NCBI GenBank assembly: GCA_053919585.1
Contig: CM132823.1
Strand: one strand, 5' to 3'
DNA length: 64,000 nucleotides
From: Euprymna scolopes
Lineage: Eukaryota
Shown: positions 1 to 64,000 of the stretch, in pieces
How the letters are laid out: the number at the start of each line of letters is the position of its first letter
How positions within the stretch are numbered: the first letter of the stretch is position 1
Notes under the pieces: generated by a model
The model's database searches: none
What the model was told of the DNA's origin: nothing
The model's input: only the letters and a program-made list of their open reading frames with translations
Translations under genes and position numbers: made by a program

Positions 1-1597
1 ATACAACTTGATTAGAAGGAATCACTACTTTTAGAAAATATAGAAATTCCATTTTTACTGGCAAACTAAGGAGCCTTTTGTTTTTGTTCCCAATTCTAAT
101 AGTAACCATATTTATGTTTAGTAAAACTTGCACTAAAAATCTGAGGAAACCTACAGATGTATTAATATAAATGATCCAAGTGAACACCGTTTTTTTTTGT
201 CTAAACATCAGGAATTCTGAACAAAAACTGCAACCTTTGCAAGGTGTTTGACCAAACATGGTCAAGCAACATCCAGCTGAGCATGCAGCAAAAATTGTCC
301 ACATGTCCGTGCAGAATTGACAGACTGTCTCATTCCAACATTTAAAAGGTCATTAAATTGTTGAGGTGTATGGAAAAGAGAAGTGAAAGTTATAGTAATA
401 GAAAAAAAAAAATAATAATTATGGGCAAAAAGGTTAGGATGTACAGTTTAAAAAGAAAAGATCATACGTACTGTATCTAAGTTTCCATGTAAGGTCCAGG
501 AGGGGAGGGGCTCTGTTGCACTCAAAGAGAAGTTTAGGCATTGTTCGAGTCACATGGAGTTGACATACTGTTTCTGACCAAGAGGAACAAAGCTACACGT
601 TAAACCCTCTATCATGTGCTCAGCTTGCCGAGAGATGTCCTCTAACTGGGCAAGCCAGAATGGAAGTTAAATGTTTGCACCAATCAGCGCTGAGCTTATA
701 AATCAAACTGATTCAAATACAAACTAGTCATTTGTAATGACTGCTGTTGATGAAAAGGAGCATTTTCAATTAAATTATTGTGACAATCTTATTAACTAGA
801 ACAAATTTGAGTTTCTTTGAAGGAAAAAAAAAAAAAAGTCGTTTTAACAAAATACTTAGAATTTATCATTTCTCCATTTATTTGCTAGTTCTCAGGTATT
901 GAATGTAACTCCAGAAAATGCTGGTCACGAAAAACTCTTGAAATGATGCAGTTCTTCCTTACAAAAATTGGTTTGGCTGGTTAAGTTGCCTAGGAGAGGC
1001 ATAAATAAAAAAAATGTTTAAGGCGACTTAAATATAGTCGTCAAGACCACAAAGCTACTTCAAACAAATGCATCCCTTTTGCTGTAGACACTAAATCAAT
1101 ATAAAAGTTGAGCAGATTTCTTGCACAAACATTAAAATCAAAATGACTACTTAAAATTAATTAAACTTTGCATCGAAAGGTACACCAATTGAATATACAA
1201 AAATTTTAACCATTTCTTGCATTAAAGTCAAAATGACAATTCAACTTTTCACTAACGACTTTATGATTTTGCTAAAGTTAATATTAGCAATTAACTTATT
1301 GCATCTTAATTCAGTGATCATGTTATTTTGGAGAAATTTGTTTAAAAATGTTCTTTTCTTTAGAGGGTCCAACTTGATTTTTCTAAAAAATATGACCTAA
1401 TTACTTTTCCTTTCGATACAATCACAATTACAATATTTATCTATGAATTCATGCTAAATATTTTGTTGCATCTTTACAAAGTTATGAAATGCTTACTGTA
1501 AAATATTGTTTATAAAATGGCATTCACATACAATGCAGTTAAATCTGACGATATATGAAACCGGAACCTAGTATGATCATGTTATGCTTTATTTCAG

Positions 1598-1841
1598 TCA
1601 AAGAACTGGAGGAAATATTTTCAGGTCAAGAGAGACTGTTGCCCTCCTCCTTGCTGGAGAAATGCAAGAGTCCAAATATTTTTTTGCCTATTGTGGCATT
1701 TCGTACTCTGACGAAGTAGAATATGATGACCATTGCCTGACAAATGACCACTATAGGCATATCACCAATGATGAGGAGCAACAGTGGAACTGCAGGGAAC
1801 CACCCTTATTACAAAAATCTAAAAAGCACCTCATATGCATG
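1598..1841 (+). pseudogene. Exon-like segment encoding a matrin/U1-type C2H2 zinc finger followed by WxxRxPP (ZC3H7/HELZ2-N-terminus-like); best-preserved copy of a tandem exon array
   Basis: Acceptor TTTATTTCAG|TC at 1597/1598 and donor ATG|GTAAGT at 1841/1842. Open frame ...SKYFFAYCGISYSDEVEYDDHCLTNDHYRHITNDEEQQWNCREPP...HLICM. Sister copies read SKYCVYCG, so the first Cys is lost here. The CxxC-x12-H-x5-H...W-x-x-R-x-P-P pattern resembles ZC3H7 and invertebrate/fish HELZ2 N-termini. Confidence 0.55.
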
Positions 1842-4800
1842 GTAAGTGGAATGAAAATTGAATTATGTGAAGCATAAATTGTAAATTTTGTGCATTTTTT
1901 AGTGAAGATTGGATTATAAATGACATTTTTACTTTTAATTTTAGTGAATTTTATTTGAGGTTTAGTCTATTAATGCGATTGTTTAATATTCCTTGTTAGA
2001 TGTTCCTTCGTGTTCTTTGTTTTTGTTTTTATAAATTAGCTTGTTAGAGTTTGAGTTATTCTTTGTTTAATATAACATGTCTTGGCAAAACAATACAAGT
2101 CAACCATGGACAATTTGTCACAGACTAACACAGCCAGAGACATAAAGAAAACTTTCTTTGAATTCTAATTAAGTACTAACTATTCTTCTGGATCTTGCAA
2201 TGTCTGAACTCTCATAACTTGAAAGAGTGGAAGCATAATTTAGGTTTAATTCACATAACAAGCTTGCTAGTATATAAGATGTATAACATGATCATATAAT
2301 GCTTTATTTCGGTCAAAAACCGGGAGAAAATACTTTCATGTCAACAGACGGTTAACAGCGTCCAATGAATAAGTTGCCCGCCCCCCCCCCTTGCCACTGA
2401 AGAAATGCAAGAGTCCAAATATTCTTGTGCCTAGTATATAAGATGTATAACATAATCATGTTATGCTTCGTTTCAGTCAAAGAACTGGAGGAAATATTTT
2501 TAGGTCAAGAGACGGTTGCCCCCCCCCCCCAATTCTTGCTGCTGAAATGTCAGTCCAAATATTGTGTCTATTGTGGCATTTTGTACTCTGACAAAGCAGA
2601 ATATAATGGCCATTGTCTGACGAATTACCGCTATAGACATGTCACCTTTCTACAAAAATATAAAAAGCACCTAATATTGGAAAGTGGAATGAAAATTGAA
2701 CTATGAAGCACAAGTTGTAAGTTTTGTGCACTTTTTAGTGGAGATTTGATTATAAATGGTATTCTTTTAGTTTTAATCTCAGTAAATGTTCTTGCCAGTA
2801 TATAAGATGTATAACATGATCATGTAATGCTTTATTTCAGTTAAAGAACTGGAGAAGATACTTGCCCATTTTTGAAGCCAGAATGAAAGTTGAACGTTTG
2901 CACCAATCAGCGCTGAGCTTACAAACAAAACGGATTCAAATTTGTAAGCCATAAACTATGGTCATCTAGTTATTGCTGTTGATGAAAAGGAGCGTTTTCA
3001 ATTAAGACAATCTATTCACGATAATTTAACTAGAATGCATTTAAGTTTTTGAAGAAAATGTTTTAACGAAATACTTAGAATTTAACATTTCTAGCTTTAT
3101 TTGCTGTTCCTCATGTATTAAATGTAACAGAATTAAGTCACCTCCCAGAAAATGCTGGTCACGAAAGATTCCTGAAATGATGCAATTCCTCCTTACAAAA
3201 ATAGGTTTGGCTGATTAAGTTGCCTAGGAGAGGCATCTAAAAAAACACTTGTTCATTAAGGCAACTAATACAGACCATGCAGAAAACTTCAAAGATATTC
3301 CTTTTGTATGACACTAAAGAAAAAAGTTGAGCTCATTTCTTGTATTAACATTGAGGCAAAACTACTATTTACAATTAATTCAACTTTCCATTATCGATTT
3401 TATAGATATATGACTATGCAAGTCACAAGTTTTCATTTTTTAATTTACATGCTTAATTTAGGTTTAATTTATATGTTGGTTTTGCTAAAATTGATAATGT
3501 ATTGACATACAATGCAGTTGAATCTGACAATATATGAAATCGGGACCAGAGTGACTGAAGTCACATTATTATTACGGGGTTGTGAAAGCTTGCTAGTATA
3601 TAAGATGTATAACTTGATCATGCTAGGCTTCGTTTCAGTCAAAGAACAGGAGGAAGTATTTTTAGGACAAGGGAGAGGGTTGCCCCTCCCCCTCCTTGCT
3701 GCTGAAATATCAGTCCAAATATTGTGTCTATTGTGGCATTTTGTATTCTGAAAAAGCAGAATATAATGACAATTGTCTGACGAATTACCATTATAGACAT
3801 GTCAAAGATAAGGAGCAGCAGTGGAATTATAGAGAACCACCCTTTCTACAAAAATCTAAAAAGTACCTCATATTGGAAAGTGATATGAAGATTAAATTAT
3901 GGGAATTTTGTGCAAATTTTAAAGAAGATTGGATTATAAACGGTATTTTTAGTTTTACTCCCAGTAAATTTATTTTAAGATGTCTTGAGGGTTACAGTCT
4001 ATTAATGTGATAAAAAATTTCAATTCCTTGTTAGACGTTCATTTCCGTTTTGTTTTGTAAATTAGCTTGTTTGAGGTGAAGTTATTCGTTGTTTAATATA
4101 ACGTCTTGGCAAAAAAATACAAGTCAACCATGCAGAATTTGTCACTCACAGACTAACAGATACAAGAAAACTGAATTCTAATGAAAAGAAAGTAGCTTTA
4201 TGCTTCTAGATCTGTCAATATGTTGCAACTCTCATAACTTTAAAGTGTGGAAGTCATTGTGAAAGGTTGAATTGCCGAGTTCCATGCCAAAGCAAAAATT
4301 AGGTTTAATTTGATTTTATAGATATATGGATATGCAAGTCACAAGTCCTTATTTTTTAAATTACATGTTATTGGAGAAATTTGTGTAAAATGTTTTTTTA
4401 GAGGGTCCAACTTAATTTTTCAAAAAAATTATGGCCTAATTACTTTTCCTTTCGGTAGAATCACAATTAAAATATTTATCTTATTTAATGATAAATGTTT
4501 TGTTTCATCTTTACTAAGTTACGAAATGTTTATTGTAAAATATTGTTTATAAAATGGCATTCACATACAATACAGTTAAATCTGACGATACATGAAACTG
4601 GAACCCGAGTGACGGAAGTCACTTTATTACTGGGTTGTGAAAGCTTGCTAGTATATAAGATGTATAACATAATCATGTTATGTTTTATTTCAGTCAAAGA
4701 ACTGGAGGAAATATTTAGGTCAAGAGAGACGGTTGCACCCCCCCCCCCGTTCTTGCCATTGAAATGTCAGAGTCCAAATATTGTGTTTATTGTGGCATTT

Positions 4801-5644
4801 TGTACTCTGACAAAGCAGAATGACCATTGTCTGACGAATTACCACTATAGACATGTCACCAAAGATAAGGAGCAGCAATGGAATTATAGAGAAGCACCCT
4901 TTCTACAAAAATATAAAAAGCACCTCATATTGGAAAGTGGAATGAAAATTAAACTATATGGAGCGTAAGTTGTAAATTTTGTGCAAGTGTTATGCAACTA
5001 CACTTTTTGCACTGATCTTCTCAGCGAGTCACAAACATGGCTGTTTATGAGGAAACAGGAAAGTTTCATTTTTCAATTACAGGTGTTTTTTAAAACCATA
5101 TTTAAATCCAGAACAATTCTATGGAAGGCCACCCTACACTTCGCTTTGTGGATCATACAGCTCTAACTGCAAGATCTTTGATGCTCAGCACCTTTGTTTT
5201 TGCTAGATTTTACAGCATATCAGCCCGTTGGGTCATTTTGTGCCAATTGTCTACAATTTTAGGAAGCCTTTACTCCCCGCATCTTAATTTTTAACTGTTC
5301 AAGCTTCACCATCAATTTTAAGAGGACAGGTAATCTAACCTTGTCCTACAATCGAAACTGAAGCAAAGACAACTTTCTGAAGTCATTCAAGTTAAATAGT
5401 TAAAACAAAAAACAAAAAAAAAAACAGCAAAGTTATGTAAAAATGTTCACTTGGAAGCAAAGTTATCCCTTTTGGATCTTTCAGTAAGATCTTCAACTGA
5501 ATTCCCAAAATGCCAATGCATTTTTGAAAGCTCAGTCTTTTAGAAATAGATATTTGGTTATGCATTAAAATAAAAGTATGAAAGGCTATAATATTGACAA
5601 ATGTCTAGATCAGAATCGTGGACACCTTACCAGTATTACATCCA

Positions 5645-5990
5645 TCAACTGAAGGTATTCCACAATATTCCCTGGCACACATTGTCAAAGATTTGTTGCA
5701 TGTGGCAAACAGAAAAAGTTGGATGAAAAGTGTTGCTTTGTGGAGAGATGTTCATACGAACTGATTTATGCAACAATCCTAGGACTAAAACGGGTTTGTA
5801 GATTACAATATATGAATCCAAATAAATTTGAAGTTTATCACGAATGTAATTCCCCACACAATTATGCTTTCCCATTCAAGAGTTTGAGGTGTGGAAATGG
5901 ATGCACATTCATGAGTATTACTTTGTTTTGAAGCAAAGTTAGTTTACCAATGCAGATGTGACCCAACGCTGATAATTGAAGGATCATATT
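5645..5990 (+). pseudogene. Decayed CCCH zinc-finger exon remnant (..FPF..FEVWKWM)
   Basis: Homologous to 12580-12790, 15370-15640 (CNCPFPHSHE..FEVWKWM) and the reverse complement of 62090-62460. C-x3-H-S..E..VW is the ZC3H7/HELZ-type CCCH tail. Confidence 0.5.
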
Positions 5991-8900
5991 TGGAAAATAT
6001 TTAAAAAAAAAAAAGTTTTAATCAACTGGTTCAAGTTTTAGGTGGAAATTTAAGTTTGCTTTAAAAGCTTATAAAATTTGCTAGATATTTGTATAAAAGC
6101 CTTCTCAAATGAAATCATATTTAAGCATAAATTATTAAAATTTGGTTTTTAAAAATCAAAATATAGAAATGAAATTGGACATCATTAATTCAGTCAAGAG
6201 AAATAGATGCATTTGATTGCAAATGCCTTAGATTCTGGAGATCAAATGGAGCGATCGAATTCCTAACAAAGTCAGATGGCAATAGCAGGTAGTACCATTT
6301 AAAAAAAAAATGGATACTTTCATTCCATCAAGCATCATAAGTTAGTAAGTAAACTAAAAGTAACTTTTCATTTTCGTGGTTGCTACAGAGTGTGCATTAA
6401 GTGTTTTTTATCAGACATACGGGATGTTTCAAATCTGATTAGGTTTATTTTCAGCCTCATCCTCCACATACTGATGGTGACCGTCTTTGATTTGGAACCT
6501 ATTAGTGCAGCAATTTGGCTTCAACAGCAGAAACGTTTTGCATTGGAGCTCAGCATGATATGCTCACAACATGGAAGTTGTGGGCGTTAAGCCTTTCACC
6601 TACTTTGACTTTAATATGATTTTTTAAAGTTACCTTAAAATCTGCATTAGGGTCGAGAATATGAAACTATTTGAGGTGAAGACAATGAAGCTTTTGAAAC
6701 TATATTCCAAATTTTGGCAATAAAAAGGTGGGGATGAGGGTCTCACTCCCCAGTTATTTGACATTTTACGTACATATATATATATATAGTAAATAAAGTA
6801 GATTCATTTTAAGCCTCATCCACATACTGATGGTGACGTTCGATTTGGAACCTATTAATGTGGCAATTCGGCTCCAACAACGTAATAACGAACTATTTTT
6901 TGAAAGAGGTGAAGGGAATGAAGCTTTAGATACTACCTTCCAAATTTAGAAATGGCAGGTGTTGGTGGAGGTCTTTCATATCACGAGTAGTGTTTACATT
7001 TTACATATTTTTATAAACATTTTATTGTTCAGACCTGCTATTGCATATGTGTGCATGTACACGTATTTGTTTGGTCCCATTGAGGTCAGACTGAAAACGC
7101 TTCCCTGATATTCTCCATTCGCCTTTTACAGACTATTTCAGATAGCTTAATGTATGACCCGGCTTCCCACATCCAGTTAGTTCCGGGATTCAGTCGTGCC
7201 ACAATTGACATACCCATTTCTGAAGCCAGAATGGAGGTTAAATGTTTACAATCAGCGCTGAGTTTATAAACCAAACGGATTCGAATTTGTAAACCACAAA
7301 CTCTGGTCATCTGTAGTTACTGCTGTTGAAGAAAAGGAGCGTTTTCAATTAAATTGAATTGATTGTCTTATTAATTAGAATGCATTTATGTTTCTTTGAA
7401 GAAAAAGTCGTTTTAACAAAATTTAGCATTTCTAGCTTTATTTGCTGTTCCACATGTATTAAAAGTAAGAGCATTAAGTCAACTCCCAGAAAATGCTGGT
7501 CAAGAAAAATTCTTGAAATGATGCAATTCCTCCTTACAAAAACAGGTTTGGCTGTTTAAGTTGCCTAGGAGAGGCATCCAAAAAACACTTGTTCATTAAG
7601 CCGACTAATACAGACTATGCAGATTTGTATGACACTAAAAACAAAAGTTGAGCCCATTTCTTACACTAACATTAAGGCAAAATTACTATTTACAATTGAT
7701 TCAACTTTTCACTATCGATTCTATGGATACATGGATATGCAAGTCTGACGATATCTGAAATCGGGACCCGAGTGACTTGTTAGAGGTTGAGTTATTCACA
7801 TACAATGCAGTTAAATCTGACGATATATGAAGATGTATAACATGATCTGGAGCAAATATTTTCAGGTCAAGAGAAATGGTTGACCCCTCCCCTTGCTGCT
7901 GAAATGTCAGAGCCCAAATATTGTGTCTATTGTGGCATTTTGTACTGACAACGTAGAATATAATGACTATTATCTGACAAATCACTACTATAGACATATC
8001 ACCAACGATGAGGAACAACAGTGGAACTGCAGGAAACCGCCCTTGCTACAAAAATCTAGTAATCACCTCATATTGGAAAGTGGAATGAAAATTGAATTAT
8101 GTGACACGTAAGTTATAAATTTTGTGCAATTTTTAGTGCAGATTGGATTATAAATGGTTTTCTTTTAGTTTTAATCTCAGTAAATTTTTTAAAGATTTAC
8201 TGAGGTTAACAGTCTATTAATGTGATTGTTTAATATTCCTTGTTAGATGTTCATTCGTGTTTGTGCGAATTAGCTTGTTAGAGGTTGAGTTAAACCGAGT
8301 AACTTTCTTTGAATCCTAATTAAACTAGGATTCTGGATCTTTCAATGTCTGAACTCTCAACCTTAAAATGTGAAAGTCATTGTGAAAGGTTGAATTGCCG
8401 AGTTCTATGCCAAAGCAAAAATTAGGTTTAATTCACATAGCAAGCTTGCTAGTATATATGATGTATAACATGCTTCATTTTAGTCAAAGAACTGAAGAAA
8501 ATACTTGTAGGTAAGACGGTTAACAGCGTCCAATGAAAAAGTTTACCCCCTCCCATCCTTGCTGCTGAAATGCAAGAGTCCAAATTGTGGCATTTGGTAC
8601 TCTGGCAAAGTTGAATATAATGAACATTGCATTACAAACCATCACCACTATAGACGTGCGACTAATGATGAGGGGCAACAATGGAACTACAGAAAATCAC
8701 CTTTTTTACAAGAATGTAAAAGCATTACAGAGTTGTGAAACTTGGCATAAGACATGATCATGTTACGCTTTATTTCAGTCAAAGAACTAGGAGTAATTTT
8801 AGGTAAAGCGAAACGGTTGAAAACAGTGTCCAATATTCAAGAGTTGCCCCCTCCCACTCCTTGCTGCTGAAGAAATGCCAGAGTTCTATTCCTATGCTTA

Positions 8901-9979
8901 TTGTAGCATTTGGTATTCTGGTAAAATTCAATATGACGAGCATTGTGCTACAAATCATTGGTATAGATGCATCACCAACGATGAGGAACAATGGAATTAC
9001 AAGTCAGCCATGGACAAAGTTTGAGGAAATTGGTTAAGAAAAAGAAAAGCCGTTTCACATTTGGGCAATTTATTAGTTAATAATACAAATTTAACTTGTT
9101 TTATAATTTTTTTCCATTTTATTTTTTAACCACTATAAGACAATGGACTCGAGATATTAATGTGCCCGAATACTCATGTGCTTAATTGATGAATTGTCAA
9201 GTTTCACGCCAAAGCAAAATGGCTGCATCAATCTGTTCTTATATAGTCCTAAATGCAGATAACTTACCCATATAAGTACCTTCTGGCCGTTCTACATATT
9301 TGAGCATTTGAGTAGTTGATTACTACAAATTTAACTTACAATTTATTTTTATTTTTTAACTTCAGACATAAAACAAGATGCTGAAGACATTAACAATGTG
9401 CCCGAATGCTCCTGGGCTTGGAAAAATGAGGAAAATATTTTATTCCTTAAAACTAAATATGAGCACAATGGCACATTATCGAACTGCAAAAAACTTTTCT
9501 GGATTCTAATACTTTTTAATGTGGCAAGAAACTTTTAGAAAAACTTTCAAGTACATCGTTCAAGTTTTAGGTTGAAATTCAGGTTAGAATGCTTTAAAAA
9601 CTTTCCATGAAATGATCCCATAAAATTCATTTCACTCACCTATTAAAAGGGCAACCTCAATTCAACAGCAGCAACATTACCCAACCAACATCATCGAAAG
9701 AAAATATGGATTATTCAAAGGAAGGAAATACCTGAAAAGTTTGCCCAGGATCAAATAAAGAAAGAGGAGTAGAAACTGACAAATGATCCAGAGATAATAG
9801 AAACAGGTTGACATAATTAAGAATTTTGATCTGGACAAATCACACCATGCAAATATGACAAATTGTTAATTGCTCACAATACGGTCGAGCAGGTGCTGTG
9901 GAATGCTGATAAAAATTAGATTTGTCCAGATTCATATGAAGTGTTAGAACTGGGTTTAATTAATCAAACCCCATTTCCA

Positions 9980-10250
9980 TCTTTTATAATATAAATCTCA
10001 CCGGCCTGTTTAAATGTTTGTATCTATCTTTGTACGTCTGCCTAAAACTTTCGACAGGTGACGGATTTCATGAGATCAGTATCGTTTTGAAGCTCGACCC
10101 TTCAGACGGCAAATATAAAAAATTTGCTAAAAACACGAATTCCTTCACCCTGAACTCCTTTCTTCAACTCAGCTCCTTTCTACAGGGAGGGGGGGGTCGC
10201 TTGTTTCGCCGATATACAAACACCTGGGTAACACTGGGACCACAGTGTAG
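9980..10250 (+). mobile_element. Non-autonomous Helitron
   Basis: Starts TCTTTTATAATATAAATCT after an A. Ends with subterminal hairpin-like CCTGGGTAACACTGGG then CACAGTGTAG followed by T (A|T target). A second diverged copy lies at about 53635-53800. Confidence 0.6.
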
Positions 10251-12199
10251 TTATAGTTCATTACACATTTTATTTTAAGTATAGGAAGGAAGATTTGATC
10301 TGACAATTTCTGTGGAATGCTTATAAAGACTAAATTATAGAATCTTTATCCAATGTGGAATGCTGAGGACTAATTTGATAAAGATTTGATAATTTAATGT
10401 AAAAATAAAAATTTCCAATTATCAGAAAATATGGAATCATGTCACAGATCCTGCATTTGCTTCAAATTAAATCAATTTCTACATAAAATTACAGTTGCCA
10501 ACATTTGAGCATTTAAAACTCGTTACAATTCTAACAAAACTCTTATGGTGCAAATAAAATGCTTATTAAAAAGCATTGAGCACTATTTCCTTTGATAGGG
10601 AAGATTTCAAGAATTGCAGACAAATCTGTTCACGGGGGCACAGGACTGTTAAATGAGAAGTGTAGATGTTATGAGGTTTCAAATTCACAAAATACAGGTC
10701 TTTGATAAATAGCATATGCCAATATGAGGGCCAATGCCGTTCTGCAGTCAAGAAATGTTAAAAATGGATGAGTTTTACAAAGTGAAAAATGTCAACTCTT
10801 CATATTTTACTAATCTAATTAGATATAAAAGCATGTAATTAAAAAGTACAAATGCACTTTTTCACAATCAAGCTGGAAAGTTTGGTTAAAATTTAAGAAA
10901 ACGAAATATTTTGTACAAATAAATCTCTATCTGTATAATAGGTTTGCCAAATTAAGTTGCAGCACCATTTTTGCAAATAATCTTAAAGAACAATGGTCAG
11001 CAATTCAGAGATAACATTTCATTAAAATCATTTTGTACAAATTCAATGACTAAAAGGTCATCTCTTAAAGATTTCAAATCTATTGCAAATAATCTGCATG
11101 CATGTATCAATTTTATATTAATTTGTGAATAAATTCCCAGAAAACAATTCACATGTTTTCAGAGGTGCTCTAGAGTAAACCAGGTTTATCCAGGGAAGTT
11201 TACTTAGACCTCATTTAATCAGAATCCTTTAAATAAGATTAAATATCCTAAAAATTATTTCAGTCAGCATAACCCCAGAACTAGCAAAGACCCAATAATA
11301 TCCGGGATTGAATGAAGATCAAATATTCTACCCTTCCATGCTACATCAAACTTCATGAAATCGATTTTTCAAATTAATTTTTTTTAAATATAAAAAACGT
11401 CAAAAATGGTTCAATTGTGCTATAAACAGAAATATTCATTTCGAATGCGCCCCTGTCTTTCAAAGATCCTATTGTTAATTTTATTCGTTTGGACTTTCTA
11501 CTTGTGAGGTAATAAAAACTCAAATTTTTTTGTAATATTAAGTTGTACCAAAGAGATGAACTTTGGTAAAAAGTGAACTTCCTTAATCGGATTTTTTTTT
11601 TTTTAATTATTGATACTTATCAGGGGAATTCTAATACAAGACTTACCTAAGAACACTCCCAGACATTAAGTGCATTAGTGTGAAATTTCCAAGAAGTTTC
11701 AAATCGGCCCAGCTTTTTTCGAGTTATATGAACACAAATATAATAAAGTAGTAACCGAAAACTGATGTCAAAAACCGCACAAGAAAGGTGAAGATGGAAA
11801 TCTAACAATGAACGGAAGAATTCATAACTTGTCTGATTAAAAGATGCTGGAGAAAGACTGAACTAGAAAATAAAATTATACATCAGATAAACACTTGCCT
11901 AATCAGGATTTTGCAAGTCTCACAGGCTTTATGTTTATTCGAAAGAGTTAAACCAGTGAGAAATAGTGGGAGTCATGTCGAAACTGTACACTATATCCCC
12001 CCCCCTCACAGAAAGCACTAATCCAAGGTAAACTTTCCAACCATCTCTTCACTCACAAATAAGTTGGACGATTTGCTACCCTTTTCATGTTACTGAAGCC
12101 ATAAGGAAATGGCTTCAAACGTTCATGAAGAATTCAAATCTCACAGCAAGAAAACCAATTGACAATTATTCAATAGTTGCTCAGTCAAAAAGGGAGCCA

Positions 12200-12790
12200 T
12201 CAGATTAATCTGATGTTGAATCTTGGCCATTCAATTAAGGACACGATTTTCATATTCTGTGCTGAACGTTTTCCTAACTGCTGAATAAGTTACTTTTGTT
12301 GAAAGGGGAGTCTCGTTGAAAGTCGAAAGTTAAAATATTTAATACGCTTTCTGCAGATTTATCTGAATATTCTGGATGTGCACAGACTGCCAATGTTCAT
12401 TTGCTCAAAATATAATTGAGCTATGGAGAAATACAGTTTTCTTTATTTTTGTCACAATATAGAACCTCCTTTTTGTAGATACGGTGTAATTAATGAAGTG
12501 CAGCCTGTGCACTTATTGAAGAATCTTTGACAAAAATCGTAAGCAAACATGTTCCTTGATGGTCAGCAGTGTCGAAAGTGTTGATTTTGTTGCACGTGGC
12601 AAGCAGGAAAATTGAATGGAGATAAATTTGTTTTGTGGGGGATAAAAAATCTTCAAACTTTCGTCCATGTAAAAGATGTTACAATGAAATATTCAAACGC
12701 TGAAGGAAATGTAGCTCTGGGAGCTATGTAAAAATCCCAGGACTTAAACGGGTTCGTAGATTATCTACGAAACCAAAGAAAAATAATCCC
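12200..12790 (+). pseudogene. Decayed CCCH zinc-finger coding segment
   Basis: Frame reads AFCRFI*IFWMCTDCQCSFAQNIIELWR (C-x8-C-x4-C-x3-[H>Q]...IEL.W). An upstream FCAERFP motif is shared with the older paralog at about 63100-63270 (minus strand). Confidence 0.5.
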
Positions 12791-12799
12791 AGAAAGCAG

Positions 12800-13970
12800 C
12801 AGTAGGTCCTGATAAGCTCTACAAAGTGTTTCTAAAGCAATCACCAGAATAATCAATCTAGTCTCCTAAGCATCCTTAATAGGAGGATGGACAAATAACC
12901 TATTTCCAGAACCATAGAAAAAAAAAATGACATCTCATTGCCTAAAATAAGTAATCCACAAAACTAGACCCATGACTAACAATTTGCCAATTTAAAACTT
13001 GGGAGCATATAGTCAGACTAAAATGGCTACTTGAAACAATCAAATCACTAATATTCAAACAATTTCTGAAGAAAAAAAAATTGAAGCAGGCATGATCCTG
13101 TGAGAGCACAGTGAACGAGGCATAAAAATTAAGTTCAGCATTGCCCCCCCCCCCCATTTAGCCCCCAAAGGTCGTCAAATTCTGGTGAAAATGAACAAAA
13201 GGTGGTATTTTAAGCACTAACATAAATTTAAGTTCTGCATCATGCAAAAAGAAAAAAAAAAAAAAAAAAAGACCAAGTCCATCATTTGTCCACTTCCCTT
13301 AAGCCCTGGAGCACCCGTTCTGTTACTTTTTTTTTTTTTTTACTAATGTTTATTTGTGCAAAACAAAATTCCAAGGTGTAGTTATTGAGAAAAGTGCAGC
13401 CAGACGAACAGACAAGGGTGAATTTACAGGTCCACCCTCCTTTTGTTGAGGGGGGCGGGGCAAAAATGGAATAGACCAAATAACTCAATTAGAAACTAAA
13501 ACATGACAGCAATATTTTGACAGAAAAAGTTTGATACCACTTGGAGATCATAGCATCATAAGAGATCTCCAAGATCTAAGCATACGTGGAAGACTTGTAT
13601 TATTTATCAAAAACTTCCTGCGTACTAAAAACTTCAAATGAGACCTATCAGATACACAAAATATAGGTATTCACAAGGAATTATCCTGTCCACAGCACCG
13701 TTTTCAAGAAATATTAAAAACTTAATGCTTACAACTGAGTGCTCTCTACATTGAGGTCTCATCAGCTACAGAATCCTCCCATATCCTAATGGGAAGAACC
13801 TTACAATTAAATCTAAATAGAATAAATAACATATACAATGGCTTCAGTTTGGTGTGTTAATTTCTGTGCTTTAAGAAAAATGCATGATTCAGCGCTCAAA
13901 CTAGAGAATATCAGTTGTCAACCTCGGAGTCATTTGATAAATTTAATTTCAAACCCCACATAAGTTACTA
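12800..13970 (+). mobile_element. I/Nimb-like LINE reverse-transcriptase fragment, interrupted by a non-coding repeat at about 13080-13490
   Basis: Degenerate RT motifs: ..IVRLKWLLE..ITNIQ; KFDTTWR..SIIRDLQDLSIRGRLVLFIKNFL; QGIILS. Mostly deleted in the right-arm copy (junction at about 59562). Confidence 0.6.
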
Positions 13971-14441
13971 AGTCCCGATTGTGTGGGGGAAGGTCCATCC
14001 AGGTGGCGCTCCAACAATAAAATTCTAATAAAAATGAACAAGATGTTTAATCCTCATATCCTAAGATATCAGACCATGTAATTAAAATGGTCACATGCTA
14101 CATGCAGTAGTTTTTCAAGATTGCTCAAGTTTTAGGAGAGAGCTTAATATTTAGAACTGATAAACTTGAAGCCTTTGATATTTTGAAAGATGTTTGTGTA
14201 AAAGTCTTCTCAAATCATAAGCATAAAGGATTAAAATTGGGTTTTTAAAAACTATATGGAAGTGAAATTTGACAAATGAAAGTTATACTTTAATTCCATC
14301 AAGCATCATAAGTTACAGAGTCTAAACAACTAAATTAAAAGTAGTCATTTTCATGGTGGAAATAAAAAGTTTGCTACAAAGTGTGCATTAAGTTTTTATC
14401 AAACATACGGGATGTTGCAATCTGATTAGGTTTGTTTTCAG

Positions 14442-14600
14442 CCTCATCCTCCACATACTGATGGTGACCATCTTCGATTTGGAACCTATTAATGCGGTAA
14501 TTTGGCTTCAACGGACAGACAGAAACGTTCTGCATGAGAGCTCACTCAGCATCATATGCTCACCACATGGAAGTTGTGGGAGTTGAGCCCTTCACCTACC
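14442..14600 (+). pseudogene. CCCH zinc-finger exon remnant (PHPPHTDGDHLRFGTY*CGNLAS...CMRAHS..LTTWK)
   Basis: Acceptor TTTTCAG|CC. Copies at 6455-6600 and 6814-6880 (+), and at 41400-41515, 58815-58978 and 61495-61617 (-). Confidence 0.5.
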
Positions 14601-16544
14601 TTGGTTTTAATAATTCAATTTTACCTTTAAATCTGCATTAGGGTCGAGAATATGAAACTGAGAAGTGAAGACAATGAAGCTTTAGAAACTATATTCCAAA
14701 TTTTGGCAATAGAAGGTGGAGGTCTATCACGAATTCTTTGCTTACATTTTACGTAGTTTTTATAAAAATGTTATTGTCCAAACCTACCATTGCATATGTG
14801 TGCATGTATATGCATTTATGTGTACACAGTTCTTAAGTTATATATTCATAGGATTTTTTGATGTTTGGAACATTAAAGTTTCTGAATATAAGATGCTTAG
14901 AGAGTTTGTGATGACAGACGTTAGTTGTCTCGCTTTTAGGTCTTTGCCAAATTTAAGTATTTTTATTAAATATTGTTGCGAATTTATTTTCTTAAGTGGA
15001 TCTTCAAAGAAAAGACAGGTATTTATAAACTACATATTTTGACAAAGATAACTAGTAGATATTTTTTTAATTCAGTGAAATTCATGATGGGTCCCATTGA
15101 AGTCAGTGTAGACGTTTCCCCTGATATTTTCCAGTCCCTTTTACAGGCTATTTCAGATAGCTTCATATATGAAGCAGCTTCCAACGTCCACTTCCTGGAA
15201 TCAGTAGTGCCACAACTGACATGCCCATTTTTGAAAAGAGGAGATTTATTAACTGTGCCGTGTACAAAATAAAGCATGTTCTACCATTATGGCTACGAGG
15301 TGGTGCTTTTGCAGTGTACCGACAGTAAAAAGAATAAACGTGCATCAAATTAAACAGGTAAGCTATGTTCAAACTTTCCATGTTAAGTATTCGAACAAAC
15401 TATGCAACTATCGTAGGAAAAGTTCTTAGATTCACATAATTTCAGGGTTAAAACGGGTTCGTAGATTACAAACTGAATCCAAATAAATTTGGAATTTATC
15501 ACGAATGCAACTGTCCTTTTCCACATTCCCATGAGAGTTTGAAGTGTGGAAATGGATGCATACGAGTGACCGTTTTGAGGCAAAATTAGTTTACCAGTGC
15601 AGATGTGACCCAAGGCTGATAATTGAGTGGTCACATTTGGAAAAATTGAATAATTTTTTAATCAACTTGTTCAAATTTTAGGTGGAAAAATCCGGTTTGT
15701 TTGCTTACCATAAAATGACACCCATGAAGTTATTATCCAGGATCTAAACGAAAGATTAGTATAAAAAAACAAAACAAAACAAACAAAAAAAAACACGGTT
15801 TTTAAGTGAAACTTCATGTTCTGCTTAGATTGTCCAGTAAATATCGGATGCTGACAATTTTTCCTATTTTATTCAATGTTTTTTTTAGGTATTAATTTCA
15901 CTTCATAAAGAAATAAAAATATATTAAATCAAAAACTCCTGTATTTCTTTAATAGAATAAAAAAAAAATTAAAAATTGGTAAGGGCAAAAACTGATAAGT
16001 GAAATGGGATCATTTTTCAAGTATGGCGAGTCATATTGACCAACTTTGTATTTAGAATCAAATGTCAGAAATACAAAAGGGAGATAAGGCACATGGCTTA
16101 AGACATTATTTATGGTCCCTCTAGGCATCCGTCAACAGCGACATCGCTTTTTTAATAGCGCAAAGTTCCAAAAAGGCGGTCTCTTCCGCAGCTTTTGCTT
16201 AATACCCTTTATTTAAAAAATGGAATATAATATAAATATTGACAAATTCTCAGAGGAAGAATGGAAGCATCCATTGATTAGTATTTTATATAGGCAAGTA
16301 ATTTTTTGAATTTATATAAATTATATTTAGATCAAGTTAAAATTTGTTGAATTTTGTGAAATCTTTTTAAAGAATCGATTTTAAAAAATTGTATATTTGA
16401 TGAAACCTTTTATTTTAAAAGGTGGTCTTTGCTCCTTTTATTGAAAAACATTTAGGGTTTGAAGCTGTTATAAGCTTCGAAAGATAGCGAGTCTATCTAA
16501 TCAAATGTTTATCCACTACTTTGTAATGGCGACTTCTGACACTG

Positions 16545-17092
16545 CTAGCCCTTCACCTACTTCGGCTTTAATTTTTGAATATTACCTTAAAATCTGCATT
16601 AGGTTAGAATATTTTTGAAAGAGGTGATAAAGCTTTAGATACTATCTTCCAAGTTTAGAAATGGCAGGTGCAGGGGGGGGGGGTCTTCCATATCATGAGT
16701 AGTGTTTACATTGTTTTTTTTTTTTTTATATAAAAATTTTGTTCAAACCTACTATTGCTTATGTGTGCATGTACACATTTGTGTGTGCACGCACTGTTAA
16801 GTAGGATATTCGTAGCATGGATTCTTTTGATTTATGGAGCATAAATATTAAAGTATGAATAAAGTATTTTGGTGAATGTTTATGGATGAAACTAGTCATG
16901 CGAGATCAGAGTTAGTGATGCCAGACTCATCACCATCTCGCTTTTAGACCTGTGCCATTTTCTATCACATTTTAAAGTATTTTTTACGGTTAAATATTGT
17001 TGAGAATTCGTTCTGAACTTATGTTCAAAGATCAGAACAAAAAGGAAAAGACAAAGGTATTCATGATATATTTTTAACAAAGCTAACAAGTC

Positions 17093-17127
<35 letters not shown>

Positions 17128-19100
17128 CAGTGAAATTCATGATCGGTCCCATTGAAGTCAGACTGAAAACGCTTCCGATATTTTCCAACCCCTTTTACAG
17201 ACTATTTCGGATAGCTTAATGTATGACCCAGCTTACCACATCCAGTTCTGAAATTCTAATGCCACAATTGACATGCCCATTTTTGGAAAAGACGGGAGTT
17301 AGTTTGTTAACTGTGCCGTGTACAAAATAGAGTACGTTCTACCATTACGGCTAGGAGGTGGTGCTTTTGCAGTGTACAGGCAGAGGAGTAAAAAACAGGA
17401 TAAACTTGTATCAAATTAAACTAGTATTCGAGATTAAACAATCGTTAACTGTTCTACACTTTCCAAAATGGATTGCTGTCTTTCAGCTAACAATTTCCAG
17501 GGTTTAATTCGCTGCTAATTCCAAACTCCACTATCTCAGTTTCTGTAAAGCTTTTTATTCATGAGCATCCAATACGAGATGACAAGAAATCTAGTTACTT
17601 CAAGTTATTGTAATATTCGATGGCCTGTCATGGAAATAGAGGGGTAATTTTTACTCAATACGTTAACAGTACAACAGCATCGATCATGTCCAGGAACTGT
17701 ATGAAGGATCCGTGGCAGCACAAGGCAGAGATAAAAATTAAACCTCAGAAGATGCCAATTTCTTTGGAGGTAGTAGTGCAAAGGCAGACTGTTCAAATAG
17801 TAAACTACATTAATTTAGCTACTGTAGAAGTTTGCGCACACAGACTTAAAGTGGTGCCAGTAAAAGTTACCGGGTAGTTCTAATTTAAGAAAAGCATTCT
17901 AGACATTTCAAACAGTTCATCGAAGACAACTTGTTCTGTCCTGAGGTACGCTTTTCAACTTGACATTTATTGCTAACAGAAGTTCAAAGACTCAAAATGG
18001 TGGCAACAAAAGGTTGACATGTTGGCTTTGGATTTAAGGAAGCATATTCAAATTCACTTGAGAAAGCATTGCAGACCTTTCAAACATATTCTAAGGCAGA
18101 CGATTTTGTTTTACTTAGGTTCACTTTTCACCTCTAGATAATTTACACTGAAATTAAAATTATTGCTTTAATGTGTCAAATATTTTTACAGTGTTATTTC
18201 AGATAAAACTATCTTTTAAGCGAATTCACTCCCGAGTGAAATTCATTTTCAAATTATGATTCACTAATAAATTAGAGGAAGTGGGCGAAAATGGGAGGAA
18301 ACTAGTTCAAAGTGATCCAAGTGCACGAAGGAAAAAAGTGATGAGAAATACTAGATGGGCAGAGGGAACACAGGCAAATAATTGTGGCCAAAAGAGAAAT
18401 CATGTAATAAGTAGAGTGCATCTCAACTTGATGGCCAGATTATGTTCGTACATCTTTTTTGAGTGAGCGAGTCTGATATATTTTATCAAAATAACGACAC
18501 GGTATAGTATTAAAATGCGTGGAAGGTGTACATTCCCCATTCGGTCGTTTTGGTATCGTTTGGCGCGTTTTTATATAGTCGAATAGATGGAATGGTTCTG
18601 AAAACTTCGATATGGCAGAGAAACAATATGTGTGGTGGTAGTGACATTTTTAAGTGGGGCTTTTGCAGCAAATCTGAATAGCCTTTTTTCGTAGTGAAAA
18701 TTAATAGTTTGGAATATTTTAATGAGTATGAATAGATGTGATCGTTGATTTTTGGTGCGTCGTCAACAAATGTGGTATTGTTTTTGTGGATAAGGATGTC
18801 GTGAAATGGTAAAGAGTTTTTTGTACAGATTAGAAAGTGCAGAAATTTATAGTTTCTATTTTAAGCAATTTGTAGTGAAGGAACTTGCAGTGTTGCCTTG
18901 AATCAGCCAAGTTTAAAGTCAAATGAAAACATGTATCTTTGAAGTCCCTTAGAAAAGCAAAATGCATTTATGCCTTTTCATAAAGGCCGATAATTTAAAA
19001 ATGATAAGAGTCAATACGTGAATGCTTTTGCTTTCATTTGTTTTGTCATAAAATCGAGGAACCATTACAAGTATGCTCCAGGGATTCTGAAAATCAAGAA
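16545..19100. repeat. Left copy of an older inverted duplication block (mate about 38940-41410)
   Basis: Examples: 17660-17710 ACAGTACAACAGCATCGATCATGTCCAGGAACTGTATGAAGGA equals the reverse complement of 40562-40605. 17960-18300 matches the reverse complement of 39960-40310. Confidence 0.9.
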
Positions 19101-19447
19101 AAAGAGTCAATGAAATGAGAGCTTGCAATCAAAATACGAATAATCGTTGAACAGGTTTTAACCAAACATTTCTAAATTAATGAACAGATAATTATGAAAA
19201 AAATAGGGTTCCAGAGAAACTATACCATAAAAAACAATATTTAAATTTAAAAATTTAATATTAATTGCCGATACCCGTCCTAGTACAAGTATTCACATAT
19301 ATTAATTTTTTAATGATAGAAAAATTGTGCAATGCTACTTCTGTATTCAAATTCAATCATTTAATCCCAACTTTTGTAGGATCCTTCCGATTCTAATGTC
19401 CCCAGAAACCGATATAAATTTTAGTTAAATTTTTTAGAACCGCTTTA

Positions 19448-19484
<37 letters not shown>

Positions 19485-19509
19485 AGGTAAAAAAAAGTTC
19501 AAACACATG

Positions 19510-20170
19510 GATCCTTTTTCCTGTTCATTCACAATTTAAGTGAGAAAGGGATAAATAGTCGTGTCTCAAATGATGCAGAGAATTGGATAGGACAAATTAT
19601 TTAAGATTCTCAAAGTTGTAATTTAAACAAAAATGTTAGCTAAAACTAATAAACACCCTCCAATCAAAATTGACTGGCAAAGTATAATTTTTTATGTAGT
19701 GTTTATGCTAATTTCTACATTTTTAATCATTCAATATATGGTGTTTTTATTTAATTATCCAATGTTTATGCAAATTGCAGAGTGAAAGATGAACTTTTTA
19801 TCTGTATTAGGCATAATTATGAAAAACAAATGAATCCTTTCCTGTTCATTCACAATTTAAAACTTGCCAAACTAATGTCCACCTAGTGAGAAGGGGAGAT
19901 AAATAATCGTGTCAAATGATGCAGAGTATTGGACTATTTTTAAGGTTTCCAAAATTGTAATTTCAAACTTATGTTTGCTAAAACTACTAATCTACATTCT
20001 CCAATCAAAATTGACCGGCTTAGTATAATTTTTTTATGTAGTGTTTATGCTAATTTCATAATACAATTTTTTAGAATCATTCAATATGGCGTTTTTAGTT
20101 AATTACATTCTTATGCAAATTGCAGAGTAAAAGATGAACTTTTATCTGTCCATATTAGGCATAGTCATGA
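19510..20170 (+). repeat. Local tandem duplication of about 330 bp
   Basis: ATCCTTT..CCTGTTCATTCACAATTTAA...CAGAGT.AAAGATGAACTTTT...ATTAGGCATA occurs at about 19510 and 19833. Only one copy is present in the right arm (about 51135-51460). Confidence 0.8.
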
Positions 20171-21099
20171 ACATTTTGATCAAACTCGTTAAGTAGCAAA
20201 ATATAAAACAATTCTTGCAGTAGTAACATAACTGCTTTCAGTATTTGAGACTGATTTAATGTCCGTCAATAGGTATTTCAATTTAAAAAAAAACATACAT
20301 TTTAATATTGACTGTTGAATGATAAATTATCGCCATTGCTTGATAATATTTAAGTTTTCGAATGGTTCACAATAAACTAATGTTAGTTTTGGGAATTCAT
20401 AAAACGATCTTTATCTTAACGCAGCAACAATATACAACTTAACATGAATTTTTTAAAGTTAGGTCGATGGGGTTTCAATAGCAGAGTCCATTGGCCCCAG
20501 CTTTACCAGATATATTTGGCAGCAATTGTTAGGGCTGTGACGAGAATATTCTTTAAAAGCATATTCTAAAAATAAAGTTTTGTGCCGAAAATATGCTGGA
20601 ACAAATATTAGAGCATGGGTAAAATTTTTTCTCCCAGACAGATAAATTAAACTTGTTCAAACACTTAGGTGTGAATTTACAAGAGGGTATAAAATTTGGT
20701 CTGTAGTAAAGGAGTGATATAGGCAGATCACTCAACATGCCCATCGCATTGTGCTTGTAGTATTAGTTCCCAGTATGTAATTACAAAATAGACTATGCAG
20801 AAATTAGCACTCCTGATGGAAGATGGCAAGATTTGAATAGGAATTTAAAGATTACCAGTTCACTGGCGATTGCTTAACCTGCAAATGCAATATTCAGATA
20901 AGTTATAGCGCATAAGATTTGAAATAGTTGTATCAGATTAGTATTGTTATACAAATTACTGTAATTTGTATTTCGAATTGCGTAACGAAAAAACTATCCG
21001 TATAAAAATTTCGTTGAATGTTGAGATTTAATCAGCCATCTACTCGGCACGTTAATTAAAAGTTAATGCACTGAAAATATCTTAATACTTATAAATATT

Positions 21100-22350
21100 T
21101 CAGTTGTACAGATCAAAAGTTGCAAGTCTTTACTGGAGCAGCATTTAAAAACCAACATATGGCGAAAAAGACCTACATGGTAACATCAGGCACAGTTCCT
21201 ACTGCAACTGCTCGTGATTGTCAAGAAGTCAGTACAAGTAATTTGTTCAATGCTGACTTCTGCAAAGCGTCGATTGCCATGGATATCCCGTTCAATAATA
21301 TGAGCAATGACGTGTTCAGAGAATTTCTACACAAGTCCACAAGTAGAAATATTCCGGATCAGACTACCATTAGGAAATATTAGGTTATATTGGGGAAGGT
21401 TATATCAATATTCCATAAGAATCTTTCACTTAGTGATACAAGCACCAAGTGAACGTTTCAACAATTTGCCCCACTATTAGTAAAGTGAACAAAGCAAAAG
21501 TTAAGTCACCCAGAAAAAAGAAACGTGAGAATGAAACTGGGTCTCCATTGACGAAACTAATGGATGTAGAGCAGCGTTTTATTGCTTTGAGTTTGGCATT
21601 CTAAGGGTAGTGGGGAATAACGTTATTTGGGAAACCTTGCATGTCTGCCAAAGCTAAATCACTATAATTTAGGCATTTTTCAAAGATTCATTGAAGTTTT
21701 TGTGGCTGCAGCAAGCGCTTTACAGCATTGTGCTCCTCAAAAGATGCGGTTTCACTTGACAAAAGCTGTGAATGCTCTCCAAGTATTGTACCCTAAAATG
21801 ATACAAGTGCTTAGCCCAGCATACCAAAAAGTGAATAAGCTCATTTCCACAGAAGAGTAGGTTTTAAAGGCACCCAATAGAATCGACAAGTTCAGAGAAC
21901 TAGTTCCAGGGATGCCCCTTCTACCGAGGTGGGGGTACATGGCTAGAGGCAGTGCACTATTATGCTCAATATTTACATGAAATTACTGCCGTGATGTCCC
22001 TAGATTCAGAGGAACAAGGTATATCAGAGTGCCAAAAACTGTTGAATGCTGCCCTGCTTATCAGATTTATTGCAAAGTTTTTAAATGTTAAAATATTACG
22101 AAGAGACGAAATGGCCGAGTCTTAACATCTATTGGATTACTTGCCGAGGTCGAAATGACACTAGAGATGGACTTCCAATTTCGTAGAAAGCTTAGTGCTT
22201 TCAGAGAACAGTTAAGTGCCGAAGAAATAGCCAGTTTCATGTATGCTCCGGTAGTCTCCTGCAACAAGTTTTTTTTACAATATAAGACTTTTAACAGACA
22301 ACCGAAGAAGCTTTAATATTGATAATTTAATTGCAAAATGCAATGAATGA
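21100..22350 (+). pseudogene. hAT transposase pseudogene (CGGBP1/DUF659-like)
   Basis: FNADFCKASIAMDIPFNNMSNDVFREFLHKSTSRNIPDQTTIRKY; WVSIDET..DVEQRFIA; ALQVLYPKMI; LKAPNRIDKFRELVPGMPL..RWGTWLEAVHYY. Stops and frameshifts. Confidence 0.8.
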
Positions 22351-22488
22351 AGTGTTTAATTGTTCAAAGTATTTATAGTTTAAAAAAAATAGCGTTTTTC
22401 TAAATCTTGACCTATTGCATTAACCGAGTTGAACAAAATTGATAGAATTTGTAAACTACTGAATACCGTTGTAACACTTACCACAAGC

Positions 22489-25400
22489 AATAGAAAGCGT
22501 ATTGCATAAAATAGAAAGCGTATTGCATAAAATAGAAAGCGTATTGCATAAAATAGAAAGCGTATTGCATAAAATAGAAAGCGTATTGCATAAAATAGAA
22601 AGCGTATTGCATAAAATAGAAAGCGTATTGCATAAAATAGAAAGCGTATTGCATAAAATAGAAAGCGTATTGCATAAAATAGAAAGCGTATTGCATAAAA
22701 TAGAAAGCGTATTGCATAAAATAGAAAGCGTATTGCATAAAATAGAAAGCGTATTGCATAAAATAGAAAGCGTATTGCATAAAATAGAAAGCGTATTGCA
22801 TAAAATAGAAAGCGTATTGCATAAAATAGAAAGCGTATTGCATAAAATAGAAAGCGTATTGCATAAAATAGAAAGCGTATTGCATAAAATAGAAAGCGTA
22901 TTGCATAAAATAGAAAGCGTATTGCATAAAATAGAAAGCGTATTGCATAAAATAGAAAGCGTATTGCATAAAATAGAAAGCGTATTGCATAAAATAGAAA
23001 GCGTATTGCATAAAATAGAAAGCGTATTGCATAAAATAGAAAGCGTATTGCATAAAATAGAAAGCGTATTGCATAAAATAGAAAGCGTATTGCATAAAAT
23101 AGAAAGCGTATTGCATAAAATAGAAAGCGTATTGCATAAAATAGAAAGCGTATTGCATAAAATAGAAAGCGTATTGCATAAAATAGAAAGCGTATTGCAT
23201 AAAATAGAAAGCGTATTGCATAAAATAGAAAGCGTATTGCATAAAATAGAAAGCGTATTGCATAAAATAGAAAGCGTATTGCATAAAATAGAAAGCGTAT
23301 TGCATAAAATAGAAAGCGTATTGCATAAAATAGAAAGCGTATTGCATAAAATAGAAAGCGTATTGCATAAAATAGAAAGCGTATTGCATAAAATAGAAAG
23401 CGTATTGCATAAAATAGAAAGCGTATTGCATAAAATAGAAAGCGTATTGCATAAAATAGAAAGCGTATTGCATAAAATAGAAAGCGTATTGCATAAAATA
23501 GAAAGCGTATTGCATAAAATAGAAAGCGTATTGCATAAAATAGAAAGCGTATTGCATAAAATAGAAAGCGTATTGCATAAAATAGAAAGCGTATTGCATA
23601 AAATAGAAAGCGTATTGCATAAAATAGAAAGCGTATTGCATAAAATAGAAAGCGTATTGCATAAAATAGAAAGCGTATTGCATAAAATAGAAAGCGTATT
23701 GCATAAAATAGAAAGCGTATTGCATAAAATAGAAAGCGTATTGCATAAAATAGAAAGCGTATTGCATAAAATAGAAAGCGTATTGCATAAAATAGAAAGC
23801 GTATTGCATAAAATAGAAAGCGTATTGCATAAAATAGAAAGCGTATTGCATAAAATAGAAAGCGTATTGCATAAAATAGAAAGCGTATTGCATAAAATAG
23901 AAAGCGTATTGCATAAAATAGAAAGCGTATTGCATAAAATAGAAAGCGTATTGCATAAAATAGAAAGCGTATTGCATAAAATAGAAAGCGTATTGCATAA
24001 AATAGAAAGCGTATTGCATAAAATAGAAAGCGTATTGCATAAAATAGAAAGCGTATTGCATAAAATAGAAAGCGTATTGCATAAAATAGAAAGCGTATTG
24101 CATAAAATAGAAAGCGTATTGCATAAAATAGAAAGCGTATTGCATAAAATAGAAAGCGTATTGCATAAAATAGAAAGCGTATTGCATAAAATAGAAAGCG
24201 TATTGCATAAAATAGAAAGCGTATTGCATAAAATAGAAAGCGTATTGCATAAAATAGAAAGCGTATTGCATAAAATAGAAAGCGTATTGCATAAAATAGA
24301 AAGCGTATTGCATAAAATAGAAAGCGTATTGCATAAAATAGAAAGCGTATTGCATAAAATAGAAAGCGTATTGCATAAAATAGAAAGCGTATTGCATAAA
24401 ATAGAAAGCGTATTGCATAAAATAGAAAGCGTATTGCATAAAATAGAAAGCGTATTGCATAAAATAGAAAGCGTATTGCATAAAATAGAAAGCGTATTGC
24501 ATAAAATAGAAAGCGTATTGCATAAAATAGAAAGCGTATTGCATAAAATAGAAAGCGTATTGCATAAAATAGAAAGCGTATTGCATAAAATAGAAAGCGT
24601 ATTGCATAAAATAGAAAGCGTATTGCATAAAATAGAAAGCGTATTGCATAAAATAGAAAGCGTATTGCATAAAATAGAAAGCGTATTGCATAAAATAGAA
24701 AGCGTATTGCATAAAATAGAAAGCGTATTGCATAAAATAGAAAGCGTATTGCATAAAATAGAAAGCGTATTGCATAAAATAGAAAGCGTATTGCATAAAA
24801 TAGAAAGCGTATTGCATAAAATAGAAAGCGTATTGCATAAAATAGAAAGCGTATTGCATAAAATAGAAAGCGTATTGCATAAAATAGAAAGCGTATTGCA
24901 TAAAATAGAAAGCGTATTGCATAAAATAGAAAGCGTATTGCATAAAATAGAAAGCGTATTGCATAAAATAGAAAGCGTATTGCATAAAATAGAAAGCGTA
25001 TTGCATAAAATAGAAAGCGTATTGCATAAAATAGAAAGCGTATTGCATAAAATAGAAAGCGTATTGCATAAAATAGAAAGCGTATTGCATAAAATAGAAA
25101 GCGTATTGCATAAAATAGAAAGCGTATTGCATAAAATAGAAAGCGTATTGCATAAAATAGAAAGCGTATTGCATAAAATAGAAAGCGTATTGCATAAAAT
25201 AGAAAGCGTATTGCATAAAATAGAAAGCGTATTGCATAAAATAGAAAGCGTATTGCATAAAATAGAAAGCGTATTGCATAAAATAGAAAGCGTATTGCAT
25301 AAAATAGAAAGCGTATTGCATAAAATAGAAAGCGTATTGCATAAAATAGAAAGCGTATTGCATAAAATAGAAAGCGTATTGCATAAAATAGAAAGCGTAT

Positions 25401-25785
25401 TGCATAAAATAGAAAGCGTATTGCATAAAATAGAAAGCGTATTGCATAAAATAGAAAGCGTATTGCATAAAATAGAAAGCGTATTGCATAAAATAGAAAG
25501 CGTATTGCATAAAATAGAAAGCGTATTGCATAAAATAGAAAGCGTATTGCATAAAATAGAAAGCGTATTGCATAAAATAGAAAGCGTATTGCATAAAATA
25601 GAAAGCGTATTGCATAAAATAGAAAGCGTATTGCATAAAATAGAAAGCGTATTGCATAAAATAGAAAGCGTATTGCATAAAATAGAAAGCGTATTGCATA
25701 AAATAGAAAGCGTATTGCATAAAATAGAAAGCGTATTGCATAAAATAGAAAGCGTATTGCATAAAATAGAAAGCGTATTGCATAA
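22489..25785. repeat. Perfect 21-bp minisatellite (AATAGAAAGCGTATTGCATAA) x157
   Basis: 3297 bp / 21 = 157 units; no variant units seen. Confidence 0.98.
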
Positions 25786-27861
25786 AAGCAATAGAAAGCG
25801 TATTGCATAAAAGCAATAGAAAGCGTATTGCATAAAAGCAATAGAAAGCGTATTGCATAAAAGCAATAGAAAGCGTATTGCATAAAAGCAATAGAAAGCG
25901 TATTGCATAAAAGCAATAGAAAGCGTATTGCATAAAAGCAATAGAAAGCGTATTGCATAAAAGCAATAGAAAGCGTATTGCATAAAAGCAATAGAAAGCG
26001 TATTGCATAAAAGCAATAGAAAGCGTATTGCATAAAAGCAATAGAAAGCGTATTGCATAAAAGCAATAGAAAGCGTATTGCATAAAAGCAATAGAAAGCG
26101 TATTGCATAAAAGCAATAGAAAGCGTATTGCATAAAAGCAATAGAAAGCGTATTGCATAAAAGCAATAGAAAGCGTATTGCATAAAAGCAATAGAAAGCG
26201 TATTGCATAAAAGCAATAGAAAGCGTATTGCATAAAAGCAATAGAAAGCGTATTGCATAAAAGCAATAGAAAGCGTATTGCATAAAAGCAATAGAAAGCG
26301 TATTGCATAAAAGCAATAGAAAGCGTATTGCATAAAAGCAATAGAAAGCGTATTGCATAAAAGCAATAGAAAGCGTATTGCATAAAAGCAATAGAAAGCG
26401 TATTGCATAAAAGCAATAGAAAGCGTATTGCATAAAAGCAATAGAAAGCGTATTGCATAAAAGCAATAGAAAGCGTATTGCATAAAAGCAATAGAAAGCG
26501 TATTGCATAAAAGCAATAGAAAGCGTATTGCATAAAAGCAATAGAAAGCGTATTGCATAAAAGCAATAGAAAGCGTATTGCATAAAAGCAATAGAAAGCG
26601 TATTGCATAAAAGCAATAGAAAGCGTATTGCATAAAAGCAATAGAAAGCGTATTGCATAAAAGCAATAGAAAGCGTATTGCATAAAAGCAATAGAAAGCG
26701 TATTGCATAAAAGCAATAGAAAGCGTATTGCATAAAAGCAATAGAAAGCGTATTGCATAAAAGCAATAGAAAGCGTATTGCATAAAAGCAATAGAAAGCG
26801 TATTGCATAAAAGCAATAGAAAGCGTATTGCATAAAAGCAATAGAAAGCGTATTGCATAAAAGCAATAGAAAGCGTATTGCATAAAAGCAATAGAAAGCG
26901 TATTGCATAAAAGCAATAGAAAGCGTATTGCATAAAAGCAATAGAAAGCGTATTGCATAAAAGCAATAGAAAGCGTATTGCATAAAAGCAATAGAAAGCG
27001 TATTGCATAAAAGCAATAGAAAGCGTATTGCATAAAAGCAATAGAAAGCGTATTGCATAAAAGCAATAGAAAGCGTATTGCATAAAAGCAATAGAAAGCG
27101 TATTGCATAAAAGCAATAGAAAGCGTATTGCATAAAAGCAATAGAAAGCGTATTGCATAAAAGCAATAGAAAGCGTATTGCATAAAAGCAATAGAAAGCG
27201 TATTGCATAAAAGCAATAGAAAGCGTATTGCATAAAAGCAATAGAAAGCGTATTGCATAAAAGCAATAGAAAGCGTATTGCATAAAAGCAATAGAAAGCG
27301 TATTGCATAAAAGCAATAGAAAGCGTATTGCATAAAAGCAATAGAAAGCGTATTGCATAAAAGCAATAGAAAGCGTATTGCATAAAAGCAATAGAAAGCG
27401 TATTGCATAAAAGCAATAGAAAGCGTATTGCATAAAAGCAATAGAAAGCGTATTGCATAAAAGCAATAGAAAGCGTATTGCATAAAAGCAATAGAAAGCG
27501 TATTGCATAAAAGCAATAGAAAGCGTATTGCATAAAAGCAATAGAAAGCGTATTGCATAAAAGCAATAGAAAGCGTATTACATAAAAGCAATAGAAAGCG
27601 TATTACATAAAAGCAATAGAAAGCGTATTACATAAAAGCAATAGAAAGCGTATTACATAAAAGCAATAGAAAGCGTATTACATAAAAGCAATAGAAAGCG
27701 TATTACATAAAAGCAATAGAAAGCGTATTACATAAAATAAAAGCAATAGAAAACGTATTACATAAAAAAGCAATAGAAAACGTATTACATAAAATAAAAG
27801 CAATAGAAAACGTATTACATAAAATAAAAGCAATAGAAAACGTATTACATAAAATAAAAGC
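25786..27861. repeat. 25-bp minisatellite AAGCAATAGAAAGCGTATTGCATAA x71, then about 7 ATTAC-variant units and 4 ancestral-type 27-30-bp units
   Basis: G-variant 25786-27560. A-variant 27561-27740. AAAACGTATTAC units 27741-27857. Confidence 0.97.
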
Positions 27862-29679
27862 CAAAGAATAGTGTTGCTAACACAAAACTAAGTTACCAAG
27901 CATACAAATAACGTAAAACTAAGTTACAAGTATTCGCCAGAAGTACTTGGAAAATATGTGATTAAAAAATATTTGTTCCAAAGAATGCTTTTTACAAAAC
28001 ATTCCCATGAAAAGCATATTAAGCATACGGCCAAAGAATATTTTCAGCATACCACGACAATATAAAGCATATCTGTAAAAGAATATTGTCACAGCCCTAG
28101 TTATTATGAATCCATTCTTTTTAGTTCTGGAACAAAACGCATGGTTATGTTGATAGCACTTGCTATTCGCATCGGCATTCTTTAATAGGTTGGATTCACT
28201 TCATGGGACTCCACATTTCACTATGGAAAGTGAAGTTTCTTCCCTTCTTGGGTATTGTTGAACATTCAAGGGATGGCTTTCTCACTACCATTTACAGGAA
28301 GCAGACTTACCGACTTGTATGTGAACAAGTCTTTGGTAAAAAAATAAACTAGAAACGGTCAGTTTAATTTATACGTTGCTACATCGAGCCCTCATGATTT
28401 ATTCACCTAGTAGACTACACTCCGGACTATATAAAAAGCAGGGAACTATTCATTAATAACGGTTATTCAGAAGACCTTGTGAGTATTACAAAAGGTTGCA
28501 GACTTCAAATCTGCAGAAATATTTGGGCCATTAAAATGTCCCGTTTATTTAAAAACGTGGATAGGGGATAATATAAAATTCACTAGTTTGGTAGAAATAT
28601 TACTTCTATTTTCTTGCAAGTGGTATATACTACGAAACCTGCCTTTTCTTTATGCAAGGATAGTCCCCCCCTACATCCACAACAGTAATATTGTCTATCA
28701 ATTTAAATGCCAGTGTGATGCCAGTTTAAGTGGGACAGACTCTGCATTTTCAGACTCGTATAAGCCAGCACATTTCATCCAAAATTAGAAAGGGAATGGT
28801 AGGATCGGCGAATCTTCCAACTTTGGACTGCTATTGGCCAGCATTTTGCTTAAAATCCATGTGCCAATAAGCATAAAACCAGAGACTTGAGGTATTACAT
28901 AAAACAGATGTCAAAAAACATTTCGGAATCTTTCGCCATTCGAAAATCTACGTCGGCAGGAGGAGTCGATAAAAGCGTTATATCTTTGGGGAACTGATCC
29001 CCTTCATTCTGTTTTTTGTCCCTTCCACGCAGCGTCATTTTAATCGTCTTATACACGTCTATCTAATTAAATTATTTCAAGTCTTTCGGTACTTTATAAT
29101 TCTCACAGTAGTCTTATTTTCGCCAATGATACTTTCTATGTAATCGATTTCCTGACGAGATAACTGAAAGACCTATTGACAGATTTCCGCCTATCTTGCT
29201 TAAACATACCCATACAATGCATGCAGATATGTATAGACACGGTTTTGGAGTAAAGTTTAAAATATTTATGTTGGAAGATTTACTTGTCTTCGGTTACATT
29301 TGTTTTAATCATTTGCGTTTTGTTGGATCTTGTTAAAATCTAGTTTTTATCCTTTAAATTTAATTCACCTTTTATTTTTAGTTCATGTCAAAACTAAGTT
29401 CCATTAACTAAGTAGTTTTCATTAAAGTTAAATTATCGTTTGTGTTTGTGAAGGAGTGTCTTATGGGAGAAGAGAGCATTTCTTTCATTTATTTTCAGTC
29501 ACGTAAATTGTAGAGCGTTACAAATTCTCACGGATTTAAGTATTTGAAAGGAACAAGCGAAATTATAGCTTACGAATGAAGCTGTATTGTATCGACATAA
29601 AGGATCGCTTTAATTTATATTGACAAAGTTAAAGGTCATGAAATTAGTGTTCATGAAATTCGCTTTGAATTAAAAAGTC

Positions 29680-32045
29680 AATTACTTTGCTATGTTTTGT
29701 TGGATTAAAGTTAGCGCTCCTAAATAAACGTATCCAAATGAATTTCTCTTTAAGAAAACGTCCAAGCCGAAACGGGATCTTGTATTACATACCGCTACGA
29801 GAACAGGACGCCATTTCAGTTAACAGAGCTCGTTTTTTGGTAGCCTTGGCTGGCTGCTCTCAAGTTTACGATGGAATCAATTATAAATCTAATTTCATTT
29901 CGCAATTAGATTATAGAACTTTAGATGAGAATTGATTCGTATTTGAACTCTTCAGAAACACGGCAGTGGATTTCGGTAAAATTCACTTGTAAAAGTTAGT
30001 CAGAGGTCGAGTTCAATCCTCAGTACGGACGACTGAAAAAAATTTATTACTTAAAAATTCTATCCAATCATGGGTGATCGGACAGAGCATGGTAGCCATG
30101 AATTAAATAACTGGTTCCGTTTGAAATTCTATGTAGATTCGTGTTTGAGAAAATACTCCTGAAGGCCAGACTGCATAGACCGAAATTGTGTAGGGAGAGG
30201 GTAAGGGTGGTGAATACATAATCAGAACTAGTTTATGTGGAGTAAGGGTTTCCTTCAGTTTTACATATAACTTAAACCATTTTCTTTCTAAGCGGAAAAT
30301 GTAAACGCGATTTGTATCATTGATAAAGTGTGATATTGTGAATTGTTATTAATCTAAGAAAAAATACGTGCAAACAAAAACAGGATTTGTGTTTCCTACA
30401 TAATACTAAGGGAACGTAACGTCATTTCAATTAACAGGCCTCGTTTTTGCTGGCCTCGGCTGCTCTCAAGTTTACGATGGAATCAATTATGAATCTGAGA
30501 AAGAAACTTGAGAACTTACCATTTAAATTCGAAAACAATCGGCTTTGGTGTTTAGTGCATATAAATCCTGGGGTTTTATGGTATTGTTTAATCGGAACTA
30601 AAATGATCCTATTTTTCTAACACATGGCACTATTTAACATAAAAGGATACCCTGGGATTCATATTTCTTGAAGACTAATCCACTTTAAAATTGTAATTTC
30701 ATTTCGCAATTAGATTATAGAACTTTAGATGAGAATTGATTATTCGTATTTGAATTCTTCAGAAACATGGCATAGGGGATTTCGGTAAAATTCACTTGTA
30801 AAAGTTAGTCAGGTTGAGAGTTCAATCCTCAGTACGGACGACTAAAAAACAATTGCTTATTGCTTAAAAATTCTATCCAATCATGGGTGATCGGACAAAG
30901 CATGGTAGCTCCATGAATTAAATAACTGGTTCCGTTTGAAATTCTATGTAGATTCGTGTTTGAGAAAATACTCCTGAAGAAGGTCAGACTGCATAGAACG
31001 AAATTGTGTAGGGGGAAGGGTAGGGGTGGTGAATACATGATCAGAACTAAATTATCTGAATCTAGAGTAAGGTTTCCCTTCAGTTTTTACATTTTTTTTG
31101 GCGGCCGTGTATACATTTTTTCACGATAGTTTTTCACTGACCGCTTGATTACCGTTATGCAAATCCCATTTAAGAAAACGGTTTTGGTTTAAATGTAAAA
31201 GCAGTTTATATCATTTTGATAAAATGCGATATTGGCAACACAATACGAAATACGGCTGGGAAATTAAACGTGACTTCGGTTTTTCTCATGGAATATTTTT
31301 ATATCCGAAAATATAAGTTACCGTAAATATTGTGTAAAGCGGTCAAACTTATTTCTAGAAGTCAAAGGCCCAACTGAAAGGGACAAAGATAATTATAAAT
31401 AGGTTCTACGCGATACTTATTTTAGTCCCTTATAGTTTGGTATTGTGTTTAAAAAGAAAATATAAAAAAATATTACTTACCATACAATATTTAAGTCTTC
31501 ATTGAACATCAAAATGCAAACGAGTCACAAATGGGTCGATACGAAATAAATTGTTTCAGTAATTCCCAATTGTACTTCCATTAAAATTGATTGCCGCCAT
31601 TTGTAACATTTAAATTGTTAACTAAGTATCCATTTTAATTAGAATGTGGACACAAGCGTTACTCCTTTAAGTTAAATATAGTTCTTATAAAAATAGTTAA
31701 TTTTAGGTAAAGCCTAGTTTTTAGAAGTAAAGAAATACTTACCTTGTTAGTTTTTTTTTACAAAAAAAGATAAAATCTGTAACGTTTCCATGCGAGGTGT
31801 GCATCAATACGCTGGTTTTACTTAGAATCGAGGAGTGGCTCATACGGTTATTTTAAAGGACGTTCAGCTTTATAAATTTTAAAACGTAGGATGCGATCTT
31901 TTCGTGACAGTTTAAATCATGCGTTCTTTCGTCGTATCAATTTGAATTGCGGTTTTCGTTAATTATATAAGCATCTAAAAGTGAAAATCGCACTAGATAA
32001 ACCAATCAGGACGTATGTTTGAACCAACCAATGAGGAGCGCCGTA
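29680..32045 (-). pseudogene. Unidentified spliced gene remnant (promoter plus several exons), internally tandem-duplicated
   Basis: Minus-strand donors AAG|GTAAGT (about 31742), ATG|GTAAGT (about 31480, 30520) and acceptor TTCTCAG (about 30495). Conserved frame SNTNLHRISNGTSYLIHGATMLCPITHDWIEFLSNKQL. 29680-30330 is duplicated at 30350-31230. Other copies at 43750-44480 (-), 45600-48290 (+) and 37345-37750 (+). Confidence 0.45.
32001..32041 (-). promoter_or_regulatory. Tandem CCAAT boxes (NF-Y-type promoter candidate)
   Basis: ACCAATCAG...ACCAATGAG about 26 bp apart, upstream of the first donor. Both boxes are conserved at 37352-37390; one box is intact at 45607-45642. Confidence 0.35.
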
Positions 32046-32057
32046 ACATGTTTTTAA

Positions 32058-32061
<4 letters not shown>

Positions 32062-32107
<46 letters not shown>

Positions 32108-32302
32108 TATAAAATATATATGGCAATTAAGCTACACTAAACTCTAGTGGATGAAACGCGGAATATTCAGTGTAGTAATCGCCATATATATTTTATAACT
32201 TACTAACTAGCTCTACCTACGTATTGAGCACTGTTGAAGTAAATACTTAAAATTTACGCATGAATTTATACCTTCGCATATTTATGTGAGTAAATGAAGT
32301 AG

Positions 32303-32351
<49 letters not shown>
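32062..32351 (+). mobile_element. Penelope/Neptune-type pseudo-LTR fragment with inverted end, embedded in (TA)n
   Basis: (TA)n on both sides. Inverted repeat AAGTTATAAAATATATATGGC..CTACACT / AGTGTAG..GCCATATATATTTTATAACTT. Shares sequence with both ends of the PLE at 52470-53210. Confidence 0.5.
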
Positions 32352-32359
<8 letters not shown>

Positions 32360-32420
32360 CATTATTTAGAGATTTTGTACATAAGTAACTCATAAGTATA
32401 ATATATACATTAGACATATA

Positions 32421-33830
32421 CACTGCGTGTCAAATTATTAACGAGATAACATTTTTACTAGTTTCAGAAACGTACCGGTAGTTTCGTATCAAAAGCTTTG
32501 GAAACGTTAGCAATGCTGAGCTGCGCGTAGTGTGAAATTTTCGTACTGTTCCCCGCAATGTAAACAACTTACCATCGTAATTGCTGAATCCGCGATATTT
32601 GAGGTGTGTCAAGGCAATTTGTTTCGTCAGTAAAATGGGTCGTAAAGGTGGTTTGAGTAGTTCTGAGAAGAGTACTATTACAGATTAGCTAGCAAAAGGG
32701 AAAACTACCCTTCAAATATCGAAAATGATAAGAAGATACCATCAAACTGTGAAGAACCTTGTCAAGGACCCTACAAAAGTATGTAAGAGAGCTGATAAAG
32801 GTAAATCTGGAGTTGTTTCACGCCGTTCTCTACTCCAAATTAAACGTGAACTTGTTAAGAACCCTTGGCAGAAGTCGATAAGTACACATACCAGCAGGAT
32901 TAAAAAATGTCTCAAAAAGTACTCGATGTCGCCGTCTGAAAGAAGTGACAAAGTCTGTTTAGCCTGTGACAAAGCCTCCATTAAAGCAACATCACATACA
33001 AAACCGATTGTAATAGGCAGAGGACAACACGAAAACGGATTTTCCAATTTTTTTTTACGGATGAAGTGCGTGTCACTCTTGATGGCCCAGATGGCTGGTG
33101 TAAAGGATGGGTCCTAGATGGACGATATAGCCATCAGCGTTTAAGGTGCCAACAAGGTGGTGGTGGGATAATGATTTATGCTGGGATTATCGGGGGGGGT
33201 ACATTAGTTGGCCCATGGAGAGTCCCAGAAGGCGTAAAAATAACATCAAATGCTTACATAGCTTTTTTGAAGGAGCACTTTGAACCATGGCTGAAGAAAC
33301 AAAGGTTGGTGTTCAGAAGAACCATTATTTTTATGCAGGATAATGCTCCCTCGCATGCAGCAAACAAAAGCAAAGAGTATTTGCAACAACTGGGGTTCTC
33401 TGGGCTCCGGAAGATGGAGTGGCCTGCGAATTCAGATTTGAACCCAATTGAGAACCTTTGGAGTATCATGAAGCGACGCCTGTATGCAAGTGGACACCAA
33501 TTTAAGAGCAAAGATGAGTTGTGGGATGCTCTCCAAGAGGTATTGCGAGGAATAACTGTTGACGAAATCACAAATTTGACTAATTCTGTTGACCAAAGTC
33601 TTTTACAAGTCATTCATAAAAAAAGGATCGCATATCCCCTACTAATTATGTCAACGTAGAAATTGCTATGTAGTTATTGTGTTTTAAGCATTTTTCCTAG
33701 TTCATTTAATGTTTGAAATTATTTCAATAAACAAGTTATGGGTATGTTGTGTTTTTTATCAACCTCGTTAATATTCCTATCTTCTACCATAGTTTCGCTA
33801 ATACTACTTTAAATACTTTTATTTTCTGAC
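32421..33830 (+). mobile_element. Tc1/mariner element, TRT (DD37E)-like
   Basis: TA|CACTGCGTGTCAAATTATT left end followed by a transposase remnant. No complete right TIR found. Confidence 0.8.
32635..33659 (+). pseudogene. Tc1-family transposase pseudogene
   Basis: MGRKGGLSSSEK... HTH with an early stop. FTDEVRVTLDGPDGW, QQGGGGIMIYAGI, FMQDNAPSH, WPANSDLNPIENLWS. Frameshifts. Confidence 0.88.
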
Positions 33831-33857
33831 TTTTTAAAAGAATTTTTTTAATTTTTT

Positions 33858-35825
33858 TTATTACAATTTCACCCCAAACAAGGCACATTGCCACTTTGCT
33901 GTAGGGGGCTACTATCAGGGACATAAGCTACTGGGGTACTAAGTGAAGAGTTGGGCACAAGATGTCAGTTCACATTACACTTGAACTTCTGCATGTCAGT
34001 ACAGTTGGGGAAGCAGGAACTCTTAAGGGAATTCCAAAGTCCAGCAGTTCTGGGGAAGAAACTACTGGAGTAAAAGGCTCTCTTACATCTAGGGATCTCC
34101 ACTGTATAGGAGTGGGATTTTGCTGCTTGTCAGGTTTGTCGGGGATATTCATGTCGAGGGGGTACAAGTGCTTGTAGTTATCATCTGTAAGGTGATGAAC
34201 TAGAGCTTGGTTAATTATGGACTAAAATATTTTGGTGAAAAGTGGGAGGAGGCTAATGGGGTGGTAATTTACTGGGTCAGTTCTTTTGCCAGAATTCTTG
34301 AAAACTGGTACCACAGAAGCAGTTTTCCAGCAGGCAGGAAAGCAAAATTCATTAAGGCATTTGTTGTAAAGTTTGGAGAGAACCGGAGCTACTTCGGCGG
34401 AGCACTTTTTTAATAGCACAGCCGGGATGAGATCAGGTCCACATGCTTTTGAAGTGTCAAAATTTTTTATGATGGCATGCACCTGAGAAGGGGTGATTTC
34501 CAGAGTGTCTAGTGTAGCGTCTGTCTGCAAAGGAAAGTCAGGGAGGGGGTGGTTAGCAGGGTCCAGTGTGCAGTTGGAGGCAAACGGACTGGCAAGCTTG
34601 TTAGCCTTCTCGCTTGCTGAGCAAACAACCTTATGATTGTTGGATGGGGGGGGGATTGCTGATTTCCCATTATTTACAACACTGTTGTAGATTTTCCAGA
34701 AGTCACGGGTACCTAATTTCTGTTCTTAGATGCGTTTTTTGGTGGTTTCAGTACCTTCTCTCTTAGCTGTCGCTATTTCTTTCTTACAGTTATTTCTGGC
34801 TTCTATATACTTCTGTCTGTTTGAACTGAACTTATGTCGGTTAAATCTGTGGTACACATGCTGCCTTTGCGCGATTGCAGCTGCACAAGTAGAAGTAAAC
34901 CATTGGGGAGAGTGGAGCTTGCTATAAAACTTCCGCGTGGGAACATGTGCTTCAATTGTTGTTTTGAACCACTCAGTGGTCTCATGTGCGCACTGTTCAG
35001 CAGGAAGTGAAAAGATATTTTGCCATGGGGCGTCTCTGATGAGATCCCTGATGGCTTTCCAGTCAGCCTTTTTATATCTCGTTGTTTTGAGCAATGCCTC
35101 TTCTGTTTTGGCTCTAGAGTTCAGGGCGATTTCAACTATTATCACTACATGATCAGCATTTCCAAGTGGGCTGTGGGCATTCGTAACACAATCATCGGGG
35201 ACTGTGGTCAGAAACAGATCTAAAAGTGATGCATGTTGTTCTTGCTGGTCAGGGACACGGGTTGGAAACGTAGCTGTCTGTGATAGGGAGTGAGATATAG
35301 AGAAGTTGTGTGTTGTGCTACCAGCTGCGTCTGTAAGTAGAAAATCCAAGCCAGTTACTGTGGTGGACATTGAAGTCACCAAATACATGCACTTGTGCGT
35401 TAGTATCGAGTGCTGTATCTATGCTGTCAGAGACTTTATTTATTAGGGTACAGTCGAGGGAGAGGGGTAGAGAAAATAAATGCAACTAATATTATGCTTG
35501 ACCGTCCGATTCTAGTTTTGTTTCTTTAGTCAAGGGGAGGGTGTTTCGAATATAGACTCCAAGCCCGTTCATATGTCTCTCAGAGTCCTTACGGCAGAGT
35601 GGGAGATATCCGGGCATATTAAAGTAGTTAGAGGGGATGGAGGAGTGTAGGTTAGTCTCACTTAGTGCAAAGATATCCAGGGTGTTTGTTAGGAGAAATG
35701 CTTCAACATCATTTAAATTAGTTCTACGCCCACGGATGTTCGTAAATGCAAGCCTCAAGGGCAGAGACAATTTGGTTTTGTTTGAGTTTGGTACTGGAGT
35801 AGCTGAACAGTAATTGTAAGCATTT
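33858..35825 (-). mobile_element. CR1/L2-group LINE (APE endonuclease plus internally deleted RT)
   Basis: FTNIRG.RTNL..DIFALSETNL; LLDLFLTT; SPLGNADH; KACGPDLIP..PACWKTASVVPVFKNSG..NYHPISLL. A-rich 3' tail at about 33840-33860. Confidence 0.85.
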
Positions 35826-35869
35826 TCTCAAAGTTTAATAGATTTTTATTCACTCGTTCCTTAAATATT

Positions 35870-36770
35870 TAAAAAATATATTTAAATTAAATACTCATCA
35901 AGTGCGCTTGAAAGCCAAATTACAAAGCAATTTTACGAAAATAAACAAATATTTTACTTGTTTTAAATTTGTAATTTAAATATATTTTGGAGTCAAACTC
36001 CATCTTCAGTATTTTGTTTCTTTTTTTCTTCTTCTTTCTTGCCATGTTGTAAAGTTGGAGAAAGAAAAGTCAGTAGTAAAGATCCGCGCGATGTCGCTTA
36101 GCGGTTGTATTTTGAAATGTCGGGAGCGGTGCGTTGGCTACGTGAGATAACGGAAATAGCACCCCTGATGTTTATCTCGCGTAGCCAACGCACATTCTGG
36201 AACGTTTTTGTTAAGCTTAATAAATTTAATATATTCGAATTTATCGTGAACATCTTTTACCCCCCCCCCCGTTTCGCTCATTTTATAAACAAAACAGGCC
36301 TGTCATGATTGCAATAATGAAATTTTGTACCCCACATAAAATTATATATATGTATATATCAGGGAGTGTGAATTCCGTTATAGAAGCGTTGATTTAATTT
36401 GAATAAAATCAAATACGCATCAATTGCGCGTGAAAGACAAATTACAACGCAATTTTACGAAAATAGACATTTTACTTGTTTTAAATTTCTAATTAAAATA
36501 TATTTCGGAGTCAAATTCCATCCTCAGTATTTTTTTATTCTTCCTTACTATGTTGTAAAGTTGTTTCTCAGCGGTTGTATTTTGAAATGTCGGGAACGGT
36601 GTGTTGGCTACCCGAGATTAACGTCAGGGGTGTGAGAGAAAAAAGTTTAACTCCGAAATATATTCAAATTATAAATTTCAAACAAATAAAATATTTGTTT
36701 ATTTTCGTAAAATTGCGTTGTAATTTGGTTTTAAAGCTCACTTGATTCGTATTTTATTACTTATATGGTT
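35870..36770. repeat. Foldback/MITE-like element with long inverted arms
   Basis: 35888-36000 and 36400-36520 are direct copies. 36645-36760 is their reverse complement. Hairpin GTGCGTTGGCTACG.GAGATAA / TTATCTCGCGTAGCCAACGCAC at 36129-36193. Mirror copy at about 44855-45450. Confidence 0.65.
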
Positions 36771-36965
36771 ATTTATGCCCATATAAGAGAGTTTGACATG
36801 GGTATCTAAAACGGTCCCAATTTATCAGGTTTGAAACCGACGATAGCGATAACTTATCTCATCTAAACCTTCTGTAAATAAAACGTAAATATTACGCTCT
36901 TATCTTTGGATTTTTCTTTATAAGAGAGCAGTCTGCTGGATTTTTTTTTCCAAAAACTATAACTA

Positions 36966-36967
<2 letters not shown>

Positions 36968-37043
<76 letters not shown>
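36968..37043. repeat. (TA)n microsatellite
   Basis: Direct observation. Confidence 0.95.
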
Positions 37044-37047
<4 letters not shown>

Positions 37048-37118
37048 CTTACCAAATGCCTCCGTAAGCTCTTGATCTACAGACAGGAAACTTAATATAT
37101 AGGGTATCCGAAACCATG

Positions 37119-37344
37119 NNNNNNNNNNNNNNNNNNNNNNNNNNNNNNNNNNNNNNNNNNNNNNNNNNNNNNNNNNNNNNNNNNNNNNNNNNNNNNNNNN
37201 NNNNNNNNNNNNNNNNNNNNNNNNNNNNNNNNNNNNNNNNNNNNNNNNNNNNNNNNNNNNNNNNNNNNNNNNNNNNNNNNNNNNNNNNNNNNNNNNNNNN
37301 NNNNNNNNNNNNNNNNNNNNNNNNNNNNNNNNNNNNNNNNNNNN
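37119..37344. other. Assembly gap (226 N)
   Basis: Run of N. Confidence 0.99.
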
Positions 37345-38939
37345 TAGGGCGATCCTCATTGGTTGGTTCAGAAATACATTCTGATTGGCTTATTCAGTTC
37401 AATTTTTCTTCTTCTATACCTATATAGTTAATGAAAACTGCATGTTAAGCTATTGCGATGGAAGGACACATGATTTAAATTATCGCAATAAGAGTGATAC
37501 CTTCATTTTTGAAAGTCATGCAGTTGAATGTTCGATAAGTTTACCGCATGAGTCACTCCCGGATTCTAAGTCCAATTTTGGAGTATTGATTTTATATCTT
37601 GATTGTGAAAGTTCTAACGAGGTAAATATTTCTTTGCTACTTAAAATTAGGTTTTTCTGTGGAGTGTAAATTTAACCATTTCTACAAGAATTCCTGCAGT
37701 GTTTCTCTTAAATTCGAGAACACATCCAAAAAATATAACGGATAATGAGTATTCATATTTTAATGCAGACTTTGTATTTTATTGGATTTTATGTAATTTA
37801 ACGTTTAAAAAATCGATTCGTGCGCCCCCCAGAATTGAAGCCAAAACGTGTAGATCACGATTTATTTTTCCTCTGCCTTTTAATTATTTGTCTATGAAGA
37901 CAAGACTAAATTAAAACGTGAACCAATAGCTACTACGTTATATATGAATATTCGTAATGTTGTCGTTCTACCTGGCAAATTTAACTTTAACTTTACCTAT
38001 TTCCCCGGGCTAAAACCCAAATATCAAGTTTCGCATGGTTTCAAATATCTTAAAGTTTCCTGTCTTTAGACAAAAAATTTTTTAACAAATGTATATGTAT
38101 AAATAGTGAAATTGTTTCCATCTGTTTCTCTTTGCTCCTTTTCCTGTCCCTTCGCTAGCTACCATGCCCTTTTTCCCTTTTACGTCATGTAACTGCCTTA
38201 TACTCGTTGATTGGAAGGGACTTTTTTTTTTTTTTTTTTTTTCACCAAATTGGAGCTTAAGCTGGACTGATGAATTAATATCTTCACTTGCAGAAAAGTA
38301 CAGCCTCAAAGATGTACCTAGTACGCCCCTTTAAGGTCTCAAGGAAAAACGAGATCGACTGAATTAACAAGACGTTAAAATTGAATATGGCAGGCGTGAA
38401 CATTACAATTATAAAGGAAAATTATGGATTAAATGAAGAAAATTCGTCTCACGATTTTTCTAAGTTGATTTTTTTTTTCCAGGTTTAAGCTATTCTGCCG
38501 TCACATGGTCTGTTAATCCTCGTAAAAGACTATTAGATTTATTCGGTGGTTGTTTGCTCCTAACGAACGAGGATTTCTTTTATACTGTACTTTCTCAACC
38601 TCGTGAGGAGGCATGGAAGGACGTTGAAAAGGAAAATAAACACAAATGTGTTTAAAAGAAAAGGCGGATTTTCCCTAAAAGGAAACACAAAAAATACATT
38701 TCAAGGAAGATATTGTCAAAAGAATTAAGAACTATTCTAACAAAGACTGTACATAAAGGACTGATAACTATTAAAATAAGGACTGAATACTTAAAGGGAA
38801 CTTTAATATTGTTTCCATTCAGATAAAACCACCTAGACACTTCCAGTAAGTGCGCCTCCTTTCTCTTTTTCCTTTCATACTCTCCCTTCAGCAGTTACCA
38901 AGTAATCTTGTAAGCCAGATGGGCAATTTTGGCAGCCAT

Positions 38940-41410
38940 ATTATGAGGTCAAATTTTTTCCTCTAATAAATTAGTTTTTAATTTTTTTTTTTTTTTTTTT
39001 TTAGCCAAAATGAAAGCAAAAGTATTCACTTGATTCCAATCCTTTTTGAATTATCGACCTTGAGACACAAAATGCGTCTATTTCACTCTTAGAAGTGACT
39101 TCAAAGATTTCATTTGACTTCAAACTTGGCTGATTTTAAGACAAATCGCTTACATTAGAAACTAAATTTATGTACTTTGTAATCAGAACAAAACTTACCA
39201 TTTTCCGACATTCTTATCCACAAAAACAAAATCTGACAACGCACTAATAGCAAAGATCACATTCATACTCTCCCCCCATCATCGCTCCATCAAAACCGGT
39301 GATAGATCCGTTAGAGCGCTTCTCATATGTAACCTGGAACACTTAACTAACGAATATAAAATGTTTTGAACTTTAAAATATTCCAAACTATTCATTTCCG
39401 CTATGAAAAGGCTATTCATATTGAAAAGGGCCCCACCACCAAAAAATCCTCCACTTAGAAATGTCACATACCCCTTTTCTCTGCTATATGGGAACTGTTT
39501 CAGAACCATTCAATCTACTTGACTTTATAAAGACTCACTAAAAAACAAAACAGTGACTGCACACCTTTCACACATTTTAATACTACATCGTGTCGTTATT
39601 TTGATAAAATCTGTCTCAGACTCGACGCTCACCCAAAAAGGATGTAACATAATCTGGCTATCAAGTCAATGGAGGGGAAACCCTCTATACTGGGACAATT
39701 ATTATTTTTGGTAACCAGAGTGACCCCTTTTAGGGGAGCTGGTTTTTACCTCACATTAAAAACGGCCTTGTGCCTAATTTGCTCAGTGGGGGAGCAAATA
39801 AATACCATCTGGCTATCAAGTTGAAACGCGATCTACTTATTACATAACTTCTCTTTTCTTTTCAAATAAAAAAGCCACAATCATTTTATTCCTTACGTGT
39901 CCCCTCCGCCCATCTAGTATTTCTCACCTATTTTTTCCTTCATATGCTCAACTAGTTGCGTCCCACTCTCGCCCACTTCCTCCTAATTTATTAGTGGATC
40001 ATAATTTGAAAATGAATTTCACTCGGGAGTGAATTCGCCCAAAAGATAGTTTTATCTGAAATAACACTGTAAAAATATTTGACATATTAAAGCAATTTTA
40101 ATTCCAGTGTAAATTATCTAGAGGTGAAAAGTGAACCTAAGTAAAACAAAATCGTCTGCCTTAAATTGTCTGAAAAATCTGCAATGCTTTCTCAAGTGAA
40201 TTTGAATATGCTTCCTTAAAGCCAACACGTCAACCTTTTGTTGCCACCATTTTGAGTCTTTGAACTTCTGCTAGCAATAAATGTCAAGCTGAAAAGCGTA
40301 CCTCAGGTTGTCTTCGATGAACTGTTTGGAATGTCTACAATGCTTTTTAACGTGAATTTGTATATGCTTTCTTAAATTAAAACGACCCGGTAACCTTTTA
40401 CTGGCACCACTTTAAGTCTTTGTGCACAAACTTCTGCAGTAACTAAATTTAGTTAATTACCAGTATACTATTTGGACAGTTTGCTTTTTGCACTACTACC
40501 TCCAAAGGAATTGGCCTCTTCTGAGACTGTTTCTATCTCTGCATTATGTTGCCACGGAGAGTCCTTCATACAGTTCCTGGACATGATCGATGCTGTTGTA
40601 CTGTCAGCGTGTTGAGTAAAAAGAACCCTATTTCCATAAAAAGTCCACCTCATAGCTGTGATGGTAGAAAGTGCTCTATTTTGTACACTACAGTTAACAA
40701 GCCAACTACCCCATCTTTTTCAAAAATGGGCATGTTAGTTGTGGCGCAACTGATTCCCGAAGCTAACTGGATGTAGTTAGCTGGGTCATACATTAAGCTA
40801 TCTGAAATAGCCTGTAAAAGGGAATGGAAGATATCAAGCGTTTTCACTTCAATGGGACCAATCATGAATTTCACTGAAAAAAAAAAAAATTACATTTGTT
40901 AAAAATGTATCATGAATACCTTTCTGTCTTTTTGTTCTGATCTTTGAACATAAAGTTCAGAAAATATTCTCAACATTTAACGATAAAAAATACTTTAAAA
41001 TGTGACGAAAATGGCACAGGTCTAAAAGCGAGATGGTGATGAGTCTAATCTATTTCTAATCTCACATGACTAGTTTCATTCATAAACATTCACCAAAATA
41101 CTGTATTTATACTTTAACATTTATGCTCCATAAATCAAGAATCCATACAAATATCCTACTTAACACGTGAATGCACATGCATACATATGCAATAGGTTTG
41201 AACAATAAAATCTTTGTAACAATGTAAAATGTAAACACTACTCGTGATATGGAAGACCCGCACCCATGCTTCTGCCATTTCTAAATTTGGAGTATCTAAA
41301 ACTTTATTGCCTTTACCTCTTTAAAAAAAATACATATTCTAGAACCTAATGCTGATTTAAATGTAATATTCAAAAATTAAAATAAAGCCGAAGTAGGTAA
41401 AGGGCTCGAC
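38940..41410. repeat. Inverted copy of 16545-19100
   Basis: Reverse-complement similarity; shared ORF-track peptides (STTASIMSRNCMKD; KFM.GPIEV..DIF.SLLQAISDS). Confidence 0.9.
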
Positions 41411-41951
41411 TTTAAACTTCAATGTGTTGAGCATATCGTGCCTAATGAGATCAAAAGCAAGACATTTCTTCATATCCGTTATCGGAGAACATCACCAGTT
41501 TGTGAATGAGGCCTAAAATAAACCTATATTGCAACATCCCGTATGTCTGATAAAAAAAACACTCGTTAATGCATGCGCTGTAGCAAACCTTTTTTGATAC
41601 AAAGACTTTGTCCATGAAAATGACAAGTTTTAATATACTTGCTTACTCATAACCATGTCTTATGATGCTTGATGGAATATGTATTTATCGCTCCATTTGA
41701 TCTCCAGAATCTAAGGCATTTGCAATCTAATTTATCTTTGACTTGATGTCAAATTTCATTTCCATATTTTAATTACATGGTCTGATATCGTAGGCTTGTA
41801 TAATGAGGATTCAATGTTAAATTTTTTGTGGCTAGGCTTAGAGCGCCACCTGGATGGACTTTTTTTTTTTTTTTTTTTTATAAAATGAGGTGAGGGTTAA
41901 AAGCTTCAGGATCCCTAGCTCTTTGAATTATATCTGAACCTTTTATCCCTG

Positions 41952-41998
<47 letters not shown>

Positions 41999-42109
41999 CC
42001 AGTCTTTCGTTAAGATCTCTAAATATTAACTTCATGGGTGTAATTTTATTGTAAGTAAACAAACTTGATTTTTTTTTCACCTAAAAACTTTATTCAATTT
42101 CTCCAAATG

Positions 42110-42900
42110 CGATCACCCCTAAACAATGCTTTAGATACATTGACATCTTTTTTTTTCTTGAAAACACGCACAGTTAACATTCAACAAATTAGTCACACTC
42201 AATGAAACAAAACAATCACTCATTACCTTTTCTAGACATGCTTTTAAAATCAAACGATCCTTCAAAATTCACTGCAAAACTACACAAAAATGACTACTTG
42301 CATTTCTACTTTTACCATAAAATAAAAGCAGGAATGATAGTTTCTTCCTACGTGCATTCCGAATCTGCAGTCCAGAATATCCGAAGACTACCTCAAATAT
42401 TTTGAAAACCTTATATCCACATTCATATTAAATGCTAAGCGAAAAGCCAAATACTTTCCAGGGTAAACAAATATACATTTCTTTTAAACAGATCTCTTAT
42501 CTACACCAATACAATAATTTGCAACACTAAAACTAGGAATTCCAACCATACAAACCACAAGACATAAAAACAAAACCTCAATACGAACCAGTTTTTAATA
42601 AAGGCATATTCACTGTTCCTTGCTAAAATTACCGTCATAAATGCATTGGTGAAACCCAGTTAAATTAAAAAGGCTGAACATCTAAGAAATAGCAATTTTC
42701 TAATTACAGCATAATCATACCTTTGACTTCAAACAAGCGAAAAGTGAAGTTTATTTCAAATAAACTTCAGACTTCTTGAATCTACGCTTATTGTAAATTC
42801 AGGCACAAACAATGGAGGTTTCTATAATATAGCGCCATTAATGAGTAAACTTCTATTAAAACAATTTAATTGTAGAACAGTTAACCCTCACACCATAGAA
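42110..42900 (+). mobile_element. Decayed Penelope-like element fragment (RT C-terminus plus GIY-YIG)
   Basis: NNHSLPFLDMLL; YLHFY..H; KGIFTVPC...CIGET; HNHTFDFKQAK. Confidence 0.6.
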
Positions 42901-45599
42901 ACACCTGTAATACATAACATATAATAAAAAAAATTACATGACGTATTTCATTTGAGTTGCACATATATTTGAATCTACTATACTAGCAGCACCCGTTAAC
43001 CGGTAGTAGCATGCTTTCCCATCCACCCCACATAAAAAAATTAAAATATGGCTGTTTTGTCGTTTGCCAACCCCCAACCTCATGTTAAAAATGGCTTTTG
43101 GAATAGACACCCCAATTTGTGCCTATGGGCACGGTTGTCACAATTTGCTGGAAGGTTCAAGGTATTTTTCAGGTTATGGTTCAGAGCAAGGTATTTTAGT
43201 TGGCAAGACTGGAGTTATGGTGACAAACTGTGCCCCCTTAAAGGGAACTAAATTTCTGTAGTCACCTGTACATTACCAAATGTAAACGCCATTTAAGTGG
43301 TCGTTTTTAAATTAAGCTGTAAAAGTAAACAGACCGGTTTAAATGATGAATCAGCTTTTTAAACTTTAAATGGGTTAAATGTAATCACGTCATGAAATTA
43401 GTTTTGACAAGCCGAATATGCAGGGTCCTTCTCTTTACTTTCACCATGTTTATGCAATATTTTAAAATCCAAGCGTAATTATTTTTGAAAAGTTCAATGG
43501 ACGAACATTTTGGGGGTAATTATTCCTCCCCCCTCCCCTATAATGACGTCTTGGCAAGGAGGCAACCAGTTATTCTGTAAAGTCTGTTCTGGCAAAAATT
43601 TACTTTCATGACTAATGTTTGGGCAAAATTTTTAAATCTAAGGTGTGGTTATTGAGAAAAGTGTGAGCAAATGAACAAGAGTGAATTACTTTGTCCAATC
43701 CCTCCTTTATCGCGGGGGGGGGGCAAATAAATTCGTCTTTAATTTAAATTACTTTGCTATATTTCGTTGGATTACAATACGCGCTCCTAAATACACGTAT
43801 TCAAATAGAAAATTTTTCTTTAGGAAAAGAAATACGTGCAAACAGAAACGCGACCTATTGCTTACCTACAAGAATGTGACGTTATTTATCAGTTAACAGG
43901 CCTCGTTGTTTGGTAAACCTTGGCTGGCTGCTCTCAAGTTTACCATGGAATCAGCCATGGATCTGAAAAAGAAACAAGATAACACTAAATTCTTTAACAA
44001 GCCGAGCAATCTGTTTTTGTTTCAGGGCACACCAAATTTTTTTGGTTCTTTTAAGGCACTTTCTTAAACTGAAACTAAATGACTATATCTAATTATGCTA
44101 ATACATTGACACTATTTCATGTAAAAGGAAAAACTGGGATTGATATTTCTTAAAACAAATTCACTTTCAAATTTTATTTCATTTTGCAAATAAATTATGG
44201 ATTTTTTAGATGAGGATAGATTATTTGAATCTAGATTATTCAATAACATAACAGTAGAATAAGGATTTCGGTAAAATTCACTCGTAAAATTTGGTCTTAT
44301 GGAGGTTGAAAATTCAATCCAGACGACCGAAAAATATAATTGCTGATTACTTAAATCATGAGTGACAAAACAAAACATGGTACCTCCACAGATTAAAGAA
44401 TTGATTCCGTTTGGAATTCCATGTAGATTGGAGTTTGAAAAAAAAATACACCTGAAGAAAGTAGATAGCATAGACAGAAACGTTGCACTAATAACTCATG
44501 AGAAGTCTTAAAACGATATTCATATTAGCTGAAGAAATTTCTTCAGCTTTTCTTGTAGCTGTACTGCACAACCCGTCAAAGTGCAGACTAAATTTTATTT
44601 TTGCCTTTTTCTAATTTAACGAAGAAAAAAAAATCTCTTTGCAGTTTTTTTTTTTTTTTTTACTTTAACGTTAAGAACTTGTTAGAATATAATGTTAAAG
44701 ACGGCAAAACAGCTAGACTAGACATTTAACGGCGTTAACGGTTTTCGCTCGTTTGTAATTGCTATTCACGGGCCAATTTTAGGATAATTGGCGACCCTCT
44801 TGTAGTGGCAAAAAATCCGAAAATAGGATCGTATGTTTTTACAGAAACTTTAGATAAGTTATCGGTACTGTCGGTTTCAAACCTGATAAATAGGGGCCGT
44901 TTTAGATAGCCACATATCAAGCTCTTATATGGGTATAACTAACCATATAAGTAATAAGCATTTTGTGCGCTTTAAAGCCAAATTACAATGCAATTTTACG
45001 CAAATAAACAAATTGTTTGAAATTGATAATTTGAATATATTTTGGAGTTAAACTCCATTCTCATCATTTTGTTTCATTCACACCCCTGACGTTAATCTCG
45101 CGTAGCCAACGCACCGTTCCAGACATTGCAAAATACAACTGCTGAGAAACAACGCGTGGATCTTTACTGCTGACTATTCTTTCTCCAACTTTACAACATA
45201 GGAAGAATAAAAAATCTGTGGATGGAATTTGACTCCGAAATATTTTAATTAGAAATTTAAAACAAGTAAAATGTCTATTTTCGTAAAATTGCGTTGTAAT
45301 TTGTCTTTCACGCGCACTTGATGCGTATTTGATTTTGTTCAAATTAAATCAACGCTTCTATAACGGAATTCACACCACCTGATATATACATATAATTTTA
45401 TGTGGGGTACAAAATTTCATTATTACAATCATGACAGGCCTGTTTTTATCATGATTAAAAATGGGAAATGAAAAAGAATGGAGGCAAACTGACCGGTTTC
45501 GCCTTCACTTTTCGCAAGCTGGATTGAGGAATTTCCTTTTAATAAAATCGAGTGAAATGGGAGACATGTTAAAAGTGATATGAGTTAGTTCAAGACATA

Positions 45600-48500
45600 T
45601 GGCGATCCTCATCGCTTGGTTAAAAAATACGTCCTGATTGGTTTTTATCCCGTGCGATTTTCACTTTTATATGCCTATATAGTTAATGAAAACCACATTT
45701 CAAATTGATACGACGAAAGACCATGATTTAATCGATCACGAATACTGTATCCTTCGTTTTTAAGTTATAAAGCTGGACGTCCTTTAAGATAACCGTATGT
45801 GTCGCTCCTCGATTCTAAGACCAGCGTATTGATGCACACCTCGCATGGAAACGTTTCAGATTTTATCTTTTCTGTAAAAAGTTCTAACAAGAATTGCTGC
45901 TGAACTTTTTATTTTTGTTTAATCTAACCCTTTCTACAAGAATTATATTGCTCTTTGAGACCTCAAAAAATATAACTGATATTCATGAGTTGATAAATTC
46001 TGGTTTGGCCGAGACCTGCAGACTTTACTTTGTGGAAACTTTCTCCACTGAAAGGTAGAGGTTAACAAGGATTTTGCAATGGTTTGTTGCGACCTGTGAC
46101 TAGGTAAAAATTGTAGAACCTTGTCGGTCTGGTAATAAGGGTAACGATTCAATTTCTTTCAACTCCAATCCCAAACTGAAATCACAACCAAAATTCAGTT
46201 CACTCCATTCTTATAATCCAGTTAGCCAATCAAATAAGTTAAACGTAACAACTACCAATATAAAGTCATTACCCACACAAAAGGTTTCTGCTGCAACTCT
46301 TCCTGAGAGTCGCAGGTAAGTGCTTAAAGTTTTCTCAATAACTTAGTTCTTACACTTTACTTTCGCAGGTTTGTATGGTTTTCGATTAAAGAACTTCGCC
46401 TATACTTTTGGCAGCATTTGTATTTCGTAAACTTGGCAAATTTCAGTTTATCGGTGTCTGCCACTTGCGTTCTATTCCAACAAAAATAGAATACACGAGT
46501 TAAATACGAAAACTTTTTTTTTTGGGGGGGGGAATGCTGTTCTCTAATTTCCGTGAATATTGAAATTCGGATACCTAATCTGCTAAAGTACCAATTTGAA
46601 TGTTAATTCAGGCTAAAACGAATCGCATCCCAAAATAATGCATTTGTGTTTTTTTTTTTTTTTTTTTTTTTTTTTTCTGGCTAATTTAAAGTGACCTTCA
46701 GAACGTGAAAAATCCTTCCTGCAAGGAGTCTCCATAGTACTATGCAAATCTAATGGAGAACCTAAAGCTTGTTCCGGGAATGAGGAAACGGTGATTTGAA
46801 AGTCACATTTTTCGTTGAAACTTTAAACCTAAATTTTTTTGAGGTAATTCCGTTAGTCTTTATCGAGCCTACGTTGTTGGGGGGGGGGGGGTTCACCCGC
46901 ACCCCCCTCCCAATTTAAGTTTACCGACTAAAAACTGGTGCAAAGAAGCCTTTCACTTTGCGTTAAATTGCGTGAAAATATTTTCGATACAAACAAGCTG
47001 AGAACACTTCGATAATACAAAAGCATTTTATATCAACGTGGCATTAAACGCAACCTTTTCGTTAAAACCTTCATCTAAAATGTTTTTGGAATTCTCCCGC
47101 AATCTGTTCTTGTACGCAGAAAGTACGTTAGTCATAAAGTTATTAGTTCGCGTTTGATTTATAAGAAACTGCCCCCCCCCCAACTAAAACGATTTTCTAC
47201 CAACACCATGAGTAATTCTACCCGGGATGAACTGGTCGGTAAAAAACAAGCGATAACTGTGCTAGAATTCTCCGGTAAAATTCTAATTAAAATGGATTTT
47301 TATTTAACAATATTTTGTTAAATGTTACAAATGGCGGCAATCAATTTTAATGGAAGTACAATTGGGAATTACTGAAACAATTTATTTCGTATCAACCAAT
47401 TTGTGACGTATTTGCATTTTATTTGATATTTAATGAAGACTTAAATATTGGTTGTGTAAAGTAATAAGCGGTCACTTTATGGAAACACGATATCAAACTA
47501 GAAGCGACTAAAATAAGTATCATGTAGAACCCACTTATAATTTTTATCTTTGTCCTTTTCAGTTGGGTAACTGACTTCCAGAAATAACAAGTTTGACCAC
47601 TTTACACAATATTTACGGTAACTTATATTTTAATATCCGAAAATATTTCGTGAGTGAAACCGAAGTCATGTTAATAGAAATACGGTTGGGAAACTGTTGC
47701 ACATATCACATCCATCAAAATGATAAAAATTGCTTTTACATTTTCCGCCCAGAAAAAATGGTTCAAGTTATATGTAAAAACTGAAGGAAATCCTTACTCC
47801 ACATAGTTCTGATTATGTATTCACCCCCCCACCCACCTTTTCCCTACACACTTTCGGTCTATGCAGTCTGACCTCTTTCAGTATTTTCTCAAACACGAAT
47901 TTACATAGAATTTCAAACGGAACTAGTTATTTAATTCACGGAGCTACCATGCTCTGTCCGATCACCATGATTGGATATTGATTTTTAAGTAATCAATTTT
48001 TTTCAGTCGTCCGTACTGAGGATTGAACTCTCAACCTCTGACTAACTTTTACAAGTGAATTTTACCGAGATCCACTGCCGTGTTTCTGAAGAATTAGATG
48101 AGAATTGATTATTCTTATTTAAAGTTCTATAATCTAATTGCGAAATGGAATAGATTCATAATTGATTCCATCGTAAACTTGAGCAGCCAGCCAAGGCTAC
48201 CAAAACACGAGGCCTGTTAACTGAAATGACGTCACATTCTCGTAGCGGTATGTAGGAAATAAGATCCCGTTTCTGCTTGCACGTTTTTTGTTTTTTACCG
48301 TATTGTACCGTTCACTTACAAGCCAGTAAGTCTGATTCCTGTAAATGGTGAGTCATCCTTTGGATGCTGAACAAGAATACCCCAGAACAAGTGAAGAAAC
48401 TCCACTTTCTCACATTCCATAGTGAAATATTGAGTTCCATGAAGTGAAACTAACCTATTAAAAATTGCCGATGCAAACAGGGTCAACATGCATGTTTAGT

Positions 48501-51500
48501 TCCAGAACCAAAAAGAACGGATTCATAACTAGGGCTATGACAATATTCTTTTACAGATATGCTTTATATTCTCGTGACATGCTGAAAATATTATTCAGCC
48601 ATATGCTTAATATGCTTTTTTTCACGGAAAATGCTCTTTAAAAAACGTTCTTTGGAACAGTATTTTTTGGCTATTGTATAGATTTTTAATCACATTTTCA
48701 GCCTACTTCTGGCGACTACTTCTATGCTTGGTAACTTAGTTTTGTGTTAGTACAATATTCTTTGGCTTTTATTTCATGTAATACGTTTTCTATTGCTTAT
48801 GGTAAGTGTTAAAACGGTATTCAGTAGTTTACAAATTCTATCAAACTTTGTACAACTCGGTTAATGCAATAAAAATAGATTTCGAAAATCTGGTTATTTT
48901 AACGCTATAAATACTTTGAACAATTAAACACTCTGCAATGAATAAAATGTTTTACATTTTGCAATTAAATATCTTTAAATTATCACTTAAAGCTTCTTCG
49001 GTTGTCCGCTAAAACAGTCTTATATTGTGAAAAACTCATTCCACGTTGCAGGAGACTACCAGAGCATACAGGAAGCTGGCTATTGCTTTAGCTCAAACTG
49101 TCAGGTAATCTATGCCATCTACATTCTTTTTTGCAAAACCTTCCTGCTGATTTGTGCATTTGAATGTTTTCAAATACTAAAACCTTTGATCTTTGAAAGC
49201 TGTCCAATTTCTGCGAAATTAGGTCATTCCAAGTGTCACTTCGACCTCGGCAACTAATCCAATAGTCGATAGATTTGGCCCTTTCATCTTTGTAATGTTT
49301 TTTAACGTTAAACTTTGATAAATCTGATAAGCAGGGCTGCATCCTCCAGTTTTTTGGCACTCCGATATACTTTGTGCCTCTGAATCCAGGGACACCACGA
49401 CAGCAGTAATTTCATGTAAATATTTAGTGTAATAGTGTGCTGCATCTAGTCATGTACCCCACCTCGCTACAATGGGGCTTTGTTGAAGGGGCATCCCTGG
49501 AACTAGTTCCTGAACTATCGAGTTCTTTTAAAAATACTCCTGTAGAAATGAGCTTATTCGCTTTTTTGTACGCGTGCCTAACCAATTTTGCAATCCTGTG
49601 CAAACTGGGCTAAACATTTTTGTTATTTTAGGGTACAAAACTTGGAGAGCAGTCATGACTTGTCATATGAAGTCGCATCTGTTACAAGAGCACATTAGGG
49701 TAAAGTACTTGCTACGGCCACAAAACTTTGAAAAATGCCTCAATTATAGTGATTTACCTTTGACAGACATGCAAGGCTTTCCAAATAACACCTTCCTCTA
49801 CTACCCTTAGAATGCCAAACTCTAAGCAATAAAACGCGCTGCTCTAGATCCATAGTTTCGTCAATGGAGACCCAGTTTCATTCTCGCATTTTTTTTTTTT
49901 TTTACTTTTGCTTTGTTCACTTCGCTAATAGTGGGGCAGATTGCTGAAACGTTCACTTGGTGCTTGTATCACTAAGTGAAAGATTCTTATGGAATATTGA
50001 GATAACCTTCCCCAATATAACGTAATATTTCCTAATGGTAGTCTGATCCGGAATATTTCTACTTGTGGACTTGTGTAGAAATTCTCTGAACACGTCATTG
50101 CTCATATTATTGAACGGGATATCCGCGGCAATCGACGCTTTACAGAAGTCGGCATTGAACAATGTGTGCGTCTTTTTCGCCATGTTGGTTTTTAAATGCT
50201 GCACCATTAAAGACTATTGATCTGTAAAAATGAAATTTAATATGCAAGTATGAAGTTATATTAAGTGCATTAACTTTTAATTAACGTGCCGAGTAGATGA
50301 TTGAGATGAAATCAACGTTCAACGGAATTTTGGTACAGCTAGTTTTAACGTTACATAATTTGAAATACAAATTTCAGTAATTTGTATTCACCAATCATAC
50401 GACTATTTCAAATCTTATGCGCTATAACTTATCAGTATTTGCAGGTTAAGCAATCACCAGTTAACGGGTAATCTTCAAATTCCTACACAAATCTTGCCAT
50501 TCGTTCGGCAGAAGTGCTAATTTCGGCATAGTTTTTTCACATTTTGTAAATACGTACTAACACTCCTTGTCTACAAGAACAAAGATGTGTATGTTTATCT
50601 GCCTATATCACTTTTTTTTTCTCTACAGACCAAATTTTAGACCCTTATGTAAATTCACATGTAAAGGTTTGACGAAGTTTAAATTTATCTGGAAAAAAAT
50701 TTAAATCTTGTATTCAAATATTTCGGTTTATTTATTTATTTTTTTTTTTTAGAATATGCTTTTAAAGAATATTCTCGTTACATCCCTAATTACTGCCAAA
50801 TATATCGGCTAAAGCTGGGGCCAATGGACTCTGCCATTGAAACCCCACCGACCTAACTTTAAAAAATTCATGTTTTTAAGTTGTATATTGTCGCTGCATT
50901 AAGATAAAGATTTGTTTCATGAATTCCCAAAACTGACGTTAGTTTATTGTGAACCATTCGGAAACAATTTAAATATCAAGCAATGGCAATGATATCCTTC
51001 AACTGTCAATATCAAAATGTACGTATTTGAGTCTTTAGTAAAAATTAAAATATTGTATCAAATAACTGCTTTCAGTATGTTACTACTGCAAGAATTTTTT
51101 ATATTTTGCTACTTCACGAGTTAGATCAATGTTTTTCATGATTATGCCTAATATGGACAGAAAAGTTCATCTTTTACTCTGCAATTTGCATAAGAATGTA
51201 ATTCTTAACTAAAAACGCCATATATTGAATGATTATAAAAAATTGTATTATGAAATTAGCATAAACACAGAAAAAAATACTTTGCTGGTGAATTTTGATT
51301 AGAGGGTGTAAATTAGTTTAAGCAAACATAAGTTTGTTGGAAATTACAACTTTGGAAACCTTAAAATTAGTCCAATGCTCTGCATCATTTGATACGACTT
51401 TCTTCCCTTCTCACTAGGTGGACATTAGTTTGGCAAGTTTTAAATTGTGAATGAACGGGATAATATTCCTTTAAATTTATTTTCCTAAACCGGTTCGAAG

Positions 51501-52030
51501 AAAACTATGAAGAAATAAAGCTAAAATATATATAGGGGTTTCTAGGGACATCAGAATCAGGATTCTACAAAGGTTGGCATTCAATGATTGGATTTGAATA
51601 CAAAAGCAGCATTTGCACACTTTTCTATAATTAAAAATTTATATTATGCGAATACTTGTACTAGGACGGGTATCGGCAATTAATATATTAAATCTTTAAA
51701 TTTAAATATTGCTTTTTTTTTTCTTTTTTTTTTATATGGGACAGTTTCGCTGGAATCCTCAATGTTAATTTTATTCATAATTATCCGTTCATTAATTTAG
51801 GAATCTGTTCAACGATTATTTGACTTATATTTTAAATAGTCTTTCGCATTTCATTAACTTTTTTTTTTTTTTTTCTTTTTCAGATAATCTCTGGGGCATA
51901 TGTTTAATGGTTCCTTAATATTATCGGCCAAAACAAAAAGGTGAAAGAAAAAGCATTGATTTGTTGACTCTAATCATTTTTAAATTATAGAAAGGCATAA
52001 GAAAATGCATTTTGCTTTTCTAAGTGACTT
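45600..52030. repeat. Inverted copy of 18940-32045 lacking the satellite expansion; contains an unrelated segment at about 45940-47300
   Basis: Collinear reverse-complement match. Confidence 0.9.
48530..50788 (-). mobile_element. Second copy of the hAT (CGGBP1/DUF659-type) transposon, 2.26 kb, without satellite
   Basis: Ends TAGGGCTATGACAATATTC (48530) and the reverse complement of TAGGGATGTAACGAGAATATTC (ends 50788). ORF 49953-50207 LFNADFCKASIAADIPFNNMSNDVFREFLHKSTSRNIPDQTTIRKYY. Same PLE flanks as the left copy. Confidence 0.82.
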
Positions 52031-52039
52031 AAATTGACA

Positions 52040-52200
52040 TTGCTCTCAGGTCCACTCTGACCCGGAGTGGTATGTTTCTATTTAACCGATAGTTGGGACC
52101 CTGACTTGAAAAAAAACATTCTAAAACTTTTCCAAATCACTGGATTCGGCCTTAAATAACCTGAAAAGGGTTGATATGCCGTAAAACAACCAACAAAATA
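52040..52200 (+). mobile_element. SINE/LINE 3'-tail fragment (I/Nimb-type tail)
   Basis: CAGGTCCACTCTGACCCGGAGTGG...TAAATAACC..GGTTGATATGCCGTAAAACAACCAAC. A related tail lies on the minus strand at about 5200-5246. Confidence 0.4.
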
Positions 52201-52469
52201 TTGATTGGATATTATTTGGTGAGAACTTAAAGCTATACTTACATAAAGAAAAATGCTGTAAAACAAAAACCAACCCCATGCGCATGCAACTTCTCACATT
52301 CTCACTTTATTAGTGGATCATAACTTGTTAAAAATGAATTCCAATCTGAAGTGAGTTCTCCCCAAAGGTACTAATAACCAAAGCTATCACTATAAAAGTA
52401 TAGAATCTTAAAAATGAGGACACAAATTAACATCTATTCGCAAAGAATATGCTAATTAACTTCGATTAT

Positions 52470-53210
52470 ATATAGTAAGTTATAAAATATACATGGCGAT
52501 TAAGCTACACAAAATATTCCGCATTTCATCCACTCTAGGATTCTTCAAGCTTATGTGAGAATTGTGGTTGTCTTGTTTTTACATATGCACTATCTATTGT
52601 TTTCAGTAAGCCAATCAGCTTTCTAGTATCCACCGCACCCTTTGTATCAGTCAAATAAGCAGGCACTTACAGGACAAAGGCCCAGTTGACCTCCAGTTGA
52701 CCTGTGTCCATCCTGCAGTTTAATAGATGTTAGGGTACTTTAAAGTATAGGATAGCAAATTTTTCATGAAGGCATAATCTACACATATCGTCTAGGTCTC
52801 TACATGTGTCTGCTTGTCTTACTATTTTCTATGCGACTACTAGCGAACGTTCGCTTTCCTTGAGTTCCCAGTATTTGTTTGCTAGAGTTTTCATACGGTG
52901 TTATTGCATGTACTTTTGTGGTCATAATATCGAGTTTTGAAATCAAAGGACGTCATACCTACGTAATATTTCTTGTTAATTTTGAAGTGGGCAAAGTGTG
53001 CAGTATCTAGTTGCATTTATCTTGTTCGTTATTAGTATTTTTATTTCTAATATGGTTGTTGTCCGGAGTTGGTTTATTCCTACTAGTTACATGTCTTTTG
53101 TGTTAGTTTTTTGTCATGGTGTCCACTTTTTTTTTTTATATTGCTATGTCTCACACATAAACTTATACTTTCATATATTAATTTATGAGTAAATGAAGTA
53201 GTTATATAAA
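52470..53210 (-). mobile_element. Neptune-type Penelope-like element 3' fragment (GIY-YIG) with pLTR remnants
   Basis: Minus strand reads KKYYVGMTSFDFKTRYYDHKS...LANKYWELKE...KIVRQA...MCRLCLHEKFAIL. Ends are shared with 32100-32305. Confidence 0.65.
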
Positions 53211-53634
53211 TAAGTGAACGTCTGTACATTTCCCTACGCAATAACTGTCAATTTTAAGTCTAGACTCGAAATTTGATATACAGGGTACTGAGATTTGGAA
53301 AAGTCTTTAATCGGTTTTCGGCTACAAATTTGGCTTTTAAGGTGTCAAAGTTCAACGATTTGACAACTCTACCAAACTCCTCCGCCAGTTTGGGGTCTAA
53401 ACACTTGAAATTTTAGATATAGGTTCCTTGGATATGGATCTAACTTAATAACTTGATTTGAGCCCAAAACAAATGTTAAGGGGGCATAACGAGTTAAATT
53501 TTAAAATTTGACTGCTTTGGTCTCTACCAAATTACTTGGACAATTTCTGGTCGAAACATTTGAAATTTTACCTAAAGGTTATTCAGATAGGGCAAGCTTT
53601 TTAATCGTTTGGGTCGAAAATTTGAGTTACCAAT

Positions 53635-54260
53635 ATATAAATGTATGCTTGCCTAAAACTTTTAACAGAGGCGACTGATTTCTACTACATCAGTATCGTT
53701 TTGAAGTTCGACCTTTCAGACGACAATATCGAAAAATTGGCTAAAAACGTTATCCTCACCTTCAACTGGGTACTTTTCTACAGGGGGTCGCTTTTTATAT
53801 ACATTAGTGATAGGATGATTCCAGTATTTTTCCTGATTCCGATTGTTAATCTATCTATACTCCTATAAATTCGTTTAATTTTTTTTTTTTTTTTTTTTTT
53901 TGCATGATATTAATATTAACATTTTTCTCTTTATTTAAAAAGAAAATACAATTTTCTTAAAGGTCATGGAATTGCATTCACTAGCAAGATTTAGCTGATT
54001 TGCATATTTTAAGCGTTCATTTTTATTAATTCCCTATTAGTTTCTTCGGTTTTATGAGATGATCATTAATGTAATTATATTCATGCAAACATTCTACATG
54101 ATTTATAATTGCATAATATTTGCGTAAAAAACCTTTTTGGTATAAAGACATGATCCTTCATAGGGGTCAGTTTAAAGAAAAATTTACTTTTTTTTTTTTT
54201 TTTTTTTTTCTTTTTCTCAATATACACTTCCAAACACCCGGGTAATGCCTAGCTGAAATG
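53635..54260 (+). mobile_element. Helitron-like non-autonomous repeats
   Basis: 53635-53800 is homologous to 10020-10200. 53850 TCTATCTATACT start and CCCGGGTAATGCC..AGCT end at about 54237-54255. Confidence 0.4.
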
Positions 54261-54599
54261 TGTGTGTGTGGTATGAGTGTAAATTGACAATTCCACAGGA
54301 AACTGACAGAGTATTCCTCCGTAAATTTTGTATCAAATATTTTGCTCTTTAGTACGTAACCTGTTGAAAATGACTTCCACTTTGAAGTAAATTCGCCCAA
54401 AAAGTAGTTTTTAACCAAAATTATGTGAAAGTATTAATAGAACTGCATTATAAAATAAAAATTGAAGCATGTCCTTTAGCAAAGAATATGCTAATTAACT
54501 TCGTTTTTATGTATATATTATATTATAAATAATATATATATTATATATAATATACATATGTATATATATTATATTATACATATATTATATATATATTAT

Positions 54600-57500
54600 G
54601 TGTGTGGCATCCGTCAGTCAAAATGACTATGGATCAGCACCATATTAAGATGTTGCCTGTATGCATCCTTTTGTGTGACTGTAGAGACCAATTCTTGATT
54701 TGCATAGTCTGCCACAGCCTTGACAAACGAAGGTTATGAAATTTGCCGCTTCGTCCGGCTGTTCCGCCTAACTCGTTCTTCTAGCTCTCTTTGCAGCATT
54801 TTAAACATGGAGGGTCCTCTTGCTGATGATAATCCCCTGGCATATCATTTTCCTCCAGGCAGTTCTGTCAGTTGCAGAGGCTTCCCATGTATTCCTGTCC
54901 ACCGAAAAAAGCCTTCATGTCACGCTTGCAGACATCCCTGTAGCGAAGATGGGGTCGCCCCTTTTTCTTGAGCCTGAGGCAAGCTCGCCATAGAGAAGGT
55001 CTTTAGGGATGCGCCCATCATCCATCCTGCGCACATGGCCCAGCCAGCGAAGATGTCGCTCACGCAGTAGGGAGTAAATGGATGGGATGCCCGCTCTCTG
55101 CAGAACATCAGTATTACTCGCTGTCCTGCCATGTGATACCAAGTATCCTACGTATACACCTCATATGGAAGACCTGGAGTTTCCTCTCTTGTGTTGAGTA
55201 TGTAGTACAGGATTCACTCCCATACAGTAGAACACTGAGGATGCACGCTCTGTAGATGGTCATCTTGGTGGAAGTGGTAAGGTGCCTGTTTTCCCAGACT
55301 CTTTTAGTTAGTTTAGAGGGTTGTGGATGCCTTTCCAATCCTTTTGTTTAGCTCCACGTCCAATGAGAGGCTGTCTGAAGCAGTGGAGCCTAGATATTGA
55401 AACTGGCGTACGACCTCTAGTGGTGTGTCTTGGATTGTGATGCTGGGTGGGGAGGCGGTTGACTTGGGTTTTCTTCTGGCTGATGGTGAGACTGAACAGG
55501 CTGCAAGCATTAGCAAACCTGTTCATCAGTCTTTGAAGACCATCTTCCTGCTGCGATGCTATAGCTGCATTATCGGCAAACAGCATGTCTCTTATCCGAA
55601 CTGTCCTGGTCTTTGTCCTGGAGCGGAGTCTGGTGATGTTGAAGAGACCACCATCTGACCTGGAGTGCAAGCAGATACCATCCGTTGTGTTCTTGAAAGC
55701 ATGCTTCAGGAGTAGGGAGAAGATGCCGACGAGTGTTGGGGCCAACACACAACCCTGTTTGACACATTCCTCACCCCGAACTCAGCAGACATGCCACCGT
55801 TAAATTGCACAGTGCTCCTCATGCCATCATGAAAGGATCTTATGATGCTGAGGAGTTTTGGTGGCCATCCAATCAGTGGGAGAATTTTGAATAGTTCATC
55901 TCTGCTCACGAGATCGAATGCCTTGGTCAGGTCTATGAAGGCAACATACAGAGGCTGGTTTTGCTCTCTGCACTTCTCTTGCAGTTGGCGTAGGGAGAAG
56001 ATCATATCGATTGTTGATCTCTCTGAACGAAAGCCGCATTGAGATTCTGGGTAGATTCGGTTGGCAAGAATGTGTAGTTGCAGTAATACTATACGTGCGA
56101 ATAGCTTGCCAACGAAGCTCAACAATGAGATACCGCGGTAGTTGTTGCAGTCACCGCGGTCCCCTTTGTGTTTGTAGAATGATATTTGCGTCTCTCATGC
56201 CCTGAGGCACTGAGCCTTCTCTCCAACACTGTATCAGAAGACTATGGAGGGGCTCAAGCAGGCTAGCCTTTACACTTTTTAAAACCTCTGCTAGAATATA
56301 GTCCTTTCCTGAAGCTTTTCCTGATGGCAGTCTGTCTATTGCCCAGGATAGTTCTTCTATGGAAGGCTCCTCAAGCTCATGCATCAGCAGTAGACGATCA
56401 ATGGCATCCAGGGCGGACTGATGTACCATGTTTTCCCTTGAGTAAAGCTCTGAGTAGTGTTCAACCCATCTGTCTAGCTGTTTAACTTTATCTAGTATGG
56501 GTTCACCCGATTTAGACTTCAGTGAAGCAGTTTTGTTAATTATGGATCCTGTAGTTCTCCTGATCCCGTTATACATATTTTTTATATTTCCTGTATCAGC
56601 TGCATGCTGGATAGACTTGGAGAGCTCCATCCAGTAGTTGTTTACAGCTTTTCTTACAGCCTTTTGAACTCCCCTTTTGGAAAGCCTCAGTGCAGCCAGC
56701 GATGTAGGAGATGGGTTGGCCTTGTATGAGAGCAAAGACAAACGCTTTGCCTCAATCGGAGGGTTGAGGGTAGCAGAGTTGGCATCATACCAGTCATTGT
56801 GTTTGCTACCTGTCCTCCTCCCAAAGACTTTGAGAGCTGTAGAGTGGATGGCGTTTTTCAGTGTTTCCCACTGTTCAGATGCAGTCCGGGCGTTATCTCC
56901 TTTGAAGGTGGAGGTTAACATCTCGTTGAATTTCGCACTGCAATCTGAGTATGTGGTCTTGCTAACATCAATACGGGCAATACCCTCCTGTTTAGTGTGG
57001 TAGAAATCTTTGGGTTGAAGTTTGACTCTACTGCATATTAGGGAATGATCTGTATCACAATCAGCACTGTGGTAGGCTTTAGACATCAGAAAATGTCTGA
57101 GGTACCTTCGTCTAGTAATGATTAGATCGAGCTGATGCCAACGCCCTGATCTGGGATGTCTCCAGGACACTCTGTGGTGCAGTCTGGCAGCAAAGAATGT
57201 GTTGGTAATGCAGAGATCATGGTAGGCAGCTCTGCCATGCATTGTTGTCGCCACCCACATGTGCATTAAAGTCCCCAAGTATAATCAGGTCTTCATTTTG
57301 TGGAAATGCCTTGGTGCTATCCAGCTGTGTGTGGAAGTGCTCCTTGATGTCGTCAGGCGCTGCGAGTGTTGGGGCGTACACACATAATAGATTAATTGTT
57401 CCATCTGTGGTGTTCAGTCGTAGTGAGATTAGGCACTCAGTAGCTGAATCAGTTGTACGCTCTGAGTCGGTGAGTTTCTGACTGCGAAATCAACACCGTG

Positions 57501-58245
57501 TTCCCAGACCTCCTCTTCCTGTTTTCCTTGCCAGAAGAAGGTATAGTCCAATTCCTTTAGGCATCCGGTGTCAGCTAAACGTGTTTCTTGGAGTGTAGTG
57601 ATGTCTACTTTGAGTCTCGATAGCTTGTTGTTGATGATGGCAGTTTTTCGAATATCGGAGATGTTGCGTATGTTGGTAGATAGGCCAATCGTCATAGTAC
57701 GAACATTCCAGCACCCTAGCCTAAGTGTTGGGTTCTTTGTGTTTCTTTTAGTTTTGTTTGGTGCAATGGTTACTGGTAACTTGTTGGAATCATCCTATAC
57801 CCTACGCACCCAGTAGGGTAGGTGGCCAGTGGCGGGATAGCACCTTACTGACTGAAGGCTGCTCAGCTTTGTGGTGGGTGGTAGCTGTCCAATGAAATGA
57901 AATGTGTGTCAAATGGCCTATTGATGTGTCAAGTGTGGGGTACTGTGTGCTTGTCACCTTCCTCTTCCAGTCCCTACCGCTGGCTAGCCTAGGCAAAAAG
58001 GAAGCAGAGTGCGTAAGTTTTCCCCGCCAGTACATTGCCTCTCCATAGGAAAGCTCCATGTAGTGTCTCCCTGTAAATTGAGTAGCTTGCGGACTCAAGC
58101 AGAACTACAGGAGACTCGGAGGTGGTCTGCCCCCAGACATGCAGCATGCCAGGCCCATCGTTGTATGGACAAGCCCTGATGCCCATGAACAGGCCCCATC
58201 TATGGGTAAATAGTACCACAGCCTTGTGGTTATTCGTTGGTTCGA
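54600..58245 (-). mobile_element. RTE-clade LINE, near full length, frameshifted
   Basis: APE: CWNVRTM..LQETRL, SWRHPRSGRWHQLDLII..ADCDTDH. RT: YPESQCGFRSERSTIDMIFSLRQLQEKCREQ..FIDLTKAFD, MLFADN, FQYLGS, LLYGSE, LRWLGHVRRMDDGRIPKDLLYGEL. RTE-type 3' end CCATAGTC..GACTGACGGATGCC next to a TA-rich tract. Confidence 0.92.
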
Positions 58246-58247
58246 TA

Positions 58248-61200
58248 AAGCTATCTGAAATAGCCTGTAAAATGGATTGGAAAATATTAGGGGGAAACGT
58301 CTACACTGACTTCAATGGGACCAATCATGAATTTCACTAAATTCAAAAAATCTACTAGTTACCTTTGTCAAAATATGTAGTTTAAACACGTGTCTTTTCT
58401 TTGAAGATCCACTTAAGAAAATAAATTCGCAACAATATTTAATAAAAATACTTGAAATTGTGTCAAAGACCTAAAAGTGAGACAACTAAAGTCTGTCATC
58501 ACAAACTCTCATCTTACATTCAGAAACTTCAATGTTCCAAACATCAAAAAATCCTATGAATATGTAACTTAAGAACTGTGTACACATAAATGCATATACA
58601 TGCACACATATGCAATGGTAGGTTTGGACAATAACATTTTTATAAAAACTACGTAAAATGTAAGCAAAGAATTCATGATAGACCTCCCCCCTCCACCTTC
58701 TATTGCCAAAATTTGGAATATGGTTTCTAAAGCTTCATTGTCTTCACTTCTCAGTTTCATATTCTCGACCCTAATGCAGATTTAAAGGTAAAATTAAAAA
58801 ATTATATTAAAACCAAGGTAGGTGAAGGGCTCAACTCCCACAACTTCCATGTGGTGAGCATATCATGCTGAGTGAGCTCACATGCAAAACGTTTCTGCCT
58901 ATCCGTTGAAGCCAAATTACCACATTAATAGGTTCCAAATCGAAGATAGTCACCATCAGTATGTGGAGGATGAGGCTGAAAACAAACCTAATCAGATTGC
59001 AACATCCCGTATGTTTGATAAAAACTTAATGCACACTTTGTAGCAAACTTTTTATTTCCACCATGAAAATGACTACTTTTAATTTAGTTGTTTAGACTCT
59101 GTAACTTATGATGCTTGATGGAATTAAAGTATAACTTTCATTTGTCAAATTTCACTTCCATATAGTTTAATTTTTAAAAACCCAATTTTAATCATTTATG
59201 CTTATGATTTGAGAAGACTTTTACACAAATATCTTTCAAAATATCAAAGGCTTCAAGTTTATCAGTTCTAAATATTAAACTCTCTCTCCTAAAACTTGAG
59301 CAATCTTGAAAAACTACTGCATGTAGCATGTGACCATTTTAATTACATGGTCTGATATCTTAGGATATGAGGATTAAACATCTTGTTCATTTTTATTAGA
59401 ATTTTATTGTTGGAGCGCCACCTGGATGGACCTTCCCCCACACAATCGGGACTTAGTAACTTATGTGGGGTTTGAAATTAAATTTATCAAATGACTCCGA
59501 GGTTGACAACTGATATTCTCTAGTTTGAGCGCTGAATCATGCATTTTTCTTAAAGCACAGAAAGATTATTTTTCTTTGGTTTCGCAGATAATCTACGAAC
59601 CCGTTTAAGTCCTGGGATTTTTACATAGCTCCCAGAGCTACATTTCCTTCAACGTTTGAATATTTCATGTAACATCTTTTACATGGACGAGAGTTTGAAG
59701 ATTTTTTTTTCTTTATCCCCCACAAAACAAATCTTCATCTCCATTTAATTTTCCTGCTTGCCACGTGCAACAAAATCAACACTTTCGACAATGCTGACCA
59801 TCAAGGAACATGTTTGCTTACGATTTTTGTCAAAGATTCTTCAATAAGTGCACAGGCTGCACTTCATTAATTACACCGTATCTACAAAAAGGAGGTTCTA
59901 TATTGTGACAAAAATAAAGAAAACTGTATTTCTCCATAGCTCAATTATATTTTGAGCAAATGAACATTGGCAGTCTGTGCACATCCAGAATATTCAGATA
60001 AATCTGCAGAAGGCGTATTAAATATTTTAACTTTCGACTTTCAACGAGACTCCCCTTTCAACAAAAGTAACTTATTCAGCAGTTAGGAAAACGTTCAGCA
60101 CAGAATATGAAAATCGTGTCCTTAATTGAATGGCCGACATTCAACATCAGATTAATCTGATGGCTCCCTTTTTGACTGAGCAACTATTGAATAATTGTCA
60201 ATTGGTTTTCTTGCTGTGAGATTTGAATCCTTCATGAACGTTTGAAGCCATTTCCTTATGGCTTCAGTAACATGAAAAGGGTAGCAAATCGTCCAACTTA
60301 TTTGAGTGAAGAGATGGTTGGAAAGTTTACCTTGGATTAGTGCTTTCTGTGAGGGGGGGGATATAGTGTACAGTTTCGACATGACTCCCACTATTTCTCA
60401 CTGGTTTAACTCTTTCGAATAAACATAAAGCCTGTGAGACTTGCAAAATCCTGATTAGGCAAGTGTTTATCTGATGTATAATTTTATTTTCTAGTTCAGT
60501 CTTTCTCCAGCATCTTTTAATCAGACAAGTTATGAATTCTTCCGTTCATTGTTAGATTTCCATCTTCACCTTTCTTGTGCAGTTTTTGACATCAGTTTTC
60601 GGTTACTACTTTATTATATTTGTGTTCAATACTAACTCGAAAAAAGCTGGGCCGATTTGAAACTTCTTGGAAATTTCACACTAATGCACTTAATGTCTGG
60701 GAGTGTTCTTAGGTAAGTCTTGTATTAGAATTCCCCTGATAAGTATCGATAATTAAAAAAAAAAAAAATCCGATTAAGGAAGTTCACTTTTGACCAAAGT
60801 TCATCTCTTTGGTACAACTTAATATTACAAAAGCATTTGAGTTTTTATTACCTCACAAGTAGAAAGTCCAAACGAATAGAATTAACAGTATGATCTTTGA
60901 AAGACAGGGGCGCATTCGAAATGAATATTTCTGTTTATAGCACAATTGAACCATATTTGACGTTTTTACATTTAAAAAATTTAATTTGAGCCTTTATACA
61001 AAAATAATTTTCTATATTTTTGAGTGCGATATAGACCGCAGTATATTGTAAACTCACTGTGGTAAGGTAAGTGAAGCTTCCAGAGGGGCTGTTCTCATGT
61101 TCTCAACTAGAGAAGGCAGTCCTTTGAAAAATCGATTTCATGAAGTTTGATATAGCATGGAAGGGTGGAATATTTGATCTTCATTCAATCCCGGATATTA

Positions 61201-61252
61201 TTGGGTCTTTGCTAGTTCTGGGGTTATACTGACTGAAATAATTTTCAGGATA
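58248..61252. repeat. Inverted near-identical copy of 11240-12790 plus 13860-15165
   Basis: Reverse-complement match with few substitutions. Extra segment of about 140 bp at about 60985-61125. Confidence 0.92.
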
Positions 61253-63830
61253 TTGTGTACACATAAATGCATATACATGCACACCTACGCAATGATAGGT
61301 CTGGACAATAACATTTTTATAAAAACTATGTAAAATGTAAACAAATAACTCGTGATAGTGAGACCCCCTCCACCCCCACCTTTTATTGCCAAAATTTGGA
61401 ATATAGTTTCTAAAGCTTCACCTCTCAAATAGTTTCATATTCTTGCCCCTAATGCAGATTTAAAGGTAAAATTTAAATTATATTAAAGCCAAATAGGTGA
61501 AGGGCTCAACTCCAACTTCCATGTGTAAAGTATATCATGCTTAATGAGCTCAAACGTAAAACGTTTCTGCCATAGGTCCCAAATCGAAGACGGCCACCAT
61601 CAGTATGTGGATGAGGCTCAAAACAAACCTAACCAGATTGTAACATCCCGTATGTCTGATAAAAAACATTAAATGCACACTGTGGCAAACCTTTTTATGC
61701 TTAAATATTTAATTTGAGAAGGCTTTTAACAACTGTTGCAAAACATCAAAGGCTTTAAGTTTATCAGTTCCAAATATTAAGCTATCACCTAAAACTTGAA
61801 CAATCGTTTTAGCTGTGTGGAAAAATTACTGCATGTAGCATGTGACCATTTTAATTACATGGTTTGATACCTTATTAGGATGAGAATTCAACATTTTGTT
61901 CATTTTTATTAGAATTTTATTGTTGGAACGTCACCTGGATGCCCCCCCCCCGCTTTTTTCCTGGACTTTTAAAATTTTCTAGTTATAGATATCGACTTCA
62001 TTGGTGCCATTTTATAAGCTTTTAAAGCAAACTTAAATTTCTACCTAAAACTTGAACAAGTTGATTAAAAAATTTTTTAACTATTTTGCAAATACGATCC
62101 TTCAATTATCTGCATTTTTAAACTTTGCTTCAAAACTAAGTAATATTCATGAATGTGCATCCATTTCCACACCGAACTCTTGAATGGGAAAGCATAATTT
62201 TGTGGGGAATTAAATTCATAAATTTTAAATTTATTTGGATTCATAGATTTTTAATCTACGAACCCGTTTTAGTCCTAGGATTGTTGCATAAATCCCTGAA
62301 CTTTTCCTCCAATAGTCTTGGATACTTCACGTAGCACCTTCCACAGACAGTTTGTATGAACATCTCTCCACAAAGCAACACTTTTTTTTCATTTAACTTT
62401 CTGTTTGCTACATGCAACAAAACCTTTTTGGACAGTAATGTGCCAGGTAATGTTGGTTTACAATTTTTGTCTCTATAATTAGATAAATGCAACTTTATGC
62501 GAGTTCGTTCTTTATGGACTCCAAAACGGCTGAACAGATTTTCTTTAAAATTTATAGAACTTTAGTGTAGAAGTCTGAGTGATCTTCTCGGAATACCCCC
62601 CGATAATTATTGATAATAAAAGCCTTTATTTTAACTATCATCGGTAAAGCTATTTTTTCCATGTTGTTGCCTAGAAACAATGATAGAACAGGCTGTGAAA
62701 TTCTTCTGTGGGTAAGTTGATAGCTTTTTTTTTTTTTTTTTTCTGGTAGATGGATCAGGAAAGTTTATTTCCTATTTTATAAAAGAAATAGGTTCTCTAG
62801 ACTGCAATGTAGAGTAACATTTTGGACTAAGTTACTGCATGGAGGCATGTGAAGCTTCTTCTCAGAAGATTTCACGAATTTCGATGACAAAAATGAGTGA
62901 AGTATTTAATCATTCAATCCCGGGCAGCTTCGGGACTCCCTGTTAGTCTTCCATAAGTGTATGAACTTCACTTAATTACCATCAGATATACGAAAAATGA
63001 GGCTCTATACTTTTGACAAATGAAGAAAATGATATCACTTAACTTGGAATAGACATCTTGTCAGCTCAGCTCTTATCAGAGCTCCATATGAGCTGTATTT
63101 TGAGCAGTTGTTGAATGTTTCCAGATGTGCACAAACTGCAATCTTCAGATATATTTATTAAATGTTCAGAACTTTGTTAATTTTAATGAATTCTGCTTTT
63201 AAGCAAAAGTGAAACATTTTGAGAAGTTTGAGCTGAAGATTTTAGGGAAACGTTCAGCACAGAAAAAATCCTTAAATGAACATCTATTAAAAGATGGATT
63301 TAATGATTCTCTTGGTTGAGCAGCTACTGTGAGTGCCGAGTGAAGATAGTTGGATGATAGTGTGTCCAGTCCTATTTCTGTATTATCCTCAAACCTGGTG
63401 ATATAGTGGTTGAAGCCGATCTTTCAATATTTGTATCTGGAATACCTTTCGAAGAAGCGATTGGGCTTCTGGTAGATGGATCAGGAATGTGGTCTTTGAC
63501 TTCACCTTCACTAACCCATGATTTGCAATTAATACAAATATTTCCATTCGTATTTTGATCATTCTGTTAATCTTAGCACCTGAACAATGTTTTGTGCCAG
63601 GTAGATATCTAGATAAAGGTAGTGATAGATAGGTGTACTGTAACAGTTTTTGACATTTTCGCTTTGTTGATTGAACATCTTTCAATTTGTCTTGGTATCT
63701 CAAGTGGTTTCGACCTTTCTATGACTAAGTCAACATTTTGTAAACAAGTTTTTATTCATCACTTAGTATGACCAGGCCAGCGTAATTAAGCCTGGTTGGA
63801 TAGAAAACTTTGTTACAATCTTGTTGAAAG
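61253..63830 (-). pseudogene. Further inverted, older copy of the CCCH zinc-finger gene
   Basis: 61253-61950 is homologous to 6380-6780 and 13990-14830. 62010-62460 is homologous to 5650-6080 (KKVLLHVANRKLNEKKVLLCGEMF..CGRC..DLCNNP). 63100-63270 is homologous to 12250-12430. Confidence 0.55.
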
Positions 63831-64000
63831 TTGTGTATTTAGGCAGCATATTTTCATTAAGACATGTGGTATTGAATCAGTGTTCTTGTTTGATTATCTT
63901 TTTCTGTAGTTTTTCCATTCGATGAATGGTATTTTTGTCATTACAGTCGAACCTGTGTATGAATGTTCCGAAATCTATTTCATTGTGTTCTTGCTAGTAC
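63830..64000 (-). mobile_element. Penelope-like element N-terminal fragment
   Basis: Minus strand IDFGTFIHRF..IHRMEKLQKKII...FNTTCLNENMLPKYT, resembling PLE ORF N-termini. Confidence 0.45.

What the first reader, a model, noticed from the sequence alone, without database searches (positions are those of the whole stretch)
22485..27861. Birth of a satellite caught with its single-copy progenitor in the same window
Seen: a 5.4-kb, 239-unit array sits in the 3' region of the left hAT copy. The inverted paralog has exactly one unit between the same flanks (reverse complement of 48765-48798: AAGCAATAGAAAACGTATTACATGAAATAAAAGC), a 30-bp interval bounded by AAGC direct microhomology. Inference: a microhomology-mediated duplication seeded the array after the segmental duplication, and it then amplified about 240-fold. 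The internal homogeneity, set against the clearly diverged flanks of the two hAT copies, implies very recent amplification. Transposon-derived satellites are established; having the unexpanded state alongside is unusual.
Basis: partly seen in the sequence, partly recalled or inferred. Interest (0 to 1): 0.8.

Follow-up and report, generated by a model that had tools for sequence, protein, structure and literature searches.

The report
Young minisatellite inside a dead hAT transposon
A 30-base stretch near the end of a dead jumping gene in a mollusc genome has grown, in one of two old inverted copies only, into a 5.4-kb tandem array whose unit order records how it grew; this is a clean example of a known way that tandem repeats are born.

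Summary
Window 22485-27861 is AAGC followed by 239 head-to-tail units. From left to right these are 156 x 21 bp, 72 x 25 bp, 6 x 25 bp (one base different), then 30, 27, 30, 30, 30 bp. Every block is internally perfect. The inverted paralog carries exactly one 30-bp unit between two AAGC tetramers (48765-48798, minus strand), and the flanks align on both sides.

The host element is a dead, roughly 2.2-kb hAT-like transposon with Ac-type terminal inverted repeats. The array lies between the transposase stop and the 3' inverted repeat. Homology between the two copies continues past both inverted repeats, so the copies arose by segmental duplication (K about 0.19).

The array is far younger than that split. 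There are no substitutions in 5,076 bp, where about 480 would be expected. Each block differs from its neighbour by one mutation, with the progenitor-like units at the right edge.

This fits the established model of minisatellite birth between short direct repeats, followed by slippage or unequal exchange.

Three points are overstated or untested:
- It is a single-locus minisatellite, not a shown satellite.
- An unexpanded paralog is normal for transposon-derived repeats.
- I found no independent read support and could reach no other copies of the family.

The scan had already noted the polar layering of this same stretch (s1-295732), and similar in-place satellite births on other DNA of this genome.

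The parts
22485..27861 (+). Whole tandem array: AAGC plus 239 units, 5,377 bp
22485..22488 (+). Left AAGC tetramer, which is also present in the unexpanded paralog
22489..25764 (+). Youngest layer: 156 identical 21-bp units AATAGAAAGCGTATTGCATAA (the 25-bp unit minus 4 bp)
25765..27564 (+). 72 identical 25-bp units with TTGCAT. Each can form a 6-bp DNA hairpin, GCAATA/TATTGC.
27565..27714 (+). 6 identical 25-bp units with the older TTACAT (the 30-bp unit minus one ATAAA)
27715..27744 (+). One 30-bp unit with AAAGCG, the first A>G step
27745..27771 (+). One 27-bp unit, the only private variant (3-bp deletion)
27772..27861 (+). Oldest layer: 3 identical 30-bp units, 1 base different from the paralog's unit. 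It ends in AAGC (27858-27861).
48765..48798 (-). Single unexpanded unit in the inverted paralog: AAGC + 26 bp + AAGC
20530..20541 (+). 5' terminal inverted repeat of the left hAT-like element, TAGGGCTGTGAC
28088..28099 (-). 3' terminal inverted repeat of the left element. The array ends 238 bp inside it.
21075..22316 (+). Broken transposase remnants. Relatives carry DUF659, a hAT transposase domain. The stop lies 169 bp before the array.
48530..50788 (-). Right, inverted hAT-like copy of 2,259 bp, with inverted repeats TAGGGCTATGAC and TAGGGATGTAAC
11242..36859 (+). Left arm of a large diverged inverted duplication that contains the left hAT copy
44852..61254 (-). Right arm of the inverted duplication

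Best explanation
This is a single-locus minisatellite that was born and expanded in place, in the 3' subterminal non-coding part of one dead hAT-like transposon copy.

Shown:
- The two hAT copies are paralogs made by an old inverted segmental duplication.
- The right copy keeps one 30-bp unit bounded by AAGC on both sides.
- The left copy has 239 units in five perfectly homogeneous layers, each one mutation away from its neighbour. The progenitor-like 30-bp units lie at the right edge and the most derived 21-bp units abut the left flank.

Inferred:
- Slippage or unequal exchange between the two AAGC tetramers made the first duplicate.
- Further copies were added by replication slippage or unequal sister-chromatid exchange within pure tracts.
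- Two A>G changes and two small slippage deletions (ATAAA, then 4 bp) each arose once and were inherited by all later units. The unit therefore shrank from 30 to 25 to 21 bp.
- Growth was concentrated at the young, left end. This could be polar addition. It could also be central layering followed by one deletion that removed the left-hand older layers.

The array is very young relative to the arm split, and no function is indicated.
For: Array anatomy and perfect blocks. Exactly one unit in the paralog and none elsewhere in the window. Flanks align on both sides. Inverted repeats at 20530 and 28099, with arm homology continuing beyond both: 5' flank 88% and 3' flank 83% identical. Element divergence is K = 0.19, yet there are no substitutions in 5,076 bp where about 482 would be expected. 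The upper bound on block age is about 0.6% of the time since the arm split. The three oldest units are also identical to one another, where about 8.6 changes would be expected. Layer sizes reject uniform in-place growth (Polya-urn product about 6e-7). The Haber-Louis and Taylor-Breden birth models and polar growth are summarised in PMC3389668. Microhomology-driven origin of repeats from transposons is reviewed in PMC12628747 and PMC9659126.
Against: No independent read evidence. None of the listed runs holds the array's sampled words. The array bin had word depth 0 in the deepest DNA run, and 1.6 and 1.2 in two others. The tool warns that holes prove nothing, and short cyclic contigs may be filtered out. 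Only one outgroup, the paralog, was available. The 4-bp microhomology has about a 3% chance expectation and is shorter than the 5-10 bp named for the model. Perfect unit identity could partly reflect consensus polishing.
Confidence: 0.7

Rival explanations
1. The ancestor already carried a multi-unit 30-bp array, either family-wide or at the time of the arm duplication. The right copy collapsed to one unit, and the left copy kept the array and remodelled it.
For: Collapse of short arrays to one unit by unequal exchange is easy. Only one comparison copy was available. Other family copies exist, since many contigs were 90-95% alike, but their state at this site is unknown.
Against: The oldest left units are identical to each other, although about 8.6 differences would be expected if they dated from the arm split. 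All 239 left units share CATA where the right copy has CATG. No trace of a second unit exists in the right copy. Even under this rival, the 25-bp and 21-bp blocks, 98% of the array, are left-specific and recent.
Confidence: 0.1
2. Assembly artefact. The array does not exist, or its length and perfect homogeneity are produced by the assembler or polisher.
For: No listed run holds the array's words. Word depth is zero over the first four units in the largest DNA run and low in the 84 bp before them. 156 and 72 perfect copies is the kind of result that consensus polishing favours.
Against: Assemblers do not invent ordered five-layer arrays with single-mutation steps and progenitor-like edge units. 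No gap or N run adjoins the array; the nearest is at 37119. Two runs show some contig coverage reaching into the array bin. The contigs used are short k=31 assemblies that cannot represent a 21-bp-period array.
Confidence: 0.1
3. The array is one member of a dispersed satellite carried by, or spread from, this hAT family. The 'birth' therefore did not happen at this locus, and the array arrived by conversion or transposition from an array-bearing copy.
For: Mollusc transposons, including MITEs and Helentrons, often carry internal tandem arrays (PMC3879986, PMC7492417, listed). The hAT family is multi-copy.
Against: If many copies carried 21-bp units next to this flank, the array bin should show high depth. 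It is 0 to 1.6. No run was listed for the array words. The left copy sits at the paralogous position with diverged flanks, so it was not newly inserted.
Confidence: 0.05

Closest known systems
[quoted passage not shown]
   Same: The unit in the unexpanded state is bounded by a short direct repeat (AAGC ... AAGC, 30 bp apart). The array is n units plus one extra copy of that repeat. The unexpanded and expanded states are compared directly.
   Different: The direct repeat is only 4 bp, whereas the model as cited names 5-10 bp. The expansion reached 239 units with stepwise shortening of the unit.
Transposon-derived tandem repeats and satellites (Ahmed & Liang 2012, PMC3389668; reviews PMC9659126, PMC12628747; Tetris, PMC4079207; clam DTC84 MITE, PMC3879986; oyster Helentron arrays, PMC7492417)
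   Same: An internal non-coding segment of a DNA transposon is tandemly amplified in place, and other copies keep the unamplified sequence.
   Different: This is one locus in a dead copy. There is no sign that the array is carried by mobile copies or has spread, so it is a minisatellite rather than a satellite family.
Polar human minisatellites (Jeffreys et al. 1994, cited in PMC3389668)
   Same: Variant units are ordered along the array, and growth is concentrated at one end.
   Different: Polarity here is inferred from a static variant map, not from observed germline mutants. A central-layering model plus one edge deletion is not excluded.
Other in-place satellite births noted by this scan in the same genome (s1-279866, from a Gypsy integrase region; s1-268937, from a zinc-finger exon)
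   Same: A tandem array is still attached to its parent sequence.
   Different: Those are 35-98 kb arrays of 84-221-bp units. Here the array is small and the unit short, and a paralog preserves the one-unit state.

Membership tests
Transposon-derived minisatellite (post-insertion expansion of an internal segment) | Head-to-tail array of a unit lying inside the element's boundaries | tested here: met
   The array at 22485-27861 lies between the transposase stop (22314-22316) and the 3' inverted repeat (28088-28099).
Transposon-derived minisatellite (post-insertion expansion of an internal segment) | Other copies of the element carry the unit once | tested here: inconclusive
   Met for the one paralog in the window. 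Other genomic copies could not be fetched.
Minisatellite birth at short flanking direct repeats (Haber-Louis / Taylor-Breden) | Short direct repeat at both ends of the unit in the unexpanded state, and an array ending in one extra copy of it | tested here: met
   AAGC lies at 48798-48795 and 48768-48765 in the paralog. The array starts and ends with AAGC. Caveats: the repeat is 4 bp only, and chance expectation is about 3%.
Satellite DNA in the strict sense | High genomic abundance, or many loci, or long arrays | tested here: inconclusive
   One 5.4-kb locus in the window. No run was listed for the array words. Depth was 0-1.6 in the array bin. k=31 contigs are poor witnesses of a 21-bp-period array.
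hAT superfamily transposon | Short terminal inverted repeats of the (C/T)AG type | tested here: met
   TAGGGCTGTGAC at 20530 and its reverse complement at 28088-28099. The right copy has TAGGGATGTAAC and TAGGGCTATGAC.
hAT superfamily transposon | 8-bp target-site duplication | tested here: inconclusive
   GCAATTGT versus GTTATTAT, 5 of 8 bases alike. The site is too decayed to judge.
hAT superfamily transposon | Transposase with the hAT-type RNase H-like core | tested here: met
   The ORF remnants match proteins (P0145, P0074, P0068) that carry DUF659 above Pfam's cut-off. DUF659 is assigned to hAT transposases in PMC3985635. The remnants themselves give no direct Pfam hit.
hAT superfamily transposon | C-terminal hAT dimerisation domain | tested here: not met
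   No Pfam match for the C-terminal pieces, including a read-through with X at the stops. The hits also lack it. Decay or a divergent lineage may explain this.
Polar minisatellite | New units gained preferentially at one end | tested here: inconclusive
   The variant map is strictly ordered, and the layer sizes reject uniform growth. Mutation events themselves cannot be observed here.

The most novel reading that the evidence does not exclude
The array grew by error-prone addition of units at its left end only, so its unit order is a time-ordered record of growth. Four inherited mutations against a single private one across 239 units would then mean that mutations arose during the copying step itself, at roughly 2% per added unit. 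That points to a mutagenic repair-synthesis process rather than ordinary replication slippage. The A>G change that created a per-unit hairpin may have triggered the jump from 6 to 72 copies.
Probability: 0.2. Interest if true: 0.5.

Novelty: new member of a known kind. Interest (0 to 1): 0.3.

Why it matters
How a minisatellite starts is rarely visible, because the one-unit state is usually lost or unrecognisable. Here the one-unit state, the first 30-bp copies and every later variant are preserved in order at one locus. That makes it a tidy teaching case and a possible marker locus, since it is likely hypervariable between individuals. It does not change current understanding. The route is established: a short direct repeat, then duplication, then slippage-driven growth of a transposon-internal segment. 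No function is indicated.

Tried and rejected
- Direct Pfam scans of the ORF remnants and of the C-terminal piece, including a read-through with X at the stops, gave nothing. The hAT assignment therefore rests on the inverted repeats and on DUF659 in relatives.
- A PDB sequence search and an NCBIfam scan of relatives were uninformative.
- I tried four ways to fetch other copies of the family to learn the ancestral state: a word-based protein search with the C-terminal piece (no candidates), two metagenome scans with a conserved flank and with the 3' inverted repeat (none), an exact look-up of the array ORF (not on record), and earlier scan notes by sequence and words (blank).
- Reads: the look-up of sequencing runs on the 21/25-bp junction listed no run.
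- Read laying on the left flank plus four units gave no high-depth signal for the 21-bp words and no visible junction-spanning contig.
- I first read the X1 contig depths as evidence for about 20 near-identical copies. I dropped this once it was clear that the 'million letters' figure refers to contigs, so depths of 7-16 fit a single-copy locus.
- A hairpin-driven expansion idea holds only for the 25-bp TTGCAT layer. The largest layer, 21 bp, lacks the hairpin.
Full report
OBSERVATION

Tandem Repeats Finder reports a single long array at 22489-27744 (period 21, 99% matches). Splitting the sequence at each AATAGAAA gives AAGC followed by 239 units that end at 27861. From left to right the units are:
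- 156 identical 21-bp units, AATAGAAAGCGTATTGCATAA
- 72 identical 25-bp units, which are the same plus AAGC
- 6 identical 25-bp units with TTACAT instead of TTGCAT
- one 30-bp unit
- one 27-bp unit
- three identical 30-bp units, AATAGAAAACGTATTACATAAAATAAAAGC

A 19-base core pattern with up to three mismatches matches 240 times in the window, against 0.21 expected by chance. That is the 239 array units plus one place in the inverted paralog. It differs from the three right-most array units by one base. With the left copy collapsed to one unit, the two copies align through both flanks. Identity is 79% overall and about 96% in the 123 bp centred on the unit. The right copy and the left 3' flank contain no cryptic tandem repeat.

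CONTEXT

The two copies lie in a large, diverged inverted duplication, roughly 11242-36859 against 61254-44852. Its blocks are collinear and 78-97% identical.

Within the duplication I found an Ac-type terminal inverted repeat. TAGGGCTGTGAC sits at 20530-20541 and its reverse complement at 28088-28099, followed on both ends by AATATTCTTT. The right copy has the same ends at 50777-50788 and 48530-48541. The left element is therefore 7,570 bp, or 2,227 bp with a single unit. The right element is 2,259 bp.

Both copies hold broken reading frames. A search of 1.8 billion representative proteins with one 102-residue piece found 155 relatives. The longer relatives align along both copies, and several carry DUF659 above Pfam's threshold. 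DUF659 is assigned to hAT transposases by Majorek et al., PMC3985635. The remnants themselves give no Pfam hit, and no hAT dimerisation domain is detectable.

The hAT call is therefore reasonable but rests on the inverted repeats and on relatives. The array begins 169 bp after the transposase stop and ends 238 bp inside the 3' inverted repeat, which places it in the 3' subterminal non-coding region.

Homology between the arms continues outside both inverted repeats: 88% over 656 bp on the 5' side and 83% over 206 bp on the 3' side. The copies therefore arose by DNA-level segmental duplication, not by two transpositions.

DIRECTION AND TIMING

Divergence between the two elements is K = 0.19, with strong local variation of 73-96% per 200 bp. 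If the array were as old as the split, the two large blocks (5,076 bp) should carry about 480 substitutions. They carry none, which bounds the age of the blocks at about 0.6% of the time since the split. The three oldest 30-bp units are also identical to each other, where about 8.6 changes would be expected.

All 239 left units have CATA where the right copy has CATG. The layers form a strict series in which each differs from its neighbour by one event:
- 30-bp unit with AAAACG (right edge)
- A>G, giving AAAGCG
- loss of one ATAAA from a tandem ATAAA-ATAAA, giving 25 bp
- A>G, giving TTGCAT
- loss of 4 bp, giving 21 bp

The 27-bp unit is the only private variant. The progenitor-like units sit next to the right flank, and 98% of the array consists of derived units absent from the paralog. 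Expansion in the left arm after the duplication is therefore well supported, even if the ancestor had carried two or three units rather than one.

MECHANISM (INFERRED)

The unexpanded state has AAGC at both ends of a 30-bp interval, and the array is n units plus one extra AAGC. This is the signature expected from slippage or unequal exchange between short non-contiguous direct repeats. Those are the models of Haber & Louis and of Taylor & Breden, as summarised in PMC3389668. A microhomology of 4 bp or more occurs at about 3% of random breakpoints at lag 30 in this window, so this is consistent but only moderately strong evidence.

Later growth by small-step slippage or unequal sister-chromatid exchange inside pure tracts would explain why no two variants are interleaved.

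Under uniform in-place duplication, the older layers should have kept growing. The observed shares of the younger clade at successive steps are 0.983, 0.996, 0.974 and 0.684. Their joint probability is about 6e-7 under the most favourable Polya-urn assumption. A crude simulation gave a perfectly one-sided order in about 4% of runs, so it is the layer sizes, more than the order, that reject uniform growth.

Growth was therefore concentrated in the youngest layers. Two readings fit:
- Units were added at the left end, as in the polarity known from human minisatellites.
- Each new variant arose and expanded inside the youngest block, and one later deletion removed the left-hand older layers.

The A>G change to TTGCAT creates a 6-bp hairpin in every 25-bp unit, at -3.4 kcal/mol per unit and z = -2.75. 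The older units do not fold, and the 21-bp units lose the hairpin. This coincides with the rise from 6 to 72 copies but cannot explain the largest block.

INDEPENDENT DATA

Eight runs hold words of the left flank. They include DNA runs of the same organism (X1, X7), DNA of a second organism (X6) and RNA libraries. For the 21/25-bp junction stretch, none was listed.

I laid Logan contigs of X1, X7, X6 and X2 on 20053-22572, which is the flank plus four units. Contigs identical or nearly identical to the left copy appeared at word depth about 7-16, along with many contigs 90-95% alike, so the family is multi-copy. The 84 bp before the array had depth about 3. The array bin had depth 0 (X1), 1.6 (X7), 0 (X6) and 1.2 (X2).

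This gives no support for the array. It also argues against many copies carrying 21-bp units next to this flank. It does not refute the array, for three reasons:
- The contigs are short k=31 assemblies that cover only half of the locus.
- A 21-bp-period array collapses to a tiny cycle at that word length.
- The tool itself warns that holes prove nothing.

The array may also be polymorphic. Other copies of the family could not be reached.

COMPARISON WITH WHAT IS KNOWN

Tandem repeats derived from transposon-internal segments are common. At least 23% of human minisatellites and satellites derive from transposons, and 300 of these are flanked by direct repeats of 5-20 bp (PMC3389668). Reviews list origins from central parts and ends of DNA transposons and discuss microhomology-mediated mechanisms (PMC12628747; PMC9659126). 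The satellitome model places a de novo duplication at a single site as the birth step (PMC4935994).

For transposon-derived repeats, an unexpanded paralog is the rule rather than the exception. The same scan has already noted the polar layering of this very stretch (s1-295732). It has also noted several other arrays still attached to their parent sequence elsewhere in this mollusc genome.

VERDICT

This is a real-looking, very young, single-locus minisatellite that fits a known origin model unusually cleanly. It is a new member of a known kind. The 'satellite' label and the claim of rarity are overstated. Confirmation by spanning reads and a survey of the family's other copies are still missing.

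Noticed in passing
window 21391-21453: A piece of about 57 bp inside the dead transposase region has enormous word depth in all runs: 88,094 in X1 against about 7-16 for neighbouring contigs, 6,483 in the second organism and 12,059 in an RNA library. The unmatched contig ends just before it end in ...TAGTGGGGC and those just after it end in ...CTGCCCCACTA, which are inverted with respect to each other. A very abundant MITE-like element therefore seems to share this piece.
   Followed up: partly
window 25765-27564: Each 25-bp TTGCAT unit can form a 6-bp DNA hairpin (GCAATA/TATTGC, -3.4 kcal/mol per unit, z = -2.75) that was created by a single A>G change. The ancestral 30-bp and 25-bp units do not fold, and the 21-bp units lose the hairpin.
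   Followed up: partly
window 11242-36859 vs 44852-61254: A large inverted duplication of about 25 kb per arm, with an 8-kb spacer that holds the N run at 37119-37344. Identity is very uneven: 95-97% at 11369-15166, 78-87% elsewhere, and 73-96% per 200 bp inside the hAT. This suggests patchy arm-to-arm gene conversion or nested elements of different ages.
   Followed up: partly
window 28327-29754: About 1.4 kb is present in the left arm only, directly after the shared 3' flank of the hAT. It is either an insertion in the left arm or a deletion in the right arm.
   Followed up: no
window 33066-33659 and 55706-56125: Other transposon remnants: a DDE_3 (Tc1/mariner-type) ORF on the plus strand and a reverse-transcriptase fragment on the minus strand. 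The window is rich in transposons and no host gene was seen.
   Followed up: partly
window 20053-22488: RNA libraries X2-X5 hold 18-24% of the words of the dead hAT. X2, the one RNA library laid on the stretch, gives contigs along it at low depth. This could be transposon transcription or DNA carry-over, and the tool does not count it as shown transcription.
   Followed up: no
window 27886-27930: In the left copy only, AAAACTAAGTTAC occurs twice, 31 bp apart, where the right copy has it once. This is a second small local duplication in the same 3' subterminal region, but it falls below the Tandem Repeats Finder threshold.
   Followed up: partly

What the first reader, a model, noticed from the sequence alone, without database searches (positions are those of the whole stretch)
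22489..27857. Strictly polar, layered mutation order in the array (30 > 25A > 25G > 21 bp)
Seen, right to left: 4 progenitor-like units (AAAACGTATTAC, 27-30 bp); about 7 units with A>G (AAAGCG), 6 of which also lose AATAA; 71 units with a further ATTAC>ATTGC; 157 units with a further loss of AAGC. Each change is inherited by everything to its left, blocks never intermix, and block size grows (4, 7, 71, 157). Inference: growth is unidirectional at one edge, by iterative copying of the newest unit (repeated slippage/template realignment, break-induced replication or rolling-circle reinsertion), not random unequal crossing-over. Later variants may be more expansion-prone.
Basis: partly seen in the sequence, partly recalled or inferred. 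Interest (0 to 1): 0.7.

Follow-up and report, generated by a model that had tools for sequence, protein, structure and literature searches.

The report
Polar, layered minisatellite born inside a transposon
A 5.4-kb run of 239 short repeats grew from a single 30-base piece of an old jumping-gene remnant, and its successive mutations are stacked in strict order from one end; this is a very clean example of one-ended repeat growth, which is already known from human minisatellites.

Summary
From left to right the array (22489-27861, + strand) holds 156 x 21 bp, 72 x 25 bp (ATTGC), 6 x 25 bp (ATTAC), 1 x 30 bp with G, 1 x 27 bp and 3 x 30 bp. No letter varies inside any block.

An inverted paralog in the same window (unit at 48765-48794, minus strand) and about 22 other copies of the same old dispersed repeat each hold one 30-bp unit in the A/A/AATAA/AAGC state. 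The right end is therefore ancestral, and four derived changes are nested leftwards. The 3-bp loss of the 27-mer is private and not inherited.

Position-independent models never reproduce this order (0 of about 138,000 simulations; best-case bound 4e-8). A process anchored at the left flank is well supported.

One-ended addition cannot be told apart from one-ended homogenisation with one assembly. "Later variants are more expansion-prone" is not supported. Hairpin potential appears only in the 25G layer, and a pure 25A cycle exists in a run labelled as another organism.

No raw reads were available, so the block order is not independently verified. Polar minisatellite growth and transposon-derived minisatellites are both known, so this is a tidy new member. 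An earlier first-stage note on this same stretch (s1-295609) already read it as a satellite born beside its single-copy progenitor, and the scan has noted other transposon-born minisatellites elsewhere in this genome.

The parts
22489..25764 (+). Youngest layer: 156 identical 21-bp units (AATAGAAAGCGTATTGCATAA). It abuts the ancestral left flank, which ends ...CACAAGC.
25765..27564 (+). Second layer: 72 identical 25-bp units with ATTGC and the AAGC tail ('25G'). Each unit can form a 6-bp hairpin TATTGC/GCAATA.
27565..27714 (+). Third layer: 6 identical 25-bp units with ATTAC ('25A'). They carry AAAGCG and have lost one copy of ATAAA.
   Evidence: an exact 55-bp cycle contig of this type is present in run X5
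27715..27744 (+). A single 30-bp unit carrying only the first derived change (AAAACG>AAAGCG).
27745..27771 (+). A single 27-bp unit of ancestral type with a private 3-bp loss in the A-run. The loss is not inherited leftwards.
27772..27861 (+). Oldest layer: 3 identical 30-bp ancestral-type units (AATAGAAAACGTATTACATAAAATAAAAGC).
19828..22488 (+). Left arm of the host dispersed repeat. It is homologous (79-80%) to window 51472-48795 on the minus strand and holds the ancestral motif TATTGCATTAA at 22413-22423.
27862..28326 (+). Right arm of the host dispersed repeat. Window 27828-28326 is homologous (76%) to 48798-48310 on the minus strand, and homology resumes at 29755-30336.
48765..48794 (-). 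The single, unexpanded 30-bp unit in the inverted paralog, preceded by AAGC (48795-48798) and followed by CAAAGAATA. This is the progenitor state.
47703..51472 (-). Inverted paralogous copy of the host element, about 80% identical (JC distance 0.23).

Best explanation
This is a young, single-locus, AT-rich minisatellite with no sign of function. It was born in place inside one copy of an old, decayed dispersed repeat.

1. Birth. The founding event was a tandem duplication of a 30-bp stretch bounded on both sides by the 4-bp direct repeat AAGC (inferred).
2. Copying. New units have since been templated on the unit or units next to the LEFT flank. The likely route is out-of-register copying by replication slippage or by SDSA-type repair started at or near that flank (inferred).
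3. Stacking. Each mutation that hit the terminal template was passed to all later units and to none of the earlier ones. The order was A>G, then loss of one ATAAA of a 5-bp tandem pair, then a second A>G, then loss of AAGC between AA microhomologies. This gives the stacked 30 / 30G / 25A / 25G / 21 layers (the order is shown; the cause is inferred).
4. Tempo. Growth sped up as the pure terminal tract lengthened, or came in multi-unit steps or bursts. That left tiny old layers (3+1, 1, 6) and large young ones (72, 156) (inferred).
5. Age. The bulk of the array is very recent. There are zero substitutions in 5,076 bp of pure repeat, against about 20% divergence between the two local copies of the host element.
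For: - Exact layer structure.
- Outgroup polarity. The paralog holds one unit between the same flanks, and 22 other family copies hold one unit with the A/A/AATAA/AAGC state.
- Only this copy expanded.
- Every indel is flanked by microhomology, and the first unit is bounded by AAGC...AAGC.
- Uniform per-unit duplication gave 0/120,000 perfect chains of 5 or more layers, and unequal exchange gave 0/18,000. The best-case bound is 3.6e-8. Edge-templated growth always gives the chain.
- With constant-rate single-unit edge growth, the three oldest layers total 11 units or fewer with P = 2.9e-4. Multi-unit copying confined to the pure terminal block gives observed-like sizes up to about 2e-3.
- The upper bound on mean divergence of the pure blocks is 5.9e-4 per site, against a JC distance of 0.23 for the flanks.
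- Closed 55-bp period-25 cycle contigs of this repeat occur in independent runs.
- Literature: minisatellite expansion is 'usually polar', and 23% of human minisatellites are TE-derived (PMC3389668).
Against: - There is one haplotype from one assembly and no raw reads. The order and the counts rest on the assembler.
- Identical units cannot show where inside a block copying took place, so 'at the edge' is not separable from 'anywhere in the newest block, provided each new variant started at its left end'.
- Polar homogenisation explains the same picture, and explains the size progression more simply.
- Even the best toy model reaches observed-like sizes in only about 0.2% of runs.
- In the closest studied analogue (MSY1), length changes are spread in proportion to block size, not at an edge (PMC2599865).
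- One search placed the X1 and X2 cycle contigs on the 25A block and not on the three 25G units I supplied. It is therefore unclear whether those samples carry 25G at all.
Confidence: 0.55

Rival explanations
1. Polar homogenisation rather than polar growth. The array was already long. Each new variant arose next to the left flank and spread rightwards by directional gene conversion (boundary switching), overwriting older units. Old variants survive only at the far right, where conversion tracts rarely reach. The 21-mer sweep has so far reached 156 units.
For: - It gives the same staircase.
- It explains without any acceleration why the three older sweeps are nearly complete (235/239, 234/235, 228/234) and only the newest is partial.
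- Boundary switches by SDSA are documented at the AT-rich, block-structured minisatellite MSY1 (PMC2599865).
- A pure 25A cycle in organism B fits an ancestor that already had a long 25A array.
Against: - Conversion between units of different length (30, 25 and 21 bp) has to change array length as well, so it is not cleanly separate from addition or loss.
- There is no direct evidence for conversion here.
- It needs the same unexplained left-flank anchoring.
Confidence: 0.2
2. There is no positional bias. Each new variant was intrinsically far more expansion-prone than its parent, and each happened to arise in the leftmost unit of the parental block.
For: - Block sizes rise with derivation.
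- ATTAC>ATTGC creates a 6-bp hairpin in each unit, z = -2.3 on both strands, and this coincides with the jump from 6 to 72 units.
Against: - The largest block (21-mer) has lost the hairpin and folds worse than its shuffles (z = +3.1). 25A folds at 0 kcal/mol, yet it forms a closed pure cycle in run X5.
- The leftmost position is needed four times. My arithmetic from the block sizes puts that at about 4e-4 to 0.125, depending on how large each parental block was at the time.
Confidence: 0.08
3. Centre-out layered expansion, as in centromeric satellites, gave old layers on both sides. One in-register deletion between the leftmost unit and a young unit then removed the left-hand old layers.
For: - Symmetric layering is documented for human alpha-satellite (bioRxiv 10.1101/2021.07.12.452052).
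- A homogenised centre with variant edges is documented for Drosophila Rsp (PMC5411766).
- A small 23-bp array in this genome has similar old-looking units at both ends (L039).
- An in-register deletion would keep the flank junction intact.
Against: - It needs an extra event with a precise outcome.
- Centre-out growth by uniform duplication fails the same Polya-urn test, because the old layers should have kept growing.
- No trace of a left-hand old layer remains.
Confidence: 0.07
4. Assembly artefact. The true locus has interspersed variants or different copy numbers, and consensus building sorted or smoothed them.
For: No raw reads could be examined. The runs are low-coverage contigs only.
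Against: - Smoothing does not sort units of three different lengths into nested phylogenetic order.
- The array is 5.4 kb. From general knowledge, that is short enough for single long reads to span; the read type behind this assembly is not known to me.
- Pure closed period-25 cycles of this repeat exist in independent short-read data sets.
- All 239 CpGs and every unit are letter-perfect, which argues for accurate underlying data.
Confidence: 0.05

Closest known systems
Human hypervariable minisatellites with polarised variability (the MS32/MS205/MS31A type; summarised in PMC3389668 as expansion being 'usually polar', with new units added at one end)
   Same: Tandem units of tens of bp. Variant-repeat maps show that change is concentrated at one end next to a unique flank. 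The proposed route is out-of-register repair synthesis.
   Different: By my own knowledge, those loci are GC-rich, sit next to meiotic hotspots and mutate by complex inter-allelic conversion that yields interspersed maps. This array is about 70% A+T, has perfectly pure blocks, has units that shorten stepwise (30>25>21), and nothing is known of a hotspot.
MSY1 (DYF155S1), the human Y-chromosome minisatellite (PMC2599865)
   Same: 25-bp units, 75% A+T, variants arranged in a few pure blocks (e.g. (1)15 (3)42 (4)20), a predicted unit hairpin, an intra-allelic mechanism (SDSA or slippage), and boundary switches.
   Different: In MSY1, units of non-25-bp length are never seen and length changes are spread in proportion to block size. 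Here unit length changed three times, the old blocks are tiny and apparently frozen, and only one layer has hairpin potential.
TE-derived minisatellites (Ahmed & Liang 2012, PMC3389668; review PMC9659126)
   Same: The unit is a single-copy segment of a dispersed repeat that expanded in one copy only. The first duplication is bounded by short direct repeats (Haber-Louis model).
   Different: The flanking direct repeat is only 4 bp (AAGC), against 5-20 bp in that survey. The host element is too decayed to classify.
Polar variation of interrupted microsatellites (FMR1 CGG/AGG; PMC4114290, citing Kunst & Warren 1994)
   Same: Variant ('interrupting') units sit at one end, a long pure tract sits at the other end where length change occurs, and instability rises with the length of the pure tract.
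   Different: That is a 3-bp unit with strong hairpins in a transcribed 5' UTR. This is a 21-30-bp unit, largely structure-poor, in TE-rich non-coding DNA.
Layered expansion of centromeric satellites (bioRxiv 10.1101/2021.07.12.452052) and homogenised centres with variant edges (PMC5411766)
   Same: There is an age gradient of layers within a tandem array, with the youngest layer the largest and purest.
   Different: Those gradients are two-sided, with the young layers in the middle. This one is strictly one-sided, with the youngest layer touching a unique flank.

Membership tests
TE-derived minisatellite | The array unit is homologous to a segment that is single-copy in other copies of a dispersed repeat. 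| tested here: met
   One unit in the window paralog and in 22 other family copies.
TE-derived minisatellite | Both flanks of the array continue colinearly into the same dispersed repeat. | tested here: met
   The left flank ends at 22488, matching 48795. The right flank from 27828 matches 48798.
TE-derived minisatellite | The host is a recognisable transposable element (class, termini, coding remnants). | tested here: inconclusive
   The family has at least 43 scored matches out of 207 candidates at 69-80% identity. No Pfam domain was found in its ORFs and no terminal repeats were found.
Minisatellite with polar (one-ended) variability | Tandem array of 10-100-bp units at a single locus. | tested here: met
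Minisatellite with polar (one-ended) variability | Variant-repeat structure shows derived states concentrated at one end. | tested here: met
   Four nested derived states ordered right to left against an outgroup. Position-independent models are rejected.
Minisatellite with polar (one-ended) variability | New mutations (gains) observed in germline or pedigrees map to that end. | not testable with these tools
   This needs single-molecule or pedigree data.
Minisatellite with polar (one-ended) variability | GC-rich unit next to a meiotic recombination hotspot (the classical human type). | tested here: not met
   Units are 68-80% A+T. Hotspot status is unknown.
MSY1-like AT-rich block-structured minisatellite | AT-rich unit of about 25 bp with variants in a few pure blocks. 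| tested here: met
   Comparison with PMC2599865.
MSY1-like AT-rich block-structured minisatellite | The unit forms a hairpin that constrains unit length. | tested here: not met
   Only 25G folds better than shuffles. The 21, 25A and 30 units fold worse. Unit length changed three times.
Centromere-type layered expansion | Symmetric older layers on both sides of a young core. | tested here: not met
   The youngest layer abuts the unique left flank, and old layers lie on the right only.
Functional RNA or coding repeat | A match to a known RNA family, or a plausible coding frame. | tested here: not met
   No Rfam match in the window. The long ORFs through the array only reflect the lack of stop codons in those frames of the repeat.

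The most novel reading that the evidence does not exclude
The polarity reflects a strictly flank-anchored, template-switching copy process in this mollusc genome. Repeated re-initiation takes place at one fixed point next to the left flank, possibly in a few saltatory bursts. That process would both add units and introduce templated mutations. For example, ATTAC>ATTGC reproduces the ancestral flank motif TATTGCAT 70 bp upstream. If this is general to the many TE-born minisatellites noted in this genome, such arrays would be ordered 'tape recordings' of mutation at one site.
Probability: 0.12. Interest if true: 0.6.

Novelty: new member of a known kind. Interest (0 to 1): 0.35.

Why it matters
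The locus preserves every intermediate of a minisatellite's life in one 64-kb window: the single-copy progenitor (in a paralog), the microhomology that seeded the first duplication, and four successive unit variants in order. That makes it a convenient natural test case for how minisatellites start and for whether growth is one-ended. It comes from a non-model animal with a very large, repeat-rich genome.

It does not reveal a new principle. One-ended minisatellite dynamics and transposon-derived tandem repeats are both established. Its practical value is as a locus where long-read population data could separate polar addition from polar conversion.

Tried and rejected
- Coding or RNA function. 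Four ORFs run through the array, 1102 aa on the + strand and 1687-1728 aa on the minus strand. They only reflect the lack of stop codons in those frames of the repeat. Rfam gave no match.
- Hairpin-driven increase in expansion propensity. The potential is non-monotonic and the hairpin is weak.
- Independent expansions of the same unit in other family copies. None were found with an exact-core pattern; diverged cores could be missed.
- Second haplotype or second array in the assembly. None was found.
- Laying reads on the whole array. 
- Fetching 400 kb of neighbouring sequence for a systematic survey of arrays. The baseline therefore rests on a small, non-random set of loci.
- Classifying the host element. 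There were no domains and no terminal repeats.
- Copy-number estimates in other samples from contig depth. I abandoned these as unreliable because library type and coverage are unknown.
- The big protein searches and the structure tools were not used, because nothing here is protein-coding.
Full report
**1. What is there**

TRF reports one array at 22489-27744 with period 21, 235.5 copies and 99% matches. I read the sequence and split it at the anchor AATAGAAA. From left to right the exact run-length structure is:

| Layer | Units | Unit | Coordinates |
|---|---|---|---|
| 21 | 156 | AATAGAAAGCGTATTGCATAA | 22489-25764 |
| 25G | 72 | same plus AAGC | 25765-27564 |
| 25A | 6 | 25 bp with ATTAC instead of ATTGC | 27565-27714 |
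| 30G | 1 | 30 bp with AAAGCG and the extra AATAA | 27715-27744 |
| 27 | 1 | 27 bp with AAAACG | 27745-27771 |
| 30 | 3 | AATAGAAAACGTATTACATAAAATAAAAGC | 27772-27861 |

This makes 239 units, six variants and six runs, and not one letter varies inside a run. The one inexact statement is that every change is inherited leftwards: the 3-bp loss of the 27-mer is private.

The pattern is far beyond chance, with 240 matches against 0 in the shuffles. In the 5.9-Gb genome the 21-mer is essentially limited to this locus: 248 forward matches at up to 2 mismatches, 239 of them here, against 6 and 5 in the controls.

**2. Context and origin**

The window is TE-rich, 33% G+C non-coding DNA.
- It holds LINE reverse-transcriptase fragments at 55.3-56.1 kb and a Tc1/mariner DDE remnant at 33.1-33.7 kb.
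- It has no Rfam match.
- An N-run at 37119-37344 was left untouched.

A self-comparison of the flanks found an inverted paralog at about 47.7-51.5 kb. It is about 80% identical, and both flanks continue colinearly into it. Where the array sits, the paralog has exactly one unit, AATAGAAAACGTATTACATGAAATAAAAGC at 48765-48794 on the minus strand. That unit is preceded by AAGC and followed by CAAAGAATA.

A genome-wide search with that junction found at least 43 scored matches out of 207 candidates, at 69-80% identity. In all 22 copies that align across the site there is a single unit, with consensus ...AAGC[T/A]ATAGTAAACGTATTACATAAAATAAAAGCCAAAG....

Four things follow:
- The array was born in place from one 30-bp stretch of an old dispersed repeat.
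- The founding 30-bp period is bounded by the 4-bp direct repeat AAGC.
- A (AAAACG), A (ATTAC), AATAA-present and AAGC-present are the ancestral states.
- The right end is old and the left end is young.

No other copy in the genome has duplicated the unit (exact cores only). The host could not be classified: no Pfam domain and no terminal repeats. An earlier first-stage note on this same stretch (s1-295609) read it as a satellite born beside its single-copy progenitor. My searches confirm that independently.

**3. The steps**

Read from right to left, the inherited changes are:
1. A>G, giving AAAGCG.
2. Loss of one copy of the 5-bp tandem pair ATAAA|ATAAA (30>25).
3. A>G, giving ATTGC.
4. Loss of AAGC (equally AGCA or GCAA) between AA microhomologies (25>21).

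The private 27-mer lost 3 bp inside an A-run. All indels are of the slippage type and all shorten the unit.

**4. Is the order informative?**

I simulated growth to 239 units with infinite-sites mutations. The statistic was a perfect nested chain of at least five layers, ignoring private mutations.

| Model | Perfect chains |
|---|---|
| Uniform per-unit duplication | 0 of 120,000 |
| Unequal exchange, mean segment 1, 3 or 10 units, with or without a same-variant requirement | 0 of 18,000 |
| Growth that always copies the terminal unit | always |

An analytic bound points the same way. Under uniform duplication the share of one unit's descendants follows a Polya urn. Even if each mutation arose when its parental block had only two units, the joint probability of the observed shares (235/239, 234/235, 228/234, 156/228) and of the leftmost position each time is 3.6e-8. 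The old layers should have kept growing, and they did not.

So a process anchored at the left flank is strongly favoured over random duplication or crossing-over.

A small, non-random baseline agrees that this layout is not the default in this genome:
- Other minisatellites in loci I held are 63-95% matched, and several show higher-order periods.
- A 13-mer array has 42 units, 5 variants and 31 runs.
- A 9-unit 23-mer array has similar old-looking units at both ends.

**5. What the order does not tell**

- Identical units cannot show where in a block copying happened. The data require only that each new variant began at the left end of its parent.
- Constant-rate, one-unit-at-a-time edge growth does not give the sizes. 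With four mutations placed at random among the additions, the three oldest layers total 11 units or fewer with P = 2.9e-4, and 0 of 240,000 simulations looked like the data.
- Copying a variable number of units within the pure terminal block does better, up to about 2e-3. That is still a narrow target, so acceleration or bursts are suggested but not shown.
- A rival within the polar class fits the sizes more simply. Directional homogenisation from the left flank would leave three near-complete old sweeps and one partial young sweep. One assembly cannot separate the two.

**6. Are later variants more expansion-prone?**

I folded about 150 nt of each layer as single-stranded DNA.

| Layer | MFE per ~150 nt (+ / - strand) | z against shuffles |
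|---|---|---|
| 25G | -17.7 / -15.9 kcal/mol | about -2.3 on both strands (5 and 4 of 200 shuffles fold as well) |
| 21 | -4.9 / -4.6 kcal/mol | +3.1 |
| 25A | 0 kcal/mol | +3.4 |
| Ancestral units | -0.9 kcal/mol (117 nt, + strand only) | +1.1 |

- ATTAC>ATTGC creates a perfect 6-bp stem per unit, TATTGC-ATAAAA-GCAATA.
- The later AAGC loss removes the 3' arm of that stem.
- Hairpin potential therefore coincides with the first jump (6 to 72 units) and is absent from the largest layer.
- The stem is also weak: the centroid structure is almost unpaired.

A property that rises monotonically with derivation was not found.

**7. Reads**

Only low-coverage runs kept as Logan contigs were on offer. 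There were eight runs from four studies, under two coded organism labels.
- As the tool advised, I laid the part with fewer copies, 27490-28100. That used the only call.

Contigs of exactly 55 bp were laid. In my reading, that is the length of a closed k=31 cycle of a pure period-25 array.
- In X5 (organism B, another study) one contig of depth 26.2 matches the 25A block with 0 differences. No other contig lies on the 25-mers there.
- In X1 (depth 140.8) and X2 (depths 14.3 and 2.5), both organism A, the 55-mers carry 2 differences from the 25A block. That is what a 25G cycle would show.

So pure period-25 arrays of this repeat exist in independent data, and the intermediate 25A form is the one seen in the other taxon. 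This fits the inferred order, and it speaks against 25A being unable to expand.

Two cautions apply:
- All runs show zero depth on the three 25G units I had included (27490-27564), and the X1 and X2 contigs were placed on 25A. If placement is by best score, these contigs are another one-substitution variant and not 25G. The letters are not printed, so I could not resolve this (note 4).
- Library types and coverage are unknown, so I give no copy numbers.

The 21|25G junction and the 21-mer layer were not tested in reads.

**8. Age**

The two pure layers hold 5,076 bp and 228 CpGs without a single substitution. The 95% upper bound on mean divergence since copying is 5.9e-4 per site. The JC distance between the flanks and the window paralog is 0.23. 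The bulk of the array is thus hundreds of times younger than the local duplication of its host, or it is being continually homogenised.

**9. Comparison with what is known**

- Ahmed & Liang (PMC3389668) report that 23% of human minisatellites and satellites derive from TEs. [quoted passage not shown] They also cite a model in which short flanking direct repeats seed the first duplication.
- MSY1 (PMC2599865) is a 25-bp, 75% A+T minisatellite with variants in pure blocks, a predicted hairpin, and SDSA-type boundary switches. There, length changes are spread in proportion to block size and unit length never varies.
- FMR1 shows interruptions at one end, length variation in the pure tract at the other end, and a purity threshold (PMC4114290).
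- Centromeric 'layered expansion' is two-sided (bioRxiv 10.1101/2021.07.12.452052), as is the homogenised centre of Drosophila Rsp (PMC5411766).

The present array is therefore a new, unusually clean member of the polar, TE-derived minisatellite kind. It is not a member of the classical GC-rich, hotspot-linked human type, because that feature was tested and not met.

Earlier notes of this scan (unchecked by me) say this is a mollusc genome with many single-locus minisatellites born from TE fragments. That lowers the surprise of the birth and raises the value of asking whether one-sided layering is general there.

**10. A weak extra lead**

The left flank carries an ancestral TATTGCATTAA at 22413-22423. 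Six of 12 family copies have TATTGCAT at that place. The ATTAC>ATTGC change produced the same 8-mer in the unit. The 8-mer occurs 8 times on the two strands of the 58.6 kb outside the array, so a same-strand hit within 100 bp has roughly a 0.7% chance.

**11. Verdict**

- The polar inference is well supported against random models.
- The specific mechanism is open, as is the choice between addition and conversion.
- The idea that later variants are more expansion-prone is not supported.
- Independent read-level confirmation of the order is missing.

The locus is ordinary in kind and exceptional in tidiness.

Noticed in passing
window 19828-30336 (+) and 47703-51472 (-): The two copies of the host repeat in this window are inverted, about 26 kb apart and about 80% identical. 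That is closer than either is to other family members (69-77% to the paralog junction). They may be a local inverted segmental duplication rather than two independent insertions. Our copy also has about 1.4 kb (28327-29754) that the paralog lacks.
   Followed up: partly
window 22413-22423: The ancestral flank motif TATTGCATTAA lies about 70 bp left of the array. The derived ATTGC state of the unit reproduces its 8-mer TATTGCAT. A short template switch is possible; the chance estimate is about 0.7%, made post hoc.
   Followed up: partly
window 19539-20171 and 29881-31090: There are further internal tandem duplications near the array: about 345 bp x2 (78-100% identity) and about 810 bp x2 (85-100%). 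The second includes a tRNA-T-arm-like stretch (GGTCGAGTTCAATCCTC) that suggests a tRNA-derived SINE.
   Followed up: no
window 33066-33659 (+); 55308-56125 (-): A Tc1/mariner-type DDE_3 remnant (E = 2.3e-10) and LINE reverse-transcriptase fragments (E = 3.3e-12). The adjacent 375-aa ORF at 56151-57278 has no Pfam match.
   Followed up: no
window 22380-27591: Four very long ORFs (1102-1728 aa) run through the array only because those frames of the repeat lack stop codons. The + frame would read (IESVLHK)n. They are not evidence of a gene.
   Followed up: yes
window 37119-37344: A run of 226 N. It was left as it is, per the operators' note.
   Followed up: no
window 22489-25764: The youngest unit is 21 bp, which is two helical turns. 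Its A-tracts therefore fall in phase along 3.3 kb, unlike in the 25- and 30-bp layers. Phased A-tracts are known to bend DNA (my own knowledge, not computed here).
   Followed up: no
Read laying on window 27490-28100: Runs X2-X4 and X6 are guessed to be RNA, and X2 holds array-cycle and flank contigs. If they really are RNA, the locus is transcribed at some level; the library type is not on record. Separately, no contig was placed on the three 25G units in any run, which is unexplained.
   Followed up: partly
L044:1-590, L043:1-3030, L039:1476-1700: Unrelated minisatellites in this genome were picked up by chance: a 13-mer x45 with two variants fully interspersed; a 31-bp array of about 3 kb with 61/123-bp higher-order periods at 69-77% matches; and a 23-mer x9 with similar units at both ends.
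   Followed up: partly
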